Part shown: piece after piece, positions 1 to 64,000 of the stretch
Numbering within the stretch: the first letter of the stretch is position 1
How the letters are laid out: each line of letters begins with the position of its first letter
NCBI GenBank assembly: GCA_005889475.1
Contig: VBGT01000051.1
Coordinates: 1,859-65,858, forward strand
Length of the DNA stretch: 64,000 nt
Direction of reading: 5' to 3'
DNA from: Chloroflexota bacterium
GTDB taxonomy: Bacteria > Chloroflexota > Limnocylindria > Limnocylindrales > CSP1-4
Made by a program: the position numbers and the translations under genes
The notes under the pieces: generated by a model
What the model was told of the DNA's origin: nothing
Databases searched by the model: none
Seen by the model: the letters and a program-made list of their open reading frames with translations, nothing else

Positions 1-618
1 CGCCGCGAGCGCCTCCGCGCGCTGGCTGGCGAACAGCGCGAGCAGCGTGAAGACCATCGTCCCGCCGACGGAGATGTTCAACACCAGCATGAGGTTCGTG
101 AACCACCCGGGCAGCGGTGACTGGAACCCGAGCACCAATCCGGCGAGCCCCGATCCGAGGAAGAACGCCAGGAACGCGACGTACCAGCGGATCCCATCGC
201 GCGTGCCGCCGAAGACGAGCGCACCCATCGGGGCCATCACGCCCCACAGCCCCACGCCGCCGGAGCCGAGGACGCCGCCCAGGGGGATCATCGACAGGGT
301 CGGGGCGGCCAGGATCGCCAGCAGCTGGATCCGAAGCAGCAACCCGAAGTCCCGCGTCCGGGCGAACAGGCCGATCGACGCCAGCGACACCGCGAAGTAG
401 AAGAGCGCGATGTAGCCCGTCCACGTGCCGAACGTGACGTACAGGACGCCCCAGATGACCGAGATCGGCAGGATCAGGACCGCGATCAGCACGAGCAGCG
501 TCTTCCGCAGTCGCGTCTCGTCGTCGTCGCCGGGATCGGCGCCGACCTGCGCGAGCCGCGAGAACGCGCCATCGAAGATCGCTCGGGCGGAGGTCACCGG
601 CGGAGGATACACACGCAT
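1..618 (-). CDS. Integral membrane protein, N-terminal part only (gene continues past the window start). Multi-TM, possibly the membrane domain of a sensor or cyclase.
   Basis: Reverse-complement translation from ATG at 618 reads MRVYPPPVTSARAIFDGAFSRLAQVGADPGDDDETRLRKTLLVLIAVLILPISVIWGVLYVTFGTWTGYIALFYFAVSLASIGLFAR..., with several hydrophobic helices. A GAGGGG RBS lies about 8 nt upstream. No stop before the window edge. The plus-strand ORFs 47..400 and 117..437 are antisense to it and look non-coding. Confidence 0.5.
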   Translation of the reverse strand, partial: MRVYPPPVTSARAIFDGAFSRLAQVGADPGDDDETRLRKTLLVLIAVLILPISVIWGVLYVTFGTWTGYIALFYFAVSLASIGLFARTRDFGLLLRIQLLAILAAPTLSMIPLGGVLGSGGVGLWGVMAPMGALVFGGTRDGIRWYVAFLAFFLGSGLAGLVLGFQSPLPGWFTNLMLVLNISVGGTMVFTLLALFASQRAEALAA

Positions 619-663
619 CGATCGGTACCCCTCGAGGCCAGGGCGCGCACCTATGATCGAGCC

Positions 664-1029
664 ATGGCCACCGATCCGCGCGTCGATGCCTACCTGGACG
701 CGCTGCCGCAGGGCCAGCGCGAGCTGCTCCAGCACCTCCGCGAGCAGATCCGGCGAGTCGTGCCCGAGGGGGAGGAGACGATCAGCTACGGCATGCCCGC
801 GTTCCGCCACCGCGGAACCTTCTTCGTCTCCTATGCCGGCTGGAAGCGCCACTGCAGCCTGTACCCGATGACCGACTCATTCCGCGCCGGGCATGCAGCG
901 GAGCTCGAGGGCTTCGGCGGCACCAAGGGCAGCGTGCATTTCACGCCGGAGCGGCCGCTGCCGGACGAGGTGATCGACGAGCTGATCCGCGCACGGCTTG
1001 CCGATCTCGAGCGCGGCCGATCCTATTGA
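664..1029 (+). CDS. DUF1801 (YdhG-like) family protein
   Basis: 121 aa. The motif DAYLDALPQGQRELLQHLREQIRRVVPEGEETISYGMPAF...FFVSYAGWKRHCSLYP matches the DUF1801 pattern. Confidence 0.7.
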   Translation: MATDPRVDAYLDALPQGQRELLQHLREQIRRVVPEGEETISYGMPAFRHRGTFFVSYAGWKRHCSLYPMTDSFRAGHAAELEGFGGTKGSVHFTPERPLPDEVIDELIRARLADLERGRSY

Positions 1030-1092
1030 CGCCGCGTTGACTCCGCGCCACGGGGCCGACCGGAGACTTCCAACTGTGCATATGCTTCAGGC

Positions 1093-1695
1093 ATGACCGG
1101 GGGGTCGTGGGACGACGCGTACCAGCAGAACGCCGTGCCGTGGGACATCGGGCGTCCCCAGCCTGCGATCGTCCGAATCGCCGGAATGGGAGGCCTGGTC
1201 GAGCCGGTGCTCGACAGCGGCTGCGGCTCGGGCGAGCACGCCCTGCTCGCGGCCTCGATGGGTCTCGAGGTCACGGGCATCGACGTTGCCCAGACCGCGA
1301 TCGAGCACGCTCGGGGGAAGGCCCGCCAGCGCGGGCTGTCGGCGGAGTTCATCGTCGGCGACGTGCTCGCCCTCGATCAGATCGAGCGTCTCGAGCCACC
1401 GTTTCGGACGATCATCGACACCGGCTGCTTCCACACCTTCGCCAATGCCGATCGGCCGCTGTACGCGGCGAGCCTCGCCTCCGTGACCGAGACCGGCGCG
1501 GTGCTCCACCTGCTGTGCTTCTCGGAGCACACGCCCGGGACGGAGGGCCCGCGGCGGGTGACCCAGGGCGAGATCACGGCCACGTTCTCGCGGGATTGGG
1601 AGGTCGACAGCATCGAGCCCGATACCTTCGCGGTATCGAACCTGTGGTCAGGCCCGACACCCAGCGCGTGGCTCGCCCGGATCGTGCGGCGCTGA
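1093..1695 (+). CDS. Class I SAM-dependent methyltransferase (TPMT/TehB-like)
   Basis: 200 aa. Glycine-rich SAM motif LDSGCGSGEHALLAASMGLEVTGIDV. Overall fold resembles thiopurine/tellurite methyltransferases. Confidence 0.7.
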   Translation: MTGGSWDDAYQQNAVPWDIGRPQPAIVRIAGMGGLVEPVLDSGCGSGEHALLAASMGLEVTGIDVAQTAIEHARGKARQRGLSAEFIVGDVLALDQIERLEPPFRTIIDTGCFHTFANADRPLYAASLASVTETGAVLHLLCFSEHTPGTEGPRRVTQGEITATFSRDWEVDSIEPDTFAVSNLWSGPTPSAWLARIVRR

Positions 1696-1769
1696 ACATC
1701 TCGGGGGTGGTCCCGATCCCCTGAAAGGGCTATTTCCGCGGGCGGGCTGGTGCGTACGCTGATGGACCG

Positions 1770-2522
1770 ATGACGGTACGCACCACGTCGTCGAACGAGC
1801 CGACGCCGGCACGGCCGCGCAATCGGCCGATCCGCGTCGCGCTCGTCGACGACCACCAGTTCATCGCCGACCTGCTGAGCAGAGCGCTCGAGCGCCGGCC
1901 GGGCCGGTTCGAGTTCATGGGCAATGCGCCGCGGCTGGCCGACGTTGGCGCCCTGCTGCGACAGGAGCCCGCCGACGTCGTGCTCGTCGACTACTCGCTG
2001 CCCGACGGGCGCGGCTCCGACGTGCTGCGCATGGTCCGCCGCCACTGGCCGCGGGCCCGGCTGGTCCTGTTCACCGGCCACTCCGAGTCGGACATCCTCC
2101 ACGAGGCCATCGCGGCCGGCGCGGATGGGATCCTGACCAAGGGCACGGGAGTGGACGAGATCCTCGACGTGATCGAGCGGGCAGATCGGGGCGACGTGCT
2201 CCTCGACGCGGGGACGCTGCGCGACCTCATGACCCAGCCCCACCGCGGCGCGAGCCAGCTGGCGGCCCTCGATCGGCTCACGCCGCGTGAGCGGATCGTG
2301 CTCGAGGCGGTCCTCGCCGCGGGCACCACGCAAGAGGCCGCGCGCCGGATCCAGATGGCGCCGGCGACGCTGCGCGTGCACCTCCACCGAGCGAGCCAGA
2401 AGCTGGGCGCGACGAGCCGCCTGGAGGCGATCAGCATGGCCCTCCGCGCCGGCCTCATCCGCGCTCCGTCGGGTGGCCCGCCGCGCTCCTCGCCGATCGG
2501 GACGGGTGGCGCCGAGGGGTAG
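1770..2522 (+). CDS. Two-component response regulator, NarL/FixJ (LuxR HTH) family
   Basis: N-terminal receiver domain (IRVALVDDHQF...VVLVDYSLPDGRG...LVLFTGH) and C-terminal LuxR-type HTH (LTPRERIVLEAVLAAGTTQEAARRIQMAPATLRVHLHRASQKLGA). Confidence 0.85.
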   Translation: MTVRTTSSNEPTPARPRNRPIRVALVDDHQFIADLLSRALERRPGRFEFMGNAPRLADVGALLRQEPADVVLVDYSLPDGRGSDVLRMVRRHWPRARLVLFTGHSESDILHEAIAAGADGILTKGTGVDEILDVIERADRGDVLLDAGTLRDLMTQPHRGASQLAALDRLTPRERIVLEAVLAAGTTQEAARRIQMAPATLRVHLHRASQKLGATSRLEAISMALRAGLIRAPSGGPPRSSPIGTGGAEG

Positions 2523-2597
2523 AATTCAGGTTTCCCGGTTCCTCGGCGACGCGCCCGGTCGCGCCTCGTCCGAGCCGGCCCTTTCGGGAGTGCGCCG

Positions 2598-3005
2598 ATG
2601 AACGCGTTCATCGTGGACCTCATGAACAAGCCGGGTGAGCTCGCCCGCCTTGCCGAGACGATTGCCCAGAAGGGCATCAACATCACCGGGTTCGCCGGCG
2701 CGACGTCCGGCGGCGCAGGCACGGTCGTGCTCATCACCAATGACGAGGCCGGCACGCGCAGCGCAATCAACGAGAAGGGTTTTCGGGCTCGCGAGATCGA
2801 GCTCGTGACCGCGTCGCTGGAGAACACGCCGGGCAGCCTGGCCGCGGCGGCGAGGAAGCTGGCCGATGCGGGCATCAACGTCGAGGCCGCCATGCCGACG
2901 GGCATGACTGGCAACAACGTCACGATCTCGTTCGCCACCGACCAGCCTTCGAAGGCGCGCGAGCTGCTCGGCGCCACCGAGCCGACCGGCATCGGCGTCG
3001 GCTGA
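2598..3005 (+). CDS. ACT domain-containing protein
   Basis: 135 aa, two ACT-like halves (ELARLAETIAQKGINITGF... and SLAAAARKLADAGINVEAA). RBS GGGAG upstream. Confidence 0.7.
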   Translation: MNAFIVDLMNKPGELARLAETIAQKGINITGFAGATSGGAGTVVLITNDEAGTRSAINEKGFRAREIELVTASLENTPGSLAAAARKLADAGINVEAAMPTGMTGNNVTISFATDQPSKARELLGATEPTGIGVG

Positions 3006-3017
3006 GCGCCCGATTCT

Positions 3018-3048
3018 CGAACGTCGAGTCCCGGGCGGCACCCGGGAC
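3018..3048 (+). terminator. Stem-loop after the ACT gene (13-bp perfect stem, gtcgagtcccggg/cccgggactcgac)
   Basis: Perfect inverted repeat immediately after the stop. No clear U-tract, which is common for high-GC intrinsic terminators. Confidence 0.45.
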
Positions 3049-3094
3049 TCGACACGTCACGTCTCCGACACATTCGTCTGGCAGGATTCGGCGC

Positions 3095-3502
3095 GTGAAC
3101 ACCACTGATCTCGAGGCTCGGCTCTCGAAGCTGAGCCCGCTCCAGTACGCCGTGACCCAGGAGGGTCAAACCGAGCGCGCCTTCACCGGCGCCTATTGGA
3201 ACAACCACGCCGACGGGACCTACCGTTGCGTCGTATGCAACTCGCCGCTGTTCGACGCGGGCACGAAGTTCGAGTCCGGCACGGGCTGGCCGAGCTTCTA
3301 CGACGTGATCGAGAACGGCCGCGTCGCCACGAAGGAGGACCGCTCCTTCGGCATGCGTCGCATCGAGGCGACCTGCGCGAACTGCGGGGCGCACCTCGGC
3401 CATGTCTTCGAGGACGGGCCTCGCCCGACCGGCCTGCGCTACTGCATGAACTCGGCGTCGCTCGACTTCGAGCCGAAGAGCGAGAAGGCCGCGGCCGGCT
3501 AG
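3095..3502 (+). CDS. msrB: Peptide-methionine (R)-S-oxide reductase MsrB
   Basis: 135 aa. Canonical MsrB motifs YRCVVCNSPLF...GWPSF...CANCGAHLGHVFEDGP with both CxxC pairs. Confidence 0.92.
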   Translation: MNTTDLEARLSKLSPLQYAVTQEGQTERAFTGAYWNNHADGTYRCVVCNSPLFDAGTKFESGTGWPSFYDVIENGRVATKEDRSFGMRRIEATCANCGAHLGHVFEDGPRPTGLRYCMNSASLDFEPKSEKAAAG

Positions 3503-3570
3503 AACCCCCGGCCGAGAGCGGCCGGCGAGGGCCGTGAAGGGATCCGGCCCTCGGGGTTCGCCTGTCCTTT

Positions 3571-3720
3571 CGTTCATCAGAGGTTGCTTGTGCCCCCCGG
3601 AAGGGTCACCTGAGCCCAGGGCACGGCCCTCCTGCGGTGGGCGGCTCACCGCATGGTCCATCCGCCCACTGGAGACCGAGCACCGACCCGCTCCCCGGGT
3701 GTAAGCATCCTCTGATGGAG
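3571..3720 (+). repeat. Structured ~150-nt intergenic repeat element, copy A (terminal 22-bp inverted arms plus an internal hairpin). The homologous copy B lies inverted at 7724..7873.
   Basis: 5' arm cgttcatcagaggttgcttgtgccc pairs with 3' arm gggtgtaagcatcctctgatggag (one mismatch in 22 bp). Internal hairpin gtgggcgg...ccgcccac. The ends are near-identical to the reverse complement of copy B. Confidence 0.6.
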
Positions 3721-3794
3721 ATCGCGGGTGGGCAGGACGAGGGAGTGCAGCCGCCACGCCGCAACGTTTCCGCCGATCGGGCCGTAGGTAGGCC

Positions 3795-4400
3795 GTGATC
3801 GAGAGCGAACGCGACCGCGCCGCCGACCAGGCCTACCGCGATCACGCCAACGACGTGTACCGCGTCGCGTACGGGATCCTCCGCGACCCGGACGAGGCGC
3901 TCGACGCGACGCACGACACGTTCGCGCGCGCCTGGGAGCGCTGGGACCAGTACGACCGCCAGCGTCCGCTGCGTGGCTGGCTGCACGGCATCGTGGTCCA
4001 TCTCGCGCTCGACCAGCTCCGTCGGCGACGGGTCCGCCGGCTCGCGCTGCCCGTCCTCGGCCGCGCGACGGCCTCGCTCGAGCGCACGACGCAGCCCGAT
4101 CCCGCCGATGACGTGACGCGCCGCCAGCTCGTCGAGGCGGCCCTGGACGGTCTCCGCCCCGAGGTCCGCGCCACCCTGGTCCTGCGCCACTTCTACGGCT
4201 ATGACTACGCCCAGATCGGGACGTTCCTGGGGATCAGCAGCGGCACCGTCGGCTCGACGCTGTCGCGCGCCCACGCCGCCATCCGCCGACGACTCGAGGC
4301 CGAGGATGCGTCTGCACCCGGCGAGTCGAGCCCCGCCACCAGCCCGACGCTCGCGGCGCGCCGCGGCACGTCGACCGAGCCGCCCGAGGTGCTCCGATGA
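3795..4400 (+). CDS. ECF (sigma-70 family) RNA polymerase sigma factor
   Basis: 201 aa, GTG start. Region 2 (YRVAYGILRDPDEALDATHDTFARAWE) and region 4 (LRHFYGYDYAQIGTFLGISSGTVGSTLSRA) motifs. Stop overlaps the downstream ATG (ATGA). Confidence 0.88.
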   Translation: MIESERDRAADQAYRDHANDVYRVAYGILRDPDEALDATHDTFARAWERWDQYDRQRPLRGWLHGIVVHLALDQLRRRRVRRLALPVLGRATASLERTTQPDPADDVTRRQLVEAALDGLRPEVRATLVLRHFYGYDYAQIGTFLGISSGTVGSTLSRAHAAIRRRLEAEDASAPGESSPATSPTLAARRGTSTEPPEVLR

Positions 4401-6133
4401 CCCGCGATCCCCACGCCAACGCCCTCGACGACGCGACGATCGAGCAGCTCGTCCGCGACGTGGCCGGCTCGTGGACGATGCCGCCGGTCCGGCTCGACGC
4501 GCCCAGCTGGCGCGACCGGGTACGGAGGCCCGGTGCCCGCCGGCTCGCCGTCGCGGGTGGCTGGCTGGGCCGCTTCGGCCAGGCCGCGACAGCGGCGGCC
4601 GCGCTGACCGTCGTCGGCGCCCTGATCGCCGTCGTCCTGACGCACCCCCCGACGGAGCCGGGCAAGAGCCCGCAGCCCTCGACCGGCACGACGCCGGGCC
4701 CGACCAGGGGCGCACAGGCCACGCCGCTGCCGAAGATCCTGCTCGCGGGCGACGAGCCGAACCCCGCCGTGGTCGTCGTTCGCACCGAGCGTGGTGACTA
4801 CGCCCGCGTCGACCTGGCGACGGGCTCGATCGACGGGCCGCTGACCAGCAAGAGCTCGTCCAGCGAGCTGCGGCTCCAGGGCGGCGGGACCATGGTCTGC
4901 CTGTGCGTCTCGGAGTCGGGGAGCATCGGTGGGATGCCCACGGATAACTCCGTGAGCCTCGACCGCTACGACTCCCGGGGCAAGTTGACCTCCAGCTCGC
5001 CGATCCAGTCCTTCTCGGGCGAGCCCGACCCGCGCGACGTGGGCGAGCTGATCCCCGACAAGCCGGCCCACGTCCTGACCAACATCGGCTACAGCCCCGA
5101 CGGGCGCTATGGCTTCGTCGGCTGGAGCGTGCGCGCCCATCCGGTCTGGCAGAGCGGCATCGTCGTGGTCGACATGCGCGACGGGTCGGTCGTCAGCCGC
5201 CTGGCGCTGCCCGACGCGAGCGACGGCGAGGGAGATGCGCGCCGGGTGGTCACGGCGCCCGGCGTCGTCGGCTCGATCGGCTCGAGCAGCGTGGCGGTCG
5301 CGCGGAGCTGGTACGAGTGGACACCTGCGGCGTCGCTGGAGCCCAGTTATACGTTCGAGAACGACGTCTTCACCGCGAAGCTCGGCGACGGCACCTTCTC
5401 GGATCTCGCGCCGGTGCGGCTCGCCAGCGATTGCGGTGCGACGGTCAACCGCGCCGGCGCGCTGCCCGAAGGAGGCTTCTGGCTCGCCTGCACGCAGGGT
5501 GGCGCGGAGCTCACGATCGTGCGCCGGCTCGCGGCCGACGGCTCGCTGCTCGGCGACGTCCGGGTCAACGGTGGTGTCGGCATCGATGCCGATCCGACCG
5601 CACTGAGCGACAACGGCGCCACCCTGTACGTCTGGGATCCCTCCGGCGCCACGCTGACCGGGGTCGATCTCGCAAAAGGGACCAAGACCTCGGGCAAGGG
5701 CATCGCGGCGGCCGGGGACGGCCCGCTGTCGGCGCTCGGGCATTGGCTCGCTCCCACCGCAGCTGCGAAGTCGTTCCTGCGCGGTGCGCTCGCGATCTCA
5801 CCTGATGGGTCGCGGATCTACGCCATCGGCGTCAAGGGCGGGGGCAGCTCGCACGAGATGGCGGGCTCGACGGGCGTGTTCGTGTTCGACGCCGCGTCGC
5901 TCGAACCCGCGGGGGTCTGGCAGCCGACCGCCGACTACGTCTCGCTCGCGGTCAGCGCCGACGGCCGCTTCGTCTACGCCGCGGGCCTGCCCGGGATCGA
6001 CGCGGCCGGCGAGCGGCAGCTGGACCAGCAGGCCTCGATCACGGTCTACGACACGACCGACGGCTCGGTCCGGCTCATCGCCGGCCGTCTCGGCGGCGAC
6101 ATGCTGTCGTTCATCTCGAGCGCCCTGAACTGA
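4397..6133 (+). CDS. Putative membrane-anchored anti-sigma factor with a large extracytoplasmic beta-propeller-like domain
   Basis: Translationally coupled to the ECF sigma gene. Cytoplasmic N-terminus, a single TM (AAAALTVVGALIAVVL), then ~480 aa with repeated DG..YA.G / LYVWD beta-propeller-like motifs. No zinc-binding HxxxCxxC motif. Confidence 0.6.
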   Translation: MTRDPHANALDDATIEQLVRDVAGSWTMPPVRLDAPSWRDRVRRPGARRLAVAGGWLGRFGQAATAAAALTVVGALIAVVLTHPPTEPGKSPQPSTGTTPGPTRGAQATPLPKILLAGDEPNPAVVVVRTERGDYARVDLATGSIDGPLTSKSSSSELRLQGGGTMVCLCVSESGSIGGMPTDNSVSLDRYDSRGKLTSSSPIQSFSGEPDPRDVGELIPDKPAHVLTNIGYSPDGRYGFVGWSVRAHPVWQSGIVVVDMRDGSVVSRLALPDASDGEGDARRVVTAPGVVGSIGSSSVAVARSWYEWTPAASLEPSYTFENDVFTAKLGDGTFSDLAPVRLASDCGATVNRAGALPEGGFWLACTQGGAELTIVRRLAADGSLLGDVRVNGGVGIDADPTALSDNGATLYVWDPSGATLTGVDLAKGTKTSGKGIAAAGDGPLSALGHWLAPTAAAKSFLRGALAISPDGSRIYAIGVKGGGSSHEMAGSTGVFVFDAASLEPAGVWQPTADYVSLAVSADGRFVYAAGLPGIDAAGERQLDQQASITVYDTTDGSVRLIAGRLGGDMLSFISSALN

Positions 6134-6215
6134 CCTTCGGCGGGCTGCGTCCCGCCCACGGGCAGCGTCCCGCGACGCGCGGCGCCACGCCGTCGCGCGC
6201 CGCTACCCTCCAGCG

Positions 6216-7481
6216 GTGCTCGCGACCGCCCGCACCCGGCTCGGCGCGATCGCCGCCGAGATCGACCGATCGATCGCCATCCTGGCGCTCCTTTCGTTCA
6301 TCTCCCAGGTCGGCGTCTCGATCATGCTGCCGCTGCTGCCGCTGTACGCGGTGGCGGTCGGGGCGACACCGGCCGAGGTCGGGCTCATGGTCAGCGTGTT
6401 CTCGGTGACCTCGACCGTCGGCCAGCTCGGGTCGGGATTCCTGAGCTCGCGGATCTCGGCCCGCCGACAGATGCCGCTCGGCCAGGCGGTCTACGCGACC
6501 GGCAACTTCCTCATCGCGACGACCACCGCGGCGCTGCCATTGATCACGTTCCGGGCGCTGTCCGGGCTCGGTGGCGGGCTGACGATCATCGCCGAGCGGC
6601 TGTACATCGCGCGGGTCACGGTCCAGTCTCGGCTCGCGTTCACCAACGGCGTCGTGTCCGCCGCGGCCTCCTCGGGGTCGGTGCTCGGTCCGCTGCTCGG
6701 TGCCGTGCTCGCGCTGCACGACCTGCGCGTGCCGTTCTTCGTCGTCGGTTGCACGGCGACGGTGGCTGGGGTCGCCGCCTTCCTGTTCCTGCCGGCGCAG
6801 CGCCATCTTCCGGCGGGAGAGCCGTCGGCCGCCGCGACGGTCATGCCGGAGGCGGTCGAGCTCGTTCCCGGCGTCGAGGCGCCCGCGACGCCGGCCGTCG
6901 AAGCGAGCCCCAGCCGCTGGGAGCATGCCTCGCCGCTGGTCCGCCTCGCGATCTGGAGCGTGGCGTTCAACGCCGCCTACGGCAGCTGGATCACCACATT
7001 CGGGCCGTATTCGAAGGACGTCCTCGGCCAGCCCCAGGTGTTCGTGCAGCTGTTCTTCGCGCCGTTCGGGCTGGGCGCGATCGTGTTCGGCCCGATCCTC
7101 GCCCGACTGGCGGATCGAACCGGCCGCCGGCGGATGGTGGCCATCGGGACGGTCATGTTGCTGTCGAACATCGTGGCGCTGATCGTCGGCGCGCCGATGA
7201 TCGTGCTGTACGCCTCGGCGGCGATCGCCGGGGGCGGGCTGGCGGCCGCGCAGTCGGCGTGGTTCGCGCTGCTCGCCGTGGCCACGGACTCCGGCCGGCG
7301 CGGCCGGTCGTTCGGGCTCGTGAGCGCGCTGTCGAACCTGGGCGTCATCGCGGGCGCCTCGGTCGCGTCGAGCGCGTGGTCGGCGATCGGTCTGCGAGAG
7401 GGGATGGTGAGCGCTGCCGTCTTCCTCGTCCTGGCGATTGCCTCGCTGGCGCTCGTCCCAAGCGACCGCGCGCGCGGCTAG
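6216..7481 (+). CDS. MFS transporter
   Basis: 421 aa, about 12 TM segments. Matches the MFS conserved-loop pattern (LSGLGGG...). GTG start. Confidence 0.8.
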   Translation: MLATARTRLGAIAAEIDRSIAILALLSFISQVGVSIMLPLLPLYAVAVGATPAEVGLMVSVFSVTSTVGQLGSGFLSSRISARRQMPLGQAVYATGNFLIATTTAALPLITFRALSGLGGGLTIIAERLYIARVTVQSRLAFTNGVVSAAASSGSVLGPLLGAVLALHDLRVPFFVVGCTATVAGVAAFLFLPAQRHLPAGEPSAAATVMPEAVELVPGVEAPATPAVEASPSRWEHASPLVRLAIWSVAFNAAYGSWITTFGPYSKDVLGQPQVFVQLFFAPFGLGAIVFGPILARLADRTGRRRMVAIGTVMLLSNIVALIVGAPMIVLYASAAIAGGGLAAAQSAWFALLAVATDSGRRGRSFGLVSALSNLGVIAGASVASSAWSAIGLREGMVSAAVFLVLAIASLALVPSDRARG

Positions 7482-7562
7482 ACTCAGCGCATCGACCCGC
7501 TTGGATGCGGGTCACGGTACGGGAGGTCGATCCGGGTGAGTCATCACGATAAGGCGGGAGCC

Positions 7563-7622
7563 ATGAAGAAGGCCGCGCCGGTCAAGAAGTCCGCAGCGAC
7601 CAAGAAGACCACCAAGAAGTAG
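7563..7622 (+). CDS. Candidate 19-aa lysine-rich small ORF (MKKAAPVKKSAATKKTTKK)
   Basis: ATG preceded by AAGGCGGGAG (GGAG about 7 nt upstream). An in-frame stop lies 3 codons upstream, so this is the maximal ORF. Two hairpins follow immediately downstream. Confidence 0.35.
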   Translation: MKKAAPVKKSAATKKTTKK

Positions 7623-7659
7623 CCACCCCGACCCTCCACCGCGAGGGTCGTTTCAGTTC

Positions 7660-7695
7660 CGAAGGGGGCCTGCCGGGCCCCCTTCGTCATTCCTC
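7660..7695 (+). terminator. Stem-loop (11-bp perfect stem cgaagggggcc/ggcccccttcg, 5-nt loop) followed by tcattcctc
   Basis: Perfect hairpin 40 nt after the small ORF stop. A second 7-bp hairpin (gaccctc/gagggtc) lies at 7630..7650. Confidence 0.5.
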
Positions 7696-7723
7696 GCCGA
7701 CCTTGCAACCCCTTCCGGACCTC

Positions 7724-7873
7724 TTCCATCAGAGGTTGCCTGGACCCGACGAGCCCCTCCCAACCCGGGGCCGGGCGGGCGGATGGCCCATCCGCTGAGC
7801 TGCGCATCGGACGAGGGCCCTCTTCCGGACTTCCCCCCGCCCTCCAACGGGCACAAGCAACCTTTGATGAACG
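7724..7873 (-). repeat. Structured ~150-nt intergenic repeat element, copy B (inverted relative to copy A)
   Basis: The reverse complement begins cgttcatcaaaggttgcttgtgccc (24 of 25 nt match copy A's 5' arm) and ends gcaacctctgatggaag. Internal hairpin gcggatgg/ccatccgc corresponds to copy A's atggtccatccgccc. Compensatory changes preserve the long terminal stem. Confidence 0.6.
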
Positions 7874-7885
7874 ATCGGCGGCCGC

Positions 7886-8467
7886 CTACCGATCTTCGGC
7901 CACGTTCCAGCGCTCGATCACGCTCTGCTCTCGCTCCCAGCCGAGCACCGAGATCGTCGCCGTCGCAAGCTCGAAGAGCCGCCCGTCGCGGACCGGGAGC
8001 CCGAGCCAGCGCGCGGTGAGCGCGCGGAGCACGTGGCCGTGCGCGAAGGCGAGCGCATCGCCCTTGCCCGCCCGGACTCGGGCGATGACCCGGTCGACAC
8101 GGGCGGTGACGTGGCGCGCCGTCTCGCCGTCCTCCGGCCCGTCGCGCCAGATCGTCCAGCCCGGGCGCGCCGCGCGGATCTCCTCCGTCTTCCGGCCCTC
8201 GTCGGCGCCGTAGTCCCATTCGCGCAGGTCGTCGGTGACCTCGACCCGGCCGCCGAAGCCGGCAAGGCGCGCGGTGTCGAGGGCGCGCGACATCGGGCTT
8301 GACAGCACGAGTCCGAAGGCCCGTCCGGCCAGCCGTCGCCCGACCGCCTCGCCTTCGGACCGTCCGCGGGCGGTCAGTGGAACGTCCGTGTGACTCGTGT
8401 GCCGCCCAAGCCGCGCCCACGTCGTCTCGCCGTGCCGGACGATCCAGAGCTTCGGCGCCGGGTCCAT
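7886..8467 (-). CDS. Histidine phosphatase family protein (phosphoglycerate mutase-like)
   Basis: 193 aa. N-terminal RHGET catalytic motif (LWIVRHGETTWA) and downstream GHV...H motif. Confidence 0.85.
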   Translation of the reverse strand: MDPAPKLWIVRHGETTWARLGRHTSHTDVPLTARGRSEGEAVGRRLAGRAFGLVLSSPMSRALDTARLAGFGGRVEVTDDLREWDYGADEGRKTEEIRAARPGWTIWRDGPEDGETARHVTARVDRVIARVRAGKGDALAFAHGHVLRALTARWLGLPVRDGRLFELATATISVLGWEREQSVIERWNVAEDR

Positions 8468-8522
8468 TGCCCGGAGCGTACCCGCGGTGCCGCGTCCAGG
8501 TCTCGATCCGCGATGAGGTCGG

Positions 8523-8612
8523 CCTAGTCGACGTACTGGAGCGGCGTGACCGCGAAGCCCTCCGGGAGCGTGATGCCGGTCGCGTGGTTCGGGCAGTAGC
8601 CGTTCGGGACCT
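8523..8612 (-). pseudogene. Orphan fragment of the msrA 3' end (last ~29 codons: [29 protein letters not shown]), same orientation as intact msrA
   Basis: Reverse-complement translation matches the msrA C-terminus [29 protein letters not shown]. About 78% nt identity to 10354..10443, including an identical 28-mer tggttcgggcagtagccgttcgggacct. Homology stops abruptly upstream (in-frame stop 5 codons before). Confidence 0.8.
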
Positions 8613-8653
8613 CAGATGTGTGAGCCTATGACTCGCCCGGCGTTAGCGGCTCG

Positions 8654-8830
8654 TCAGCGGCCAAGGGCGCCGACCACGAATAGCGGTATTCCCAGCACGA
8701 CCAGCACGATTCCGATCATGAGCTCGTTGCGCCGCGATACTTGTCCAGTCCCCGCGGGCGCCAAGAAGTAGTGAGCCAGTACAACGACCCCCGTGACCGT
8801 GCAGATGATGCCCGGGCGCAAGTCGGTCAT
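8654..8830 (-). CDS. Small two-TM membrane protein (58 aa), hypothetical
   Basis: Reverse complement: AAGGAGA RBS 9 nt upstream of ATG. MTDLRPGIICTVTGVVVLAHYFLAPAGTGQVSRRNELMIGIVLVVLGIPLFVVGALGR*. Not in the supplied ORF track (under 60 aa). Confidence 0.55.
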   Translation of the reverse strand: MTDLRPGIICTVTGVVVLAHYFLAPAGTGQVSRRNELMIGIVLVVLGIPLFVVGALGR

Positions 8831-8868
8831 TGTCGATGTGTCTCCTTACGTCTGCCGGAGGGTGCCCG

Positions 8869-8952
8869 CTATTCCAGGTACCGCATCGGTGTGACGACGA
8901 AGTCGTCCGGCAGCCTCACGCTAGTTCGGTGATCCGGGCAATACGCTCCCGG
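8869..8952 (-). pseudogene. Second, more diverged orphan fragment of the msrA 3' end (GAYCPDHRTSVRLPDDFVVTPMRYLE*)
   Basis: Reverse-complement translation aligns with the msrA C-terminus ([24 protein letters not shown]). Same orientation as msrA and fragment 1. Confidence 0.6.
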
Positions 8953-9075
8953 GCCTCGGTTCTGGAGGAGTCAGCCTATTGCCGGCTGTCGCTTCGTACT
9001 GGAATCGCGATACAGTGGATCTAAGTGCATCCGCCCGTCACGTCGTATGCCGCGCGGAACCTCGGTGATGGGATC

Positions 9076-10152
9076 ATGACGACGGATCAACGATTTGTGA
9101 CCCCCGACGTCGATGGTCTCGACGAAGGGGCCGCTCGTCGCGTGTTCATGACCGTGTCCTGCCGGGATTCGGATGGCATTCCCAAGGTTGAAGGTGCTGG
9201 CCAGGTCCAGATGCGCGACGGCCACGCCGTTCAGATCATGCACAACGGCCTGCTCATCGAGGAAGGTTGCTACTACGGGCCATGGATGACAGAGATCATC
9301 CGTGGCCTGGCCGGCCACCATGAGCCGCAGGAGGAGCTCGTTTTCGATGCCATCGTCTCCCGACTGGCGAAATCGAACGTCCACCATCCCACGATCCTCG
9401 AGTTCGGCAGTTTCTGGTCCTATTACTCGCTGTGGTTTTGTCGGGCATTGAATGGAGCGCACGCCGTTGCCGTCGAGCCGGATCCGGCGTATCTCGATGT
9501 CGGCAGGCGGAACGCCCAGCTCAACGGGTTGTCCGAAAGTGTCCACTTCCTACACGGTGTTGTAGGGCCACAGCCGGGCGAACCGATGGACTTTCGAACA
9601 GAAAGTAGCCAAGAAGATATTTCCGTCGTGCAGCACGATCTAGCTTCTCTGATGGATCTCGAAGGGCTGTCTCAGGTTGACCTTGCAATGATCGACATCC
9701 AGGGTGCCGAGACGATCCTTCTTGACCGAGCAAGACCGACGCTGATGGCCGGGAAGGTCAGGTTCCTCATCGTTTCCACGCATCATCAGTCGATTTCAGG
9801 TGATCCGCTCACCCATCAGAGAGCCCTCGAGCTGCTCCGGGACTGTGGCGCCCACGTCATTGCAGAGCACACGGTTCGGGAGTCCTACAGCGGGGATGGC
9901 CTGATAGCCGCAACGTTCGACGCAAGCCAGCGCGACTTCACGGTGCCGATCAGCCATGCCAGGGCCAAGGAATCGCTCTTCGGGGAGCCAGAGTATGAGC
10001 TCGATGCGCTCAACCATGAAATCGCCCATCGGGACCGGCTTCTCGCGGCCAGTAGGGCCCAGGTTGACAGGGTTCATCAGTCGAAGTTATGGAGATGGAC
10101 CAGTGGGCCGCGCGCCGCATACGCGCGTTTGCGGAAGTCGGGGCGTCGGTGA
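9076..10152 (+). CDS. FkbM-family methyltransferase, on a visibly lower-GC islet
   Basis: 358 aa. FkbM/Methyltransf_21-like core (ILEFGSFWSYYSLWF...AVEPDPAYLDVGRRNAQLNGL...DLAMIDIQGAE). Codon usage is noticeably more A/T-rich than the flanks. The antisense ORF 8971..9546 is rejected. Confidence 0.7.
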   Translation: MTTDQRFVTPDVDGLDEGAARRVFMTVSCRDSDGIPKVEGAGQVQMRDGHAVQIMHNGLLIEEGCYYGPWMTEIIRGLAGHHEPQEELVFDAIVSRLAKSNVHHPTILEFGSFWSYYSLWFCRALNGAHAVAVEPDPAYLDVGRRNAQLNGLSESVHFLHGVVGPQPGEPMDFRTESSQEDISVVQHDLASLMDLEGLSQVDLAMIDIQGAETILLDRARPTLMAGKVRFLIVSTHHQSISGDPLTHQRALELLRDCGAHVIAEHTVRESYSGDGLIAATFDASQRDFTVPISHARAKESLFGEPEYELDALNHEIAHRDRLLAASRAQVDRVHQSKLWRWTSGPRAAYARLRKSGRR

Positions 10153-10290
10153 CAAGTCATGCGAATGCCACGGAGGCGAGGACGTCAAGTGGCCATTCGC
10201 AGCGTTGTGGGAGTTCGACCTCAACAGCATGGTCTACAGGATGTCGGCAGAGGCCGTGAGGGTCATCAAGGGGGGACTGACCAGCCCCGC

Positions 10291-10326
10291 CAACGAAAAA
10301 GAGCCCGTCCCATGTGGACGGGTCTC
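10291..10326 (-). terminator. Rho-independent terminator of msrA (10-bp stem with one bulge, followed by TTTTT on the minus strand)
   Basis: Plus strand reads aaaaa-gagcccgtcc-catgt-ggacgggtctc. On the minus strand this is a hairpin followed by a U5 run, about 30 nt downstream of the msrA stop. Confidence 0.65.
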
Positions 10327-10353
10327 ATCATGTTCAGCGCTGCTCTGGCCAGG

Positions 10354-11025
10354 CTAGTCGACGTATTGCAGCGGAGTGACCCCGAACTCAGCCGGCAGCT
10401 TCACGCCGGTCCGATGGTTCGGGCAGTAGCCGTTCGGGACCTTCTGGAGGTACTGCTGGTGGTAGTCCTCGGCGAAGTAGAAGTCCGGCGCCGGCGGTCC
10501 GACGATCTCGGTCGTGATGGCGCCGTACCCGGCGGCCGCCAGGCGCTCCTGGTACATCGCCTTCGACGCCTCGGCCGCGGCCCGCTGCGCCTCGTCGCGG
10601 ACGAAGATCGCGGAACGGTACTGGGTCCCGGCGTCGTTGCCCTGGCGCATGCCCTGGGTCGGGTCGTGGTTCTCCCAGAACACCTTCAAGAGCTGCTCGT
10701 AGCTCGTCTTTGACGGATCAAACACGACACGCACCGCCTCGGCATGGCCGGTCTGACCGGTGCACGCCTCCTGGTAGGTCGGGTTCGGGGTGTAGCCACC
10801 CTGATAGCCGACCGCTGTCGTCCAGACCCCGGGCTGCTGCCAGAACGTCTTTTCCTCACCCCAGAAGCAGCCAAGCGCGAACTCGGCGATCTGGAAGCCG
10901 TCGGGGTACGGGCCGGCGATCGGCGTGCCGAGGACCGTGTGGGCCTTCGGGCTCAGGATGGGCTGGCTGCGGCCCGGCAGGGCCTCGGTGGGTGCCGGCA
11001 TCTTGGGCTTCGAGAACAGGAACAT
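10354..11025 (-). CDS. msrA: Peptide-methionine (S)-S-oxide reductase MsrA
   Basis: 223 aa. Active-site GCFWG motif ([16 protein letters not shown]) and typical MsrA core. Confidence 0.92.
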
Positions 11026-11097
11026 CAGGCGCGGGACTCCTCGTCCGTGGTTCGTTTGACGAGTCGAATCCTACGTCCGACGCGTGACGCGACGATG

Positions 11098-11616
11098 TCA
11101 GGACGGGCCACGACCGCCGGAACGAGCGAGCGCGCCGATCACCAGGGCACCACCGATGACGATGAGCGCGGCGGGGAAGACCAGCGCCGAGTCGATGTTC
11201 AGGTATCGATCGATCAGGAACCACGCCCCGACCAGCACGAGGATGAGCCCGAAGATCATGGCCCCGTTGCCGCGCCGCTCGTTCCGCGCGGCTCGGCGGG
11301 CGGCTCGCCGGGCGTGCCAGTCCGCGTCGGCGCTCGCGCCGGGCGACGCATCTGCGCTCGTGCCGGCGCCCGTCGCCCCTCCCCCGGGCGTTCCCGCCGC
11401 CATTCCAGCGGCCGCGGCACCCGGGGCGCCGAGCGGCTCCTCGGGGATGACGATCGCGGCGACGATGTACAGCAGGAGCCCGACGCCACCGGCAAGGATC
11501 AGCAGCGCCCAGACGATGCGGACCAGCGACGGGTCGAGGTCGAGCCACTCGGCCATCCCGCCGGCAACTCCGAAGAGCATCCGGTCCGATCGGGACCGGT
11601 ACAGACGTTCACGCAC
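11098..11616 (-). CDS. pspC: PspC domain-containing protein (phage-shock/envelope stress)
   Basis: 172 aa. N-terminal PspC domain (LYRSRSDRMLFGVAGGMAEWLDLDPSLVRIVWALL), a Gly/Ala-rich linker, and a C-terminal TM. Confidence 0.8.
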   Translation of the reverse strand: MRERLYRSRSDRMLFGVAGGMAEWLDLDPSLVRIVWALLILAGGVGLLLYIVAAIVIPEEPLGAPGAAAAGMAAGTPGGGATGAGTSADASPGASADADWHARRAARRAARNERRGNGAMIFGLILVLVGAWFLIDRYLNIDSALVFPAALIVIGGALVIGALARSGGRGPS

Positions 11617-12586
11617 GACAGGTGCCTCCGAATCGAAGCTCGAAGCTGCCCGCGTTCGCGCTCACGTGCAGCTCGGTGTGGGCTTGCTGAGCGTCGAAGC
11701 TCGAGCTCGTCCAGGTCGAGTCGTCGACCCGGTTGAGCCCGGCAGCGCTGAAGTTGTTGGAGCCGAGGGTGCCCGCCCAGGCGACGCGGACCGGCGCTCC
11801 CGACGGCAGGCAGACCGTCAGCGAGCCGGCATTCAGCGAGAGGTTCACGTCGCGCTGGCCGGCGGGCAGGTTCAGGGACGCCGCGCCTGCGTTGACGGTC
11901 GCGTTGACGTCCCCCGCGGTCTCGGTCGCACCGAGGTCGAAGGCCATCTTGCCCGCATTGAGCGTCATGGTCGTCGATGCGATCGAGGCGCCCGAGAGGT
12001 CGACCGTGCCGTCGCCGGCATTGAGCGTCAGGCCGAGGGTGATCGCCGGTGTGCGAGGGATCGAGACGATCCACGCCGATCGGCCCGTGCCCGGGAACCC
12101 GCCGCCGTCATCGGGTTGGATCAGGACGAGCGCCGAGGTGCTGGTCACCTTCGGGCCGCTGCCGTCTCGATCGGAGCCGGTGAGGCTCCACGCCGAGCCC
12201 TCGACAGCGTTCAGGGCCAGCGTGCCGCAGTTGAACTCGAGGTTCACCTGGGCGGCCGCGTCGAGGTTGCCGGTCCGGTCGGCGAAGGCGACGGACGGCG
12301 CATTGCTCGAGCAGCCGGTCGCGATGGGCAGGCCGCCGGCGCCGGTGGCGAGCAGGCCGCCGCCCATGATCCCGAACGTGATCGCGGCCAGGGCGCCGCC
12401 GAGCCACTGGATCGGCGTGTTGCGCAGTAACAGGCCGATGCCCCACGCGATCAATAGCAGCGGCCAGAGCAGCGGCCACTTTCCAACAAGCTCCGCGTCG
12501 AGGAGGTTGGCCCGGACCGCCAGCGGGATGCCGCCGACGAGGATGAAGAACAGGCCCCAGCCGAGGAGCCGCCGATCGATATGCAT
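11609..12586 (-). CDS. LiaF-like / DUF4097 (putative adhesin-fold) membrane protein, cell-envelope stress module partner of PspC
   Basis: Start chosen at the internal ATG (MHIDRRLLGWGLFFILVGG...). Two N-terminal TM helices, then a beta-rich domain with repeated L.LNAG...V.L motifs typical of DUF4097/LiaF C-terminal domains. Its stop lies 2 nt before the pspC start. Confidence 0.6.
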   Translation of the reverse strand: MHIDRRLLGWGLFFILVGGIPLAVRANLLDAELVGKWPLLWPLLLIAWGIGLLLRNTPIQWLGGALAAITFGIMGGGLLATGAGGLPIATGCSSNAPSVAFADRTGNLDAAAQVNLEFNCGTLALNAVEGSAWSLTGSDRDGSGPKVTSTSALVLIQPDDGGGFPGTGRSAWIVSIPRTPAITLGLTLNAGDGTVDLSGASIASTTMTLNAGKMAFDLGATETAGDVNATVNAGAASLNLPAGQRDVNLSLNAGSLTVCLPSGAPVRVAWAGTLGSNNFSAAGLNRVDDSTWTSSSFDAQQAHTELHVSANAGSFELRFGGTCRA

Positions 12587-13011
12587 CTGACGAGCCTCCA
12601 CGCACGCGGGCGATGCTCGGGCTGGTCCAACGATAACGGCGCCCCGAGCGGCCACGACTGCCGGACGGCCATTCCCGGAGGTCCGGGTGGACCGCGCCGG
12701 CGTGGACACGGATGCTAGTCTCCCGGTGGCGTGGGAGGGGAGTGCCGGTGAGCGAGGCAATGCTCGAGCGCCCGATGGGCGGGCCAGAGGCTGGCCTCGG
12801 TGGCGAGGCGGTCCGAGTTGGCGATGCCGTCGTACCGGCTGAGCGCCCCGGTCTCGCCCCGGCGCCGGAAGGCCACGCGGAGCCACCCCGCTCGTACCGG
12901 CAGCACCGCGTCGACCGCGCCCTCGCCGAGCGCCGGCTGCCGCGCGGCGACCTGTCGCCGTTCCAGCGCTCGTTCCGGCACTGGTTCTCGCGCACGGTGT
13001 CGACCCTCGTC

Positions 13012-13707
13012 ATGAAGACCTGGTTCCGGGTCAAGGTCGTCAACGCGGAGCGGTTCCAGTCCGAGCCGGCACTGTACTGCTTCAACCACCTCAGCTGGAT
13101 GGACACGCTGCTCCTGCTGGCGACGTTCCCGAGGCAGCCGCGCCTGTACATGTACGGACCGAAGCAGGCGGACATCCGCAAGGGCGGCAAGAACCGGTTC
13201 ATGTGGTGGACCGGCGTCCCGGTGCCGTTCAGCCCGCTCAAGGACGACATGCTCACGTCGGTTCGGCGAGCGCAGGCCGTGTTCGACTCCGGCGGGGTCC
13301 TGGGAATCGCGCCGGAAGGCGCGATCCATGTGCACGAGGGCGATCTGCTGCCATTCGAAGAGGGCGCCGCGTACCTCGCCCTACGGGCGGGGGTGCCCAT
13401 CGTGCCGGTCGCGATCACGGGCACGTCGTGGGCACGGTTCCGCGGCCAGGTCCTGGTCCGCCTCGGCGAGCCGATCCCGACAGGGGAGCGACCCACGCGG
13501 GAGGTCGTGACGCGCTACTCGGCGACCGCGTGGCACGCAATCCGGGCGATGGTCGATGAAGATCGCGACGAGCCGCCGCCGGGTCGGATCGGGCGCTGGT
13601 TCACCGACGTGTTCAACGACTGGGGCGAGGGCGGCCGCGAGGAGGCATCGCTCAACCGTGGCCCGGATCCCGCCGACGTGCCCTACGGTCCCGCCCGCGC
13701 CGGCTGA
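13012..13707 (+). CDS. plsC: 1-acyl-sn-glycerol-3-phosphate acyltransferase (PlsC family). The true start is possibly up to ~60 nt upstream.
   Basis: HxxxxD acyltransferase motif (CFNHLSWMDTLLL), PEG motif (IAPEGAIHV) and proline box (VPIVPVAITGT). Confidence 0.75.
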   Translation: MKTWFRVKVVNAERFQSEPALYCFNHLSWMDTLLLLATFPRQPRLYMYGPKQADIRKGGKNRFMWWTGVPVPFSPLKDDMLTSVRRAQAVFDSGGVLGIAPEGAIHVHEGDLLPFEEGAAYLALRAGVPIVPVAITGTSWARFRGQVLVRLGEPIPTGERPTREVVTRYSATAWHAIRAMVDEDRDEPPPGRIGRWFTDVFNDWGEGGREEASLNRGPDPADVPYGPARAG

Positions 13708-13732
13708 GGCGCCTCTGGCATACTCGGCCGAG

Positions 13733-14098
13733 ATGAGCGGAACCGGGCTCTCGGCCAATCCCAGGCAGTACAGGAAACGGCTCGCCGAGCAGTCCGACGA
13801 CCAGATCGACACCTGGGCCTCCGAGCTCATGCGCGACGTCGTCATCCGGCGGGGGATCGTCAAGGTTGTCGATGACTTCCGCTCGGCGGCGCGGCTGAGC
13901 GAGGCGGAATTCGAACGGGTGTTCGCTTTCGGCGGCGGCGCGCCGAGGACGCTCGGGCGTGACGTCGCCGGCCGCCTCGTCGTGCCGACGATCAGCCTGT
14001 GGGCGCTCGTTCCCGGGATCCGTGGCCTGGTGCCCGACAGTCGCCGCCGGCTCATCGAGTATCTCGTCGCCAACTTCAACGAGCTCGTCTACGTCTGA
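13733..14098 (+). CDS. Hypothetical protein (121 aa)
   Basis: Strong GC3 codon bias in this frame. The antisense ORF 13381..14079 is rejected. No recognisable domain. Confidence 0.5.
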   Translation: MSGTGLSANPRQYRKRLAEQSDDQIDTWASELMRDVVIRRGIVKVVDDFRSAARLSEAEFERVFAFGGGAPRTLGRDVAGRLVVPTISLWALVPGIRGLVPDSRRRLIEYLVANFNELVYV

Positions 14099-14108
14099 CG
14101 CGACCCGG

Positions 14109-14993
14109 GTGCCGGGTCCGATCCGAACCGCGATCGGACTGATCCGCCTCAGCCATGCCTTTCCGTCGATCGTCAACGCAGCCGCAACGGGCGCGATCGC
14201 GACAGTCGCCGGGGCGGGCCCGGCGACTGCCCTCCGGCTGGCGGTCTCGATGCTCCTGCTGCAGGTGTCGATCGGCGCCGTCAACGACCTCGTCGACCGT
14301 CCTCTCGACCGAGGACAGAAGCCCGCCAAGCCGCTCCCATCGGGCCTGGTCTCAGACGGGCTGGCGCGGGCATGGGCAGGGGTGACTGCCGTCATCGGTC
14401 TCGCGCTGGCACTGCCGTCCGGGCCGACCGCGATCGTGGTGGCGGGCCTGGGTCTCGGCCTTGGGTACGCGTACGACCTGCGGCTTTCGCGAACTGTCCT
14501 GTCCTGGCTTCCCCTCGCCCTGGCCGTGCCCCTCGTCCCGATCTACGCCTGGCTCGGCGCCACGGGCGAACTCCCGCCGGCGTTGGTCGCGTTGGTCCCG
14601 GCGGGGCTCCTCGCCGGAGCGGGCCTCGCCGTCGGCAACGGCCTGGTCGACCTCGAACGCGATGCGCCGGTCGGCAAGGCGACAATCGCCGTCCGGATCG
14701 GGCGGGACCGAGCGTGGGTCGCGCACGCCGGGGCCTTCGCGGTCGCGATCTCGATCGCCGTGCTGCTCGCGCCCGCCTCGAGCACGGTCAACAGCGAGCT
14801 CCTGGGAGTCCTCAGGTGGGCCGGGATCCCTCTCGGGGCAGCCGCGATTGCGGTCGGTGCCGGCCTGCTGGCCGGGCGGCGCGCGAGCTTGCGCGAGCGC
14901 GGTTGGGAGCTCGAGGCGATCGGGACGGCTTCGCTTGGGCTCGGCTGGCTGGCGGGCCTCGCCGCCGCCTCCGGCGGGGGAGTGGGGTTGTGA
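14109..14993 (+). CDS. UbiA-family prenyltransferase (membrane)
   Basis: GTG start just after the upstream stop. Multi-TM. Asp-rich motif AVNDLVDRPLD typical of the UbiA superfamily. Confidence 0.7.
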   Translation: MPGPIRTAIGLIRLSHAFPSIVNAAATGAIATVAGAGPATALRLAVSMLLLQVSIGAVNDLVDRPLDRGQKPAKPLPSGLVSDGLARAWAGVTAVIGLALALPSGPTAIVVAGLGLGLGYAYDLRLSRTVLSWLPLALAVPLVPIYAWLGATGELPPALVALVPAGLLAGAGLAVGNGLVDLERDAPVGKATIAVRIGRDRAWVAHAGAFAVAISIAVLLAPASSTVNSELLGVLRWAGIPLGAAAIAVGAGLLAGRRASLRERGWELEAIGTASLGLGWLAGLAAASGGGVGL

Positions 14994-15111
14994 GCGGCAC
15001 GGTGCAGATCCGGCCCGGACCAAAGTACTGTGGCCTCAACGGCCCCCTAACACCCCCGGCGAATGACCGTTATCTTGCTCGACAGGCACTCGCTCTGGGG
15101 TATTTGCAATC

Positions 15112-15603
15112 GTGTCCAAGCTGATCCTTCGACTCCGCGGCATCCTGATCGCGGTGGCCGCCCTCGCCCTGTCGGCGGGTCTCGCGTTCGGAGCCCAGCC
15201 GGACGGTTCGTGGGGCCTCTCGAACGCGGCGTCCCACGCCGGCAAGACCGTTCCCGTCCAGGCGGCCGACGAGGAGACCGCCGTCGACGAGAACACCGAC
15301 GACACGACTGACGAGACGACCGACGAGACGACCGACGAGACGACCGACGCGAGCACTCCCGGTGACAACTGCGTCACCGACCCGAGTGCCCTCACCCCCG
15401 ACCAGCTCGCCGCGATGAAGCACGGGTCCATCGTCTGCTGGGCAGCCCACCAGACCACGTGGCCGGACTGGTTCTCGAACCACGGGGCATTCGTCTCGTG
15501 CTGGGCGCACACCGGCAAGGCGGACGCACCCTCGTGCACCGTTGCGCCCGCGGCCGCAGCCGCCGCGACCCACGGCAAGGGCAAGAGCCACAAGAACAAG
15601 TAG
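15112..15603 (+). CDS. Secreted hypothetical protein with (TDET)x4 tandem repeat and a Cys/Trp-rich C-terminal domain
   Basis: Signal peptide (LILRLRGILIAVAALALSAGLAFGA). 12-nt tandem repeat acgaccgacgag x4 at about 15305..15352. C-terminal CWAAHQTTWPDWFSNHGAFVSCWAH, with 4 Cys. Confidence 0.6.
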   Translation: MSKLILRLRGILIAVAALALSAGLAFGAQPDGSWGLSNAASHAGKTVPVQAADEETAVDENTDDTTDETTDETTDETTDASTPGDNCVTDPSALTPDQLAAMKHGSIVCWAAHQTTWPDWFSNHGAFVSCWAHTGKADAPSCTVAPAAAAAATHGKGKSHKNK

Positions 15604-15645
15604 CTCCACGCCGGGCGGCTGATCGAGCCGCCAGCACACGAAGAG

Positions 15646-15690
15646 AGCCTCGCCCGGGACAACCCGGCGAGGCTCTTTCGATTCGGCTGC
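15646..15690. terminator. Bidirectional stem-loop between the convergent genes (gagcctcgcccggg...cccggcgaggctc, followed by tttcgatt)
   Basis: Imperfect 13-bp stem with a T-rich tail, between the secreted-protein gene (+) and parB (-). Confidence 0.45.
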
Positions 15691-15741
15691 CGACGACGGG
15701 CGTCGGCGCCGGGCGCCGGCGCCGAGGGTCGGCCGTGGGGC

Positions 15742-16758
15742 CTACATCCCGTCGCTTCGGACGACCGCGATCGCGTTCTCGAGGCGGAGCTTCGCGATGG
15801 TGAGGTACTTGGCGAGATTCGCCCGATCGACGGAACTGATCTCGCGGACGACGTTGGGCGCCCGCAGGACGTCCATGAACGCCTCGACCGCATCGGCCAG
15901 CTGCTGCTTCGCCACGACCAGCGAGTCGTCGGTCAGGCTTCCGCCGATGTCGCGCCGCTTTCCGGTCCAGGCTGCTTCGGCAACGTCCGTCGTCTCGTCG
16001 GGGGCTGCAACCTCGCCTTCCTCTTCGTCGCTGGGGCCCAGCGGGGCAGAGCGGGCCGGTCGACCCTCGATGCGGTCGCGGAGTTTGATCAGTGTCAGCT
16101 CGCCGCGAGCGACCTGGCCTGCGAGCCGCTTGCGCTTCTTCGGGTCGTCGACCTTCAGCAGCTCGTAGGCGTGCGAGAGGGTGTCTTTGCGCAAGGACAC
16201 CAGCTCGCGAATCTCCTCCGGGGCGTCGGCGAGGCGCAGACGGTTCTCGAGATATCCCTTGTCCTTGCCGAGCTTCTGGGCCAGGCGTCGCACCGAATAG
16301 CCATGCTCACGGACCATCCGGTCGTACATCGTTGCTTCTTCGAGCGGGGAGAGGTCCTCGCGCTGCAGGTTCTCGATGATCGAGATCTCCAGCGCGGTGT
16401 CGTCGTCAATTTCCTCGACGAGCGCGGGAATGGTCCCGAGGCCGGCGGCCCTCGATGCCCGCCAGCGACGCTCGCCGGCGATGAGCTGGAACTCGCCACC
16501 TTCCAGTGGGCGGACGAGGATCGGCTGCAGGACTCCGTGCTCGCGGATCGACGCGGCCAGCTCCTCGAGTGAGGTCGCGTCGAGCGCGAGCCGCGGCTGC
16601 TCGGGGTTCGGGCTGATCCGATCCACATCGATGTTCCGGACGCCGCCGCGTGCCCGGCCCTGTCGATCATTGGAAAGCAGGCTGACGATTGCCGGCGAGA
16701 GCTCGCGCTCTTCGGACAGGCGCCGCGCAGCGGCGGCGCGGAAATCAGTTCTGGCCAA
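15742..16758 (-). CDS. parB: Chromosome partitioning protein ParB/Spo0J
   Basis: ParB box motifs (GVLQPILVRP, LIAGERRWRASRAAGL) and HTH. Start proposed at TTG with GGAGG 9 nt upstream, 14 nt inside the parA 3' end. The ORF-track ATG at 16842 would overlap parA by about 100 nt. Confidence 0.85.
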   Translation of the reverse strand: MARTDFRAAAARRLSEERELSPAIVSLLSNDRQGRARGGVRNIDVDRISPNPEQPRLALDATSLEELAASIREHGVLQPILVRPLEGGEFQLIAGERRWRASRAAGLGTIPALVEEIDDDTALEISIIENLQREDLSPLEEATMYDRMVREHGYSVRRLAQKLGKDKGYLENRLRLADAPEEIRELVSLRKDTLSHAYELLKVDDPKKRKRLAGQVARGELTLIKLRDRIEGRPARSAPLGPSDEEEGEVAAPDETTDVAEAAWTGKRRDIGGSLTDDSLVVAKQQLADAVEAFMDVLRAPNVVREISSVDRANLAKYLTIAKLRLENAIAVVRSDGM

Positions 16759-17515
16759 GGTCAACAACCTCCCGCGCGAGCTCGCGGTAGGTGCGAGCCG
16801 CTTCCGAGCCACCGGCGTACGTCGTGATCGGCCGCCCAACAAGCGGTGCCTCGCCGAGCTTCACCGTGTTTCGGATGATCGCGTTGAAGACGTGGTGATC
16901 GCCGACGACCCGAAGCTCATCGAGCATGTCGCGGGCGAGGTTCGTGCGCACATCGAAGAAGGTCGGCAGGAGGCCGAGGATCTTCAGCCTGCGGTTGAGC
17001 TTGAGGCGGATCGTGTTGATTACCTTGACCAGGTTGGTCAGGCCCTTCATCGCGTAGTACTGCGTCTGGACCGGGATGATCACGCCGTCCGCGGCGACGA
17101 GGCCGTTGACGGTCAGCAGTCCAAGGTTCGGCGGGCAGTCGATGAGCGCGTAGTCGTAGCGCTTCCGAAGCCGACCCTCGATCGCGTCACGCAGGAGCGA
17201 CTCGCGGCCGAGCATCGTGAACAGCTCGCCTTCAGTCGCAGCGAGGTCGATGTGCGCCGGTGCGATGTCGATGCCCTCGGTCTCGGTCGGCCGAATGATC
17301 TCGTCGATGGTCGCGCGCCCGACCAGCACGTCGGCCATCGAGATTTCCACGGTGTTCAGGTTGATTCCGAGGCCGGCGGTGAGATTCGCCTGCGGGTCCA
17401 TGTCGATGCACAGGACCCGGAGCCCATCCTCGGTGAGGGCACCGGCCAGGTTGATGGCCGTCGTCGTTTTGCCGACACCGCCCTTCTGATTTGCGATCGC
17501 GATCACGTTTGTCAC
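16745..17515 (-). CDS. parA: Chromosome partitioning ATPase ParA/Soj
   Basis: Deviant Walker A motif KGGVGKTT (IAIANQKGGVGKTTTAINLA). Start proposed at GTG (VTNVIAIAN). The ORF-track ATG at 17590 adds 25 aa. Confidence 0.88.
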   Translation of the reverse strand: MTNVIAIANQKGGVGKTTTAINLAGALTEDGLRVLCIDMDPQANLTAGLGINLNTVEISMADVLVGRATIDEIIRPTETEGIDIAPAHIDLAATEGELFTMLGRESLLRDAIEGRLRKRYDYALIDCPPNLGLLTVNGLVAADGVIIPVQTQYYAMKGLTNLVKVINTIRLKLNRRLKILGLLPTFFDVRTNLARDMLDELRVVGDHHVFNAIIRNTVKLGEAPLVGRPITTYAGGSEAARTYRELAREVVDLGQN

Positions 17516-17659
17516 CGGGGCGTCACCTCGTTTTCTCGCGAAGGCGGTGGTACAGGATTGGCCGGGGCGGGGTGCCGGCAACGAATCCATATGGCCGTGG
17601 CGCAGGCCCGGACGCCGTTCTGGATGCTAGCGCAGCCGGCGACTCGCCGAGCCCTCGAC

Positions 17660-17700
17660 TTATCCACAGGATGCCCGAGTTGTGCACCGAACTGTGGATA
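17660..17700. promoter_or_regulatory. Two convergent DnaA-box-like 9-mers upstream of parA (TTATCCACA and the reverse complement of ATATCCACA)
   Basis: cttatccacagg at 17659..17670 is a perfect consensus TTATCCACA. actgtggatat at 17690..17700 has a reverse complement 8 of 9 nt to consensus. Confidence 0.45.
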
Positions 17701-17787
17701 TGCCGACGGTCGAGCTACACCGGTTTGGCGGCCTTGATGACGGCTACATCCCCCCGACTATCATGATCGCGAGCCTCTCCCCGGCGC

Positions 17788-17806
17788 TGTCCTTGCGCAA
17801 AGACAC
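17788..17806. promoter_or_regulatory. Palindromic operator-like motif tgtccttgcgcaaagacac, 12 nt upstream of the pccB start
   Basis: 19-mer identical to the reverse complement of 16182..16200 (inside parB). Core shared with 19434..19449. Confidence 0.5.
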
Positions 17807-17817
17807 GGAGATTCGCG

Positions 17818-19371
17818 GTGCCCACCAACGATGAGCGACTCGCCCAGCTCGACGCGCTCCGCGCCGAATCGCTGCTCGGTGGCGGAGCGGATCGCGTCGA
17901 GAAGCAGCACGCATCAGGCAAGCTGACCGCGCGCGAGCGGCTCGAGCTGTTGCTCGACGCCGACTCGTTTGTCGAGCTCGACCGGTTTGTCATTCATCGC
18001 TCGACGGACGCTGGTATCGCGGACCAGCACCCGCTCGGAGATGGCGTGGTCACCGGTCACGGCCGGATCGACGGTCGCACCGTGTACGTGTTCAGCCAGG
18101 ACTTCACCGTTTTCGGCGGGTCGCTGTCAGAGGCATACGCGGAGAAGATCTGCAAGGTCATGGACCTCGCACTGAAGGTCGGCGCGCCGGTGATCGGTTT
18201 GAACGATTCGGGCGGCGCGCGAATCCAGGAGGGCGTCGCATCCCTCGGCGGCTATGCCGAGATCTTCCTCCGCAACGTCCTCGCATCCGGTGTCGTACCG
18301 CAGATCTCGGTGATCCTCGGGCCGTGTGCCGGCGGCGCCGTCTACTCGCCGGCGATCACCGACTTCACGATCATGGTCGAGGGGACGAGCTACATGTTCG
18401 TCACCGGCCCGAACGTCGTTCGCACCGTTACTCACGAAGAGGTCGACGCGGAGTACCTCGGCGGCGCGACGACGCACACGACGCGCAGCGGCGTTGCGCA
18501 CCTTGCCGTGCCAGACGAGGCGAGCGGGCTGAGCGCGGCACGGCAGCTCCTGGGCTACCTGCCTGCCAACAACCTCGAGCATCCTCCGAGCATCGACACC
18601 GACGACCCGGTCGACAGGATGGACGTCGCGCTGGACTCGATCGTCCCGGATGAGCCGCAAGCCCCGTACGACATGCACGCCGTCCTGCGCGGTGTCATCG
18701 ACCGGGGCTCCTGGTTCGAGATCCAGCAGGGATGGGCGCAGAACATCATCGTCGGGTTTGCTCGGTTGGGTGGGCGACCCGTCGGGATCGTTGCGCAGCA
18801 GCCGGCGGTGCTCGCCGGCGCGCTGGACATCGATGCCTCCGTCAAGGCAGCCCGCTTCGTGCGTACATGCGATGCCTTCAACGTCCCGCTCATCACGTTC
18901 GTCGACGTGCCCGGCTTTCTGCCGGGCGTCGGGCAGGAGCACGGCGGGATCATCCGGCATGGCGCGAAGCTGCTCTACGCGTATTGCGAGGCGACGGTGC
19001 CGAAGCTCACCGTCATCACGCGCAAGGCGTATGGCGGCGCCTACGACGTCATGAGCAGCAAGCACATCCGCGGTGACCTGAACCTCGCCTGGCCATCCGC
19101 GGAAATCGCAGTCATGGGCCCGGCCGGCGCCGTGGCCATCATCTTCAAGGATGCGATCGCGGGCGCAGCGGATTCGGAGGCAGAGCGCAGCCGCCTCGTG
19201 GCGGAGTACGAGGCGCGATTCGCCAATCCCTACATCGCCGCGGGGCGCGGCTATGTCGACGATGTCATTCGCCCGTCCGAGACCAGACCTCGCCTCGTCG
19301 CTGGGCTCGAGGCGCTGGCAGGCAAACGCGACACGAACCCGCGAAAGAAGCATGGGAACATCCCGCTCTAG
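17818..19371 (+). CDS. pccB: Acyl-CoA (propionyl-CoA) carboxylase carboxyltransferase beta subunit
   Basis: 517 aa. Typical N-terminus ([42 protein letters not shown]) and carboxyltransferase N and C domains. Confidence 0.92.
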
Positions 19372-19433
19372 CGGTGCGTCCCGAGCGGCCGTCTCGAATC
19401 ACGCCCGGGTGACCCGCACGTGAGCGAGGCCCC

Positions 19434-19449
19434 GTCTTTGCGCAAAGAC
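19434..19449. promoter_or_regulatory. Perfect 16-bp palindrome gtctttgcgcaaagac, 25 nt upstream of the accC start
   Basis: Exact palindrome. Third copy of the GTCYTTGCGCAAAGAC motif. Confidence 0.5.
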
Positions 19450-19473
19450 AGGGCAGTCGATCCGGCCACGGCA

Positions 19474-21084
19474 ATGTCCGCTTCGGATTCACCCCTGCCA
19501 TTTCGGCGCGTCCTCATCGCGAACCGCGGTGAGGTCGCGCTGCGAATCCTGCGGGCCTGCCGCGAGCTCGGCCTCGAGACCGTGGCGGTGTACAGCGACG
19601 CCGATGCCCACGCGGCGCATGTCCGACTCGCCGACGCAGCGGTCCGGATCGGTCCGCCGGCACCCCAGGACAGCTACCTCAACATCGAGGCGATCCTGGC
19701 CGCGGCGGCGACAACCGGCGCCGAGGCCGTCCATCCCGGCTATGGCTTCCTGGCTGAGCGTGCAGCGTTCGCCCGCCGCGTGACGGAAGCCGGGCTCGTC
19801 TTCGTCGGCCCGACGCCGGACGTCATCGAGGCGCTCGGCGACAAGCTCAGAGCCCGCCGCATCGCCCGAGACGCCGGCGTTCCGGTCGTGCCCGGCACGC
19901 TGGAGCCGGCGGCCATCGACCGACCCGACCAGCTGCCGGCGATCCTCGACGAGGCGGCGACGATCGGCTTCCCACTCCTGGTCAAAGCGAACGCAGGCGG
20001 GGGCGGCCGGGGCATGCGCCGGGTCGCTCGGCCAGACGACCTTCCCGTCGCCCTCCTCGACGGTTCACGAGAGGCAGCCGACGCATTCGGCGACGGACGG
20101 GTCTACCTCGAGCGGGAGGTCGTGCCCGCGCGGCACATCGAGGTCCAGCTCCTTGGCGACGCAGCTGGCCGCGTGATCGCCCTCGGCGAACGAGACTGCT
20201 CGATTCAACGCCGGCATCAGAAGCTGATCGAGGAGGCGCCGGCGCCGGGCCTGGTCGATGCCGAACGGCGACGCCTCCACGACATGGCCGTCGCGGTCGG
20301 AGCGGCCGCCGGCCTCCGCAATGCGGCGACGGCCGAATTCCTGCGGGCATCGGACGGCGCCTACTACTTCCTCGAGGTCAACACCCGACTCCAGGTCGAG
20401 CACGGCATCACCGAGCTGGTGACCGGGCTCGACATCGTGCGGGAGCAGCTCTACCTCGCGGCTGGCAGGCCACTATCGGAGGGGGCGCTGGCCGCGGCCG
20501 GGCACGCCGCGAGGCCGGGCAGCCACGCCATCGAGGTGCGGATCTCGGCGGAGGACCCGGGCCGTGATTTCGCACCGGCGCCGGGCTTGATCCGGCGCTG
20601 GCTGATGCCCGCCGGCCCGGGCGTGCGGGTCGACACGGCCGCCGAGGCGGGGGAGCGGGTGCCGCCGGAGTACGACAACCTGCTGGCCAAGCTCATGGTC
20701 CATGGTCCCGATCGGGCGTCGGCAATCGACCGGCTGGCGGGCGCCCTCCGCGAGATCGAGATCGCTGGGATCCAGACCACGCTGCCGTTCCATCGCTTCG
20801 TCGCTGGCCATCCCGCCTTCCAGGCGGCCGAGCTCTCGACCGGTTGGGTCGCCGACCACTGGGACGGGCCGGCTGCGGCCGCGCGGGAGGGACGGCTCGC
20901 CCAGCTGGTCGGCGGACTCGCCGTTGCCTGGACGAAGACCGGAAGGGGCGACCGCGACAGGAAGGACGTCCGCGACGCCGGCCGCGGCGGCCGAGACGAC
21001 CGCGACGATGGCCGAGACGGCTCCGCCTGGGCCAGGGCAGCACTCGAAGCGGCGGTCGATCGATGGCCGGGGGCCGACGAATGA
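19474..21084 (+). CDS. accC: Biotin carboxylase (acetyl/propionyl-CoA carboxylase alpha, AccC-type, without biotinyl domain)
   Basis: Start moved to the internal ATG (MSASDSPLPFRRVLIANRGEVALRI). ATP-grasp and biotin carboxylase C-terminal domains. The stop overlaps the BCCP start (ATGA). Confidence 0.88.
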   Translation: MSASDSPLPFRRVLIANRGEVALRILRACRELGLETVAVYSDADAHAAHVRLADAAVRIGPPAPQDSYLNIEAILAAAATTGAEAVHPGYGFLAERAAFARRVTEAGLVFVGPTPDVIEALGDKLRARRIARDAGVPVVPGTLEPAAIDRPDQLPAILDEAATIGFPLLVKANAGGGGRGMRRVARPDDLPVALLDGSREAADAFGDGRVYLEREVVPARHIEVQLLGDAAGRVIALGERDCSIQRRHQKLIEEAPAPGLVDAERRRLHDMAVAVGAAAGLRNAATAEFLRASDGAYYFLEVNTRLQVEHGITELVTGLDIVREQLYLAAGRPLSEGALAAAGHAARPGSHAIEVRISAEDPGRDFAPAPGLIRRWLMPAGPGVRVDTAAEAGERVPPEYDNLLAKLMVHGPDRASAIDRLAGALREIEIAGIQTTLPFHRFVAGHPAFQAAELSTGWVADHWDGPAAAAREGRLAQLVGGLAVAWTKTGRGDRDRKDVRDAGRGGRDDRDDGRDGSAWARAALEAAVDRWPGADE

Positions 21085-21689
21085 CCGGGGATCGCGAATC
21101 GCCGACCGATGACCGGGGAGGTGGAACGGCGGCGACGCAAGGCGCGGTCATCGTTGGCCTCGCGCCCGGTTCGGGGGCCGGCATCGGGCCGGTCGTGGTC
21201 GAAACCGGCCCGGTAGGCTTCGTCACACTCGACGGCCGGCGAGAACGGGCGCGCCTCATTCCCGGCGAGCCGCCCCGCGCTCGCCTCGAAACGGCCGATG
21301 GCGTCCACGACATCCTGCTGACCGACCTGCCCGACCCAGGGCGGGCCGCCGCGGGAGTTCGTCGGTTCGAGGTGGTGGTCGACGGCTGGCGGTTCGAGGT
21401 GGACGTCGAATCCGAGGCTCGCGCCCGGCTGCGCGAGCGGGCGAGCAGCGCGCGAGGCGACGCGGCGAGAGGCGGCCCCGTGGAGCTGCGTGCGATCATC
21501 CCGGGGCGCGTCGTGTCGGTCGACGTCGCCGAGGGCGACGTGGTCGACGCCGGTGGGCGCCTGCTCGTCGTCGAGGCCATGAAGATGCAGAACGAGCTCA
21601 GGTCGCCGCGAAGCGGCACGGTCGGACGGGTGGCGGTCGGTCCGGGCCAGACCGTCGAGCTCGGCGACCTGCTCCTGGTCGTCGAGTGA
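21081..21689 (+). CDS. Biotin carboxyl carrier / biotinyl-domain protein
   Basis: 202 aa. C-terminal biotinyl-lysine motif EAMKMQNEL, in frame with track ORF 20844..21689. Translationally coupled to accC. Confidence 0.75.
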
Positions 21690-21702
21690 GGACGCGCGCC
21701 GG

Positions 21703-23391
<1,689 letters not shown>

Positions 23392-23418
23392 CGACGATGC
23401 TCAGAGGAGGACCCAGGC

Positions 23419-23874
23419 ATGCCTGACCTGCGGCACCGGCCCCCGGGCCGGATCCACCACCTCGCGATCGTGGTCAAGTCCCTCGACGAGGCGCTGCCGG
23501 TGTACCGCGACCTCATCGGGCTGCCGCTCGAGTCGATCATGGACATCGCGTCCGATCGGGTGCGGATCGCGTTCCTCGGCGTCGGCGAATCGAAGGTCGA
23601 GCTCGTGCAGCCGACGGACGACACGACCGGCGTCGCTCGGTACCTGGCCAAGGAGGGTGAGGGCTTCCACCACGTCTGCTTCGAGGTGGCGAACCTGGCC
23701 GAGGAGCTGACCCGCCTCGGCATCGACGGGGTGGAGCTGATCGACACGGCACCGCGCCGCGGGGCGGAAGGTCCGGTCGCGTTCCTGCATCCGCGGTCGT
23801 GCCACGGCGTGCTCGTCGAGCTCATCGAGGCGGTCGGGGGCCCGGCGTGGAAGGCGCTCGGCTATCCGGACTAG
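23419..23874 (+). CDS. Methylmalonyl-CoA epimerase (VOC/glyoxalase family)
   Basis: 151 aa. VOC fold motifs (IHHLAIVVKSLDEALPVY...HHVCFEV...). Located directly after the MCM gene. Confidence 0.8.
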   Translation: MPDLRHRPPGRIHHLAIVVKSLDEALPVYRDLIGLPLESIMDIASDRVRIAFLGVGESKVELVQPTDDTTGVARYLAKEGEGFHHVCFEVANLAEELTRLGIDGVELIDTAPRRGAEGPVAFLHPRSCHGVLVELIEAVGGPAWKALGYPD

Positions 23875-23899
23875 CCCGAGCGCACTCGACCGGCGCGCG

Positions 23900-24466
23900 A
23901 TGCGCATGCCGCGCACGCTGGCATTCGTCACGTCCTTGGTGCTCGTCGGCTGTCTGCCGCCGTCGAGCCTGCAGCCCTCCGCGCCGATCATGTCCACGGA
24001 GGGTCAGATGCCCGATCAGCTCGTCCTCACCAGCCCCGAGTTCAAGGATGGCGGCGCGATCCCGCGGCGCTTCACATGCGATGCCGAGAACGTCTCGCCG
24101 CCGTTGAGCTGGAGCGGCGCGCCGGCGGGCGCGGTCACGCTCGCACTCGTGATGGACGACCCCGATGCCCGCGGCTTCGTGCACTGGGTCGTCTACAACA
24201 TCGACGCCTCGGCGACGGGTAGCCTGCCCGCCGGCTGGTCGTCGACGCCCGATGCGGCGCCGCAGGGCGGCAACAGCTTCGGAAAGGTCGGCTACGGCGG
24301 CCCGTGCCCGCCGAGCGGGACGCATCGGTACACCTTCCGGATGCTCGCGCTCGACGCGGTGCTCGACCTCGCGCCAGGACCGAAGGCCCGAGGAGTCCTC
24401 GATGCGGCCGCAGATCACACGCTCGCGGAGGCAGCGCTGACCGGCACGTACCGCCGCGGGAGCTGA
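23900..24466 (+). CDS. YbhB/YbcL (PEBP/Raf-kinase-inhibitor-like) family lipoprotein
   Basis: Lipobox LVLVGC. PEBP core (LTSPEFKDGGAIPRRFTCDAENVSPPLSW...HRYTFRMLALD). Confidence 0.8.
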   Translation: MRMPRTLAFVTSLVLVGCLPPSSLQPSAPIMSTEGQMPDQLVLTSPEFKDGGAIPRRFTCDAENVSPPLSWSGAPAGAVTLALVMDDPDARGFVHWVVYNIDASATGSLPAGWSSTPDAAPQGGNSFGKVGYGGPCPPSGTHRYTFRMLALDAVLDLAPGPKARGVLDAAADHTLAEAALTGTYRRGS

Positions 24467-24494
24467 GGCCTCGAGGCCAGATCGACCAGGGCGT

Positions 24495-24966
24495 TCAGAG
24501 CGACCAGGCGAGAATCACCGCGGGCGCCCGATCCGCGCGCCGGGCGAACTCCACGATCTCCGTCGCGAACTTGCGAACCGACGGCTTCTCCTCGCGAGCC
24601 AGCTCACCGAGCTCGTCCTCGAGCAGGTCGATCCAGCGGCCGGCGACGGCATCGAGCTGGCGGTCCTCCAGCATCGCGACCGCGGTGACCCAGCCCGGGT
24701 CCACGCGCTCGACCGTGCGCTCGTCGGCGTCGCCGGGCCCTTCGAGCTCGACCCGCGCTTCCAGGAAGTCGACCGGCTCGTCCCGGCCCGTGACCGCGCG
24801 GACGGCCTGGCTGAACAGGTCGAGCCACGTCGGGTCGATCGCCCCGCCGAACGAGAGGTGCGCGGGGAATCGCGCCGGATCCTCGAACGCTGCCAGGTCA
24901 TCCACGGCAACGGCGAGGAGGATCTCGCGGCTGTCGCCGGCGACGAGGTCCATGACGAGGCCCATC
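24495..24966 (-). CDS. Hypothetical protein (156 aa)
   Basis: In-frame ATG 10 nt after the upstream methyltransferase stop. Consistent codon bias. No recognised domain. Confidence 0.5.
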
Positions 24967-24976
24967 CGCGAGGCCC

Positions 24977-25630
24977 TCAGGGCCGCCGGGCGGTGAGCAG
25001 GAACAGCGGGTACGGCACGTCCTCCTCCTCCGCGCCGCCCACGGTCCCGCCGTCGCGGACCTGAACGTCGACGAAGCCGGCGGCCTCGGTGAGCCGGGCG
25101 AGTCGGGCGCGGTCGAAGCCGAGGTGGTGGACGCCCTGGCCGATCGCGCCGTGGAACGAGCCGTCCTCGGTGTCGAGGTCGAGGGCGACGAGCAGGCCGC
25201 CCGGCGCGAGCAGCCGCTTGAAGCCGGCCAGCCCGGCGGCCGTGTCCTCGATGTGGTGCAGCACGAGCTGCGAGATGGCCGCGTCGAACGGCGCGCCCTC
25301 GGGCAGCGGGTCGGCGACGAGGTCGAAGTGGATCGCGCGGACGTTGCGCAGGTCCCGCTCGTCGATCTTGCGCCGCGCCTCGGCGAGCATGCCCTCGGAC
25401 GTGTCCGCGAGCACGAGCTCGGCGAGCTGGTCGAGCAGGGCCAGTCCGACGAGTCCCGTGCCGGCGCCGATCTCGATCGCCCGGCAGCCGGCTGGGAACC
25501 GGACCGCGGATCGGATCGCCGCCGAGGCGGCGCTCGCCCGAGCGAGCCGCTCTGGCGTGTCCCACGTCGCCGCCCTGGCGTCGAAGCTCTTCGGGTCGAG
25601 GCTCGCGCCAGGCTCGGTCTCGTCCGTCAT
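24977..25630 (-). CDS. Class I SAM-dependent methyltransferase
   Basis: 217 aa from the internal ATG (MTDETEPG...). SAM motif [15 protein letters not shown]. Motif [14 protein letters not shown]. Confidence 0.75.
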
Positions 25631-25638
25631 CCCAAGCC

Positions 25639-26523
25639 TCAGCCGCGGTAGCCCGCGTCGCGCAGGAGCTGGGGCAGCTCGGTCGGCGAGCCGGCGACGC
25701 CGAAGCCGGCGGCCTCGAGGGCCGCGACCTTGGAACCGGCGGTGCCCGCGCCGCCGGAGATGATCGCGCCGGCGTGGCCCATGCGCTTGCCCTCGGGCGC
25801 CGTGCGCCCGGCGATGAACGCGGCCTTCGGCACGCCGGCGAGATTCGTCGCGGCCCACGCCGCCGCTTCCTCCTCGGCCGCGCCGCCGATCTCCCCGATG
25901 AGGACGATCGCCTCCGTCTCGGGATCGGCCGCGAAGAGCTGCAGGACCTCGAGGAACGTCGAGCCGATGATCGGGTCGCCGCCGATGCCGACGCACGTCG
26001 ACTGGCCGATGCCCGCGTCGGTCATCGCCTGGACGGCCTCGTAGGTCAGGGTTCCCGAGCGCGACACGACCCCGACCGAGCCCTCGCGGTGGATCGAGCC
26101 CGGGATGATCCCGACCTTCGCCCGACCCGGCGACGTGGCCCCGGGACAGTTCGGGCCGATCAGCGTCGCGCCGGCAGCGCGCACGGCGGCCACGACCGGG
26201 ACCATGTCGAGCGCCGGGATGCCCTCGGTGATGCAGAAGATCGTGCCGATCCCTGCGGCCGCCGCCTCGAGGATCGCGTCCGGCGCGCCCGCCGCGGGCA
26301 CGAAGATGCAGGAGGTGTTCGCGCCGGTCTCGCGAACCGCCTCGGACATCGTGTCGAACACGGGCACCGTGTCGTCGAGCGCCTTCTGGCCGCCCTTGCC
26401 CGGCGTCATCCCCCCGACGATCGCGGTGCCGTACGCCTGCATCGCCCGCGCGTGGAACTCGCCTTCGCGGCCCGTGATGCCCTGGACGACGAGCCGCGTC
26501 TCGCGCCCGATGAGGATGCTCAC
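25639..26523 (-). CDS. sucD: Succinyl-CoA synthetase alpha subunit
   Basis: 294 aa, GTG start. CoA-binding and active-site His motifs ([20 protein letters not shown]). Overlaps the sucC stop by 4 nt. Confidence 0.92.
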
Positions 26524-27701
26524 GCCGCCTGCCCCTGGGCGCGCGCCGCGGCGACCGCCTTCTCCGCCGCCTCGTCGAGGCTCGCGGCGGTCTCGAAGTG
26601 CGCCTCCTCGAGGAGCCGCGCCGCCTCGGCCGCGTTCGTGCCCACGATGCGCACGACCATCGGCACGTCCCGCGACTGCTGCTTGCGGGCCTCGATGAGC
26701 CCGAGCGCGACCTCGTCGCCACGGGTGATGCCGCCGAAGATGTTGACCAGGATCGCCTCGACCCTGGGCTCGGCGAGGATGAGCCGCATCGCCGCGGCCA
26801 CCCGCTCGGCCTTGGCGCCGCCGCCGATGTCCAGGAAGTTCGCGGGCTCGCCGCCGGCGCGCTTGACGAGGTCCATCGTGGTCATCGCCAGCCCGGCACC
26901 GTTGACCATGCACCCGATCGTCCCGTCGAGGTGGATGAAGCTGATGTCGTGCCGGCGCGCCTCGGCGTCGGCGGGCGCCTCCTCGTCCGGGTCGCGAAGC
27001 GCCTCGTGATCCTGGTGCCGGAACAGGGCGGAGTCGTCGAGGGTGATCTTGGCGTCGAGGCAGACGAGGCGCTCCTCGCCGGCGCCCGCCCCCTCGCGCA
27101 CGATCGCGAGGGGATTGATCTCCACGAGATCCGCGTCGTTGGCGAGCATCGTCCGGACGAGGCCCTTGGCGATCCCGACGGTCGCCTTCAGGTGGGCGTT
27201 GAGCCCGAGCCGGAATGCGAGCTCGCGCGCCTGCCAGTCACGCAGCCCGAGCAAGGGGTCCGCGTGGATGCGGACGATGGCGTCCGGGTTCGTCGCCGCC
27301 ACCTGCTCGATCTCGACCCCGCCCTCGGCCGAGCCCATCAGCAGGATCCGCCGCGCCGCCCGATCGAGGACCGCGGCCAGGTACAGCTCGCGGACGATGT
27401 CCGCGGCTGGAGCGACGAGGACCTTGCGCACGGCGATGCCCTTGATCGACATGCCGAGGATGTCGTCCGCGACGTGCTCCGCCTCGTCGTCAGTGGCGGC
27501 GAGCCTGACGCCGCCCGCCTTGCCTCGACCGCCGACGAGCACCTGCGCCTTGATCACCACCTGGCGCGCGTGGCCCGCGCCGTGGAGCAGCCGGGAGGCC
27601 GCAGCGCGAGCCTCGGCCGGGCTCCGGGCGACCTCCCAGGGCGGAACCGGCAGACCCTGGGCGAGCAGGAGCTTCTTGGCGTCGGCTTCCTGGATCTTCA
27701 C
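26520..27701 (-). CDS. sucC: Succinyl-CoA synthetase beta subunit
   Basis: GTG start at [15 protein letters not shown]-grasp and CoA-ligase domains ([18 protein letters not shown]). Confidence 0.9.
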
Positions 27702-27732
27702 GGGTGGCCGATGGTACGCGCCGGTCGCGTGG

Positions 27733-28623
27733 TCAGCGCCGGCCCTGGTGCAGCTTGCGGGCCTCGGCGATCCGCTCCAGCGCGACCGGTGTCTTGGCCA
27801 GCGACCAGATGATCGCGTCGGCGAAGCCCGCGTCCTCGAGCTCGTCGAGCAGGTCGGCGAGCCCGGCACCGTCAGTGTCGGTGCCTTCCCGGTCGTCCGC
27901 GCCCTCGCCAGGCTCGTGCAACCGGATCCCGATCGTCCGGCGGATCGCCGCCCGGTCGCGACTCACGTCATCGCACGCAGCGTCGAGGTCGCGGAGGCGT
28001 CCCCGGAGCCGATCGTCCACCTGACCGAACCACGCGGTATTCCAGGCGTCCGCCCAGGTCGCGGTCAGCCGGAGCATCCGCTCGCCCTTCGAGGCGACGA
28101 GGATCGGCGTCCGCCTGGCGGGCGGCGGCAGCAGCACGGCGCGCCGGTACTGGCGCCATTGACCATCCAGGTCGACCGTCTCGCCACGGAGCAGCCGGGC
28201 GATGATCTCGAGATCCTCGGCGAAGCGACCGACGCGATGGTCGAACGGCAGCCCGAACGCCTCGTACTCGGGCGCGTGCCAGCCCGCGCCGATGCCCAGG
28301 GTGAGCCGGCCGCCGGACAGGTCGTCGAGGGTCGCTGCCATCTTGGCCATGACCCCGGCGGGCCGGAATGACGAGCACATGACCAGCGCGCCGAGTTCGA
28401 CCCGAGGCACCACCGGCGCGAGCGCGGTCAGCGTCGTCCAGGCCTCGTGTGGGCCCTCGTCGGCCTCGCCCTCGAAGCGGAACAGGAGGTGATCGAAGAC
28501 CCAGATCGAGTCGAGCCCGACCCCCTCGGCGATCGACGCGAAGGCGCGCGTCTCCTCGAAGTTCGTCGCCCGGCCGGCGGCCGTCTCGCCGTAGGCCATC
28601 GGCACCGTCACCCCGACACGCAC
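27733..28623 (-). CDS. LLM-class (luciferase-like) F420-dependent oxidoreductase
   Basis: 296 aa. TIM-barrel LLM motifs (LDSIWVFDHL, GRLTLGIGAGW). Confidence 0.75.
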   Translation of the reverse strand: MRVGVTVPMAYGETAAGRATNFEETRAFASIAEGVGLDSIWVFDHLLFRFEGEADEGPHEAWTTLTALAPVVPRVELGALVMCSSFRPAGVMAKMAATLDDLSGGRLTLGIGAGWHAPEYEAFGLPFDHRVGRFAEDLEIIARLLRGETVDLDGQWRQYRRAVLLPPPARRTPILVASKGERMLRLTATWADAWNTAWFGQVDDRLRGRLRDLDAACDDVSRDRAAIRRTIGIRLHEPGEGADDREGTDTDGAGLADLLDELEDAGFADAIIWSLAKTPVALERIAEARKLHQGRR

Positions 28624-28642
28624 CGGGCGAGTCTATCGGCGC

Positions 28643-28648
28643 GCCTAG
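28643..28648 (+). promoter_or_regulatory. -10 element TAGAAT, 9 nt upstream of the icd ATG (probable leaderless or near-leaderless transcript)
   Basis: The same TAGAAT hexamer recurs before mraZ (40111..40116) and rnpB (about 37653). Confidence 0.4.
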
Positions 28649-28657
28649 AATGCGGGC

Positions 28658-29701
28658 ATGGCCCACCGAGTCACGCTCATCCCCGGCGACGGCATCGGAC
28701 CGGAGCTGGCGGAGGCGACGCGACGCGTGCTCGACGCCACCGGAGTCGAGTTCGAGTGGGAGGTCCAGGAGGCCGGCGAGGCGACCATCGCGAGCGAGGG
28801 CACGCCCCTCCCGGAGCGCGTCCTGGACTCGATCCGGCGCAACAAGATCGCGCTCAAGGGCCCGATCACGACGCCGGTCGGGTCGGGCTTCCGGAGCGTC
28901 AACGTCGGCCTGCGCCAGGCCCTGAACCTGTACGCCAACCTGCGGCCGGCGCGATCGATGGCCGGGGTCCCGAGCCGCTACGACGACGTCGACCTGGTGA
29001 TCGTCCGCGAGAACACCGAGGACCTGTACGCGGGTATCGAGCACATGGTCGGCCGGGACGCGGCGGAGAGCATCAAGATCATCACCCGGGCGGCGTCGGA
29101 GCGGATCGCCCGCTTCGCCTTCGAGTACGCGGTCGCGAACGGCCGGCGGAAGGTCACCGCCGTGCACAAGGCGAACATCATGAAGCTGTCCGACGGGCTG
29201 TTCCTGGAGGCGTGCACGACGGTCGCCCGGGACTACGCGGGGCGGGTCGAGTTCGAGGACCGCATCGTCGACAACATGTGCATGCAGCTGGTCCAGAAGC
29301 CGGAGCTGTACGACGTCCTCGTCCTCCCGAACCTGTACGGCGACATCGTGTCCGACCTCGCCGCGGGCCTCGTGGGCGGCCTGGGCGTGGCGCCCGGGGC
29401 GAACATCGGCGAGGACGGAGCCGTGTTCGAGCCGGTCCACGGCTCGGCGCCCAAGTACGCGGGCCAGAACAAGGCCAATCCGACGGCCCTGATCCTCTCC
29501 GGCGCCCTCATGCTCCGGCACCTCGGGTACGCCGAGGTGGGGGAGCGCGTGGAGCACGCGGTGCGTGCGGTCATCGCCGAGGGGCGGACGACGACCTCCG
29601 ACCTCGGCGGCAGTGCCGGGACCAGCCAGTTCGCCGACGCGGTGATCGAGCGGCTGCAGTCGGCGGCGCCGTCGGGCACGCCGGCGAGCGCCGTCGCGTG
29701 A
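28658..29701 (+). CDS. icd: NAD-dependent isocitrate dehydrogenase (isocitrate/isopropylmalate dehydrogenase family)
   Basis: 347 aa. Family signature [35 protein letters not shown]. Confidence 0.85.
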
Positions 29702-29717
29702 CCATCCGGAGGGTCGC

Positions 29718-30554
29718 GTGACCGTCCAGGGCGCCGTCCTCCGGGCGCTGCGCAAGCCGCGCGGCAGCGCACGGCAGGGCTTCGGGACGACGAGCCGCCG
29801 CGACAACTGGGTCGTCTTCCCGGTGGTTCAGGCGCTCGTCTTCACCCTGTGCGCGGGCTACCTGACGTTCAGCGGCATCTTCTGGGAGCCGATCCTCCCG
29901 ACGGGCTATCGCTGGGACGGCTACCTCTCGCCGCTGTTCTCGCCGCTCATCGTCTGGAAGGACATGCCGACCTGGCTGAGCCCGGGCCTGCTGATCCTGT
30001 GGATCCCGATCGGCTTCCGGGCCACCTGCTACTACTACCGGAAGGCGTATTACCGCTTCTACTTCGCCGACCCGCCGGGCTGCGCCGTCGGCGAACCGAC
30101 GATGCACCGCCGCTTCGCCCTCGAGAACGCCCTCCCGTTCGTCCTCCAGAACCTGCACCGGTACCTGCTGTACCTGGCGTTCATCCCGCTGACGTTCCTG
30201 TGGCTGGACATCATCCCGGCGTTCATCGCGCCCGCAGGCGAGGCCGGGGTCACCGATCCCGGGCTCCGCATCGGGATCGGCGGCCTCCTGTTCCTGGTCA
30301 ACGTGACCCTGCTGACCGGCTACTCGCTGTCGTGCCACTCGCTGCGTCACCTCGTCGGCGGGCGGATCGACTGCTTCTCGTGCACCCGAGCACGGCGGGT
30401 CAGGTACACGCTCTGGCAGCGCCTGACCGACCTCAACCGGAGCCACATGTGGTGGGCGTGGGCGAGTCTGATCACCGTCACGCTGGCCGACATCTACGTC
30501 CGGCTGCTCGTGCTGGGGGTGATCACCGACCAAGCCATCCACTTCAACCTCTAG
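29718..30554 (+). CDS. sdhC: Succinate dehydrogenase/fumarate reductase cytochrome b subunit (membrane anchor)
   Basis: 278 aa, 5 or 6 TM, conserved His residues. Immediately upstream of the sdhA and sdhB genes. Confidence 0.6.
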   Translation: MTVQGAVLRALRKPRGSARQGFGTTSRRDNWVVFPVVQALVFTLCAGYLTFSGIFWEPILPTGYRWDGYLSPLFSPLIVWKDMPTWLSPGLLILWIPIGFRATCYYYRKAYYRFYFADPPGCAVGEPTMHRRFALENALPFVLQNLHRYLLYLAFIPLTFLWLDIIPAFIAPAGEAGVTDPGLRIGIGGLLFLVNVTLLTGYSLSCHSLRHLVGGRIDCFSCTRARRVRYTLWQRLTDLNRSHMWWAWASLITVTLADIYVRLLVLGVITDQAIHFNL

Positions 30555-30610
30555 GCGCCGGCGGTCGATGGTCCTGGCTTCGGAGGTGCTCGACCAGATC
30601 GAGACGCATC

Positions 30611-30771
30611 CTGTCGACGTCGGCCAGCTCCTTGAACTGGTCGTACATCGATGGCAGCTTGCGTCGGACGTGCTCCGGGGGCAGGTAGCTGATGTCGAGG
30701 AAGACGCCGCCATGGGGCGAGCCCCGACCCTCGCGGACCTCGGTGTAGATCGCGCGTGAGACGTTGTCGCA
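30611..30771. repeat. Perfect 161-bp inverted duplicate of an internal sdhA segment (partner at 31507..31667)
   Basis: The reverse complement of 30611..30771 is identical base-for-base to 31507..31667, which encodes SRAIYTEVREGRGSPHGGVFLDISYLPPEHVRRKLPSMYDQFKELADVD. Track ORFs 30568..30759(+) and 31518..32810(-) share the identical peptide as a consequence. Confidence 0.9.
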
Positions 30772-32390
30772 CCCACTTCCGGGACACGATGGTCGGCGGC
30801 AAGCTGCTCAACAACGCGCGCATGGCCGAGCTGCACGCCAGGGAGGCGCCGGACCGGGTTCGCGAGCTGGAGGCGTGGGGCGCCGTCTTCGACCGGACGC
30901 GCGACGGGCGGATCCTGCAGCGGCCGTTCGGCGGCCATTCGCACCCGCGCCTCGCCCACGTCGGCGACCGCACCGGGCTGGAGATGATCCGAACCCTCCA
31001 GGATCGCGCCGTCGCGGCCGGCGTCGACGTGTTCATGGAGTGCACGATCACGCGCCTGATCACCGGCGCCGACGGCGTCGTCGGAGCGTTCGGCTACTGG
31101 CGCACGACCGGCGGGCCCGTCGTGTTTCCCGCGAAGACGGTCGTCCTCGCCACCGGCGGCATCGGCAAGGCGTACACCGTCACCTCGAACTCGTGGGAAT
31201 ACAGCGGCGACGGCCACGCACTGGCGTACTCGGTCGGCGCCGACCTCATCGACATGGAGTTCGTCCAGTTCCACCCGACAGGCATGGTCTGGCCGCCCGG
31301 GGTCCGCGGCCTGCTCGTCACCGAGGCGGTCCGTGGCGAGGGCGGGATCCTGCGCAACAAGGACGGCGAGCGGTTCATGTCGAGGTACCTGCCCGAGGAT
31401 CGGCGCGGCGAGTACGCCTCGACGGATGAGGAGGCTGCGCGGTGGGTCACCGCCCAGTCCGAGGGCCGGGTGACCGACGCGCGCCGGCCGCCGGAGCTGT
31501 CGACCCGCGACAACGTCTCACGCGCGATCTACACCGAGGTCCGCGAGGGTCGGGGCTCGCCCCATGGCGGCGTCTTCCTCGACATCAGCTACCTGCCCCC
31601 GGAGCACGTCCGACGCAAGCTGCCATCGATGTACGACCAGTTCAAGGAGCTGGCCGACGTCGACATCACCACGGGCCCGATGGAGGTCGGGCCGACGACG
31701 CACTACGTCATGGGTGGGGTGCGCGTCGACGCCGAGACGGGGGCGAGCACCGTCCCGGGCCTGTACGCCGCGGGCGAGGTCGCCGGCGGGATGCACGGCG
31801 CGAACCGGCTCGGCGGCAACTCGCTGTCCGACCTGCTCGTGTTCGGCCAGCGTACCGGTGCCGCAGCCGCGGCCGCGGCGACCTCCGTGGCAGGCTGGAA
31901 GAAGGCGCCGTACCTCGATCCGGTCCAGGTGCGCGACGCCGGACGCGAGCTCTCCGCGCCGCTCGAGCAGGGCAGTGGAGAGGACCCCTACGCCCTCCAG
32001 CGCGACCTCCAGGATGTCATGCAGCGCCTGGTCGGCATCTTCCGGGTCGAGGCCGACCTGCAGGAGGCCACGTCCGAGCTGTCGAGGCTCAAGGCGCGCT
32101 GGCCTGCCGTCGGCGTCCGCGGCGGGCGGACATTCAACCCGGGCTGGAATCTCGTCTTCGAGCTGCGCAACCTGCTCGTCGTCTCCGAGGCGATCACGCG
32201 CAGCGCCCTGCAGCGCACCGAGAGCCGCGGCGCCCACAGCCGCATCGACCACCCGGAGACCGACCAGGCAGGCTGGGGCGGGCGCAACAGCGTCGTCCGG
32301 CGCCGACCCGACGGCTCGATGGAGGTGACCACGACCGCGCTGCCCGAGATGTCCGACGAGCTGCGGCTCCTGCTCGGCGGTGCCCATTGA
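30756..32390 (+). CDS. sdhA: Succinate dehydrogenase flavoprotein subunit, lacking the N-terminal ~70 aa FAD-binding region. Possibly a pseudogene or an assembly artefact.
   Basis: Homology to SdhA starts at about 30774 (THFRDTMVGGKLL aligns with E. coli WHMYDTVKGSDY). This is exactly where the inverted duplicate ends. The rest of SdhA is intact through to the C-terminus. Confidence 0.6.
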   Translation: MRRCRTHFRDTMVGGKLLNNARMAELHAREAPDRVRELEAWGAVFDRTRDGRILQRPFGGHSHPRLAHVGDRTGLEMIRTLQDRAVAAGVDVFMECTITRLITGADGVVGAFGYWRTTGGPVVFPAKTVVLATGGIGKAYTVTSNSWEYSGDGHALAYSVGADLIDMEFVQFHPTGMVWPPGVRGLLVTEAVRGEGGILRNKDGERFMSRYLPEDRRGEYASTDEEAARWVTAQSEGRVTDARRPPELSTRDNVSRAIYTEVREGRGSPHGGVFLDISYLPPEHVRRKLPSMYDQFKELADVDITTGPMEVGPTTHYVMGGVRVDAETGASTVPGLYAAGEVAGGMHGANRLGGNSLSDLLVFGQRTGAAAAAAATSVAGWKKAPYLDPVQVRDAGRELSAPLEQGSGEDPYALQRDLQDVMQRLVGIFRVEADLQEATSELSRLKARWPAVGVRGGRTFNPGWNLVFELRNLLVVSEAITRSALQRTESRGAHSRIDHPETDQAGWGGRNSVVRRRPDGSMEVTTTALPEMSDELRLLLGGAH

Positions 32391-32424
32391 TGCGAGGATT
32401 CCCACCGATGCACGAGCGCGACCG

Positions 32425-33546
32425 ATGATCGAGACCAGGCCGCCCGCCGAGGTCCCGGCACGAGCCGAGGCTCTGCCCGGCGCAGCGATTGACGAGGCCA
32501 GAGCGTCGAGCGTGGCGAAGCTACGCGTGTTCCGCGGCGAGCCCGGAACGCCGTCCCGGTACGACGAGTTCGACGTGCCGGTGGAGGAGGGGATGGTCGT
32601 CCTCGATGCCCTCCACTGGATCCAGGGCAACGGCGCGCCCGATCTGGCCGTGCGCTGGAACTGCAAGGCCGCGAAGTGCGGCTCCTGCGGCGCCGAGGTC
32701 AACGGCCGGCCGAGCCTCACGTGCAAGACCCGGCTGTCCGACTTCGACCTCGACGAGCCCATCACGGTCGAGCCGATGCGGACGTTCCCGCTGGTGCGTG
32801 ACCTCGTCACCGACGTGTCCTGGAACTACGAGGTGAACCGCTCGATCGAGCCGTTCTCGCCCCCGGCCGACGTTCCCCAGTCGGACTGGCGCTGGCAGCA
32901 GGAGGACATCGAGCGGGTCCAGGAGTTCCGCAAGTGCATCGAGTGCTTCCTGTGCCAGGACGTCTGCCACGTGCTGCGCAACCACGAAACCGAGCGGCCA
33001 TTCATGGGCCCGCGCTTCCTCGTTCGGGCGGCCGGGCTCGAGATGCACCCGATCGACCAGGCGGACCGGCGCCCGTACCTGAAGGACGTCGGCGGCGTCG
33101 GCTACTGCAACATCACCAAGTGCTGCACCGAGGTCTGCCCGGAGCACATCAAGATCACCGACAACGCGATCATCCCGCTCAAGGAGCGCGTCGCCGACGA
33201 GTTCTACGACCCGATCCAGTGGGCCTGGCGCAAGCTCCGGGGCCGGTCCGATTCGGCACCGGATCGGAGGAGCTTGCCGGTTCTGCAGGCCGGCCGGCAG
33301 GCCGAGCCATCGATCGAGCCCACCCCGGAACGATTGGCGCGAGCCGTCGGTGAGGATTCGCCCGTCGCCGAACCGATGCACGCCGCGGCACCGACGACTT
33401 CGACTCCCGCCGCCGAGCCGACTCCGGCCGCTGAGCGGACCGACGCGGGCAAGGTGGCGAAGGCCGCCCGTGCGACGGCGGGCCCCCGCGCCAAGCGCGC
33501 CCGGCGCCGCCCGGACACGGGCGACGAGACGCCGTCCGAGGGCTAG
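32425..33546 (+). CDS. sdhB: Succinate dehydrogenase iron-sulfur subunit with a ~110-aa low-complexity C-terminal extension
   Basis: 2Fe-2S (CKAAKCGSCGAEVNG), 4Fe-4S and 3Fe-4S cysteine clusters (CIECFLCQDVC, CTEVCP). Pro/Ala/Glu-rich tail. Confidence 0.85.
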   Translation: MIETRPPAEVPARAEALPGAAIDEARASSVAKLRVFRGEPGTPSRYDEFDVPVEEGMVVLDALHWIQGNGAPDLAVRWNCKAAKCGSCGAEVNGRPSLTCKTRLSDFDLDEPITVEPMRTFPLVRDLVTDVSWNYEVNRSIEPFSPPADVPQSDWRWQQEDIERVQEFRKCIECFLCQDVCHVLRNHETERPFMGPRFLVRAAGLEMHPIDQADRRPYLKDVGGVGYCNITKCCTEVCPEHIKITDNAIIPLKERVADEFYDPIQWAWRKLRGRSDSAPDRRSLPVLQAGRQAEPSIEPTPERLARAVGEDSPVAEPMHAAAPTTSTPAAEPTPAAERTDAGKVAKAARATAGPRAKRARRRPDTGDETPSEG

Positions 33547-33554
33547 GCCGGACC

Positions 33555-34139
33555 TTGCGGGAGCCGCCGCTGACGCTCGGCCTCGACGAGCCTGCCGACG
33601 ACGCGAGCACGTTCGAAGACGCCGCCTCCGCGCGTGCGTCCGCGGGCCGGGTGGCGGCCGGAAAGCAACCGGTCGGCTTCGTCGTCCGCACGGACGGTGC
33701 GGCCCGAGGCAATCCCGGGCCGGCATCGGCCGGGGCCGTGCTCATCTCGCTCGCGCGAGGGGACGCCCGGAGCCCGCTTGCTCCGCCGGATGCCTCGATC
33801 TCGGACTACCTCGGGGTGCAGACGAACAACGTCGCCGAGTACACCGCGGTCGTTCGCGCGATCGAGCTGGCGCTGGAGCTGGGCGCCCGCCGCCTGGAGC
33901 TGTTGCTCGACTCGAAGCTGATCGTGGAACAGCTGTCGGGCCGCTGGCGCGTCAAGGACGCGAAGCTGCGGCCACTGTGGGCGGAGGCGCTGCGCGGTCT
34001 CCGAGCGCTGCCCGACGGCTGGGTCGCGGCGCACGTGCCCCGCGCCCAGAACTCCTCAGCGGATGCCCTGTGCAACGCGGCGATCGATCGGGTGATGGCC
34101 GGCGGCCCCGAGTCGGTCGTCGTGCGGCCTCGGTCGTGA
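33555..34139 (+). CDS. rnhA: Ribonuclease HI (RNase H type 1)
   Basis: 194 aa. Catalytic DEDD-containing motifs (NNVAEYTAVVRAIELALE, LLDSKLIVEQLSG). Confidence 0.7.
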   Translation: MREPPLTLGLDEPADDASTFEDAASARASAGRVAAGKQPVGFVVRTDGAARGNPGPASAGAVLISLARGDARSPLAPPDASISDYLGVQTNNVAEYTAVVRAIELALELGARRLELLLDSKLIVEQLSGRWRVKDAKLRPLWAEALRGLRALPDGWVAAHVPRAQNSSADALCNAAIDRVMAGGPESVVVRPRS

Positions 34140-34282
34140 TGAGGCCGACATCCGCAGGGTCGGATGCGCGTCTGGGCGATCAACCTTGACGAGGTGAGGC
34201 CCGAGCGAGACGTTCCAACGGCTGAATCCGGTCGAAATGCGCCCGGGCAATGCCCGGCAGGTGCCCGCGTGCCGAGCCTGCC

Positions 34283-37200
34283 CTACAGCTCCGCCATCTG
34301 TGCCCGGGTTTCGTCCGCTTCGACGGGCATGCCGAGGCGTTCATACCCCTCGAGCGCCAGGCGCAGCAGACGCCGTGCGTCGTCGTCGTGCCCCTTGGCT
34401 GCCTGGTGGGTTGCCTCTGCGCGATCGATTGCCGGCCCGAGCCAGGCGAGGCGCGTCGACCGGCGCCGCAGCTTTGGGAGAACGGTTGCGAGCGAATCCC
34501 AGTCCCCGAGGCGTGCCAGCGCTTCGACGAGGACCGGCTGCTCGTATGGCCCCTCGTCGAACGATGGTGGGCGGTCTGCTCCGCCCATTCGGATGACGAT
34601 GTCCCGTGCTTCCGCGGCATCGCCCCGGCGCATCGCCCGCTCCGCCAGCCACGCTTCGACGAGCCCGGGCCGCGCGTCGTTCGGCGCGATCCGTCGTTCG
34701 GCTTCGGCCATCTCCTCGAGGCGCCCGAGACGCTCGAACACGATGGCCGCCACCACGGGTCCGCTGCGCGTGTACGGGCAGCTCATGTCGACCGTCTCGC
34801 GGTCGTAGGTGTCGAGATGCTCGTGCGCCAGCGGCACGATCTCGTCCCAGCGGGCCAGGCGGTACAGGGCGGCCATCGAGAAGTAGGTCTGATGCATCTG
34901 TTCGTGGACGCTGAGCTGGCTTGCGAGCGGTCCGATTCCCCGATAGATGTCCAGCGCGACATCGAACTCGCCTGCGATGTCCATGACGAGCGCGGCGGCC
35001 TGCTGGCCCGTGATCAGCCGGTCGCGGATCGCGACGACCTGGTCAAGCGACGCCACCAGCCGGCGGGCGATGTCCAAGGCACGCGCGTCGTCACCCTCGA
35101 GGACCCGGAGGCCGTCGAGCATCCGTAAGGCCACGACGCGGAGGTCGCCGTCGCCGGACGCCTCGGCGATGGCGACGGCTTCCTCGACGGCCGCAACACG
35201 GGCCTTCGCATTCAGGGGATCAGGCCGACCCTCGGCAGCCCATGTCTCCGCCGCACGACCCCGAAGCGCGAGCAGCCAGGCGCGAGTCACGGGATCCCGG
35301 GCGTGCGCGAGGCCTTCGTCGACATAGCCATCGACCACCTGGGCCGAAGGTCGGCTCGTAAATCCGCCGTAGAAAATCCCCGCGAGGCGCCCTGCCTTCA
35401 GGGAGATGCGGGCGATCGCATCGTCGTCACCCGCCGCCCGAAAGAGCTCGAGCGCGTGGCCCCACGCCTCCGTGCTCGGATCACCGTGCATGCCCCAACC
35501 ATGGTCATCGCCCAGCTCCTCGAAGACGGGCGCTCGCTCGTCGTCCGAGGCGGCGATCGCGAGTGCCGCCTCATGGAGCTCGACAGCCCGGTCGATCGCG
35601 TTGCGACGACGTGCGACGGCGCCGGCAGCCACGATGGTTTCGAATGCCCGCGCACGCATTGCCGCACGAGCCTCGGGCTCGTCTGCCCAGGCGAGGTCGG
35701 CCCCGTCGGCCAACAACGCCCGCCGATAGTGATGCGCCACGAGCTCGACGAGTGCCTCATCGTCAGGACCGGCCAGGTCCTGGAGCCAGGCCGCGGCGCG
35801 CGCATGGGAGCGAGCCCGCCGCGCGAGTGGGACGCCCTGGTACGCGACATCGAGGATGAGTGCGTGCTTGAACGCGAACTCGACCTGACCGCTGACGCTG
35901 GACGTCGGCCGCGCCACCACGAACCCCTTCGATTCGAGACTGATCAGGGAGTCGTCGACGGTCGGCCGATCGATCGACAGGGCGACGGCTGAAGGCCAGA
36001 AAGCGCGGCCCACGACCGCGGCTTCCTGCAGGACCAGCTTGTGGTCCGGGGACAGGCGATCGAGCCGAGCGGCAAGCACCGCCTGAACCGTATCCGGCAG
36101 TCCCTCCGGGGCGACGCCGCCCGCGAAACTCCAGCCGTCTCCGGCAGGCGCGAGTGCTCCCGCATCCACGAGCCCGCCAATCAGCTGCTCGAGGAAGAAG
36201 GGGTTGCCGTCGGCGCGGTCAAGGACCTCCGCACGCATGGATTCCGGAAGCGCCCCGGCGCCGACGAGGTTCCGGAGCACGCCGGCCGCCTCGCCAGCGA
36301 GCAAGGGACGCAGGGTCAGGGACATTGCGCCGTCTCGCGCGACACTGAACTCGGGGTGGTCGTCGGCGAACTCGGGCCGCGCGGTGGCGAGCACCAGGAC
36401 CGGGCCCGCCGTGCGGGTTCGGATGCTGTCGAGGATCGCCAGGAGCTGGCTGTCGGCCCAATGGAGGTCCTCGATGAGGATCACGAGTGGAACCTTGGCG
36501 AGCGCCGACACGAAGCGTGGCCAGGCGACGGACAGCGCGATGGCGACGGCGGTCGGGCGTACCCCGACGAGCGGATTGCCCGGAAGGCGGATACCAGCCG
36601 AGATGCCGAGCGCGTGGATCGTGTCGACGATGTCGGTTTCGGGGACCCCTGCCGTCGTGAAGATGTCGCGGACGCCGCGTTCCAGACGCTCCCCGGCGAG
36701 CTCGATCGGATCGTCGAGGGCGATGCCGAACTCGCGGCGGACGATCTCGCCGAGCGCCCAGTACGTGATCCCGTCCCCGGCCGAGAGGCACCGTCCACGG
36801 ACGACGCGAAGGTCGGCCCGCGCCTCCATGGCGGATGCCCGCCGGGCCGAACACCACGACGAGTCGAAGCGACCCGGTTTCGACAGCGTCGTCGAGCGCC
36901 TCGGCCAGGCTCCGTCGCTCGCGCTCCCGACCGACGATCGGCGACTGCAGGCGTCCCGTCGCGGCTTCGGGCTCGAGGCGCGGCCCGAGGACGGGCCACG
37001 CCTTGACCGGCTGGGACTTGCCTCGAAGCTCGAGATCCCGCGAGTCGCCGAAGCCATACAAATCCGACACGGCCGCGTGGGTTCGATCACCCACGAGGAT
37101 GGTCGCCGGCTCGGCAGCTTGTTCGAGCCTCGCCGCGACGTTCACGGCATCGCCGACGACGATCATCTCGCCTTCGGGACCGCCAACCGGAGCCATGACG

Positions 37201-37562
37201 TTGCCCGAATTGACCCCGATCCGGACCTGGAGGGTCACGCCGAAGCGCTCCTGAAATTCGACGTTCAGACCCTCGAGAGTCGAGATCATCTCCAGGGCCG
37301 CCCCGACGGCGCGGCGCGGGTCATCCTCGTGGGCCATCGGGACGCCGAAGACGGCCATGATCGCGTCGCCGATGTACTTCTCGACCGTCCCGCCCCAGCG
37401 GTCGATGACGCCGGCCATCGCCGCGAAGTAGGTCCGGAGAAGCGCCTGCAGGCGCTCGGGGTCGAGGCGCTCTCCCAGGTCCGTCGAGCCGACCAGATCC
37501 GCGAAGAGGATCGTGACGAGCTTGCGCTCGTCCGTCCTTCGAGGCGCAGGGCTGCCTGCCAC
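34283..37562 (-). pseudogene. Adenylate/guanylate cyclase - AAA(STAND) ATPase - TPR-like regulator, interrupted by a frameshift or indel at about 36.8 kb (Walker A Gly-Lys-Ser/Thr lost)
   Basis: The frame of ORF 36219..37562 carries the cyclase domain (LVTILFADLVGSTDL...GDAIMAVFG) and the AAA beginning (...LRLVVVFGPAGI). The frame of ORF 34283..37090 carries the continuation (ADLRVVRGRCLSAGDGITYWALGEI... TPR-like repeats). Only about 16 nt separate GPAGI from ADLRVV, and the two are in different frames. Confidence 0.6.
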
Positions 37563-37665
37563 GACCCGTGAGTCTAGGGATCGATCCTGACGCCGAATAG
37601 CGTCACCGGGAATCGATCATCGGCAGGTGAGCGGCCGGCGGGAGCGCCTCCGGTTAGAATCCGCC

Positions 37666-38018
37666 GGTCAGCGAGGCGGCCGGATGGCCGCGCGCCGGCG
37701 GGGCAACCCGACGGCGTGAGGAAAGTCCGAGCTCCACAGCGCGAGGTAGCGGGTAACACCCGTCCGCCGCGAGGCGAGGACCAGCGCCACAGTGACGATG
37801 CCGGCGCCTCGGCGCCGGAGTGAAACGCGGCAAGCTCTACCCGGAGCAAGGCCAAATAGGAGGGCGACCACCCGGTTCGCCGGGACGGGCGCGCTGCCCA
37901 GCCCTCGGGTCGGCCGCATGAGCCGTCGGGTGACCGACGGCCCGAGATGGATGGCCATCGCCGAGCCGTTTCGACGGCGAGGCACAGAACTCGGCTTACA
38001 GGCCGCCCTCGCTGACGT
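37666..38018 (+). ncRNA. rnpB: RNase P RNA (bacterial type A)
   Basis: Universally conserved blocks GGAAAGTCCGAGCTCCACAG, GGGTAACACCC, CGGAGCAAGGCCAAATAGG and ACAGAACTCGGCTTACAG. P1 pairing gtcagcgaggcggcc/ggccgccctcgctgac. TTAGAAT -10 lies about 8 nt upstream. The overlapping ORFs are spurious. Confidence 0.9.
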
Positions 38019-38061
38019 ACCCTGCGCACCACACTCGAGCATCGACGAGGAGTGGAGGCGC

Positions 38062-38268
38062 ATGTTCGACTACCAGACCGTCAAGCTCCTGCATCACCAC
38101 GGCCAGGACGACTGGGTCCCGATGGCCGAAGTCGAGCACGGTTCCGCTGCGCACGATCCGGAGCGGGCATGGCTGCGCGGCGCGCGCCTGTACCGATGCA
38201 CTTCCTGCGAGGAAGAGGTCGTGATCGCCGAGCCGCCCGACGCCCGGCCGGACAAGCCCGGCGCGTAG
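38062..38268 (+). CDS. Hypothetical small protein (68 aa)
   Basis: GGAG RBS. MFDYQTVKLLHHHGQDDWVPMAEVEHG...RCTSCEEEVVIAEPP. In-frame tail of track ORF 37792..38268, whose upstream part overlaps rnpB. Confidence 0.45.
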   Translation: MFDYQTVKLLHHHGQDDWVPMAEVEHGSAAHDPERAWLRGARLYRCTSCEEEVVIAEPPDARPDKPGA

Positions 38269-38296
38269 CGGTGGGCGACGCCGGGCGTCGCCCGGG

Positions 38297-38563
38297 CTAG
38301 TCCTCGTCGGGTCGGAAGATGTGGGCGGCGGTGCAGGCGTTGCAGATCGGCGTGGCCGCGTCGAGGTCGCCCAGCGGGATCGCCAGCTTGCGGTCGGGGT
38401 ACAGGCACTCGACGTCGTAGCGCCGCTCGCCCCGCGGCTCGACCCGGATCAGCCGCCGGAACGTGCAGCGGCGGATGCGGTGCGGCGCGAGGTGCGAGGG
38501 GTCGGGCAGGACGACCGCATCGACTGGCAGCGGCAGGGCCATCGGCGGGCTGGAAGCCTCCAT
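38297..38563 (-). CDS. Hypothetical small Cys-containing protein (88 aa)
   Basis: GAGGAG RBS. High GC3 bias. Contains CxxC (ICNACTAAH) plus two further Cys. Confidence 0.5.
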   Translation of the reverse strand: MEASSPPMALPLPVDAVVLPDPSHLAPHRIRRCTFRRLIRVEPRGERRYDVECLYPDRKLAIPLGDLDAATPICNACTAAHIFRPDED

Positions 38564-38684
38564 CTGGCTCCTCGTCGGCGCGATGCCGACGAACAGGCGG
38601 CGCAGCCTAGCACCGTCCCTGATGGCGCGGCCACCGTGAAAAGGTACTAGAGTCCGCGGCCTGCGGAGCACATCGAGGAGGCGC

Positions 38685-39392
38685 GTGGAGCCCGAACCCG
38701 AGCAGACCGAGCGCCGCTCCCTGACCCCGGCGGTGCTCGCGTCGGCACTGTTCCTCGCCGCCTGCGCAACATTCGCCATCACCTTCGTGGCCGCACGCGG
38801 CGGGCTCCAGCTGCCCATCGGGCCGACGCAGCCGCCGGTCGCCGTGGCGAGCCCGGAGCCGACCGCGCTCCAGACGCCGGCGCCGCTGTCGACCCCCGAG
38901 CCGACCATCGAACCGACCGTCGCGCCCACGCCGACCATCGTCCCGACCGTCCCGCCGACGATTGCGCCGACCGCCGTGCCGCCCTTTGCCCTGCCGACCC
39001 TCAAGCCGGGCGACCCCCTCCTCGCACTCGAGCGCTGCACGGGCCACCCGCTGTGCTTCCTGTATGTCGTGCAACGAAACGACACGATGATCCGGATCCT
39101 GAACCGCTACGACCTGGACCAGGACGTGATCCTCGCGCTGAATCCGAAGATCACCGATCCCCGGCTCATCGTCGTGGGGCAGAGGATGTACCTCGGGCGC
39201 AACCGGTTCGTGCGCCTCGACCCGTGCCCGAATGGGGAGCGATGCTTCCTGTACAAGGTCGTCAACGGCGACTCCATCACCGACATCGCAGCCCGCTACG
39301 CGATCTCAGCGGACGCGATCCGCGCGGCCAACCCGACGATGCCGCGACCCATCGTCCCGGGCCTGGTGCTGAAGCTGCCCTACCCGGGCTGA
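38685..39392 (+). CDS. Membrane-anchored protein with two LysM domains
   Basis: N-terminal TM, Pro/Thr-rich linker, two LysM repeats (YVVQRNDTMIRILNRYDLD...ILALNP and YKVVNGDSITDIAARYAISADAIRAANP). Confidence 0.8.
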   Translation: MEPEPEQTERRSLTPAVLASALFLAACATFAITFVAARGGLQLPIGPTQPPVAVASPEPTALQTPAPLSTPEPTIEPTVAPTPTIVPTVPPTIAPTAVPPFALPTLKPGDPLLALERCTGHPLCFLYVVQRNDTMIRILNRYDLDQDVILALNPKITDPRLIVVGQRMYLGRNRFVRLDPCPNGERCFLYKVVNGDSITDIAARYAISADAIRAANPTMPRPIVPGLVLKLPYPG

Positions 39393-39462
39393 CGCCGGTG
39401 GAACCGGGGCTGCTCGGGCGGTGTACTGTGGCCAAGGAGCGCGTTCGATTTCAATCGTCCTG

Positions 39463-39978
39463 ATGAAACGGTCGTCGATCTCGCTGCTGCTCGGTCTTGC
39501 GCTGGCTGCTTGCGCGCCGGTGACCCCCACGGGCCGCCCCACGAGCAGCGCGACGCCCACCGTCGCGGTCGATGCCTCGCCCGGGGACGTGGCGACGTGC
39601 CCGGTCACCCACCCCAACGGGGCCTTTCCGAGCGGGGAAGAACGGCCATCTGCCTCGTCGCTCCTCGCGCTCGGCAACGGCCAGCTGTGGGTCGTCCCGA
39701 TCCATGAGGTGTTCCTCGCCGACGCGAGATCCATCGAGAGCGACGGTTCGATCGGCGCCAAGTTCGGCTGGTGGCGGATCACGCCTGGAACGCTCACGAT
39801 CTCCGGACGGCGGCTCGATGCTCCGGCACCACCGCTTCGGGCTTCCGTTCCCGACGGCTACGGGTCAAGCGGATTCCAGACAAGCGGCGTGTTCTTCCCC
39901 ACGGAGGGCTGCTGGGAGATCACGGGAACCGTCGGCGACGCGACGTTGTCGTTCGTGACCTTCGTCCGTCGAACCTGA
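39463..39978 (+). CDS. Hypothetical lipoprotein
   Basis: Lipobox LLLGLALAAC at the internal ATG. No known domain. Confidence 0.55.
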   Translation: MKRSSISLLLGLALAACAPVTPTGRPTSSATPTVAVDASPGDVATCPVTHPNGAFPSGEERPSASSLLALGNGQLWVVPIHEVFLADARSIESDGSIGAKFGWWRITPGTLTISGRRLDAPAPPLRASVPDGYGSSGFQTSGVFFPTEGCWEITGTVGDATLSFVTFVRRT

Positions 39979-40088
39979 CCGTCGGGTCGCCCGCCGACCC
40001 GTCTCGTCCCGCACCACGTGGCCGCGCGTCGCCGAGGGACAAGGCCACGGGTCCGGGCCGCATCCCTTGACACACCTGAAATTGGGGA

Positions 40089-40151
40089 TTGACGAATGCG
40101 TCCCGCGCCCTAGAATGCCCGGCAAGTGGTGAGAAGTGGGGAATAGTGGGG
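40089..40151 (+). promoter_or_regulatory. mraZ promoter (TTGACG-16 nt-TAGAAT) followed by three direct GTGG(T/G)G repeats at exact 10-bp spacing (MraZ operator)
   Basis: ttgacg 40089..40094, tagaat 40111..40116. Repeats gtggtg 40126, gtgggg 40136 and gtgggg 40146. A perfect 13-bp hairpin (gaccggctcgcgg ccc ccgcgagccggtc, about 40226..40256) lies in the 5' UTR before the RBS. Confidence 0.7.
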
Positions 40152-40287
40152 ATCCACCGCGAGTCCCTTGGGTCTCCAGCCCCATTCACCGCCAGCGGTC
40201 ATCCGGACGGGCACTCCGGACCCGCGACACCGATGACCGGCTCGCGGCCCCCGCGAGCCGGTCGAAATTCGTCAAGGGGAGTGGGCG

Positions 40288-40716
40288 GTGTTCACCGGCG
40301 AGTACCGGCACACGGTGGACGACAAGGGGCGGCTCGCGATCCCGGCGCGCTTTCGGGCGCAGCTCGAGGGCGGCGCGGTGCTGTCTCGCTGGATCGACGG
40401 TTGCCTCGCCATCCACACCCGAGCCGGCTGGGACGCCCTCTCCGCCAAGGTCTCGAGCCTCGCGCTGACCGACCCCGCAGGCCGGCTCTTCGAACGAGCG
40501 ATCTTCGCCGGCGCCCTCGAGGCTGAGTTGGACCGCCAGGGGCGGGTCCTCGTGCCGGCCTACCTGCGGACCGAGATGGGCATCGGCGCCGAGGCGCTGG
40601 TCATCGGCGTGCGCGACCACGGCGAGATCTGGGCGCCGGATCGCTGGCAGGCCTACCGGCGCGAGATGGACGACCCGGCGCGGTTTGCCGACGCCATCCG
40701 TGGCCTCGGGATCTGA
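40288..40716 (+). CDS. mraZ: Transcriptional regulator MraZ
   Basis: 142 aa, GTG start. Duplicated MraZ motifs (DDKGRLAIPARFR and DRQGRVLVPAYLR). Confidence 0.92.
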   Translation: MFTGEYRHTVDDKGRLAIPARFRAQLEGGAVLSRWIDGCLAIHTRAGWDALSAKVSSLALTDPAGRLFERAIFAGALEAELDRQGRVLVPAYLRTEMGIGAEALVIGVRDHGEIWAPDRWQAYRREMDDPARFADAIRGLGI

Positions 40717-40720
40717 GCCG

Positions 40721-41698
40721 GTGACGACCGACGACGCCGTGCCGAGCGGCCAGCCCGTGACCCACGTGCCGGTGCTCGCCGACGAGGTCATGGCGATGCT
40801 CGCGCCCGCGGCGGGCAGTCGCCAGGTCGACGCCACGCTGGGCGGCGGGGGCCACGCCGAACGCATCATCGAGGCCACCGATCCTGATGGCCGCCTCCTC
40901 GGTCTCGACGCCGACGAGGCGGCCATCGCCAGGGTCAGGGCCCGTCTCGGCCCACGGTTCGGTGATCGACTCCGCCTCCGCCAGGCGAACTTCCGCGAGC
41001 TCGCAACGGTCGCGCCCGAGGAGGGCTTCGACGCGGTCGATGGCTGCCTCTTCGACCTCGGGCTGTCGAGCTTCCAGCTCGCCGACGCGGAACGTGGCTT
41101 CGGGATCCGGACGGGTGGCCCGCTCGACATGCGCTTCGACGCGAGCCGCGGCGTGCCGGCCTTCGAGCTGCTGGCGACGCTTGACCAGGACGAGCTGACC
41201 GCGCTGTTCCGGCGCTACGGCGAGGAGCCGTTCGCGGGCCGGATCGCGCGCGGCATCGTCGAATCGCGCCGGAGCGCCCCGATCCGCACCGCCGAGGAGC
41301 TGGCGGCGCTCGTGGCTCGCGTCGCGCCGGGCCGCGCGCCGGGCCGCCGCCGCGTGCACCCAGCCACCCGCGTGTTCCAGGCGTTGCGCATCGCCGTCAA
41401 CGAAGAGCTCGATGCCCTCGAGGCCGGGCTGGCCGCCGCGGTCGACCTCCTCCGACCCGGCGGCCGGCTCGTCGTCCTGAGCTACCACTCGCTCGAGGAC
41501 CGGATCGTCAAGCGCTTCCTCCAGGCCGAGCGCCGGGGCTGCACCTGCCCGCCCGAGGTTCCCGTGTGCGTCTGCGGCCGCGAGCCGCGACTGCGCCTGC
41601 TCGCGCCCAAGGGCCTCGTTCCTTCAGCTGCCGAGATCGTCGCCAATCCCCGCGCCCGGAGCGCCCGGCTGCGCGCCGCGGAACGGATGGCCGCCTAG
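40721..41698 (+). CDS. rsmH: 16S rRNA (cytosine1402-N4)-methyltransferase RsmH (MraW)
   Basis: GTG start after the mraZ stop. Motifs HVPVLADEV, DATLGGGGHAE, LAPGGRLVVLSYHSLEDRIVK. Confidence 0.9.
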   Translation: MTTDDAVPSGQPVTHVPVLADEVMAMLAPAAGSRQVDATLGGGGHAERIIEATDPDGRLLGLDADEAAIARVRARLGPRFGDRLRLRQANFRELATVAPEEGFDAVDGCLFDLGLSSFQLADAERGFGIRTGGPLDMRFDASRGVPAFELLATLDQDELTALFRRYGEEPFAGRIARGIVESRRSAPIRTAEELAALVARVAPGRAPGRRRVHPATRVFQALRIAVNEELDALEAGLAAAVDLLRPGGRLVVLSYHSLEDRIVKRFLQAERRGCTCPPEVPVCVCGREPRLRLLAPKGLVPSAAEIVANPRARSARLRAAERMAA

Positions 41699-41765
41699 TC
41701 GCCCAGCCACGCCCCGAACGAACACGGATGAGCAGCGAAGCCCCGTTGCGGAGGAGGAGCACCAC

Positions 41766-41960
41766 GTGAGCAAGCGCCACACGGCGAGTCGACGTCGGAG
41801 CTACGGCCGGCGCCAGCACGAGCTGCACGAGCGGATGGACCAGCGGACGGAACGCGGCCGCGGCGAGCGCGCGTGGCGCGCCGGGGACGAGCTGTCATCG
41901 GAGCCTCTCGGCTACCTCGACGGTCGTGCGCCGGGCCACCCCGTCGGCTTCATCGACTGA
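41766..41960 (+). CDS. Hypothetical Arg-rich small protein (64 aa) translationally coupled to ftsL
   Basis: GGAGGAGGAG RBS 6 nt before GTG. GC3 about 87% in this frame. The stop TGA overlaps the ftsL ATG (TGATG). The overlapping out-of-frame ATG at 41873 is rejected. Confidence 0.55.
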   Translation: MSKRHTASRRRSYGRRQHELHERMDQRTERGRGERAWRAGDELSSEPLGYLDGRAPGHPVGFID

Positions 41961-42400
41961 TGGCCGTCTACGAGGGCGCCCGCCGCCGGGCCCCGCTGCC
42001 ACTCGGGCTCGACGGCCTGACCCGAGAGGGCCGCGGCGCTCGCACGCGTGGCGACGCGGCCGCGGAGCGAACGCCGAAGCGCCAGGGCCGCGCGGCCGTG
42101 GGACGCCGCCCCGCCCGCAGCGCAAAGAAGCGCCCCCGGCCATCGTCCGTGGGCATCGCGCTCTCCGCGATCGTGCTCGTGTTCAGCGCGGCGTTCCTGT
42201 CGCTGAGCCAGAGCGTGCGCGTCGCGGCGACGGGCTACGACATCGTGCGGCTCGTCTCCGAGCACGACCGGCTCGACGCGATCCGCCAGGACCTGCAATC
42301 CGACGTGGAGCGACTGCGCAGCGAGCCGGCCATCCGCAAGGAGGCGCTGGACGGCGGCCTCGGCCAGCTCGGCGCCCCGCTGCTCGTCCCCGCCCGCTAG
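41960..42400 (+). CDS. ftsL: Cell division protein FtsL-like
   Basis: Basic cytoplasmic N-terminus, a single TM (IALSAIVLVFSAAFLSL), and a coiled-coil periplasmic part. Located between rsmH and ftsI. Confidence 0.7.
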   Translation: MAVYEGARRRAPLPLGLDGLTREGRGARTRGDAAAERTPKRQGRAAVGRRPARSAKKRPRPSSVGIALSAIVLVFSAAFLSLSQSVRVAATGYDIVRLVSEHDRLDAIRQDLQSDVERLRSEPAIRKEALDGGLGQLGAPLLVPAR

Positions 42401-42415
42401 CGAGCGACGACCACC

Positions 42416-44239
42416 ATGCCCGGTCGAACCGATTCTGGGGGCCGCCTGCTCCTGCTCCTGATCGTGTTCGTCCTCGGCGCGGGCGCGCTCGTCACGCGCC
42501 TCGGGTACTGGCAGCTCGTCAAGCACGACGACCTCGTCGAGAGCGCGCACCGGCAGATCTACTACCGGGCCGAGGTGCCCAGCCAGCGCGGCCAGATCTA
42601 CGACCGGAGTGGCACGATCGTCCTCGCCGCGAGCGTGACCCGGGACCGGCTCATCGTGAACGCCGAGGAGCTGAGCGCTGAGCAGCGGGCGACCACGGTC
42701 GAGTTCCTCGCGGCGCAGCTCGGCCTGGACCCGATCGCGAGCGGCCAGCTCGCGGCCAAGCTCGCGACCGGCAAGCCGTACCTGGTGATCGCGCGGGACC
42801 TGCCACCCGAGAAGTCGACCGTGATCGAGGCGGCCGCCACAGCCGCGGGGATCGGCGGGATCACGTTCGAGTCGGACTCGGCGCGGAGCTACCCGCAGGC
42901 CGGCGGCGGCCCGAAGAGCAGCCTCGCCGCGCAGCTCATCGGCTTCGTCAATCGTGATGGCGACGGCCAGTACGGGGTCGAGCAGTTCTACCAGGACGTC
43001 CTCGCCGGCCAGCCGAAGGTCGTCGAGGCCGACCGCGACGCGAACGGCGAGCCCCTGCTGGAGACGGAACGCACGGTCGAGCCGGGTGTGCCCGGGCGCG
43101 ACATCAGGCTCACGATCGACGCGGGCCTGCAGCTGGCGCTCGAGCAGGAGGTCATGGCGGCGCGAATCGCGAACCATGCCGCGTCCGTCTCGGCAGTGGT
43201 CATGGATCCCTGGAACGGCGAGATCTACGCCGAGGCGACCTATCCGTCCTACGACGCCAACCGGTACGCGGCGATCGCGAGCGACGACCCGTCGGTCTTC
43301 GTCGACCCGATCGTGTCCAACGTCTACGAGCCCGGCTCGGTGTTCAAGATGCTGACCGTCCTCGCCGGCCTGGAGCAGGGCACGACGTCGCTCGACCGCG
43401 TCTACGACGACACCGGGAAGATGCGTCTCGACGGCGGCGAGACGAAGATCACGGATGCCGATAACAAGGCGATGGGCCGCCTCAAGCTCGAGGACGCGAT
43501 CGCCTATTCGCGCAACATCGTCGCCGCGAAGGTCGCCTTCGGGCTCGCGCCCACCACCAGCGAGGCGTCGACGATCCTCCACGAGGTCTGGATGCGGCTG
43601 GGTATGGGCAGCCTCACCGGCGTCGACGTCGCGGGCGAGGTCCGGGGCCTGGTCAACGACCCCGCCATCACCAGATGGAGTGAAAGCGATCTCGCGAACG
43701 GGTCGTTCGGGCAGGGCGTCGCGATCACCGAGATCCAGCTCGCCCGGGCGTACGCTGCGCTGATCAACGGCGGCGTGCTGGTGCAGCCGCACGTCGTTGC
43801 CGGGATCGGCACGGAACCAGTTTCGGTGACGACCAATGCACCGGTGCTCGACCCGAGCCTCAGCCCTCCGCTCGCGGGCTTGATGGAGCACGTCCTCGCC
43901 AGCCCGTGGTACGTCGACCAGGCGCGGGTGCCGGGCTACTGGATCGGCGGCAAGACCGGCACGGCCCAGGTGTGGGACCCGGAGCGAAATCGGTGGCGCC
44001 CGAACACCTTCAACTTCTCGTGCGTCGGGTTCATCGGCCGCAAGCAAGGGCACCCGGACCTCGTCGCCGCGGTGCGCATCGGCGAGGCGCCGTTCCTCAT
44101 CACGGCCAGCGGCCAGTCAATCCTCGCGTTCACCGCCCCCGAGCTCTTCCGCCGGGTCGCCACGGACGCGGTCACGACGCCCGGCCTGCTGCCCGTCCCC
44201 GCGCCGGCCGACTCGACAACGGCGCAGGCGGGCGGGTGA
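42416..44239 (+). CDS. ftsI: Peptidoglycan D,D-transpeptidase FtsI (class B PBP)
   Basis: 607 aa. N-terminal TM, PBP dimerisation and transpeptidase domains (SVFK, SRN, KTG motifs: GSVFKMLTV, YSRNI, GKTGTA). Confidence 0.92.
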   Translation: MPGRTDSGGRLLLLLIVFVLGAGALVTRLGYWQLVKHDDLVESAHRQIYYRAEVPSQRGQIYDRSGTIVLAASVTRDRLIVNAEELSAEQRATTVEFLAAQLGLDPIASGQLAAKLATGKPYLVIARDLPPEKSTVIEAAATAAGIGGITFESDSARSYPQAGGGPKSSLAAQLIGFVNRDGDGQYGVEQFYQDVLAGQPKVVEADRDANGEPLLETERTVEPGVPGRDIRLTIDAGLQLALEQEVMAARIANHAASVSAVVMDPWNGEIYAEATYPSYDANRYAAIASDDPSVFVDPIVSNVYEPGSVFKMLTVLAGLEQGTTSLDRVYDDTGKMRLDGGETKITDADNKAMGRLKLEDAIAYSRNIVAAKVAFGLAPTTSEASTILHEVWMRLGMGSLTGVDVAGEVRGLVNDPAITRWSESDLANGSFGQGVAITEIQLARAYAALINGGVLVQPHVVAGIGTEPVSVTTNAPVLDPSLSPPLAGLMEHVLASPWYVDQARVPGYWIGGKTGTAQVWDPERNRWRPNTFNFSCVGFIGRKQGHPDLVAAVRIGEAPFLITASGQSILAFTAPELFRRVATDAVTTPGLLPVPAPADSTTAQAGG

Positions 44240-45753
44240 TCGCCGGAGCGGCGGCGGGCGCCGACGGGCCCTGTGCCAAACTTCGCGGCGTGACGGTCGA
44301 GGGCCCGCAGCCGCCCAGCGCGGGCGCCCGCTCCCGGGGCGCGGACGCCCCGGCCTTCACCGCCGACGAGCTCCGGCGCCTGACCGGGGGCCGCCTCCTG
44401 CGCGCGAGCAGCCGGCCGATTCGCGGCGCGTCTGTCGATTCGCGCCTGGTCGGCCCGGGTCAGCTGTTCGTCGCGCTGCCCGGCGAGCGGACCGACGGCC
44501 ATCGCTTCGTCGCCGACGCCGCCGTCGCAGGCGCGGCCGCGCTCGTGGTCTCGCGCCCGGTCGCGGCCGAGGTCCTCGATGCACTCGGCGACGTCACTGT
44601 CCTCGCGGTACCCGACGGACTCGTCGCGCTCGGCGCGCTCGCGGCCGGCTGGCGGGCACGGTTCGACCCGCTGGTCGTCGGCGTGACCGGCAGCATCGCC
44701 AAGACCTCGACCAAGGAGGCCATCGCGGCGGTCCTGGGCACGACCTTCCGGACCCTCCGCAACGAGGGCAACCAGAACAACGAGATCGGGCTACCGCTGA
44801 CGCTGCTCCGGCTCGGTCCCGACCACCGCGCCGCGGTGCTCGAGATGGGCATGTACGCCGGTGGCGAGATCGCGGACCTCGCCCGGATCGCGCGCCCGAG
44901 GATCGGTGTCGTCACCTCCGTGCACGGTGTGCATCTCAGCCGGATGGGCTCGCTGGCGGCCATCGAGCGGGCGAAAGGCGAGCTGGTCGAGGCGCTCCCA
45001 TCCGACGGGGTGGCCGTGCTCAATCACGACGACCGGCGCGTGCGCCGCATGGCCGATCGGACCGCGGCCCGCCTGCTGACCTACGGGCTCGGGAGCGAGG
45101 CCGACGTCACGGCCGACGACGTGGTCTCGGCCGGCTTCGACGGCATGCGCTTCACACTGCGCCTGCCGCCGGCGCGCGGCGGCCGGCCGATCCGCCTCCC
45201 GGCGCGGGTTCCGGGTCTCGGCAAGCTCTCGGTGCACAACGCGCTCGCCGGCGCCGCGGTCGGTGTCGCGGCCGGCATCGACCCCCCGGTCATCGTGGGC
45301 GCGCTCGCCGGCGGCTGGTCCGCGGCGCATCGCGGCCAGGTCATCAAGCTTGGCCGGATCACGCTCATCGACGACGCCTACAACGCGTCGCCGCCATCGG
45401 TCACGGCCGCGCTGGACATGCTCGCCGGGTTGCCGGGCCGGCGGATTGCCGTCCTCGGCGAGATGCTGGAGCTCGGCAGGGGTGCCGTCACCGGCCACCG
45501 CGAGGTCGGCACGGCCGCGGCGGCGACCTGCGACCTGCTCATCGTCGTCGGCGCAGGTGCGTCCGGCATCGCGGCGGGTGCGAAGGCCGCCGGGCTGGAC
45601 CCGTCGCGGATCCTCGAGGCGCGTGACGCCGAGGCGGCGCTGGACCTGCTGCGGGCCCGGCTGCGCGACGGGGACGTCGTCCTCGTCAAGGCGTCCCGCG
45701 GCGTCGAGCTCGACCAGCTCGTCGAGGCGCTGCGCGCGGAGCTCTCGCGATGA
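44236..45753 (+). CDS. murF: UDP-N-acetylmuramoyl-tripeptide--D-alanyl-D-alanine ligase MurF
   Basis: GTG overlapping the ftsI stop. MurF-specific GNQNNEIGLPLTLLRL and P-loop GVTGSIAKTSTKE. Not MurE. Confidence 0.85.
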   Translation: MIAGAAAGADGPCAKLRGVTVEGPQPPSAGARSRGADAPAFTADELRRLTGGRLLRASSRPIRGASVDSRLVGPGQLFVALPGERTDGHRFVADAAVAGAAALVVSRPVAAEVLDALGDVTVLAVPDGLVALGALAAGWRARFDPLVVGVTGSIAKTSTKEAIAAVLGTTFRTLRNEGNQNNEIGLPLTLLRLGPDHRAAVLEMGMYAGGEIADLARIARPRIGVVTSVHGVHLSRMGSLAAIERAKGELVEALPSDGVAVLNHDDRRVRRMADRTAARLLTYGLGSEADVTADDVVSAGFDGMRFTLRLPPARGGRPIRLPARVPGLGKLSVHNALAGAAVGVAAGIDPPVIVGALAGGWSAAHRGQVIKLGRITLIDDAYNASPPSVTAALDMLAGLPGRRIAVLGEMLELGRGAVTGHREVGTAAAATCDLLIVVGAGASGIAAGAKAAGLDPSRILEARDAEAALDLLRARLRDGDVVLVKASRGVELDQLVEALRAELSR

Positions 45754-46742
45754 CGGTCGGCACGGTCGAGATCATCCAGGGCCTGCTGCTCGCCTTCGCG
45801 GTCGTGGTGATCCTGATGCCCGCCTATATCCGCTTCCTGCGGTTCCTGGGGATGGGCAAGCGGATCCGCGAGGAGGGCCCCGAGAGCCACCAGACGAAGG
45901 CCGGCACGCCGACCCTCGGTGGCCTGCTCGTGATCGGCGTGGTGCTCGGGCTGTTCTTCCTCCTGAAGGGGGGCCTGCCCCCGGGCGGCATCATCGCGCC
46001 CATCGCAACGCTGGTGCTCGTCGGCGGGCTCGGCGCGTTCGACGACTACCTCAATGCCAAGACCGGCGAGGGCATCAGCGCCCGCCAGAAGATGCTCTGG
46101 CTCGTCGTCGTTGCCGCGGTCGCCGCCTACCAGATCCAGAACACCTACGCCATCGAGTCGATCGCCGTCCCGTTCATCGGCACGGTGATGATCCACCCGG
46201 CGCTGTACATCGTCTTCGCCGCCTTCGCGATCATTGCCGCGGCGAACGGGGTCAACATCACCGACGGCCTCGACGGCCTCGCCGGCGGGACGCTCGTCTT
46301 CGCCTTCGTCGCATTCGTGTTCGTGGCGCTGCTCAACGTCCCGACGCAGCCCAACCTCGCCGTCCTGTGCGCGCTCATCGTCGGCTCGCTGCTCGGCTTC
46401 CTGTGGTTCAACGTCCATCCCGCCCAGGTGTACATGGGCGACTCGGGCTCGCTGGCGCTGGGCGCGACCCTCGCCGTGACGGCGCTGATCACCGGCCAGA
46501 TCCTGATCCTGCCGCTCGTCGGGCTGGTGTTCGTGATCGAGACCCTGTCCGTCGTCCTCCAGGTCGCCTACTACAAGATGACGCGCGGCCGGCGGATCTT
46601 CCGGATGAGCCCGCTCCACCACCACTACGAGCTGGCGGGCTGGGACGAGGAGAAGATCACGCTGCGTTTCTGGATCGTCGGGATCATCGCGGGGCTGATC
46701 GGCGTGACCCTGTTCCTCGCCGCGATCAACCGGCTGAGCTGA
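45750..46742 (+). CDS. mraY: Phospho-N-acetylmuramoyl-pentapeptide transferase MraY
   Basis: 330 aa, 10 TM, conserved DD/DGLDGLA motifs. Confidence 0.93.
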   Translation: MTVGTVEIIQGLLLAFAVVVILMPAYIRFLRFLGMGKRIREEGPESHQTKAGTPTLGGLLVIGVVLGLFFLLKGGLPPGGIIAPIATLVLVGGLGAFDDYLNAKTGEGISARQKMLWLVVVAAVAAYQIQNTYAIESIAVPFIGTVMIHPALYIVFAAFAIIAAANGVNITDGLDGLAGGTLVFAFVAFVFVALLNVPTQPNLAVLCALIVGSLLGFLWFNVHPAQVYMGDSGSLALGATLAVTALITGQILILPLVGLVFVIETLSVVLQVAYYKMTRGRRIFRMSPLHHHYELAGWDEEKITLRFWIVGIIAGLIGVTLFLAAINRLS

Positions 46743-46743
46743 C

Positions 46744-48321
46744 GTGATGACCGCCGATCGTCCCGACATCGTGGCCAGCACATCGGGAGGTCAGGCCACC
46801 CTCGACCCCGCGAATCTCGTGCCCGGGGCCCTCACGACCGGCGTCTTCCGCGGCCGGCCGGTGAGCGTGCTCGGGTTCGCCCGATCCGGGATCGCCCTGG
46901 CGCGCTTCCTCGCCGACGCCGGCGCCATCGTGTCGGTCTACGACGCGCGGCCCGCCGGCGACCTGGCGCGCGCCGTCGCGGCGCTGGAGGGCCGGCCGGT
47001 CCGACAGCTCTTCGGCCCTGACGTCAACCCGGGCGAGGCGCTCGCCGGGGCGAGCCTCGTCGCGACCTCGCCGTCGATCAACGCCGACTACCCGACCACG
47101 GAGCCGCGACTGCGCGGGGCGCTGGCCGAGCTGGTCGCACGCCGTGCCGCGGGCGACACGGCGGCGCCGGCCGTGATCTCCGAGGTCGACCTGTTCCTGC
47201 GACTGTGTCCGTCGCCGACGATCGGGATCACCGGCACGAAGGGCAAGACGACGACGTCGGCGCTGACCCACGCCCTTCTCGCCACCGACCCGGACCATGC
47301 CGCGGTCCTCGGCGGGAACATCGGCGCGCCGCTGGTCGAGCGGCTGCCGGAGCTGACCCCTCGCCATCGGGTCGTGCTCGAGCTGTCCGAGCTCCAGCTC
47401 CCGACGCTGTCCCGGGGCACGACCGTGGCCGTGTACACCAACGTGACCGCGGACCACCTGGACCGGCACGGCAGCCTCGAGGCGTACCGAGCCGTGAAGC
47501 GGAGGCTGGCTGAGCTCGTCGATCCCGCCGGAGCGCTGGTGCTGAACGCCGACGACCCCGTCGTCGCCGGCTACGACGCGGCGACGAGTGCTCGGGTCGT
47601 GCGCTACCGCCGGGGCGAGGTGCCGCCCGATGGGCTGGGCGTCGCGCACGGCTGGATCGTGGCCGACGCCATCGCACCGCTCGACGAAACCGGCGCGAAC
47701 GCCGGTCCGGCGGGATCGGCGGGCGGCCGGATCATGCCAATCAGCGAGCTGGGCGTGCCCGGCGCCCACAACGTGTCCAACGCCCTCGCGGCGACCGCCG
47801 TTGCGCTGGTCTTTGGGATCCCACCCGAGTCGATCCGGCGCGCGGCGCGCGAGTTCAGCGGCGTCGAGCACCGCCTCGAGCGGGTGGCCGAGGTCGATGG
47901 GGTGCGCTTCGTCAACGACTCCCAGGGCACGCAGCCCGACGCCGTCATCGCGGCGCTGCGCGCCTTCGAGCCGCCGATCGTGCTCATCGCCGGCGGCCGG
48001 GACAAGGGCGTCGACCTGGCCGAGCTCGGGCAGGTGGTCGGCGAGCGCGTCGCCGCCGCGGTGCTCATCGGCGAGAGCGGGCCGGCGCTGGAGCGACTGT
48101 TCCGGGCCGCCGGCCTCGCGACGACGGAGCGCGCAGCCACGCTCGAGGATGCCGTCGAGGCGGCCGATGCCCTCGCCCGCGATGCCCGTCGGGCGACCGG
48201 CGCCACGGCCACCGTGCTGCTCAGCCCGGCCGCGGCCAGCTTCGATATGTTCGCGGACTACGAGGCCCGCGGCCGGGCGTTCAAGGCCGCCGTCGCTCGC
48301 CTGGCAGGGGAGCAGGGCTGA
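46744..48321 (+). CDS. murD: UDP-N-acetylmuramoylalanine--D-glutamate ligase MurD
   Basis: 525 aa. P-loop GITGTKGKTTTSAL. Mur ligase domains. Confidence 0.9.
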   Translation: MMTADRPDIVASTSGGQATLDPANLVPGALTTGVFRGRPVSVLGFARSGIALARFLADAGAIVSVYDARPAGDLARAVAALEGRPVRQLFGPDVNPGEALAGASLVATSPSINADYPTTEPRLRGALAELVARRAAGDTAAPAVISEVDLFLRLCPSPTIGITGTKGKTTTSALTHALLATDPDHAAVLGGNIGAPLVERLPELTPRHRVVLELSELQLPTLSRGTTVAVYTNVTADHLDRHGSLEAYRAVKRRLAELVDPAGALVLNADDPVVAGYDAATSARVVRYRRGEVPPDGLGVAHGWIVADAIAPLDETGANAGPAGSAGGRIMPISELGVPGAHNVSNALAATAVALVFGIPPESIRRAAREFSGVEHRLERVAEVDGVRFVNDSQGTQPDAVIAALRAFEPPIVLIAGGRDKGVDLAELGQVVGERVAAAVLIGESGPALERLFRAAGLATTERAATLEDAVEAADALARDARRATGATATVLLSPAAASFDMFADYEARGRAFKAAVARLAGEQG

Positions 48322-49796
48322 TGGATCTCGTCGGCCGCCTGCCCTTCGGCTCCCGTCCAGCGAAGCCGTCGCGCGGCCGTGGGCGGACGCTCACGGGGTC
48401 GTCGCGCCGGGCCGATCGCATCGCGGACGCCGGCGCGACGGCCGAGCCGCGCACGGCGCGCCGAACCGCCGCGGCCGCCGCCGCGACCGCTCGACCGGCG
48501 GCCCGTGGCGCCTCTGACGTGCTGCGCCGCGAGCGGCACCAGGCGGACTACTCGATCCTGCTCGCCGTCGTTGCCCTCGCCGCGATCGGCATCCTGATGG
48601 TGTTCTCGTCGTCGGCGATGCACGCCTACATCGAGCGCGACGACACGCTCGCGATCGTCGGCCCGCAGATCTTCTGGGCCGCGCTCGGGCTCCTCGTGAT
48701 GGTCGCGGTCATGCGCGTCGACTATCGCTGGCTGCGGCTCGTGTCCGTGCCCGGCTACGCGATCGCGCTCGCATTGCTCGTCCTCGTATTCGTGCCGTCG
48801 TTCAATCGCGTCGTCGGTGGCTCCGCTCGCTGGCTGGTGGTCGGCCCGCTCCCGGCGGTCCACCCGGCCGAGATCGCCAAGCTCGCGCTGATCGTCTATC
48901 TCGCCCACTGGATGGCCAACAAGGGCAAGCACATCAGCGGCTTCCGGTCCGGCACCGTGCCGTTCCTGCTCATCGCGGTGCCGGTCATCGCCCTTGTGTT
49001 CAAGGAGCCCGACCTCGGCACGACCGTGGTCATCGCGCTCGCCGCGTTCACGATGTTCTTCACCGCCGGCGCGAGCCTGTGGCAGCTCGGCGCGATGGGC
49101 GCGGTCGGCTTCCTGGGCGTGCTCTTCGTCGGCCTGCGCGACTACCAGATCGAGCGCATCCGGACGTTCCTCGACCCGTGGGCAGACCCGCTCGGGACCG
49201 GCTTCCACACGATCCAGGGCCTGCTCGCGCTCGGCCTCGGCGGCATCTTCGGGTCGGGTCTCGGCGAGAGCAAGCTCGCCGGCGGGCTGTACCTGCCCAA
49301 CGCCTGGAACGACTTCATCTTCGCGATCATCGGCGAGGAGTTCGGGTTCATCGGGGCCGCCCTCGTCATCGGCCTGTTCGTCCTGCTCGCGTATGCCGGG
49401 ATCCGGACGGCGCTTCGCGCACCGGACACGTTCGGCGCCCTGCTCGCGGCCGGCATCACCGCCTGGCTGTGCTTCCAGGCGTTCGTCAACGTCGCCGTCG
49501 TGGTGGCGCTGCTCCCGGTCACCGGCATCACGCTCCCGTTCATCAGCGCCGGCGGCTCGTCGCTGGTCGTCAGCTTCGCCGCCGTCGGGATCCTGCTCTC
49601 GATCTCCCGCGAGACGCTCGAGCCGCGGCCGGCACCCGAAAAGACCGTCCGAGTCGAGGCTCGCGCCGAGACCCGCCCCGGGAGCGCAGCGCGGAGGTCA
49701 GATGCGGCTGCTGATCGCGGCCGGGGGAACCGGGGGACACATCTACCCGGCCCTCGCCGTCGCGACGTCGATCCGTCGCCGACCCGCCGCGCCTGA
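48321..49796 (+). CDS. ftsW: Peptidoglycan glycosyltransferase FtsW (SEDS family). The 3' end overlaps the murG start by about 95 nt.
   Basis: 491 aa. Long basic N-terminal extension, then the SEDS core. The ATG overlaps the murD stop. Confidence 0.85.
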   Translation: MDLVGRLPFGSRPAKPSRGRGRTLTGSSRRADRIADAGATAEPRTARRTAAAAAATARPAARGASDVLRRERHQADYSILLAVVALAAIGILMVFSSSAMHAYIERDDTLAIVGPQIFWAALGLLVMVAVMRVDYRWLRLVSVPGYAIALALLVLVFVPSFNRVVGGSARWLVVGPLPAVHPAEIAKLALIVYLAHWMANKGKHISGFRSGTVPFLLIAVPVIALVFKEPDLGTTVVIALAAFTMFFTAGASLWQLGAMGAVGFLGVLFVGLRDYQIERIRTFLDPWADPLGTGFHTIQGLLALGLGGIFGSGLGESKLAGGLYLPNAWNDFIFAIIGEEFGFIGAALVIGLFVLLAYAGIRTALRAPDTFGALLAAGITAWLCFQAFVNVAVVVALLPVTGITLPFISAGGSSLVVSFAAVGILLSISRETLEPRPAPEKTVRVEARAETRPGSAARRSDAAADRGRGNRGTHLPGPRRRDVDPSPTRRA

Positions 49797-50853
49797 GCTC
49801 GACTGGGTCGGTGGCCGGCGCGGGCTGGAGGCGCAGCTCGTCCCCCCGGCCGGCTTCCGGCTGCGCCGGCTCGCCCTCCGCTCGCTCCGATCGGTCGAGC
49901 TCGACGCCCACCTCGTCCTGGACCCGATCCGGCTGGCCGCGTCCGTCCCGCAGGCGCTGTGGCTGCTCCTCCGGCGCCGGCCGGCGGCGATCTTCACCAC
50001 CGGCGGCTACGTGGCGATCCCGGTCCTTATCGCGGCACGCATCCTCGGGGTGCCGACGCTCCTGTGGGAGGGCAACGTCGTGCCCGGCCGGAGCGTCCGC
50101 GCCACCGCGCGCCTCGCCTCCGCGCTGGCCGTCTCCTTCGCGGCGACGTGTGCAGCGCTGCCGTCCCGCCGGCCCTGTTTCGTGACCGGGACGCCGATCC
50201 GCGACGTTGCGGCCATCGACCGCGTGGCGGCCCGCGAGCGCCTCGGGATCCCGCCCGACGCCCGCCTCGTGGTCGTGTTCGGCGGCTCGCAGGCGGTGCG
50301 CCGGCTGAACGACGCGGTCCTCGGGGCGCTGCCCCGCCTGGTCGAGATGGTGTACGTGGTCCACCTCGCCGGCGACGACGGCATCCCCGCGGCCGAGGCG
50401 GCGCGGGCCGCGTTGCCCGAGGGCCTCCGCGCTCGGTACCGGCCGGTGGCGTTCCTCGGCGAGGGGCTGCTCGACGCGCTGGCGGCCGCGGATCTCGTCG
50501 TCGGTCGCGCCGGCTCGTCGACGCTCGCCGAGATCGCGGCCTTCGGCCTGCCGATGATCGTCGTGCCGTACCCCTACGCCGGCGCCCACCAGCGCGCGAA
50601 CGCCGCCGAGCTCGTCGACGGGGGCGCGGCGCGCTTCGTCGACGACGACGCGTTCGACAGCGCGGCCCTGCTCGACGCGGCCTCGATCCTCGACGACCCG
50701 ACGATGCACGCCACGATGGCCGCCGCAGCGCGGAGCCTGGCCAAGCCGGCTGCGGCGGACGCGGTCGCCGAGCTGGTGCTCGCGCTCGCCGAGCGGCGAC
50801 CGCTGCCGTCGACCGAGGCCGTGGCACGCATCGCCCTGGGCGGCGCCCGATGA
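49702..50853 (+). CDS. murG: UDP-GlcNAc:undecaprenyl-PP-MurNAc-pentapeptide GlcNAc transferase MurG
   Basis: Internal ATG (MRLLIAAGGTGGHIYPALAV). G-loop and C-terminal glycosyltransferase domain. Confidence 0.9.
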   Translation: MRLLIAAGGTGGHIYPALAVATSIRRRPAAPELDWVGGRRGLEAQLVPPAGFRLRRLALRSLRSVELDAHLVLDPIRLAASVPQALWLLLRRRPAAIFTTGGYVAIPVLIAARILGVPTLLWEGNVVPGRSVRATARLASALAVSFAATCAALPSRRPCFVTGTPIRDVAAIDRVAARERLGIPPDARLVVVFGGSQAVRRLNDAVLGALPRLVEMVYVVHLAGDDGIPAAEAARAALPEGLRARYRPVAFLGEGLLDALAAADLVVGRAGSSTLAEIAAFGLPMIVVPYPYAGAHQRANAAELVDGGAARFVDDDAFDSAALLDAASILDDPTMHATMAAAARSLAKPAAADAVAELVLALAERRPLPSTEAVARIALGGAR

Positions 50854-51830
50854 CCGCGGCCGCAGCGTCGTCGGACCTCGATCTCGTCGCGCTGTCGGGC
50901 GAGATCGCCCGACGGGTGGGCGTCAAGGCCGAGCGCAACGCGCCGCTGGCGAAGCTGACCACGATGCGGGTCGGAGGCCCCGCGGACCTGCTGGCCACAG
51001 CCCACAACGCGTTCGAGCTGCGCGCCCTGATCCGCTTCGCCCGGGCGCGCGGGCTGCCGCTGACGCTGCTCGGCCGGGGGAGCAACGTCGTCATCTCCGA
51101 TCGCGGCGTGCGCGGCCTTGTCGTCCATGTCCGAGCCGAGGGAAGCCGCGTCGATGGGCAGGCCTACGTCGCCGAGGCCGGCGTGCCCATGGCGCGAGCC
51201 GCCACCGAGACCCAGCGCGCCGGCCTGTCCGGGCTGGAGTTCGGGCTCGCGGTCCCGGGCACGGCGGGCGGCGCCGTCTGGGCCAATGCCGGGGCCCACG
51301 GCGCCGACGTGGCGGCCGTGCTCGAGTCGGCCGACGTTCTCGTCGCCGATGGCACGGAGGCCCGCGTGCCGGGCGCCGAGCTGGGGTTCGGGTATCGCGA
51401 CAGCCGCTTCAAGCACCAGCAGCCCGAAGCGCCGGACGAAGTCGTCATCGGTGCCCGGTTCCGCCTCGAGCCGGCGTCGGCCGACGAGATCAAGGCGCGG
51501 CTCGACGACATCCGCCGCTGGCGGCAGGCGCACCAGCCGCTCGGCATCCCGTCCGGCGGGAGCTCGTTCCGGAACCCGGCCGACGGCCCGTCGGCCGGCG
51601 AGCTGATCGAAGCGGCGGGCCTCAAGGGCAGCCAGGAGGGCGGCGCGACGGTCTCGGAGAAGCACGCCAACTTCATCGTCAACGACCGGCGCGGGACAGC
51701 CGCCGACGTCCGGCGGCTGATGGACCGCGTCCGCGCCGCCGTGGTCGAATCGGCGGGCGTGGAGCTGGTGCCCGAGATCGTGTTCCTGGGCGACTGGGGC
51801 GGCTGGCCGTGGCCGGGCGCCGCCGCATGA
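50850..51830 (+). CDS. murB: UDP-N-acetylenolpyruvoylglucosamine reductase MurB
   Basis: ATG overlapping the murG stop. FAD-binding domain (LTTMRVGGPADLL, LLGRGSNVV). Confidence 0.88.
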   Translation: MTAAAASSDLDLVALSGEIARRVGVKAERNAPLAKLTTMRVGGPADLLATAHNAFELRALIRFARARGLPLTLLGRGSNVVISDRGVRGLVVHVRAEGSRVDGQAYVAEAGVPMARAATETQRAGLSGLEFGLAVPGTAGGAVWANAGAHGADVAAVLESADVLVADGTEARVPGAELGFGYRDSRFKHQQPEAPDEVVIGARFRLEPASADEIKARLDDIRRWRQAHQPLGIPSGGSSFRNPADGPSAGELIEAAGLKGSQEGGATVSEKHANFIVNDRRGTAADVRRLMDRVRAAVVESAGVELVPEIVFLGDWGGWPWPGAAA

Positions 51831-52960
51831 CCGAGACGACGCGGATCTGGCCGCCGGTGGTCGTGCTCTTCGGCGGCCCGTCGGCGGAGCACGACGTCTC
51901 GGTCGTCTCGGGGACGGCTATCGCCGAGGCCCTTGCGGCCGCCGGGCTCGACGTGCGCCAGGTGCTCATCGACCTCGATGGGCGGTGGTGGTGGCTGCCG
52001 GTCGAGCATCGACGCGAGGACCGCCCGGCGAGCGCCTACGACGACCCGGTGGCATTTGGCGCGGAGGGCCCGGCGGCGGTGGGCGCGGCAATCGATCGGC
52101 TGGCGAGTGCCAGCCCGGCGCCGGTCGCGTTCGTCGCCCTGCACGGCCCGTTCGGGGAGGATGGCACGCTCCAGGCCCTGCTCGAGGCCGCCGGCGTGGC
52201 CTACACCGGCGCGGGAGTCCTCGCCTCGGCCCTGGGCATGGACAAGGTCGTCCAGAAGCGCATCTGGCGCGGCCTCGGCCTGCCGGTCATCGACTCGCTC
52301 GAGGTCCGCGCAGCCGCCTGGGCGGCGAATCGCGCGGGCGTGCTGGGCCAGCTCGAGGCGTTCACGAGCGCAGCGAGCCCTCCGGAGCCGCGGCTGATGG
52401 TCAAGCCGGCACGGCTCGGCTCGTCGATCGGGATGACCCTGGCCCACACCGCCGAGGAGCGCGCGACCGGCCTCGACCTCGCGTTCCGATACGACGACCT
52501 CGCCATCGTCGAGCGCTACCTCGCCAACGCCCGGGACCTCGAGGTCTCGGTCATCGGCAACGCGCCGCCGCTCGGGGTGTACGGACCGGGCGAGATCGTG
52601 GCCGGCCGCGAGTTCTACGACTATGACGCCAAATACACCCCCGGTCTGTCCGAGACCTCGACCCGGGCCGAGCTGCCCGAGGCCACGCGCGAGCTGATGA
52701 AGAAGCTGGCCCGGGACGCGTACCGTGCGATCGGCGCCGAGGGCTTCGCGCGGGTCGACTTCCTGGTCCGCGACGACGCGATCTACGTGTCCGAGGTGAA
52801 CACGATCCCGGGCTTCACCCCGATCAGCTTGTTCCCGACCATGCCCGCCGAGGCCGGCCTCGACTTCACCACGGTGTGCCTGCGCATCGTGGAGCTGGCG
52901 CTGGAGCGGCATGCCTGGCGCGCACATGGCCCTCTGCGGCCGGCGGACCTGCCGCGGTGA
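51827..52960 (+). CDS. ddl: D-alanine--D-alanine ligase
   Basis: ATG overlapping the murB stop. ATP-grasp fold (VVVLFGGPSAEHDVS...MVKPARLGSSIGMT). Confidence 0.9.
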   Translation: MTETTRIWPPVVVLFGGPSAEHDVSVVSGTAIAEALAAAGLDVRQVLIDLDGRWWWLPVEHRREDRPASAYDDPVAFGAEGPAAVGAAIDRLASASPAPVAFVALHGPFGEDGTLQALLEAAGVAYTGAGVLASALGMDKVVQKRIWRGLGLPVIDSLEVRAAAWAANRAGVLGQLEAFTSAASPPEPRLMVKPARLGSSIGMTLAHTAEERATGLDLAFRYDDLAIVERYLANARDLEVSVIGNAPPLGVYGPGEIVAGREFYDYDAKYTPGLSETSTRAELPEATRELMKKLARDAYRAIGAEGFARVDFLVRDDAIYVSEVNTIPGFTPISLFPTMPAEAGLDFTTVCLRIVELALERHAWRAHGPLRPADLPR

Positions 52961-52967
52961 TCGCGCG

Positions 52968-53960
52968 GTGAGGGGCTTCGGGTCCGGTCGTCGCCGAGCC
53001 GCCGGCGCGCGCCCCATGCGAAACGCCCGGGTGCCCGTGCCGACCCGATCGCCGGACGCCCCCCTGCGCGGGGCGATGCGCGGGCTCGTGGGACCGTCGG
53101 CGGAGGGCCGCCGAGCCGCCGCTGCCATCGGCGAGCGCGTCGTCGCGACGGGGCGGCGGGGCGGCGCACGCGCCCGTGGCCGGGTCCGGATCCTGACCCC
53201 GGCCCGTGCCGCCGGCCTTCTCGGGATGCTCGCGACAGGCTTCCTGTTCACGTTCGCCACCGGGCCGACCGCGTTCGCGGTGAGCCGCATCGACCTGCCG
53301 GCCCTCACCTGGACGGATCCCGCGACGGTCGACGCGACGCTCGCCCTGCCGGCCGGGATCAACGTGTTCCAGCTCGACACGGCGCCACTCGAAGCGGCGC
53401 TGCGCACGCTGCCCGCGGTGGCGGACGCCGACGTGTCGGTCTCGCTGCCGGACACCGCCGTCGTGGTCCGGATCCAGGAACGCCGACCGGTCCTCGCCTG
53501 GCAGGCCGACGATCGCCGGTTCATCGCCGATGGGAGCGGCGTCATCTTCGCCATCGTCGACGTCGACGCGGCGCTGCCCGCCGGCGTGGCCGTCGTCGAC
53601 GACCGCCGGCGGGGCGCCGGGATCGGGCTGCAGATCGGCGGCCACCTCGACGCCGTCGACGTCGACGTCGCGACCCGCCTCGGCAGCATCACGCCCGCGG
53701 ACATCGGCAGCGCCGCCGATCGGCTGCGGGTGACCGTGACCAACGAGGACGGGTTCGTCATCTCCGCGCCGGGCGGCTGGCTGGCCGTGTTCGGCTTCTA
53801 CAGCCCCGCGACCCGCAGCACGGACATGATCCCCGGCCAGGTCCGGCTCCTCCGGAGCCTGCTGGACGGTCGCGAGGCGACGGTCCGCCGGGTCATCCTG
53901 GCCTCGGCGACCGACGGCACCTACGTGCCTCGCAGCACGCCCAAGCCCAGTTCGCGGTGA
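52968..53960 (+). CDS. ftsQ: Cell division protein FtsQ/DivIB
   Basis: GTG start near the ddl stop. Single TM (LLGMLATGFLFTFA) and POTRA domain. Confidence 0.75.
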   Translation: MRGFGSGRRRAAGARPMRNARVPVPTRSPDAPLRGAMRGLVGPSAEGRRAAAAIGERVVATGRRGGARARGRVRILTPARAAGLLGMLATGFLFTFATGPTAFAVSRIDLPALTWTDPATVDATLALPAGINVFQLDTAPLEAALRTLPAVADADVSVSLPDTAVVVRIQERRPVLAWQADDRRFIADGSGVIFAIVDVDAALPAGVAVVDDRRRGAGIGLQIGGHLDAVDVDVATRLGSITPADIGSAADRLRVTVTNEDGFVISAPGGWLAVFGFYSPATRSTDMIPGQVRLLRSLLDGREATVRRVILASATDGTYVPRSTPKPSSR

Positions 53961-53999
53961 TAGCCTTCGCCGGAACGCACCGCAGCGAGGACGGCTCCG

Positions 54000-54323
54000 T
54001 TGCTCCTCCCCCTGGCAGGCCTGCTGGTGGGCGTCCTGCTCGGGCTCGTCCTCAACGTGAACGTCGGCTTCGAGCTCAGCCGGTACTCGGCCGTGGCGAT
54101 CCTCGCCGCGCTCGACTCGGTGCTCGGGGCGGTGCGCGCGGAGCTCGACGGCGTCTACGACAATCGAATCTTCATCTCCGGCTTCGTGACCAACGCGATC
54201 GTGGCGGTCATCCTGACGTTCATCGGCGACCGCCTCGGCCTGGACCTGTACCTGGTGGCGCTGATCACGTTCGGCCTGCGGATCTTCAACAACGTCGCCC
54301 TCATCCGGCGGCATTTCATCTGA
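54000..54323 (+). CDS. DUF1290 / small basic protein Sbp-like membrane protein
   Basis: 107 aa, TTG start, 3 TM. Position between ftsQ and ftsA is as in Bacillus (sbp). Confidence 0.65.
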   Translation: MLLPLAGLLVGVLLGLVLNVNVGFELSRYSAVAILAALDSVLGAVRAELDGVYDNRIFISGFVTNAIVAVILTFIGDRLGLDLYLVALITFGLRIFNNVALIRRHFI

Positions 54324-54331
54324 GGTAGGGA

Positions 54332-55561
54332 GTGGCAGAAGGGGTCCTCGTCGCGCTCGATGTCGGCACCAGCAAGGTGTGCGCGCTCATCGGCGAGATC
54401 GGCCGCGACGGCAAGCTGACGGTCATCGGCCACGGCACGGTCCCTTCGTCGGGCCTGAAGCGCGGCGCGGTCGTCAACATCGAGCAGACCGTCCGCTCCA
54501 TCCGGGACGCGGTCGAGCGAGCCGAACGGCTGTCCGGCTGGAAGATCGACAAGGCGTTCGTCGGCGTCGGCGGCGCGCAGGTCGAGAGCTTCAACTCCAC
54601 CGGCCAGGTGTCCGTGGCGGCGCACACCCGCGAGGTGAGCCGGGACGACATCCGGCGCGCGGTCGAGCAGGCACGGACCATCCCGATCCCGTCGAACCGC
54701 GAGGTGCTCCACGTCGAGCGGCGTGGTTTCACCGTCGACGGCCAGGAGGGCGTCAAGGACCCGCTGGGCATGAGCGCGCTCCGGCTCGAGGTCGAGGCGC
54801 ACATCGTCACCGCGCCCCAGACCGCCGTCCAGAACCTCATGAAGTGCGTCGCCCAGGCCGGCGTCAAGATCGACGAGCTCGTCGTCAACGCGCTCGCCTC
54901 TGCCGAGGCCGTCGCGAACGAGACGGAGCGCGAGCTCGGCGTGGCCGTCGCCGACATTGGGGCGGGCACGATCGACCTGGCCATGTTCAACGAGGGCTCG
55001 CCCTTCCGGACCAGCGTCCTGCCGGTCGGCGGCAACTTCGTGACCAACGACATCGCGATCGGCATCAAGACCTCGCTGCCGACGGCCGAGGAGCTCAAGG
55101 TCCGCCACGGCACGTGCGACCTGCGCGGGATCGACGACGACGAGGAGATCGCGGTCTCGGTCCTGGGCGAGGAGGCGGGCCGCACGATCAGCCGGGCCGA
55201 GCTGTGCCGGATCATCGAATCGCGCATGCGCGAGACGTTCGAGCTCATCGGCGCCGAGATCCACGCCGGCGGGGCCGGGATGCTCCCGGCCGGCCTCATC
55301 CTCACCGGCGGGGGAGCGCAGCTGGCCGGCGTCGCCGAGCTCGGGCGCGATGTGCTGCAGATGCCCGTCCGCGTCGTCGGCCCGTCGGGGGTCGGCGGCC
55401 TGACCGACTCGATCCTGACCCCTGCCTACGCGACCAGCATCGGGCTGCTGCAGTGGGGCGCCTCGCTCCTCGACGAGGGCGAGCCCGCGCGCTACGAGTC
55501 GGCGCCCGCGGCCGGGGTGCTCGGCCGCCTGCGCAGCGCCGTCAAGAGCATGCTGCCCTAG
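54332..55561 (+). CDS. ftsA: Cell division protein FtsA
   Basis: 409 aa. Actin-like ATPase (VALDVGTSKVCALIGEI). SHS2 insert. Confidence 0.92.
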   Translation: MAEGVLVALDVGTSKVCALIGEIGRDGKLTVIGHGTVPSSGLKRGAVVNIEQTVRSIRDAVERAERLSGWKIDKAFVGVGGAQVESFNSTGQVSVAAHTREVSRDDIRRAVEQARTIPIPSNREVLHVERRGFTVDGQEGVKDPLGMSALRLEVEAHIVTAPQTAVQNLMKCVAQAGVKIDELVVNALASAEAVANETERELGVAVADIGAGTIDLAMFNEGSPFRTSVLPVGGNFVTNDIAIGIKTSLPTAEELKVRHGTCDLRGIDDDEEIAVSVLGEEAGRTISRAELCRIIESRMRETFELIGAEIHAGGAGMLPAGLILTGGGAQLAGVAELGRDVLQMPVRVVGPSGVGGLTDSILTPAYATSIGLLQWGASLLDEGEPARYESAPAAGVLGRLRSAVKSMLP

Positions 55562-55612
55562 GGCGATCGCTCGACCCCCGGCCCTCGACCCCCGGCACTC
55601 GGCCGCCGGGGC

Positions 55613-56161
55613 TCAGCCGCCGATGAGCGGCTTGATGAACGTCTCCCGAAGCCACTGCCACGGGTGCAGCTGCGCGTAGTGGAGCACGTACTCCTGGAGC
55701 TCCTTGGGGATGAGCAGGATGAAGCTGGCGAGGACCGACTGCCGGACCGTCCGCGGCACGAACCGCGGGAACCATCGCCGGGCCACGAGGATGTACAGGA
55801 AGTAGTTCTCGAACAGGTTCGGGAACACGACCAGGAGCGGCCGGTACAGCGTGATCTCGAACAGGATCACGCCGATGAGCCGCCACGCGAAGAGCACATA
55901 CGCGGTGCGCCGGGGCACCATCTCGGACCAGCGCCGGGCGACCACAAGCTCGAGCGTCAGGTAGTACAGGTCGAGCCACTTGTCGAGCTGCGCGTAGATC
56001 GGTCCGAACTCGGGCGGCTGGCCGAGCAGCCCGGCGATCGCATCGACCAGGACCACATCGACCGCATCGATGACGAGCGCGAGCAGCCCGCCCGCGAGCG
56101 GCCAGCGCAGGATGGTCAGGGGCAGGACGAGCCGAAGCGCGATGACGATCAGGGCGGGCAT
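55613..56161 (-). CDS. Hypothetical aromatic-rich polytopic membrane protein, encoded antisense between ftsA and ftsZ
   Basis: 182 aa from the internal ATG (MPALIVIALRLVLPL...). 4 or 5 TM. GC lower than the dcw genes. Confidence 0.55.
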   Translation of the reverse strand: MPALIVIALRLVLPLTILRWPLAGGLLALVIDAVDVVLVDAIAGLLGQPPEFGPIYAQLDKWLDLYYLTLELVVARRWSEMVPRRTAYVLFAWRLIGVILFEITLYRPLLVVFPNLFENYFLYILVARRWFPRFVPRTVRQSVLASFILLIPKELQEYVLHYAQLHPWQWLRETFIKPLIGG

Positions 56162-56333
56162 CCGAGCCGACCGATTCCTCTCGCGGTGTTCGAATCCGAT
56201 GCGCGCTGCGCCGGGAGCCGATGGTAGACTCCCCAGCATCCTGCGGGAGAGAGACGCGGCGAGCGAGCGCGCCGGTGCTCCGCCTCATTGAGCCCGATAA
56301 CGCGGCCCCGAGAGGCCGTTCGGAGGAGAAGCG

Positions 56334-57539
56334 ATGGGCCTGCGCTCGGACTCGGAGAACTTTGCCCTGGTCAGGGTCATCGGGGTCGGCGGTGGTGGCA
56401 GCAATGCCGTCAACAGGATGATCAGGGCGGAGATGATGGGCGTCGAGTTCATCGCCCTCAACACCGACGCCCAGGCGCTGCTGCAGTCCGACGCCCCGCA
56501 CAAGCTGCGGATCGGCGACAAGATCACCCGCGGCCTCGGCGCCGGCGGCGACCCCTCGATCGGGGAGCGCGCGGCCGAGGAGGACAGCGAGAAGATCGCC
56601 CAGGCCCTCGAGGGCTCGGACATGGTGTTCATCACCTCCGGCCTCGGCGGCGGCACGGGCTCCGGGGCGGCGCCGATCGTGGCCGAGATCGCCAAGGAGC
56701 AGGGCGCGCTGACCATCGCCGTGGTCACCAAGCCATTCACCTTCGAGGGTGCGAAGCGCAAGCTGACGGCCGAGAAGGCGAGCGAGTCGCTCCGGGCCAA
56801 GGTCGACACGTTGATCACGATCCCGAACGACCGGCTGCGCGACGTCGTCCAGAAGAACACGTCGATCCTCGACGCGTTCCGGGTCGTCGACGACGTCCTG
56901 CGCCAGGGCGTGCAGGGCATCAGCGACATCATCACCGTGCCGGGGCTGATCAACCTAGACTTCGCCGACGTCCGCGCGATCATGAAGGACGCCGGCTCCG
57001 CGCTCATGGGCATCGGCCGGGCGTCGGGTGAGAACCGGGCCATCGAGGCCGCCCGCCAGGCGATCGCGAGCCCGCTGCTCGAGGTCGACATCGCCGGCGC
57101 GCAGGGCATCCTGTTCAACGTCACCGGCGGTTCGAACCTGTCCCTCTTCGAGGTCACCGAGGCGGCCGAGGAGGTCCGCTCCGCGGCCGATCCCGAGGCG
57201 AACATCATCTTCGGGACGAGCTTCAGCGACCGCCTCGGCGAGGAGGTGGCGATCACCGTCATCGCCACGGGCTTCGACGGCAAGCGCCACCACGCCTCGC
57301 GCGTCGCCACGGGAGCGAGCGCCGATGCTGGCAGCCGCGCGCCGCGCGACTTCCTCGAGGAGCTCGAGCGGCAGCGCAGCCAGATGAGCGACACGGGCGT
57401 CCCCGACGCGCCGGCCGCGCGCGCCGACGAGGTCGGCAACGGCAGCGGCCACCGCGCCCCCGAACCGGTGCCGGTCCGCCGCCCCGCCTACGACGCCGAC
57501 GATCTGGAGATCCCGAGCTTCCTCCGCCGCTCGCGCTGA
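56334..57539 (+). CDS. ftsZ: Cell division GTPase FtsZ
   Basis: GGAGGAG RBS. Tubulin signature GGGTGSG. C-terminal conserved peptide [11 protein letters not shown]. Confidence 0.95.
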
Positions 57540-57618
57540 TCTCGCGCGCTCATCCGGCCGCATAGCGGCATTGGCGCCGCCGCGGCCTCGCTCACGCACA
57601 TTGGATCGCTCGCTTCGG

Positions 57619-57670
57619 CCGCTCGGCGCCGCCTTGCCCTGCGACCGCTCGGCGCCGCCTTGCCCTGCGA
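57619..57670. repeat. 26-bp tandem direct repeat x2 (gaccgctcggcgccgccttgccctgc) in the ftsZ-yggS intergenic region
   Basis: Two adjacent identical 26-mers. Confidence 0.6.
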
Positions 57671-57935
57671 CCGCCTGAGCGCGCGCCCCGCTCGCGCTGC
57701 CCCGCCTCGCCGCGCCTCGGCTTCTCCCGGATGCTCCCCGGGGTAGCGTTCGGCGCGCTCCGGGGCGGTCCTCCCTGCTCCGAGGGTCTGAATTCATGCT
57801 GAGCCACGCTCACGCGGGGATGATTCGGCCGCTCGGTTGGGCGGATCCTCATCCGAGACGCGTCCAATGCTCTCCCGGGTGGAATCCGGCAGGAACATCC
57901 TCCCGGCAAGGCGGCGTCGACATAGGATCCGAGCA

Positions 57936-58667
57936 GTGGAGGCTTCGGAGCGACTGATCGACACAAGGGCGGCGATCCTCGAGCGGATCGCGGAGGCGGC
58001 CGGGCGCGCCGGACGCGACCCGGCACGCGTGGATGTCGTGGCTGTCACCAAGACCGTGCCGCCAGAACGGATCCTGGCGGCGATCGGGGCCGGCTTCCGG
58101 GCGTTCGCCGAGAACCGCGTCCAGGAGCGCCAGGCGAAGGTCGTCGAGCTCGATGCGGTTGCGACGTACCCGGCGGGCGAGCAACCGCGCTGGCACCTCG
58201 TCGGCCCGCTCCAGTCGAACAAGGTACGTCGCGCCGTCGAGCTGTTCGACATGATCGAGACGGTCGACTCGCTCGACCTCGCGCGGCGCATCGATCGCAT
58301 CGCGAGCGAGCTGCGCGCTGGTCGCCCCCTCCCCGTGCTGCTCCAGGTGAACGTCGACGCCGATGCGGCGAAATCGGGCTTCGCGCCGGCCGAGCTCGAG
58401 CGCGACCTCGCCGCGATCGTGGCGTTGCGGGCGCTGTCGGTCGATGGGCTGATGACGGTTGGCCGACTCGTCGACGACCCGGAGCTGGCACGGCCGACGT
58501 TCGTGGCGCTGCGCGCGTTGTCCGAGCGACTGCGCGCACGCCACGCGGGGCTTGGGGTGCACCTGTCGATGGGCATGACCGACGATTTCGAGGTCGCGGT
58601 CGAGGAAGGCGCGACGCTCGTCCGGCTCGGGCGCGCCATCTTCGGAGCCCGCCCGAGCACGGGCTAG
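57936..58667 (+). CDS. yggS: YggS-family pyridoxal-phosphate homeostasis protein
   Basis: GTG start. Alanine-racemase-N-like fold with the PLP-binding Lys region (VDVVAVTKTVP). Canonical post-ftsZ position. Confidence 0.8.
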   Translation: MEASERLIDTRAAILERIAEAAGRAGRDPARVDVVAVTKTVPPERILAAIGAGFRAFAENRVQERQAKVVELDAVATYPAGEQPRWHLVGPLQSNKVRRAVELFDMIETVDSLDLARRIDRIASELRAGRPLPVLLQVNVDADAAKSGFAPAELERDLAAIVALRALSVDGLMTVGRLVDDPELARPTFVALRALSERLRARHAGLGVHLSMGMTDDFEVAVEEGATLVRLGRAIFGARPSTG

Positions 58668-58676
58668 ACTCGGCGG

Positions 58677-58925
58677 ATGGGCGCGACCCTCCTCCCCAAC
58701 GTTGCCCGGTTCGTGCTCATCGGACTCGAGGTGGTCGTGCTCGCCCGCGTCCTGCTGTCATTCGTCGACCCGGGCGGCCGCAGCCGCTTCGCTCCATTCA
58801 TCCTGTCGACGACGGAGCCATTGCTCGCACCGATCCGGAAGGTCCTGCCGCGGACGGGCATGGTCGACTTCTCGCCGTTCATCGCCTGCCTGATCATCGG
58901 CGTGCTGCTGCGAGCTGTCGCCTGA
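58677..58925 (+). CDS. YggT-family membrane protein
   Basis: 82 aa, 2 TM. YggT signature (PIRKVLP). Confidence 0.7.
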   Translation: MGATLLPNVARFVLIGLEVVVLARVLLSFVDPGGRSRFAPFILSTTEPLLAPIRKVLPRTGMVDFSPFIACLIIGVLLRAVA

Positions 58926-58951
58926 CCGGCTCGACCCGGCGGCGGCGGGAC

Positions 58952-59227
58952 GTGTCCGGCGTCCGCCTCAAGGTTCGCCTTACTCCCGGCGCCGGCGCGG
59001 ACCACATCGACGGGGTCGTCGACGGCGTGCTGCGCGTGCGCGTCGCGGCGCTGCCGGTCGACGGCGCCGCGAACGAGGCGCTGGTTCGGCTGCTCGCGGC
59101 CACGCTGAGGGTCGCCGCGCGCCGCGTGGTGATCGTCCGCGGCGCGCTGTCGCGGGCAAAGGTCGTCGAGGTCGAGGGTCTTGCGCGAGAAGCCCTTCGG
59201 TCGCGCTGGCCGGGGGCCGATGTATGA
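58952..59227 (+). CDS. DUF167 (YggU) family protein
   Basis: 91 aa. VRLTPGAGADHIDG...LRVRVAALPVDGAANEALVRLLA matches DUF167. Confidence 0.7.
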   Translation: MSGVRLKVRLTPGAGADHIDGVVDGVLRVRVAALPVDGAANEALVRLLAATLRVAARRVVIVRGALSRAKVVEVEGLAREALRSRWPGADV

Positions 59228-59265
59228 TCCGCGCCTGCCGCCGGCGGAGCGCCGGCCCGGCCCGT

Positions 59266-59341
59266 GGGCGATTGGCTCAGCGGTTAGAGCACGCGGTTCA
59301 CATCCGCGGGGTCACTGGTTCGAATCCAGTATCGCCCACCA
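59266..59341 (+). tRNA. tRNA-Val (anticodon CAC), CCA encoded
   Basis: Cloverleaf: acceptor gggcgat/atcgccc, D-arm gctcagcggttagagc, anticodon stem cgcgg/ccgcg with loop ttCACat, T-arm ggttcgaatcc. Confidence 0.9.
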
Positions 59342-59374
59342 CTTCTCGCCCGGTGATCCGCGTCGATCGCTGCG

Positions 59375-62113
59375 TTGCCTCGGTCGGGTCGTCGGTCACG
59401 TCCGCTTCAAGGACGCTCCCTCCTCCCCTCAGTCGGCGCCTTGCGCTCGGCCCGGCTGACCGGGCGAGCGAATCGCGTCAAGAGATCTTCGTCAGCTTGG
59501 CGCCGTTGGTGCGGCGCGGCTGAGCGTTCGAGCGCAAGAGGCCTACTGCGCGGAGAGGGGCTCCTCCGTCGCCTCGTCAACGGAGCTGCCGCCGAGGTCC
59601 CCCGCGAGCCGGACCGGAGCCTCCTCGAGGTCCTCCGCGACGAGCTCGACGTCACCGGGCCGAAGCCGGGCTGCGGCGAGGGCGTCTGTGGCGCCTGCAC
59701 CGTCCTCATCGACCGCGATCCCGTGCGGAGCTGCCAGACATGGCTGTCGGCCGCCGACGCCCGCGAGGTCCTGACGATCGAGGGCCTCGCCCAGGCCGGG
59801 GTGCTCCATCTTGTCCAGCAGGCGTTCCTGGAGGAGGGCGCATTCCAGTGCGGCTATTGCACGCCCGGGATGATCCTGTCCACCGCAGCCCTGCTCGAGT
59901 CGACGCCGGACCCCACCGATGCGGCGATCCGTGCCGGGCTCGAGGGCAACGTCTGCCGCTGCGGCACGTACGTGCGGATCCTCGCGGCCGTCCGGCGTGC
60001 CGCGAGCCTGCCCGCCGAGGAGCTGGAGGGCATGCCGGCCGTCGAGCCGCTGGCGGCGCCGATCGACCCAGAGCGTCGCCCGAGGGCGCCGTGGGACCTG
60101 ACCTCGTCGTCCGAGCGCGACTGGTTCGACGTGCTGCCGGACGGCCTGGTCGTCGTCGGCGAGCCGGACCGATCCGGGGGCTGGTCGACGACGTCGGGGG
60201 CGTGGCTCCACGTCGGCGGCGACGGGGTCGTGACGGCCTTCACCGGCAAGGTCGACGGCGGCCAGGACAACCGGACCGGGCTGTCGATCATCGTCGCCGA
60301 GGCCGTCGGGGTCCCGCTGCGCGATGTCCGGCTGGTCATGGGCGACACCGACCTGTGCCCCCACGACGAGGGCACGTTCGGCAGCCGCTCGACGCCGGAC
60401 GCCGGGCGCGAGCTCCAGGTCGTCGGGGAGGCGGCGCGTGGGGTGCTCGACGGCCTTGCCGGCGCTCCCGGCCGGACGTCGGAGAGGATCGGCGAGCTCG
60501 TCCATGGGCTGCGACGCGTCGAGGTAGCGAGCCCGGCGGGCCGACGGCGATCGGGCGCAGCGGCCGAGGAGCGGGCGGGTCGGACGTCGTCGACGCGATC
60601 GGGTGTCCCTCGCCTCACCGGGCCATCGATCGTGACCGGGACGAAGCGCTACCCATCCGACATCATCCGGCCGGGCATGCGCCATGGCCAGGTGCTGCGC
60701 CCGCCCGCGGCCGGGGCGGCGCTGCGGTCGGTCGAGCTCGGCGAGGTCACCAGCGACGGCGTGACGCTCGTCCACGAGGGCGCATTCGTCGGTGTCGTCG
60801 CTGCGACACCCGATCAGGCACGCAGCGCCCTCGCCCGTGCGAAGCCCGAGTGGGACCTGCCGAACGAGCCGGGCGAAGTCGATCTCGAATCGCACCTCCG
60901 TGCCCACCCCGTCGAGGACGAGGGCTGGGAGGGCGGCTTCCATCGGGCGACGGGCGACGTCGGTAGGGCGCTCGAGACGGCCCAGATCCGCATCGACGCG
61001 ACCTACCGGACCGCATTCATCGCGCACGTGCCGATGGAGACGCGTGCCGCCGTCGCGGAGTGGAGCGATGACGGCCGGCTCACGATCTGGACGGGGACCC
61101 AGGTGCCGTTCGGGGTGCGAGAGGAGGTAGCCGCCGCGCTGGCGATCCCCGAGGCGGCGATCCGGGTCATCGTCCCGGACTTCGGCGGCGGGTTCGGCGG
61201 GAAGCACGCCGGCGGGGTCGCCGTCGAGGCGGCGCGCCTCGCGCGGGCGACCGGTTCGCCGGTGAAGGTCCGCTGGAGCCGGGAGGACGAGTTCCGCCAC
61301 GGCTACCTCCGACCGGCCGCGGTGATCGACATCCGCGCCGGCGCGGACCGTGGGGGACGCCTCACGGCCTGGGAGATGACGAACCTCAACTCCGGGTCGT
61401 TCGGGCTCACGGGCCCGTACGAGGTCCCCAACCTGCGGCTCGAGTACCAAGCCGCCGCGTCGCCGCTGCCCCAGGGCTCGTATCGAGCGCTGGCTGCGAC
61501 GGCCAACCACTTTGCCCGCGAGTCGGCGATGGACGAGGTCGCCGTCGCCCTCGAGATCGACCCGCTCGAGCTGCGGCTGACCCACCTCGGCGACGGGCGC
61601 CTTGCGGCCGCCCTCGGTGCGGCCGCCGACAGGATCGACTGGACCCGGGAGCGGGAGCAGGGCGTGGGACTCGGGATCGCCGGGGGCATCGAGAAGGAGG
61701 CCCGCGTCGCCACGGCCGTCGAGCTGCGGGTCGGCGAGGACCGGCGGCTCCTGCTCGCGCGGGTCGTCACCGCCTTCGACTGCGGGCGAATCGTCAACCC
61801 CGACGCCCTCACGAACCAGATCCAGGGCGCGATCTCGATGGGCCTCGGCGGGGCGCTGTTCGAGGCCGTCCACTTCGAGCCCGGCGGGGTCCTGACGAAT
61901 GCGTCCATGACCGACTACCGGGTGCCGCGGATCACCGACCTGCCGGGCATCGAGGTGGTCCTGCTCGACCGGCCGGACGTGCCATCGGCAGGCGCCGGCG
62001 AGACGCCGATCATCGCGCTGGCGCCGGCCATCGCGAATGCGATCTTCGATGCCGCGGGCATCCGTCTCCGGGACATGCCCCTCCTGCCAGACGGTCACAT
62101 CGCCCTTGACTGA
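59375..62113 (+). CDS. Xanthine dehydrogenase/aldehyde oxidase family enzyme: [2Fe-2S] small subunit fused to a molybdopterin-binding large subunit. The start codon is uncertain.
   Basis: 2Fe-2S motifs (GCGEGVCGACTV, CGYCTPGM, CRCGTY) then MoCo-binding large-subunit domains. No canonical start codon is in frame for about 90 nt upstream of the LVNG region. Confidence 0.75.
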   Translation: MPRSGRRSRPLQGRSLLPSVGALRSARLTGRANRVKRSSSAWRRWCGAAERSSARGLLRGEGLLRRLVNGAAAEVPREPDRSLLEVLRDELDVTGPKPGCGEGVCGACTVLIDRDPVRSCQTWLSAADAREVLTIEGLAQAGVLHLVQQAFLEEGAFQCGYCTPGMILSTAALLESTPDPTDAAIRAGLEGNVCRCGTYVRILAAVRRAASLPAEELEGMPAVEPLAAPIDPERRPRAPWDLTSSSERDWFDVLPDGLVVVGEPDRSGGWSTTSGAWLHVGGDGVVTAFTGKVDGGQDNRTGLSIIVAEAVGVPLRDVRLVMGDTDLCPHDEGTFGSRSTPDAGRELQVVGEAARGVLDGLAGAPGRTSERIGELVHGLRRVEVASPAGRRRSGAAAEERAGRTSSTRSGVPRLTGPSIVTGTKRYPSDIIRPGMRHGQVLRPPAAGAALRSVELGEVTSDGVTLVHEGAFVGVVAATPDQARSALARAKPEWDLPNEPGEVDLESHLRAHPVEDEGWEGGFHRATGDVGRALETAQIRIDATYRTAFIAHVPMETRAAVAEWSDDGRLTIWTGTQVPFGVREEVAAALAIPEAAIRVIVPDFGGGFGGKHAGGVAVEAARLARATGSPVKVRWSREDEFRHGYLRPAAVIDIRAGADRGGRLTAWEMTNLNSGSFGLTGPYEVPNLRLEYQAAASPLPQGSYRALAATANHFARESAMDEVAVALEIDPLELRLTHLGDGRLAAALGAAADRIDWTREREQGVGLGIAGGIEKEARVATAVELRVGEDRRLLLARVVTAFDCGRIVNPDALTNQIQGAISMGLGGALFEAVHFEPGGVLTNASMTDYRVPRITDLPGIEVVLLDRPDVPSAGAGETPIIALAPAIANAIFDAAGIRLRDMPLLPDGHIALD

Positions 62114-62129
62114 CGGCACCCGGGCGCCG

Positions 62130-63413
62130 GTGCCCACCGGTATCGGGCGGTTCGTGCCGCCGTTGCTGCGCGAGACGGAGTTCCGGCGCTTCTGGATCGG
62201 GCAGACGATCTCGGTCTTCGGCGACCAGGTGACGCTGCTCGCGCTCCCGATCGTGGCGGTGCTGATCCTCCACGCAGACCCAACGCAGATGGGCCTCCTC
62301 ACCGCGATCGGCCTGCTGCCGCATCTCCTGTTCTCGCTCCCGGCCGGCGTCTGGCTGGACCGCGTTCGGGTCCGCCGCCGGCTGATGATCCTGTGCGACA
62401 TCGGTCGAGCGCTGGCGATCGCCGTCATCCCGGCGGCCTTTGTCCTTCACTGGCTCGGGCTCGAGCTGCTGTTCGTCGTCGCGTTCGTTGTCGGGTCCCT
62501 GAGCGTCGTCTTCGACATCTCATGGAACACGCTGTTCGTCTCGGTCGCAAAGCGAGAGCAATACGTCGAGGCGACGGCCCTGCTGAACGGCAGCCGGTCG
62601 CTGGCAACCGTGGCCGGCCCGGCGATCAGCGGCATCCTGATCCAGCTCTTCCGGGCGCCCATCGCGCTGCTGGCCGACGCGCTCTCGTACCTCGGCTCCG
62701 TCGTCTTCCTCCGCCGGATCACGGCGCCGGAGCCACCGATCGAGCACGAGCCGGGGACGATTCGCCAGCAGCTGCGGGCCGGCCTCGCCTTCATCTTCGG
62801 CGACCCGATCATCCGCCCGACCATCCTCTCGGCCGCCACGCTCAACCTGTTCAACTTCTGCTTCCAGGCGCTGTTCATCCTGTACGCGACCGTCTACCTC
62901 GGGGTCGAGCCGGGGATCCTCGGGCTCGCCCTCGGCGCAGGCGCCATCGGCGGAGTCCTGGGGGCGGTCTTCGCATCGCGCGTCGGCCGGGCTCTCGGGA
63001 TCGGGCGCGCCTACGTGCTCGGCCTCATCGTCTTTCCCGGCTCGGTCATCCTGATCCCGCTGGCACAGGGCCTGCCGCAGGCGCTGATCCTGGTGTTCCT
63101 GTTCCTCTCGGAGTTCGGCCAGGGCATCGGGGTGATGATCCTGGACATCAATGTCGGGGCGATGATCCAGGCACGCACCCCGGATCGGATCCGGGGGCGC
63201 GCGAACGGCGCTTTCCGGTTCATCAACATGGGCATCCGACCGATCGGTGCGACGATCGGCGGCATCCTGGGTGGGCTGATCGGCGTGCGCGAGACGCTGT
63301 TCATCGTGATCGTGCTGCAGCTCGCGGGGGTGCTCTGGCTGTACGGGACGCCCGTCCTCGGCCTGCGCGGGATGCCCGAGCCGGCGGACCTCGACTCGTC
63401 CGGCGTCGTCTAG
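62130..63413 (+). CDS. MFS transporter
   Basis: GTG start (alternative TTG at 62106). 12 TM. MFS motifs. Confidence 0.8.
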   Translation: MPTGIGRFVPPLLRETEFRRFWIGQTISVFGDQVTLLALPIVAVLILHADPTQMGLLTAIGLLPHLLFSLPAGVWLDRVRVRRRLMILCDIGRALAIAVIPAAFVLHWLGLELLFVVAFVVGSLSVVFDISWNTLFVSVAKREQYVEATALLNGSRSLATVAGPAISGILIQLFRAPIALLADALSYLGSVVFLRRITAPEPPIEHEPGTIRQQLRAGLAFIFGDPIIRPTILSAATLNLFNFCFQALFILYATVYLGVEPGILGLALGAGAIGGVLGAVFASRVGRALGIGRAYVLGLIVFPGSVILIPLAQGLPQALILVFLFLSEFGQGIGVMILDINVGAMIQARTPDRIRGRANGAFRFINMGIRPIGATIGGILGGLIGVRETLFIVIVLQLAGVLWLYGTPVLGLRGMPEPADLDSSGVV

Positions 63414-64000
63414 GCGGGGGCGCTCTCGCGGGCGAGGCGGCGCAGCACGGCCGGCAGGATGCCGCCGTTGCGGTAATAGTCGAGCTCGATCGGGCCGTCG
63501 ATGCGGCAGGTCACGTCGAAGGTCCGCGCCTTGCCGTCGTCGGCTCGCGCCGTCACCCGCAGCCGGGCGCGCGGCGCGAGCGTCTCGACGCCGCGGATGC
63601 TGAACGCCTCGCGTCCGGTCAGGCCGAGCGACGCGAGGTTCTGGCCGGCCAGGAACTCGAGCGGCAGGATGCCCATGCCCACGAGGTTGGTGCGGTGGAT
63701 GCGCTCGAACGTCTCCGCGATGACGGCCCGGACGCCGAGCAGCAGGGGCCCTTTCGCCGCCCAGTCGCGCGACGAGCCGGAGCCGTACTCGCGCCCGGCG
63801 ATCGCGATCAGCGGCACGGCTTCCTCGCGGTAGCGGAGCGCGATGTCGTAGATGAAGCCCTCCTCGCCATCGGGCAGGTGGACGGTGTACGGGCCCTCCT
63901 TCTCGCCGGCCAGCGCGTTGTGCAGCCGGATGTTGCCGAAGGTGCCGCGGATGAGGACCTCGTGGTGGCCGCGCCGGGCGCCGTACGAGTTGAACTCGAG
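63410..64000 (-). CDS. acnA: Aconitate hydratase A, C-terminal (swivel) domain. The gene continues past the window end.
   Basis: AGREYGSGSSRDWAAKG...AVIAETFERIHRTNLVGMGILPL is the aconitase C-terminal signature. The reading frame stays open upstream to 64000 (NSYGARRGHHEVLIRGTF). Confidence 0.88.
   Translation of the reverse strand, partial: LEFNSYGARRGHHEVLIRGTFGNIRLHNALAGEKEGPYTVHLPDGEEGFIYDIALRYREEAVPLIAIAGREYGSGSSRDWAAKGPLLLGVRAVIAETFERIHRTNLVGMGILPLEFLAGQNLASLGLTGREAFSIRGVETLAPRARLRVTARADDGKARTFDVTCRIDGPIELDYYRNGGILPAVLRRLARESAPA

Follow-up and report, generated by a model that had tools for sequence, protein, structure and literature searches.

The ECF sigma/anti-sigma/MFS module in the 64-kb stretch of DNA analysed here (the window) lies between two inverted sequences of about 150 nt, and the locus raises the question of what these sequences are and whether they belong to the module that they enclose. 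Our results suggest, with a probability of roughly 55%, that the two sequences, copies A and B, are diverged members of a small, non-coding, non-autonomous palindromic repeat family of the MITE kind, with an anatomy closest to that of ERIC and Correia elements. The family was previously uncatalogued, it forms hairpins, and its copies are recent insertions next to gene ends in one soil lineage. Strict membership among the MITEs is not established, as there is no clean target-site duplication and private flanks came along with the cores. The copies and their ends are located as follows.

3571..3720, plus strand: copy A, 150-nt palindromic core, 68 nt past the msrB stop (3502) and 74 nt before the sigma GTG (3795).
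3570..3595, plus strand: left end of copy A, TCGTTCATCAGAGGTTGCTTGTGCCC, invariant 26 nt, 5' arm of the closing stem.
3697..3719, plus strand: right end of copy A, GGGTGTAAGCATCCTCTGATGGA, 3' arm of the closing stem, with three consecutive G.U/U.G pairs on the plus strand.
7724..7873, minus strand: copy B, 150-nt palindromic core, 12 nt past the present phosphatase stop codon (7886-7888) and co-oriented with the phosphatase gene.
7849..7874, minus strand: left end of copy B, invariant 26 nt.
7725..7747, minus strand: right end of copy B, 3' arm of the closing stem.

The two copies aligned over 150 nt without gaps at 68-69% identity (blastn E 1e-10), confirming the preliminary description of two copies in opposite orientation, and a family profile matched each of them at E about 1e-43 (nhmmer). 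The left end TCGTTCATCARAGGTTGCTTGTGCCC (3570-3595) recurred as its reverse complement at 7849-7874 with 25/26 positions matching, and a 21-mer taken from it had no match in 100 shuffles of the window. The ends had been described as nearly identical over 25 nt, which is true of the left end, whereas the right ends (3697-3719 and 7725-7747) differed at several positions. MITEs are defined by terminal inverted repeats (TIRs), a length below about 200-400 bp, an RNA that folds into a long stem-loop, and a frequent location at gene 3' ends (PMC3184786). Here, inverted ends of 23-26 nt enclose a 150-nt core, in keeping with the TIRs and the short non-coding core (< about 400 bp) of such elements. 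A template/variable-repeat pair of a DGR was also considered and rejected, since in the alignment the differences between A and B were of all kinds and not restricted to adenines.

A third copy, C, was found on another soil contig (L012, positions 115-264, and L031), about 70% identical and again gapless. It lies downstream of an ORF for a 68-aa membrane protein and adjoins an AlkZ-like gene, a context unrelated to that of A or B. The left end was identical across the three copies save for one R position, and the ends of the family element read TCGTTCATCA... and ...TGATGGAAG. None of the three known loci can be the source of another, because they are about 30% diverged from each other. No further member was detected with the nhmmer profile and covariance model R1 in the window and about 214 kb of related loci. 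The 64-kb window has 2 copies, and about 150 kb of relatives had none. An exact pattern of both ends had no match in the contigs of 185,579 species genomes, and in JGI metagenome contigs it matched only B, C, and six chance sequences. The left end by itself gave only six chance matches in unrelated phyla as a 19-mer searched in species genomes, and no match in viral contigs as a 20-mer. Similarly, blastn found no match of A in plasmids or of B in phages. A parent IS would share the terminal sequence TTCATCAGAGGTTGC..., and no transposase or parent IS with these ends appeared in the plasmid, phage, viral, genome, and metagenome scans.

Known RNA families did not account for the elements. At gathering thresholds, Rfam 15 reported only RNase P and one tRNA in the whole window, both elsewhere; up to E 10, the best sub-threshold matches at A and B had E 0.07 or worse, far below gathering scores; and ARAGORN found neither tRNA nor tmRNA at the elements. 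A coding element was rejected as well. A 43-codon GTG...TGA frame runs through B and C and meets a stop after 7 codons in A, and the resemblance of its peptides is confined to the stretches encoded by the conserved DNA ends. Translations of the three copies in all six frames, searched against a protein database to catch other copies annotated as spurious ORFs, matched nothing at E up to 10.

The history of the insertions was read from relatives. Eight syntenic relative loci (L021/22, L023-25, L026/27, L028, L029, L030, L034/35), with phosphatases 79-93% identical, retained the sigma/anti-sigma module with a conserved ECF-type promoter and contained no element, and the element was also absent from the relative of the C site (L032). 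The following features describe the occupied sites in the window.

7702..7901, minus strand: block missing from the empty B sites, from comparison with L028, L029, L030, and L034.
7687..7701, minus strand: fossil of the ancestral phosphatase 3' end, GTCGGCGAGGAATGA (VGEE*), no longer coding, flanked by B and by the terminator hairpin.
7660-7686: old terminator hairpin, following the remnant GTCGGCGAGGAATGA.
3503..3744, plus strand: block of about 242 nt from the msrB stop to the start of the relatives' homology upstream of sigma.

The empty B site in L028 and L029 reads TGGAACGTCGGCGAGGAATGA and then the terminator. The inserted B block is 200 nt long in the window and 241 nt in strains L001-L004, and is composed of the core, a private 5' flank of about 28 nt, and a private 3' flank of about 22 nt (63 nt in L001-L004). 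The present last codons of the phosphatase gene and its stop (…VAEDR*) come from the 5' part of this block. In L028 and L029, 15 nt identical to the fossil form the phosphatase gene end and directly abut the matching hairpin. The A block (3503..3744) likewise consists of copy A with private flanks of 68 nt and about 25 nt; at its position, between msrB and sigma, L023 carries an Eis-like acetyltransferase gene, and L021 and L028 have such a gene upstream of sigma. The block inserted at C is about 530 nt long and includes a small promoterless ORF 5' of the core. The flanks within the inserted blocks are not common to the family. Judged by these comparisons, the elements are lineage-specific insertions and the sigma module is ancestral, because relatives keep the module without an element, the B site is empty in them, and the old gene end is retained in the window. 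Filled versus empty sites have been taken as evidence of MITE mobility (PMC3184786). The suggestion of a MITE-like mobile repeat was thus borne out by a dispersed third copy, empty sites in close relatives, and the lack of an Rfam family; dispersal over three loci in unrelated contexts together with filled and empty sites is what a MITE family presents, and the copy number seems low.

The search for target-site duplications, proposed in the preliminary description, revealed no clean one and no direct repeat abutting the core in A, B, or C. At the B block the best candidates were an imperfect repeat, TGGAACGT / TGCAA(G/T)GT (6/8), or a degenerate gene-end repeat of ~11-15 nt. The inserted blocks exceed the conserved core (200-241 nt at B, ~242 nt at A, ~530 nt at C), which speaks against simple TIR-to-TIR cut-and-paste.

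Missing duplications and private flanks would both be explained if the core were a folded single-stranded-DNA recombination site (attC-like or IS200/IS605/IS110-like), moved with short variable cargo by a tyrosine/HUH enzyme or a site-specific recombinase. Inserted units made of a core and non-conserved flanks, with the small promoterless ORF 5' of the core at C, would suit such a site, as would the orientation relative to the upstream ORF, which was consistent in 3/3 copies. Integron attC sites and ORF-less cassettes share this anatomy: the palindrome is imperfect and of comparable size, its ends are conserved around a centre that varies, and it follows an ORF on the 3' side. Their mobile unit is likewise a variable sequence plus a palindrome. 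However, the ends of the present elements do not fit the R''/R' core consensus of attC (RYYYAAC / GTTRRRY). The copies do not form a direct-orientation array, with A and B being inverted and 4 kb apart, and private sequence flanks the core on both sides. The contig gene tables around the copies list no integrase, Y1/HUH, or IS110-type gene, and DNA hairpins do not favour the G.U-type mismatches described below. An integron attC was rejected on these grounds, and a recombination site in the wider sense is improbable.

The preliminary description had further proposed that the inverted copies could mediate inversion or mobilisation of the enclosed cassette. The outward-facing ends of A and B are their two best-conserved 26-mers, 25/26 identical and inverted, as would befit a bracket that mobilises the sigma/anti-sigma/MFS cassette in the manner of a composite transposon or is prone to invert it. 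However, relatives without either element have the sigma/anti-sigma(/MFS) module at the same site and in the same orientation, and module divergence tracks that of the flanking genes. Identity to L028 was 94% for sigma, 84% for anti-sigma, and 92% for the phosphatase; since the sigma and anti-sigma values compare with that of the phosphatase, the module was inherited vertically. No inversion was seen in the four strain contigs that span both elements (L001-L004), and with 69% identity and a longest exact match of about 20 nt, A and B would be a poor substrate for homologous recombination. Such a bracket is very improbable and is largely refuted as the origin of the module. The placement on both sides of the module reflects two nearby insertions, and a functional link to the module is not demonstrated.

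Copy A had also been regarded as a possible leader of the ECF sigma gene, and its position 74 nt upstream of the sigma start on the same strand would be compatible with a cis-regulatory riboswitch or attenuator of the sigma operon. However, the interval between A and sigma, downstream of A, holds a conserved promoter-like block of ECF type, GCAACGTTT-N13-CCGTAGGTAGGCC, which runs right up to the GTG, and relatives without the element keep both the sigma gene and the GCAACGTTT...CCGTAGGTAGGCC-GTG block. In addition, neither B nor C is upstream of any co-oriented gene, and B lies between convergent genes. A small uORF running from an ATG in the right end of A to the GTGA at the sigma start was considered and rejected, being frameshifted in strain L001. 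The leader role therefore has a next to negligible probability, and the sigma promoter is likely the conserved block immediately upstream of the GTG start. In annotating the locus, neither a regulatory RNA nor a mobile cassette should be read into the bracket around the ECF sigma module.

The strongest competitor of a MITE-like family is a structured RNA with a function of its own, acting within a 3' UTR or as a processed small RNA. Its fold would be under selection and its spread paralogous rather than selfish, and the invariant 26-nt 5' arm could serve for protein binding or base pairing. Each copy does form a closing stem of 20-22 bp, in line with the stem of about 22 bp reported earlier. 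With both strands of A and B included, fold z-scores lay between -3.1 and -4.8, and on the strand co-oriented with the upstream gene between -3.4 and -4.8, with energies of -80.7 kcal/mol for copy A (z -4.8) and -83.2 kcal/mol for the minus strand of copy B. All three copies (3/3) are co-oriented with the upstream gene, and standard pairs occupied 97.8% of closing-stem cells on the sense strand versus 82.2% on the antisense strand, a difference due to mismatches of the G.U type; this strong asymmetry of G.U against A.C counts in favour of an RNA. The absence of indels among three copies 30% diverged points in the same direction.

Covariation gave little to this competitor. The compensatory substitutions previously claimed for the closing stem were not found: two-sided changes occurred in 0/20 pairs, with 16 pairs never varying, 3 varying on one side only (A-U or G-C to G.U), and 1 broken in some strains, so that the changes were one-sided and mostly to G.U. 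Similarly, the internal hairpin of the preliminary description corresponds to a block of conserved sequence (GCTCA...CCAYCCGCCC) whose pairing partners change between A, B, and C, and the single-sequence folds of the three copies disagree on the inner helices in general. There, 13 inner-helix cells were changed on both sides and the covariation score was reached in 0/500 shuffles, a control that related sequences without structure are known to exceed. However, the count of pairs changed on both sides was unremarkable, as 62/500 shuffles reached it. Among three independent sequences, two-sided changes affected 5 inner pairs, with some cells broken, and the RNAalifold covariation term was only -1.45 kcal/mol.

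Comparison among strains also argues against a selected fold. Strains differed by 2-3.3% in A and 0-2% in B, versus 0-1.5%, mostly under 1%, in the neighbouring genes, so these within-population changes accumulate faster than those in coding DNA, and they include changes that break stem pairs (C to G at column 142; GG to AA in the inner stem). Such fast change after insertion is as expected of decaying insertions whose end conservation derives from their source copies. Furthermore, none of the relatives at 79-93% protein identity carries the element, it has no conserved promoter on its upstream side, and no Rfam family matches it. A scan for sigma-70-type promoter-like sites found none anywhere in 3300-8100. 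Taken together, the structured RNA family of the preliminary description keeps the G.U strand bias in its favour, faces weak covariation and pair-breaking changes in the population, and is an unlikely, minority possibility.

For a MITE-like family, the invariant left end would be the recognition site of the moving enzyme, and the right end would be constrained only to pair with it. Mobilisation was probably in trans, by a transposase or recombinase. Insertion took place independently just downstream of msrB and of the histidine phosphatase gene in the lineage of the window, the B element entering the last phosphatase codons upstream of the terminator hairpin. In line with the shared orientation and the G.U strand bias, each copy would be co-transcribed with its upstream gene and fold as a long 3' UTR hairpin, whose ~22-bp closing stem could block 3'-exonucleases or be an RNase III target, and so alter the stability of the upstream mRNA. 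A more speculative variant, to which we give little credence, is a new low-copy mobile hairpin that targets extreme gene 3' ends just upstream of terminators. A unit of ~200-250 nt (core, private sequence, and replacement stop codon) would be inserted without target duplication by a single-stranded, hairpin-dependent recombinase of a type new to these elements and then serve as an RNA-level 3'-UTR module; if this were true, DNA mobility and RNA function would both be selected in one family.

Although the small palindromic repeats of Proteobacteria, Neisseria, pneumococci, and cyanobacteria have been described well, those of uncultured high-GC soil bacteria are poorly known. To the latter the present family contributes a case in which filled and empty sites are clear; through one of its insertions (B), a gene acquired new last codons, and the former gene end persists as a fossil. 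If the strand-biased G.U pairs reflect real selection at the RNA level, the family would also lend itself to the study of a mobile element that works as a 3'-UTR stability module.

Among known systems, the ERIC/IRU elements of Enterobacteriaceae, imperfect palindromes of about 127 bp classed as MITEs, are similar in size, have conserved inverted ends, and are low-copy in some genomes. Both families are intergenic at gene 3' ends, are predicted to yield a long stem-loop RNA preferentially in one orientation, and can influence how the upstream mRNA decays, which is a prediction in the present case (PMC3184786). They share no sequence similarity, and the present family differs in its high-GC soil genomes, its insertions with private flanks, and the absence of ERIC-type TA target duplications. 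The Correia elements of Neisseria (CREE/NEMIS), of about 104-157 bp, resemble the present family in their 26-bp terminal inverted repeats, in the hairpin RNA formed when co-transcribed (here predicted), and in filled and empty sites between close strains that show mobility. However, Correia elements number in the hundreds, show TA duplications, and carry an IHF site and promoters, whereas the present family has 3 known loci, no duplication, and no sigma-70-type site in the scanned interval. REPINs, inverted REP doublets mobilised by RAYT, also have two inverted conserved sequences of ~25 nt around a variable spacer in one long hairpin, lack target duplications, and are lineage-restricted (PMC3116915, PMC3337134). 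They usually occur in tens to hundreds of near-identical copies, need a RAYT gene, and are known mainly from Proteobacteria. The spacer of the present family is about 100 nt long.

The two inverted repeats around the ECF sigma/anti-sigma/MFS module, copies A and B, are homologous, aligning across 150 nt with zero gaps at 68-69% identity, and a family profile search of the 64-kb window recovered each of them with E ~1e-43 and found no further member. The preliminary description was therefore correct as to the existence and coordinates of the repeat. Our main reading, to which we give a probability of roughly 0.55, is that these copies and a third from metagenomes (copy C) belong to a new family of palindromic repeats, MITE-like and low in copy number, members of which recently and independently inserted beside two neighbouring gene ends and probably lie in 3' UTRs as long hairpins. 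The repeat matched no Rfam family at gathering thresholds or permissive E-values, and holds no tRNA or tmRNA; the only gathering-level Rfam matches in the window were an RNase P RNA and one tRNA gene.

Copies of the repeat and RNA genes elsewhere in the window
3571-3720, plus strand: copy A, from the gapless alignment with B
7724-7873, minus strand: copy B, from the gapless alignment with A
115-264 of metagenome contig L012, minus strand: copy C, from the both-ends pattern in JGI metagenomes
37672-38015, plus strand: bacterial class A RNase P RNA, Rfam gathering-level match, 171.7 bits
59266-59338, plus strand: tRNA gene, Rfam gathering-level match

The near-identical ends described earlier hold for the left end, TCGTTCATCARAGGTTGCTTGTGCCC, where A and B agree at 25/26 positions, whereas the right end (GGGTnnArGCAwCCTCTGATGGA) varies more. 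The left-end 21-mer had 0 matches in 100 shuffles of the window. The two ends pair in each copy into a closing stem of 20-22 bp, and the sense-strand RNA, read along the gene just upstream, folds at -80.7 kcal/mol (z -4.8) for A and -83.2 kcal/mol (z -3.4) for B, with somewhat weaker antisense folds. Compensatory changes had been proposed for this stem, but 0 pairs are altered on both sides: among 20 pairs, 16 are invariant, 3 show one-sided changes (to G.U) and 1 is broken in some strains. Likewise, what was taken for a conserved internal hairpin is a block conserved in sequence, with a different pairing in each copy. Folded as DNA, the copies form the same closed hairpins at about -40 kcal/mol. 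We regard a recombination element that depends on its hairpin (attC, IS200 or IS110 type) as unlikely.

All three copies share the orientation of the gene just upstream (msrB, the histidine phosphatase and a small ORF, respectively). Standard pairs fill 97.8% of closing-stem cells in the sense structure versus 82.2% in its antisense mirror image, because the imperfections, with few exceptions, are G.U instead of A.C; counted by independent events, this imbalance is about 6 to 1. These results suggest, short of proof, that the transcript of the source elements was under selection. At gene 3' ends, ERIC and Correia elements are transcribed with the gene and form long RNA hairpins that alter mRNA decay (PMC3184786), and the position of the repeat at gene 3' ends and its G.U-biased stem fit this behaviour. 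The same features bear on the reading of the repeat as a functional RNA module, which we consider rather unlikely. Covariation in the inner helices is weak (RNAalifold term -1.45 kcal/mol; n=3 independent sequences), and the 5 inner pairs changed on both sides occur with broken cells, such a number being reached in 62/500 shuffles.

The source of the window is an uncultured high-GC soil bacterium, whose best-named homologues are in 'Actinomycetota bacterium' MAGs, and near-identical strains carry the locus in 7 metagenome contigs. L001-L004 hold both A and B, and L005, L006 and L036 (B side only covered) hold B. Across these sister strains, divergence is 0-1.5% (mostly <1%) in neighbouring genes, 2.0-3.3% in A and 0-2.0% in B. 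In 3 strains, a closing-stem G-C pair is lost to a C to G change, GG to AA in L001 breaks two pairs of the inner stem in the single-sequence fold of A, and one A to G change yields a G.U pair. The faster divergence and the fold-weakening changes indicate that the rate of change in the inserted copies equals or exceeds the neutral rate. The ends, strongly conserved from copy to copy, must owe this to the source lineages, as expected of mobile DNA that needs its ends in order to move. Divergence also reaches 8% in the 74 nt that separate A from the sigma start, mostly within the first 25 nt; this stretch (3721-3745) has 6 differences between two strain groups (the window and L002 vs L001, L003 and L004), and is a local hypervariable patch or recombination tract.

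The family is clearly not abundant, and probably occupies more than three loci. The exact both-ends pattern gave 0 matches in 185,579 species genomes, in which the left-end 19-mer had only chance matches in unrelated phyla, and blastn found no match in plasmid and phage collections. In the JGI metagenomes, the pattern recovered B from a sister strain and added a single new locus, copy C; the remaining six matches were low-GC chance matches. Such scans are blind to copies with one mismatch in either 13-mer, and strain variants of A were missed for this reason. Copy C is exactly 150 nt long, has ~70-73% identity to A and B, carries the identical invariant 26-mer and recurs in a 99% sister strain (L031). 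Its context differs: it follows, by ~50 nt, a 68-aa membrane-protein ORF next to an AlkZ-like glycosylase gene and a GH18 gene. In a relative (L032), 8 nt separate the AlkZ-like stop codon from that of a convergent hydrolase gene, and in L012 ~530 nt, the small ORF plus copy C, occupy this place.

The B site gives a clean natural history of an insertion which, together with the corrected annotation of the sigma locus, is the main value of a finding that is real but ordinary in kind. The phosphatase gene of two relatives, L028 and L029, ends in ...CGCTGGAACGTCGGCGAGGAATGA and directly abuts a terminator hairpin, CGAAGGGGGCC...GGCCCCCTTCG; a third (L034, 93%) has the same gene end plus one additional codon. 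On the minus strand of the window, the phosphatase reads ...CGCTGGAACGT, followed by 200 nt without counterpart in relatives (7901 down to 7702), then GTCGGCGAGGAATGA at 7701-7687 and the relatives' hairpin at 7686-7660. What was once the phosphatase end is therefore still there as a non-coding fossil, and the current last codons and stop (VAEDR*, stop 7886-7888) are supplied by the inserted DNA. The insert comprises the 150-nt core with ~28 nt of 5' flank and ~22 nt of 3' flank. A and C do not share these flanks beyond a slight likeness (GCGGCCG..GAT preceding B and C; GCG.G.GGGCAGG...CGAGGG following A and C). No clean target duplication was seen at B, the best candidates being TGGAACGT vs TGCAA(G/T)GT, or a degenerate repeat of the gene's final 11-15 nt. 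The inverted terminal repeats, the size, the dispersal and the existence of filled and empty sites bear out the earlier comparison with MITEs, but a strict MITE is not established, given that no target duplication is seen, the flanks are private and no parent transposase is known. Near this site, L001-L004 and L036 carry 41 extra nt, a CGGCGCGCCCCAAGCCCGTCGTGAGAGGAGGGTCACCCCC-like segment, 3' of the B core (window ~7706; L001 ~2660-2700) that the window lacks. L036 also has a phosphatase allele with a short internal segment replaced (~1780-1840; 98% identity over 78% of the protein) and an unchanged copy B.

At the A site, the window has 242 nt (3503-3744) including copy A, and lacks an Eis-like acetyltransferase gene (Acetyltransf_9/17 plus SCP2_2 domains; L023 14477-16167 region) that lies between msrB and sigma in L023 and upstream of sigma in L021 and L028. 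The L023 site also has a lower-GC intergenic stretch of ~420 nt. ECF promoters have AAC at -35 and CGT at -10. A block, GCAACGTTT-N13-CCGTAGGTAGGCC (3762-3794, plus strand), sits immediately before the sigma GTG (3795), is kept in relatives L021, L023 and L028, and looks like a candidate ECF-type autoregulated promoter of a leaderless mRNA. Copy A, lying upstream of sigma, had been proposed as its regulatory leader; the promoter-like block is 3' of A and is kept in relatives without A, so this role is contradicted and we consider it extremely improbable.

The two inverted copies had also been thought able to mobilise or invert the enclosed cassette. Syntenic loci were fetched through phosphatase homologues of 79-93% identity (L021/22, L023-25, L026/27, L028, L029, L030, L034/35), and neither nhmmer nor a covariance model found the element in any of them. 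The sigma gene is present in every contig reaching far enough, the phosphatase is convergent with the anti-sigma gene in all, the MFS gene is kept in L023-L025, and msrB is kept in L023 with its relative orientation unchanged. Between L028 and the window, identities are 94% for sigma, 84% for anti-sigma and 92% for the phosphatase; this comparable divergence shows that the module was inherited vertically at the same site and not brought by the repeats. A composite-transposon or inversion bracket is contradicted by these comparative data and is very unlikely.

Between the anti-sigma gene and the phosphatase lies an indel hotspot. The MFS gene (window 6216-7481) has 85% identity to that of L023, and is deleted in L028 (~1100-1180), L029, L030 and L034, with about its last 30 nt remaining beside the anti-sigma stop. 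The 578-aa protein at 4397-6133 (plus strand), coupled translationally to the sigma gene by an ATGA overlap (4397-4400), has no Pfam or NCBIfam match and diverges much faster than sigma in the same relatives (65-86% vs 87-94%); this protein is presumably an anti-sigma factor whose extracytoplasmic domain is large. A 28-aa lysine-rich ORF at 7536-7622 (plus strand; GTG start, VSHHDKAGAMKKAAPVKKSAATKKTTKK) has no NCBIfam match, a GGGAGG Shine-Dalgarno 9 nt upstream and two hairpins after it; its conservation in L023, L028, L029, L030 and L034 suggests that it is probably a real small protein.

Follow-up and report, generated by a model that had tools for sequence, protein, structure and literature searches.

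The 3′ end of msrA, the gene for peptide-methionine (S)-S-oxide reductase, has very probably been the target of serial site-specific insertion by gene cassettes that bring replacement tails for the gene. This interpretation is supported by empty sites in relatives, the foreign composition of the inserted DNA, the polarity of the additional tails, the sharing of an FkbM module between genomes, and integrase-bearing elements at the same gene in actinomycetes. Serial integration at this position had been proposed from the letters of the DNA before the comparisons reported here, and it has held up.

Intact msrA, displaced tails and a low-GC islet

The window, the whole stretch of 64,000 nucleotides that was analysed, derives from an uncultured soil Chloroflexota bacterium. 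Its msrA gene (10354..11025, minus strand), the insertion target, is an intact 223-aa ORF with a PMSR domain (PF01625, E=2.7e-61, Pfam profile) and ends at 10354, as previously read. Restoration of the gene is directly evident, as msrA is still full-length after the insertions, its PMSR domain complete and its GYC motif present. A protein identical to the window MsrA is TME11079.1 from a Chloroflexota MAG, and the same protein recurs, identical, in several samples. The flanks of msrA comprise PspC and LiaF-like genes, an acyltransferase gene and a phosphatase gene, and the genes upstream vary among array-bearing genomes. The histidine-phosphatase gene (7886..8467, minus strand; PF00300, E=1e-49) lies outside the insert and is the ancestral downstream neighbour of msrA.

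Two orphan copies of the msrA 3′ end, f1 (8524..8611) and f2 (8869..8958), lie downstream of msrA on its strand (minus), both in frame and with the same stop position (tblastn with msrA, E=2e-9 and 7e-6, respectively). The msrA end, f1 and f2 were each compared over ~29 codons. The most distal copy, f1, has 81% nucleotide identity to the msrA 3′ end over 96 nt, and f2, which comprises 29 in-frame codons plus stop with the translation RGPGAYCPDHRTSVRLPDDFVVTPMRYLE*, has 63% nucleotide identity to f1. A 28-nt block at 8585-8612 is repeated exactly at 10415-10442 and has only these two occurrences in the whole window. A third, very degenerate copy had been suspected near 8985..9010, and this suspicion was not borne out: the similarity is a single 9-nt identity, and its score was reached by 17% of shuffled sequences and by 31% of segments drawn at random from the window.

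The copies had been described as decayed, and this description does not fit them. Neither f1 nor f2 contains indels or stops, the tail-to-tail dN/dS is 0.3-0.5, and f1-type and f2-type tails are carried by working msrA genes of close relatives, including the f2-type tail LPDDFVVTPL; f1 and f2 are therefore displaced working tails rather than decayed copies. Fragments of the RGPGAYC type are seen in loci L004 and L083. The tail at the empty site of L002 is 76% identical to the f1 tail segment vs 69% to the present msrA tail, and f1 adjoins the ancestral neighbour gene; f1 is probably the original chromosomal msrA 3′ end. The second copy, f2, is the tail used by msrA until the more recent cassette came in.

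Direct repeats beside a parent gene with graded identity (81% for f1, 63% for f2 vs f1) might also arise if msrA or its 3′ end had been duplicated in tandem, the paralogues had decayed and unrelated genes had been inserted later. Against this, tblastn detected no duplicates of the remaining parts of msrA, whose first 190 codons leave no trace nearby, and the fragments all begin at one codon block and finish exactly at the stop, free of frameshifts and internal stops. The more distal copy is, moreover, the more similar one, relatives have syntenic empty sites, and the intervening DNA is foreign and 95% identical in distant genomes. Tandem duplication is effectively refuted, and insertion, as first read, is retained in its place.

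The DNA between the tails is compositionally distinct. Over 8613..10353 the GC content falls from ~0.71 to 0.60 (0.604), the lowest of any 1.74-kb segment in the window (mean 0.712, sd 0.025), which confirms the lower-GC islet and the compositional break expected at 8.4..10.4 kb. The islet encodes only two proteins, with integration, replication and transfer genes absent. The first gene, for an FkbM-family methyltransferase (9025..10152, plus strand, antisense to msrA; PF05050, E=1.4e-8; alternative start 9076), has a third-codon-position GC of 0.70, the lowest among 61 candidate genes (others 0.77-0.97). The second (8654..8830, minus strand), an ORF for a 58-aa protein with two hydrophobic segments, is preceded by an AAGGAGA motif at 8841..8847, 10 nt ahead of its ATG, and has a third-codon-position GC of 0.79. 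It is seen in this species only, and a single sub-threshold DUF4118 match was its only Pfam result.

The islet structure is not an assembly artefact, since 12 independent contigs, drawn from nine sample accessions, match the window at >99.5% identity, overlap the islet or its junctions and agree with it wherever they overlap. Two of the 12 run from msrA to the phosphatase gene and have the same arrangement as the window. Neither presence/absence polymorphism nor a circular cassette form was found among these 12 contigs. The reported lack of an integrase also stands: Pfam annotation of the same-species contigs revealed none near msrA within ~10 kb on either side, and tblastn with an AICE serine recombinase gave no match in the window, which beyond ~19 kb was checked for a recombinase solely by reading ORF translations.

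The cassettes and a putative attachment site

The islet comprises two cassettes, the FkbM cassette next to msrA (cassette 1, 8959..10434) and the 58-aa-protein cassette beyond it (cassette 2, 8612..8958), of which f2 forms a part. The FkbM segment is ~95% identical to its counterparts in L181-L184 and L185, whereas the msrA bodies are 74% identical. The nucleotide identity of the FkbM gene is 97.4% to L181 and 95.8% to L185 (dN/dS 0.23 and 0.48; dS = 0.06-0.07). The distal boundary of the cassette, directly after ...TCCAGAAC, is constant in three contexts, and the tail that follows differs in each. In the window and in L185 the cassette heads the array, and in L181 it comes second. This presence of one unit at differing positions in three arrays is indirect evidence for excision as a circle and re-integration. 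Between L181 and L185 the backbone is 87% identical, the FkbM cassette 95% and a 228-aa cassette 92%, and the order and content of the arrays differ. Identity of 95-97% where msrA has 74%, with the same boundaries at a different array position, indicates that the FkbM module is a discrete 1.47-kb mobile cassette under purifying selection and not debris; its foreign origin and its horizontal spread in recent times are shown by these data. The islet had been described as degraded remnants, which at least for this module, moved as a unit, is not obviously the case.

The junctions of the FkbM cassette in three genomes, where identity drops from ~95% to ~70% between ...CCAGAAS and AACGGCTAC, point to a putative attachment site in msrA at 10422..10458 (minus strand). 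It consists of an imperfect dyad of CAGCAGTACC (codons QQY) and GGCTACTGCC (codons GYC) separated by 17 nt, and the position of the cassette junctions would place the crossover window at ~10435..10441 (GTCCCG). The present msrA tail, the last 26 codons plus stop (10354..10434, minus strand), is part of the FkbM cassette and is co-inherited with the FkbM gene, with ~95% identity to its L181 counterpart, which is an orphan fragment one cassette away from msrA. Behind the msrA stop, inside cassette DNA, an intrinsic-terminator-like hairpin with a T run (10304..10322, minus strand; 32 nt after the stop) is conserved in the cassette of both L181 and L185.

The present tail includes most of the 28-nt block shared with f1, which the sequence-only reading had offered as a candidate att core. 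The identity is exact as claimed, but the block is mostly conserved coding sequence (PNGYCPNH) and the crossover would fall at its 5′ edge in the gene sense. That reading also missed the non-coding left arm of each cassette. In cassette 1 this arm (8959..8983, minus strand; GGCAATAGGCTGACTCCTCCAGAAC) is conserved, contains in-frame stops and is the inverted-repeat partner of the GYC-codon motif; in cassette 2 it is a diverged copy of the motif (8612..8634, minus strand; GAGTCATAGGCTCACACATCTGA) that agrees with GGCAATAGGCTGAC at 10/13 positions, counted by eye. The left-arm motif occurs with <=2 mismatches upstream of fragments in 8/23 cases against a background of 2.5%, in a count whose cases are not fully independent and include copies of one cassette. 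On inspection, the repeats terminate in CC(A/C)GAAC, GGCTACTGCC and the stop codon.

These loci are shaped by homologous exchange among tails as well, which makes the junctions less sharp. Next to the FkbM cassette of L185, the tail has a coding part unlike that of the window, and on the msrA side high identity ends near the stop and not at the GYC codons. L167 has, in the msrA position, a tail of the f1 type (identity to f1 over >=55 nt) linked to the islet flank. Fragment A of L181 shares ~48 nt of identity with the msrA tail of L181 itself. These three loci would also suit a process in which homologous recombination alone has spread the modules after a few ancient insertions, with the repeated tails as flanking homology and no recombinase acting today, and the NGYCPNH and TPLQYVD* blocks at the tail ends are plausible anchors for it. 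Crossovers would then be expected within shared blocks and at variable positions, yet the distal FkbM junction is constant in three contexts and lies just 5′ of a conserved block, with ~70% similarity to its right. Strict polarity and a dyad-symmetric non-coding left arm are features of a recognition site, and the first insertion and the actinomycete elements are left without account. We consider homologous recombination on its own quite unlikely.

The swap in L167 bears on another explanation, according to which the orphan tails are a silent reservoir from which gene conversion, as with pilE/pilS, varies the MsrA C-terminus, the cassette genes being incidental. Within this clade MsrA is hypervariable in its tails, with the bodies falling in one cluster built at 90% identity, and the orphan tails are still in frame. 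However, this is the single swap observed, no benefit of a varying tail is known, and recent displacement accounts equally well for the kept frame. Frameshifts or truncations affect many fragments of the larger arrays (L004 C, L185 C-G), and most relatives in the msrA locus survey are without arrays, so that a reservoir appears very improbable.

msrA loci in relatives and in actinomycetes

Empty sites give direct support for insertion. As had been predicted for relatives free of the insertion, msrA is followed by the histidine-phosphatase gene in L002, L024 and L189, at spacings of 37, 107 and 34 nt, respectively; the L189 site has synteny on both sides and an msrA with 81.6% nucleotide identity to that of the window. 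In two further loci, L001 and L003, msrA and the phosphatase gene lie 0.5-0.7 kb apart, with no detectable tails. L083 preserves the ancestral junction beyond its distal fragment, with a YecM-like remnant behind that fragment; in L173 this gene directly follows msrA. The polarity is equally direct: among 167 non-redundant msrA loci, all 27 additional msrA tails lie downstream on the msrA strand and none lies upstream or inverted.

Limnocylindria relatives contain arrays of one-to-few-gene cassettes, up to ~8 per site. Most of these are single-gene units of 0.1-3.5 kb, many modules being only 0.1-0.6 kb, and some cassette genes have their own ribosome-binding site or terminator. Gene orientation is mixed in the L181 and L185 arrays, as it is in the window, where the FkbM gene is antisense and the 58-aa gene sense to msrA. 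No recombinase was found in the available sequence of the Limnocylindria arrays or among the cassette ORFs, and ~30 modules from eight arrays contained no integrase, replication or transfer gene or pseudogene.

The sequence-only reading had suggested a search for integrases next to msrA 3′ ends in other genomes, and two actinomycetes have them. In L056 and in L019 (Herbidospora cretacea), intact, presumably conjugative elements of 7-9 kb between msrA and an orphan tail encode RepSA and a large serine recombinase, whose gene adjoins the orphan tail; no transfer gene was identified in either element. The msrA 3′ end is thus shown to be a target of integrase-bearing elements in actinomycetes. Their repeats begin at TACCACCAGCAG, and this start, shifted ~30 nt upstream of the Limnocylindria cassette junctions, suggests that the two groups may have different crossover points or enzymes. 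At L102, toxin-antitoxin genes, a transposase fragment and a recombinase pseudogene lie near the tail fragments.

The islets might accordingly be regarded as degraded full-size elements (AICE, ICE or prophage) in which deletions spared one cargo gene and the attachment sites. The intact elements in L056 and L019 speak for such an origin, as do L102 as an intermediate state with a recombinase pseudogene and the well-known occurrence of tandem integrase-less remnants (PMC7192596). By contrast, three genomes that split long before the FkbM unit did all carry it at an extent of 1.47 kb and with an identical distal junction, so the small unit itself must have moved, and the ~30 modules without a mobility gene or pseudogene, many of so small a size, point the same way. 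Degradation of large elements is thus an unlikely source of the islets. We infer instead that the cassettes are small integrase-less units moved in trans.

Under serial cassette insertion, the recombination site would lie within the codons QQYLxKxPxGYC near the msrA 3′ end. Small circularisable cassettes would bear a matching site, made up of a diverged non-coding left arm (~GGCARTAGGCTGAC...CAGAAC) and a complete replacement tail to the stop. A site-specific recombinase would join cassette and chromosome by a crossover that falls between left arm and GYC codons, leaving msrA intact with the tail of the cassette and pushing the old tail downstream behind the left arm of the cassette. The new msrA end would again be a good target at which the next cassette could enter, so that the newest would always stand beside msrA. 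The window would record at least two insertions, the 58-aa-protein cassette (8612..8958) first and the FkbM cassette (8959..10434) second, by which f1 as the original tail and f2 as the tail of the first cassette would have been orphaned. As a tentative extension, the Limnocylindria msrA 3′ end may be an undescribed integron-like capture platform with a recombinase acting in trans, a QQY/GYC dyad, exchange between species and occasional tail conversion. That the Limnocylindria cassettes are moved by a large serine recombinase of the type encoded by the actinomycete elements is a doubtful guess.

Comparison with known systems

Integration at a gene 3′ end is exemplified by e14 and phage 21 at icd of Escherichia coli. 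Integrative elements that target the 3′ ends of protein-coding genes and form tandem arrays have been described in general, with icd-targeting elements cited there (PMC7192596). In such elements, as in the window, a 3′ end borne by attP restores the gene, the displaced end stays as a direct repeat, the restored site is reused so that tandem arrays arise, and the replacement changes are mostly silent or conservative. Same-orientation repeats, an intact target, an unoccupied site and foreign, horizontally spread DNA are likewise found here. The loci differ in the target, msrA, for which the literature searched contained no report as an integration target, and in their mostly single-gene units of 0.1-3.5 kb without integrase, in arrays of up to ~8 units; a recombinase gene inside the element is found only in L056 and L019, and in neither the window islet nor the Limnocylindria arrays.

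For published serine-recombinase AICEs, the integration sites described are protein-coding genes or a tRNA-Leu gene; one element disrupts its target, and msrA is not named. The L056 and L019 elements resemble AICEs in having a pSAM2-type RepSA and a large serine recombinase at the msrA 3′ end with an msrA-tail repeat as boundary. The window islet lacks the AICE gene set (an integrase, RepSA/RepAM/Prim-Pol and an FtsK/TraB-like transfer gene), its cassettes having no integration, replication or transfer genes, and it differs further in belonging to Chloroflexota rather than Actinomycetota and in a repeat boundary ~30 nt off.

CIMEs (cis-mobilizable elements) at the 3′ end of fda in Streptococcus thermophilus, a site of site-specific accretion, are multi-kilobase deletion derivatives of ICEs. 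Like the cassettes, they are att-flanked tandem units at the 3′ end of a housekeeping gene that lack integrase and transfer genes and presumably owe their movement to the integrase of a related self-mobile element. The units here have the size of cassettes, occur in large numbers and are more alike between species than the backbone is; they have att flanks and no mobility genes, and the only cognate self-mobile element found belongs to another phylum and has its repeat boundary shifted.

SCC elements of staphylococci, at the 3′ end of rlmH (orfX), have repeats of ~15-18 bp and units of many kilobases. They share with the msrA loci insertion by a serine recombinase into the last codons without inactivation, and composite arrays with direct repeats that include recombinase-less pseudo-elements. 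Here the replacement tails are ~90-120 nt, the units smaller and the hosts unrelated.

Integrons have folded attC sites with RYYYAAC/GTTRRRY ends, and CALINs are integrase-less attC clusters. The msrA arrays are like both in the serial capture of single genes at a fixed site, a recombination site for each cassette, the newest cassette beside the capture site, order and content that differ among close relatives, and arrays without a nearby integrase. They are unlike them in that no IntI-type tyrosine recombinase was found among the genes flanking the msrA capture site, and in having as their site a housekeeping gene's coding tail together with a short arm. The repeat ends, inspected as linear sequence, do not fit the attC consensus RYYYAAC...GTTRRRY, and the genes point both ways, whereas integron cassettes are mostly promoterless and co-oriented. 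The structure in the window resembles an integron without being one; if the integron-like interpretation is true, cassettes without an integrase would be captured serially at msrA and exchanged between species.

msrA, its orphan tails and the inserted islet

The intact methionine sulfoxide reductase gene msrA (10354..11025, minus strand) encodes 223 aa with a full PMSR domain. In the sense of the gene it is followed by a terminator-like hairpin (10322..10304), an FkbM-family methyltransferase gene antisense to msrA (9025..10152), a first orphan duplicate of the msrA tail, f2 (8869..8958), and a gene (8654..8830) that has an AAGGAGA ribosome-binding site and encodes a 58-aa protein with two hydrophobic segments. 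Another orphan tail, f1 (8524..8611), comes next, and 56 nt beyond it starts a histidine-phosphatase gene (7886..8467). The two orphan tails, recognised earlier in a sequence-only reading, lie downstream of msrA on its strand, and both are in frame with a stop at the homologous position. Over 96 nt, f1 matches the msrA end at 81% identity; identity between f2 and f1 is 63%. A 28-nt block (8585-8612 and 10415-10442) is identical in f1 and msrA and has no further copy in the window. The third copy suspected at 8985..9010 came down to a single 9-nt match, no better than chance. The duplication of msrA is confined to its last ~30 codons. No tRNA gene was found within 48 kb of the islet between msrA and f1, and no Rfam family matched in 7000..12000.

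Across nine sample accessions, 12 independent contigs with >99.5% identity to the window overlap the islet or one of its junctions; the pair reaching from msrA to the phosphatase gene has the same arrangement, which is therefore real and fixed in the species. Strain-level polymorphism was sought and none was found, all same-species contigs matching the window where they overlap. The closest msrA matches (82-84%) came from Candidatus Limnocylindrales MAGs, and the exact MsrA protein was already recorded from a Chloroflexota MAG. Judged by ORF translations, a probable division and cell-wall gene cluster (mraZ, rsmH, ftsI, murF, mraY, murD, ftsW, ddl, ftsQ, ftsA and ftsZ) lies at 40288..57539 and probable parA/parB at 15742..17590, which places the msrA locus in the core chromosome and not in a larger island.

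The proposal of serial insertion into the msrA 3' end was supported by empty sites and by the foreign, low GC of the islet. As the sequence-only reading expected of uninserted relatives, the phosphatase gene directly follows msrA in loci L002 and L024, and also in L189 (a 1.17-Mb contig), which is colinear with the window to either side and has an msrA-phosphatase gap of 34 nt. The 1.74-kb islet has a GC of 0.604 vs 0.712 ± 0.025 and is the lowest-GC stretch of the window, and the FkbM gene has the lowest third-position GC among 61 candidate genes; the anticipated compositional break was thus observed.

Two neighbouring features were also recorded. A PspC-domain and LiaF-like membrane protein gene pair directly upstream of msrA (11098..12886) is present in L002 and L003 and missing from L001 and the otherwise syntenic L189, and is a second indel beside msrA. 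The 135-aa ORF at 3095..3502 corresponds to what is annotated as SelR-domain (msrB) in contigs of the same species; located ~5 kb from msrA, beyond the phosphatase gene, it is neither fused nor adjacent to msrA.

The FkbM cassette and arrays in relatives

The FkbM cassette (8959..10434) consists of the present msrA tail, the terminator, the FkbM gene and a 25-nt arm. It is ~95% identical in the related contigs L181-L184 and L185, whose msrA is only 74% identical to that of the window. The FkbM gene showed dS of 0.06-0.07 and dN/dS of 0.23-0.48, indicating that it is functional and that its arrival was recent relative to host divergence. Distally, the shared segment stops at the same point in each of the three genomes (...GGCAATAGGCTGACTCNTCCAGAAC), with three different orphan tails beyond it; on the msrA side, the segment is common to the window and L181 up to AACGGCTAC. 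An 86-aa-ORF module fills the gap between msrA and the FkbM cassette in L181, and therefore the msrA tail of the window is an orphan there. Between L181 and L185 the backbone is 87%, the FkbM cassette 95% and a 228-aa cassette 92% identical, and cassette order and content differ. Judged from these sequence comparisons, the FkbM module is a mobile cassette in its own right. Its circular form would carry a junction joining window position 8959 to ~10434-10441 (...CTCCTCCAGAAC-N6-AACGGCTACTGCC...). Of the earlier description of the islet as degraded remnants, the insertion footprint stood; the view of merely decayed scars did not, since the FkbM module is a discrete cassette under purifying selection and neither f1 nor f2 carries an indel (dN/dS between tails, 0.3-0.5).

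Extra msrA tails were found at many other loci: ~7-8 within 6 kb in L185, five in L181/L182, four in L083, three in L004, one or perhaps two each in L023 and L048, and one in L063. Tails of the short or another type numbered two, one and one in L102, L145 and L154, respectively. Across 167 non-redundant msrA loci, 27/27 extra tails shared the msrA strand and lay downstream of the gene, and none was upstream or inverted, comparable amounts of sequence being available on both sides. The modules between tails hold one to a few genes, among them RibD_C, glyoxalase, YecM, DinB_2, EamA and MFS genes and many ORFs without a family. Arrays comprise up to ~8 mostly single-gene cassettes, with no integrase in the available sequence, and some cassettes are common to several species at an identity above that of the chromosome backbone. 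Beyond the distal tail of L083 lies a YecM-like remnant, in keeping with the related L173, in which YecM directly follows msrA; the former tail therefore stayed beside its old neighbour. The window, with its FkbM cassette and the 58-aa-protein cassette (8612..8958), carries a two-cassette array of a kind widespread in Limnocylindria, integron-like without being an integron.

Further observations concerned individual arrays. Short-type orphan tails (GVSCPIGLGV), typical of actinomycetes, the CSP1-4 MAG L048 and L063, occur at L185:150-5060 and L182:2490-4460, in hosts with a long-type tail (LP..F..TPLQYVD) on their own msrA. By implication, cassettes have passed between hosts that differ in their msrA ends. 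At L102:10642-15700, two short-type orphan tails enclose AbiEii-like and PIN toxin genes and a Mutator transposase fragment, and a short serine-recombinase pseudogene lies just past the array, which looks like a decaying integrated element. In the metagenomic locus L154 (12166-14082), a gene for a 638-aa TIR-domain and TPR protein just past the orphan tail is a possible defence gene on the margin of the insert.

Proposed recombination site and exchange between tails

An alignment of all junctions revealed a motif before the orphan tails, approximately GGCARTAGGCTGAC, 6-9 nt, and (C/T)NGAGAAC. This left arm is non-coding, with in-frame stops, and resembles the reverse complement of the block GGCTACTGCC at the GYC codons of msrA. 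It was present upstream of 8/23 fragments with at most two mismatches vs a background of 2.5%, several of the copies being non-independent. The msrA end itself contains a dyad formed by CAGCAGTACC (QQY codons), 17 nt and GGCTACTGCC, and the cassette junctions fall at its middle, ~10435..10441. We infer that the msrA dyad is attB and that the cassette left arm plus replacement tail is attP; each orphan would then join the left arm of a newer cassette to an older cassette's tail. By inspection, the 17-27 nt dyad spacer and the end motifs fit neither a Xer/dif-like nor an attC-like site. The arms are spaced by 21-27 nt in orphan sites and by 17 nt in msrA; a reading of this spacing as serine-integrase attP/attB half-sites was rejected, as the actinomycete orphan sites retain 17 nt.

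Both f1-type (LPEGFAVTPL) and f2-type (LPDDFVVTPL) tails occur on functional msrA genes of the cluster holding the msrA of the window (built at 90% identity), where the hypervariability of MsrA resides in the tail. The orphan tails were once working msrA ends. Compared with the msrA tail of L002, an empty-site genome, f1 is 76% and the present tail of the window 69% identical, which fits f1 as the probable original msrA end. At the msrA tail position of L167, a contig of the same species, at least 55 nt are identical to f1 and run at the stop codon into the flank of the islet, a pattern suggesting that, in part of the population, gene conversion from an orphan tail has recently replaced the expressed msrA end. 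Positions 1-60 of L167 correspond to window 10354..10408, and the contig breaks exactly at the tail repeat. Next to the FkbM cassette of L185, the tail has a different coding part, and the sequence from ~PLQYVD* onward is common. Taken together, the L167 and L185 tails indicate that gene conversion among tails overlies the site-specific pattern. Mobile-element traffic can leave C-terminal mosaicism in a housekeeping protein as a by-product, affecting phylogenies and annotation pipelines that call orphan tails pseudogenes.

Recombinases and comparison with known elements

In agreement with the sequence-only reading, no recombinase was found in the window, and none in any Limnocylindria array or cassette ORF; ten unannotated cassette ORFs gave no recombinase match against Pfam (E<=1). 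The suggested search at other msrA 3' ends identified serine recombinases in two actinomycete elements, each located between msrA and an orphan tail: a 7.4-kb lower-GC element in an actinomycete MAG (L056) and an 8.8-kb element in Herbidospora cretacea NBRC 15474 (L019). Both elements encode a RepSA of the pSAM2 type together with a large serine recombinase, whose gene abuts the orphan tail. The two recombinases are 62% identical, and that of H. cretacea has both the Resolvase and the Recombinase domain. The repeats of these elements start at TACCACCAGCAG, ~30 nt farther upstream than the junctions in Limnocylindria.

This recombinase family has many members in Streptosporangiales; its named relatives all belong to Streptosporangiales or other actinomycetes, and no Limnocylindria member was identified among them. 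Two sampled relatives have other targets, a SCO4848-family gene in Frankia and a site beside an aldo-keto-reductase fragment, so msrA targeting is one specificity among several. The Frankia sp. Mgl5 element (L186:9755-19715) encodes a 57% identical recombinase together with RepSA and SMODS/S_4TM genes, and is flanked by two SCO4848-family gene copies; SCO4848 is the target gene of phage phiBT1, which again points to several target specificities within one recombinase family. The family was rejected as a guide to the Limnocylindria enzyme, because the targets of relatives vary and msrA targeting is not predicted.

Mobile-element collections were also searched. Blastn of 8467..10460 against phage and plasmid collections returned one 53-nt chance-level match and nothing more. 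In viral contigs, the left-arm motif matched a single ssRNA-phage-like contig and the GYC core two 40%-GC contigs without msrA or recombinase similarity, all treated as chance. Our guess, on circumstantial grounds, is that a large serine recombinase acting in trans moves the Limnocylindria cassettes.

Limnocylindria is an abundant, uncultured Chloroflexota class of soil and freshwater, and to our knowledge its mobile elements are essentially unknown. If the cassettes move as units with a trans-acting enzyme, they would represent a second integron-like capture route, independent of IntI/attC, and a compact attB/attP pair would result. As potential genome-engineering tools, the actinomycete elements provide serine integrases with a new specificity, one of them in the cultured H. 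cretacea NBRC 15474. Searches of the literature within reach yielded no account of msrA serving as an attachment site. Gene-end insertion with a replacement copy and tandem accretion is already known for mobile elements (PMC7192596), and actinomycete integrative conjugative elements with serine recombinases have been described (PMC3218068). What sets the present system apart from textbook behaviour is its target (msrA), its host (Limnocylindria) and its form (cassette arrays with no integrase in the available stretches).

Follow-up and report, generated by a model that had tools for sequence, protein, structure and literature searches.

An inverted-copy replacement in sdhA of a soil Chloroflexota metagenome-assembled genome, probably a local assembly or gap-repair error

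The sdhA gene of a soil Chloroflexota metagenome-assembled genome (MAG) was found, in the 64-kb stretch of DNA analysed here (the window), to have lost native codons 19-75 (171 nt) and to carry in their place 149 nt of inverted sdhA sequence, with a net change of -22 nt and a frameshift. The event is a deletion combined with an inverted insertion, that is, a replacement. Judged from the sequences of other assemblies of the same population, the inverted duplicate is probably a local assembly or gap-repair error of a short-read scaffold, and the true sdhA would be an intact gene of 614 aa.

The two arms, at 30612-30770 and 31507-31665, form a 159-nt inverted repeat that is 100% complementary, with a spacing of 736 nt and an outer span of 1,054 nt. 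A first-pass annotation had described a perfect inverted duplicate of internal sdhA sequence at this site, which was correct except for its length of 161 nt, as the two bases outside each arm are unpaired. The pair is the sole long perfect repeat within the 64-kb window, and a perfect 159-nt match cannot be due to chance. The right arm (31507-31665, plus strand) is the donor, with the 159 nt in their native place within sdhA, and is collinear with all population contigs. The left arm (30612-30770, minus strand) is the inverted copy, 100% reverse-complementary to 31507-31665. Only part of it is foreign to its position, namely 149 of the 159 nt (30622-30770), which correspond to sdhA codons 321-374 in reverse complement; in a tblastn comparison native residues 322-373 mapped to 30768-30613 on the minus strand of this arm.

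The remaining ten nucleotides constitute the left junction (30612-30621), where comparing the window with both the native allele and the reverse-complemented donor disclosed a 10-nt microhomology, TGTCGACGTC, common to the native 5'-end of sdhA and the reverse complement of 31656-31665. This microhomology had not figured in the earlier account of the region. The right junction (30770/30771), assessed by the same kind of comparison, is blunt, with 0 nt of microhomology: native codon 76 (ACC) begins at 30771, and the BLAST alignments of all population contigs pick up again at this base. The stretch between the arms (30771-31506) keeps its native orientation and aligns collinearly with all relatives, and a simple inversion between the arms was therefore rejected. 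Of the two origins proposed at first pass, a recent inversion was thus wrong and a chimeric assembly join is the one that the evidence favours. An equal-length swap of 159 nt for exactly 159 nt was likewise rejected, given that 171 nt gave way to 149 nt.

On gene order and profile matches, the operon is an ordinary sdhCAB of the mycobacterial Sdh1 type. The membrane anchor gene sdhC (29718-30554, plus strand) is intact; its 278-aa open reading frame (ORF) is identical in nine population contigs and the product is homologous to PDB 7D6V chain C, 'Succinate dehydrogenase (Membrane anchor subunit)' (E 1.2e-35), with no match to Pfam and NCBIfam profiles. The iron-sulfur subunit gene sdhB (32425-33546, plus strand) is also intact, with a 373-aa product identical in seven contigs and a score of 402.8 bits against NCBIfam NF009052 (cut-off 256). 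The flavoprotein is of type PRK07803 (population allele only), the Fe-S subunit of type PRK12386 and the anchor 7D6V_C-like. With the mycobacterial Sdh1-type operon (PDB 7D6V/7D6X) it shares the order sdhC-sdhA-sdhB, an anchor homologous to 7D6V chain C, and flavoprotein and Fe-S subunits that match NF005866 and NF009052, respectively; it differs in its host, a soil Chloroflexota MAG, and in that the flavoprotein of the window is without residues 19-75. No decay was seen in sdhB, sdhC or the rest of sdhA.

The sdhA start codon (ATG, 30568) is 14 nt past the sdhC stop, a spacing equal to that in the population contigs. The distance from the sdhC stop to the left arm is 57 nt (30555-30611), not 56 nt as first noted, nor is it just spacer: it comprises 13 nt of intergenic sequence and 44 nt of the native sdhA 5'-end, which runs a further 10 nt into the left arm, to 30621. 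The kept 5'-end (30568-30621, plus strand, MVLASEVLDQIETHPVDV) thus includes the start and codons 1-18, equal to the first 54 nt of intact sdhA, and is identical to the 5'-end of the intact 614/620-aa sdhA in nine population contigs (L001-L009). From the native start, a chimeric ORF of 63 aa (30568-30759, plus strand) passes into the inverted copy and ends at a TGA stop (30757-30759). The rest of sdhA (30771-32390, plus strand), native codons 76-614 and the stop, is otherwise undamaged as deduced from its similarity to population SdhA (99.1% amino acid identity over residues 73-614) and to Pfam, where the remaining ORF matched FAD_binding_2 positions 62-414 and Succ_DH_flav_C. In the ORF at 30756-32390, the FAD_binding_2 match begins at profile position 62 of 414, corresponding to ORF residue 6 and base 30771. 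This is the first base past the left arm, in agreement with the earlier observation that SdhA homology begins at the edge of the duplicate. NCBI annotates 30789-32390 as TME11137.1, 'FAD-binding protein'.

The lost 171 nt encode LVIGAGGAGLRAAIEAKAAGASVGLVCKSLLGKAHTVMAEGGVAAALGHVDPEDKWQ. The missing segment holds the GxGxxG dinucleotide-binding motif and a GKAHTVMAEGG segment (LVIGAGGAG...GKAHTVMAEGG...DKWQ), the latter being, in SdhA/FrdA proteins generally, the site of the FAD-linked histidine. Across the 20 related genomes checked it is near-invariant, and few parts of the protein are as conserved. Against NCBIfam NF005866 (cut-off 819 bits) the truncated ORF of the window scored 788.7 bits and covered profile positions 75-608 only; the intact population allele scored 923.9 bits, above the cut-off. 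With both motifs gone, the TGA at 30757-30759 and a score under the cut-off, sdhA as written cannot yield a working flavoprotein, as had been concluded at first pass. The loss had been put at about 70 aa (210 nt) and in fact amounts to 57 codons (171 nt, native residues 19-75); what was described as a lacking N-terminus is the loss of the FAD-binding and histidine segment, with the start and codons 1-18 still in place. The second sdhA/frdA copy, or the missing 171 nt themselves, that had been envisaged elsewhere was not found by tblastn and blastn within the 64-kb window. A weak inverted match at 46924-46991 was rejected as a flavoprotein gene, since it is inside a Mur-ligase-type ORF of a division/cell-wall cluster, and the gene there is called Mur_ligase_M/Mur_ligase_C in the population loci.

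A search for exact matches to the proteins SdhC, SdhB and isocitrate dehydrogenase (the last encoded upstream) yielded about twenty contigs from other metagenome assemblies; these were ENA 'CRIT18-1_SAMN089028xx' scaffolds, MEGAHIT k141 contigs and JGI contigs. A look-up with a gene at 12.7 kb, intended to extend the comparison leftward, returned no record. Among GTDB representative genomes the best match, in a Chloroflexia MAG, reached only 81% amino acid identity. Both junctions were spanned by 12 contigs from 12 assemblies (L001, L002, L003, L005-L009, L091, L097, L099 and L105), some of which may be re-assemblies of the same samples. None of the 12 carries the inverted copy; at that position there are 171 different nucleotides, and with these native 171 nt restored every one of the 12 aligns to the window as a single collinear block at 96.7-99.8% identity. 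Their sdhA is an intact gene of 614 aa, or 620 aa in one scaffold. The raw scaffold L001 has a singleton discrepancy of its own in sdhA, 35 nt standing for 17 nt at codons ~478-489; it was compared as another possible inverted local copy and rejected as such, with no identifiable source.

The k-mers defined for the site were GAGACGCATCCTGTCGACGTCGGCCAGCTCCTT for the chimeric left junction, GAGACGTTGTCGCACCCACTTCCGGGAC for the chimeric right junction and the native 33-mer GAGACGCATCCTGTCGACGTCCTGGTGATCGGG. The chimeric left-junction 33-mer had 0 matches among JGI metagenome contigs, and the native 33-mer, as a positive control, matched two of them. In a collection of 15 billion proteins, the truncated 533-aa product (30789-32390) formed a one-member cluster containing only TME11137.1, and the chimeric 63-aa ORF had no record. 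Neither product is present in the contig index, where the adjacent icd and sdhB occur on no contig above 50 kb. TME11137.1 is 'MAG: FAD-binding protein [Chloroflexi bacterium]' on a 77,585-nt contig, where its neighbours are TME11096 (icd), TME11136 (sdhC) and TME11097 (sdhB). As the truncated product occurs only in TME11137.1 and the junction was absent from other public contigs, a single deposited MAG scaffold is the only one with this arrangement.

The site of the replacement is one at which other assemblies also fail. The missing 171-nt segment has 74.9% GC and 44% G, and 10 nt beyond the left breakpoint there is a run, GGGGCGGGCGGTGCGGGGCTCCGGG, with the form of a G-quadruplex-type motif; the 64 kb contain five such motifs in total, one of them being this one near the left breakpoint. 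Two contigs, L004 and L107, terminate at ...GGGGCGGGCGGTGCGGG, 26 nt beyond the left junction, and L098/L103 terminates within the missing 171-nt segment. The breaks of L004 and L107 at the G-run lend support but do not amount to statistical proof, as the two may share one sample.

A second local lesion was found at 36833/36834, about 6 kb from that in sdhA and on the same contig, where 35 nt present in L090 and L110 are missing. The deletion frameshifts a minus-strand AAA_16 ATPase gene and takes out its Walker A GKS codons; on the minus strand the missing 35 nt encode GPAGI[GKSRLVREFTGD]AMEAR, including the Walker A lysine. In the raw scaffold L093/L109 a string of 10 Ns begins at exactly the same base, and the MEGAHIT contig L112 begins inside the missing 35 nt. 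The L109 scaffold has 99.965% identity to the window over 19.9 kb, which places the window in the same population and very probably in the same data set. There are, then, two frameshifting lesions in the about 30 kb of the contig open to comparison, and in both a G-rich stretch coding for a nucleotide-binding loop was lost and sibling assemblies break at the site. Most likely, both arose from local assembly or repair errors at such G-rich stretches.

We infer that the window derives from the Angelo Coast Range Reserve grassland data set and its pipeline of IDBA-UD assembly and Velvet repair, the link being drawn from near-identity to the per-sample scaffolds of that study, the sample names and the NCBI MAG label, and not from a record accession. 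For the Angelo grassland, Diamond et al. 2019 used 250-bp read pairs with 500-bp inter-read spacing, trimmed to ≤200 nt, and assembled each sample with IDBA-UD (k 30-200) with scaffolding; in the bins 'scaffolding errors [were] corrected as previously described' (PMC6784897). In the repair procedure of Anantharaman et al. 2016, zero-coverage regions are found, reads within a 1-kb flank are collected and reassembled with Velvet, and the region is replaced; on failure, Ns are inserted (PMC5079060). A pipeline of this likely source type is documented as leaving local errors, and Chen et al. 2020 counted 13 local assembly errors in one 1.13-Mb genome (PMC7111523), so that finding one or two in 64-78 kb is not surprising. 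The donor, 736-895 nt downstream, is inside the 1-kb repair flank and the 149-nt foreign insert fits within a trimmed read. The inverted copy also lies where a reverse mate would be expected, and in the orientation of one, and the 1,054-nt span is close to the implied fragment length, which we regard as a suggestive coincidence.

From what was observed directly, namely the anatomy of the replacement, its unique junction, the intact population allele, the breaks at the same spot and the second, gap-associated lesion, the following course may be proposed. The G-rich 171-nt stretch with GGGGCGGGCGGTGCGGGGCTCCGGG would have been poorly covered or poorly read, leaving an assembly break or a gap. 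The left contig end would then have been extended, or the gap patched, with about 150 nt of reverse-strand sequence from 0.74-0.9 kb downstream, joined through the 10-nt inverted match TGTCGACGTC. The patch itself may have been a mate read in the wrong orientation, a chimeric molecule from the library or a mini-contig produced by local reassembly, and would have been abutted onto the next contig, beginning at native codon 76. A blunt right junction is what two abutted contigs would give. The software step behind the join is inferred, and read support is presumably missing at the junctions. Against an assembly error it can be argued that no k-mer overlap used by a de Bruijn assembler is as short as a 10-nt microhomology (k at least 30 in this pipeline), that a genuine template switch would leave the same microhomology at the left junction, and that a real double template switch classically takes the form of two junctions lying as close together as these, within 159 nt. 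Since de Bruijn joining needs more than 10 nt of overlap, the origin of the left junction was probably a chimeric library molecule that arose at the natural 10-nt inverted match, or an overlap-merging or patching step.

Local and gap-repair errors described for short-read MAGs (PMC7111523, PMC5079060) resemble the present case in that a consensus of about 150-170 nt matches no other assembly of the population, the site is one of breaks or Ns elsewhere, a protein-coding gene is cut in the public record and a second lesion is nearby; they differ from it in that the published descriptions are without an inverted copy from about 0.9 kb away joined via a 10-nt microhomology. Three hallmarks of a local assembly error were found here: the arrangement was not reproduced, the site is one of breaks and gaps, and another lesion is present in the same scaffold. 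Inverted-repeat chimeric molecules are formed in sonicated, end-repaired libraries, as described by the PDSM model (PMC10908179), and chimeras formed through microhomology have also been described (PMC8674242). Such molecules likewise join forward sequence to nearby reverse-complement sequence via a short natural inverted repeat, with a foreign part within read length. They are, however, low-frequency reads that are normally outvoted, whereas here one would need to have entered the consensus, an outcome plausible only where there was a hole in coverage.

A rival account is a very recent fold-back template switch, mediated by microhomology, which would have knocked out sdhA in the sequenced strain; we consider this unlikely. 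The nascent plus-sense strand, ending in ...TGTCGACGTC (30621), would have paired with GACGTCGACA on the opposite template (31656-31665), and 149 nt would have been copied backwards before a jump back to native codon 76, with deletion of 171 nt. The donor is indeed near and inverted (159 nt at 100%, 736 nt downstream), the 10-nt microhomology at the junction is far beyond chance, and the G-quadruplex-type motif adjoining the breakpoint could stall a polymerase; the perfect identity of the arms and the otherwise intact operon would fit a very recent event. Classical quasi-palindrome events are tens of bases long and their arms are separated by a few to tens of bases; the present case differs in having 149 nt from 0.9 kb, a return junction without homology and an allele unseen in the population. 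With bacterial quasi-palindrome and template-switch mutations (PMC7202029, PMC3411829) it shares nearby sequence copied in inverted form, microhomology at the switch point and a structure-forming motif close by. Template switching at inverted repeats is moreover an established mutational route (PMC7202029), and low-frequency microhomology-mediated rearrangements, inversions included, are real in bacterial cultures (PMC3411829). Set against this, the junction occurs in none of the 12 contigs of the population that span the site, and no public contig with it was found. Microhomology is confined to one of the two ends, with 10 nt at the left and 0 nt at the return junction. A further frameshifting lesion lies on the same contig where a scaffold gap is documented, and the breakpoint coincides with the spot where other assemblies fail. 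To become the consensus, the allele would also need to have dominated one soil sample while destroying the only sdhA seen in the window. The full scenario, in which the strain lost its Sdh1-type sdhA by a double template switch adjacent to a G-quadruplex and then dominated one sample, is held to be slightly more doubtful still.

That the 159-nt repeats flank a 736-nt segment which flips to switch sdhA on and off has a negligible probability. Formally, this is a DNA segment bounded by a perfect inverted repeat, but flipping 30771-31506 cannot bring back the 171 missing nucleotides, and neither orientation would give a functional enzyme. One of the arms is plain native coding sequence, and the repeat and the flipped orientation are absent from all population contigs. 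The genes called in this neighbourhood in the population loci are sucCD, a luciferase-like oxidoreductase gene, icd, sdhCAB, an RNase H-like gene and the AAA_16 ATPase gene, with no recombinase or invertase family among those called in the loci that cover it. A programmed invertible switch was thus excluded by the anatomy, the called genes and the lack of any flipped form.

A real junction would make this a modestly interesting natural case of a long-range template-switch knockout: a fold-back replacement of 149 nt from 0.9 kb downstream, freshly caught in nature, together with the in situ loss of a TCA-cycle gene. For the assembly or gap-repair error preferred here, the implications are for data quality, as the public MAG record TME11137.1 carries a truncated SdhA and a second gene 6 kb away is frameshifted. 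In short-read MAGs, perfect inverted duplicates that abut a gene truncation need to be checked against sibling assemblies before any biological reading. Metabolic reconstructions and pseudogene counts made from such records would wrongly score the organism as being without a functional succinate dehydrogenase.

The minus-strand ORF for an AAA_16-type ATPase (34283-37090) is interrupted in the window at 36833-36834. Comparison of contigs from the same soil population disclosed 35 nt at this point that are present in L090 and L110 and absent from the window, and with their loss the Walker A GKS codons of the ATPase are gone and the frame is shifted. The sister raw scaffold L093/L109 displays 10 Ns, the first of them at the same base as the deletion, and the start of contig L112 falls within the missing 35 nt. 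The deletion is probably a second assembly lesion, in addition to the likely one in sdhA. Another stretch of the same ORF, window 35053-35090, corresponds to a 30-N gap in raw scaffold L090 (8629-8658); here the window is complete and identical to the MEGAHIT contig L091, and thus gaps in these scaffolds were sometimes correctly closed. Across assemblies the called length of this gene, the next on the minus strand after the RNase H / RVT_3-domain gene, ranges from 247 to 1104 aa, a spread due in part to gaps.

A discrepancy was also found in sdhA of L001 (CRIT18-1_SAMN08902851 scaffold_3602), at about 6020-6055, equivalent to window ~31975-31992. In this raw scaffold alone 17 nt are replaced by 35 nt, such that SdhA reads EQGSVAVLVEQVGRQRLQRDL where the others have EQGSGEDPYALQRDL and is 620 rather than 614 aa long. 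The extra sequence had no match within the locus or the window, and the discrepancy reflects either one more local misassembly or variation between strains. When the 171 nt of native sdhA sequence are put back into the window, a canonical G-quadruplex-type motif, GGGGCGGGCGGTGCGGGGCTCCGGG, lies just after base 30621 (e.g. L002:4630-4654), where it codes for the GxGxxG loop of SdhA. Only 5 motifs of this type occur in the 64 kb, and the ends of two contigs fall within this one.

The SdhC-like membrane anchor (29718-30554), annotated by NCBI in a shorter version of 268 aa, is clearly homologous to the anchor of Mycobacterium smegmatis Sdh1 (PDB 7D6V chain C, E 1.2e-35). It matched no model in Pfam or NCBIfam, and neither of these profile libraries seems to cover its family. 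SdhB (32425-33546, 373 aa) is identical in seven contigs; its match to NF009052, the profile for the Fe-S subunit (length 255), stops at residue 276, and the C-terminus is a Pro/Ala/Glu/Arg-rich tail of ~97 residues. Directly downstream is the RNase H / RVT_3-domain gene (33555-34139, 194 aa), whose position after sdhB is conserved in all population contigs.

Elsewhere in the window, a 96-nt stretch occurs in three diverged direct copies (8517-8612, 8862-8957 and 10347-10442) sharing 63-81% identity, which may be the ends of paralogous minus-strand genes.
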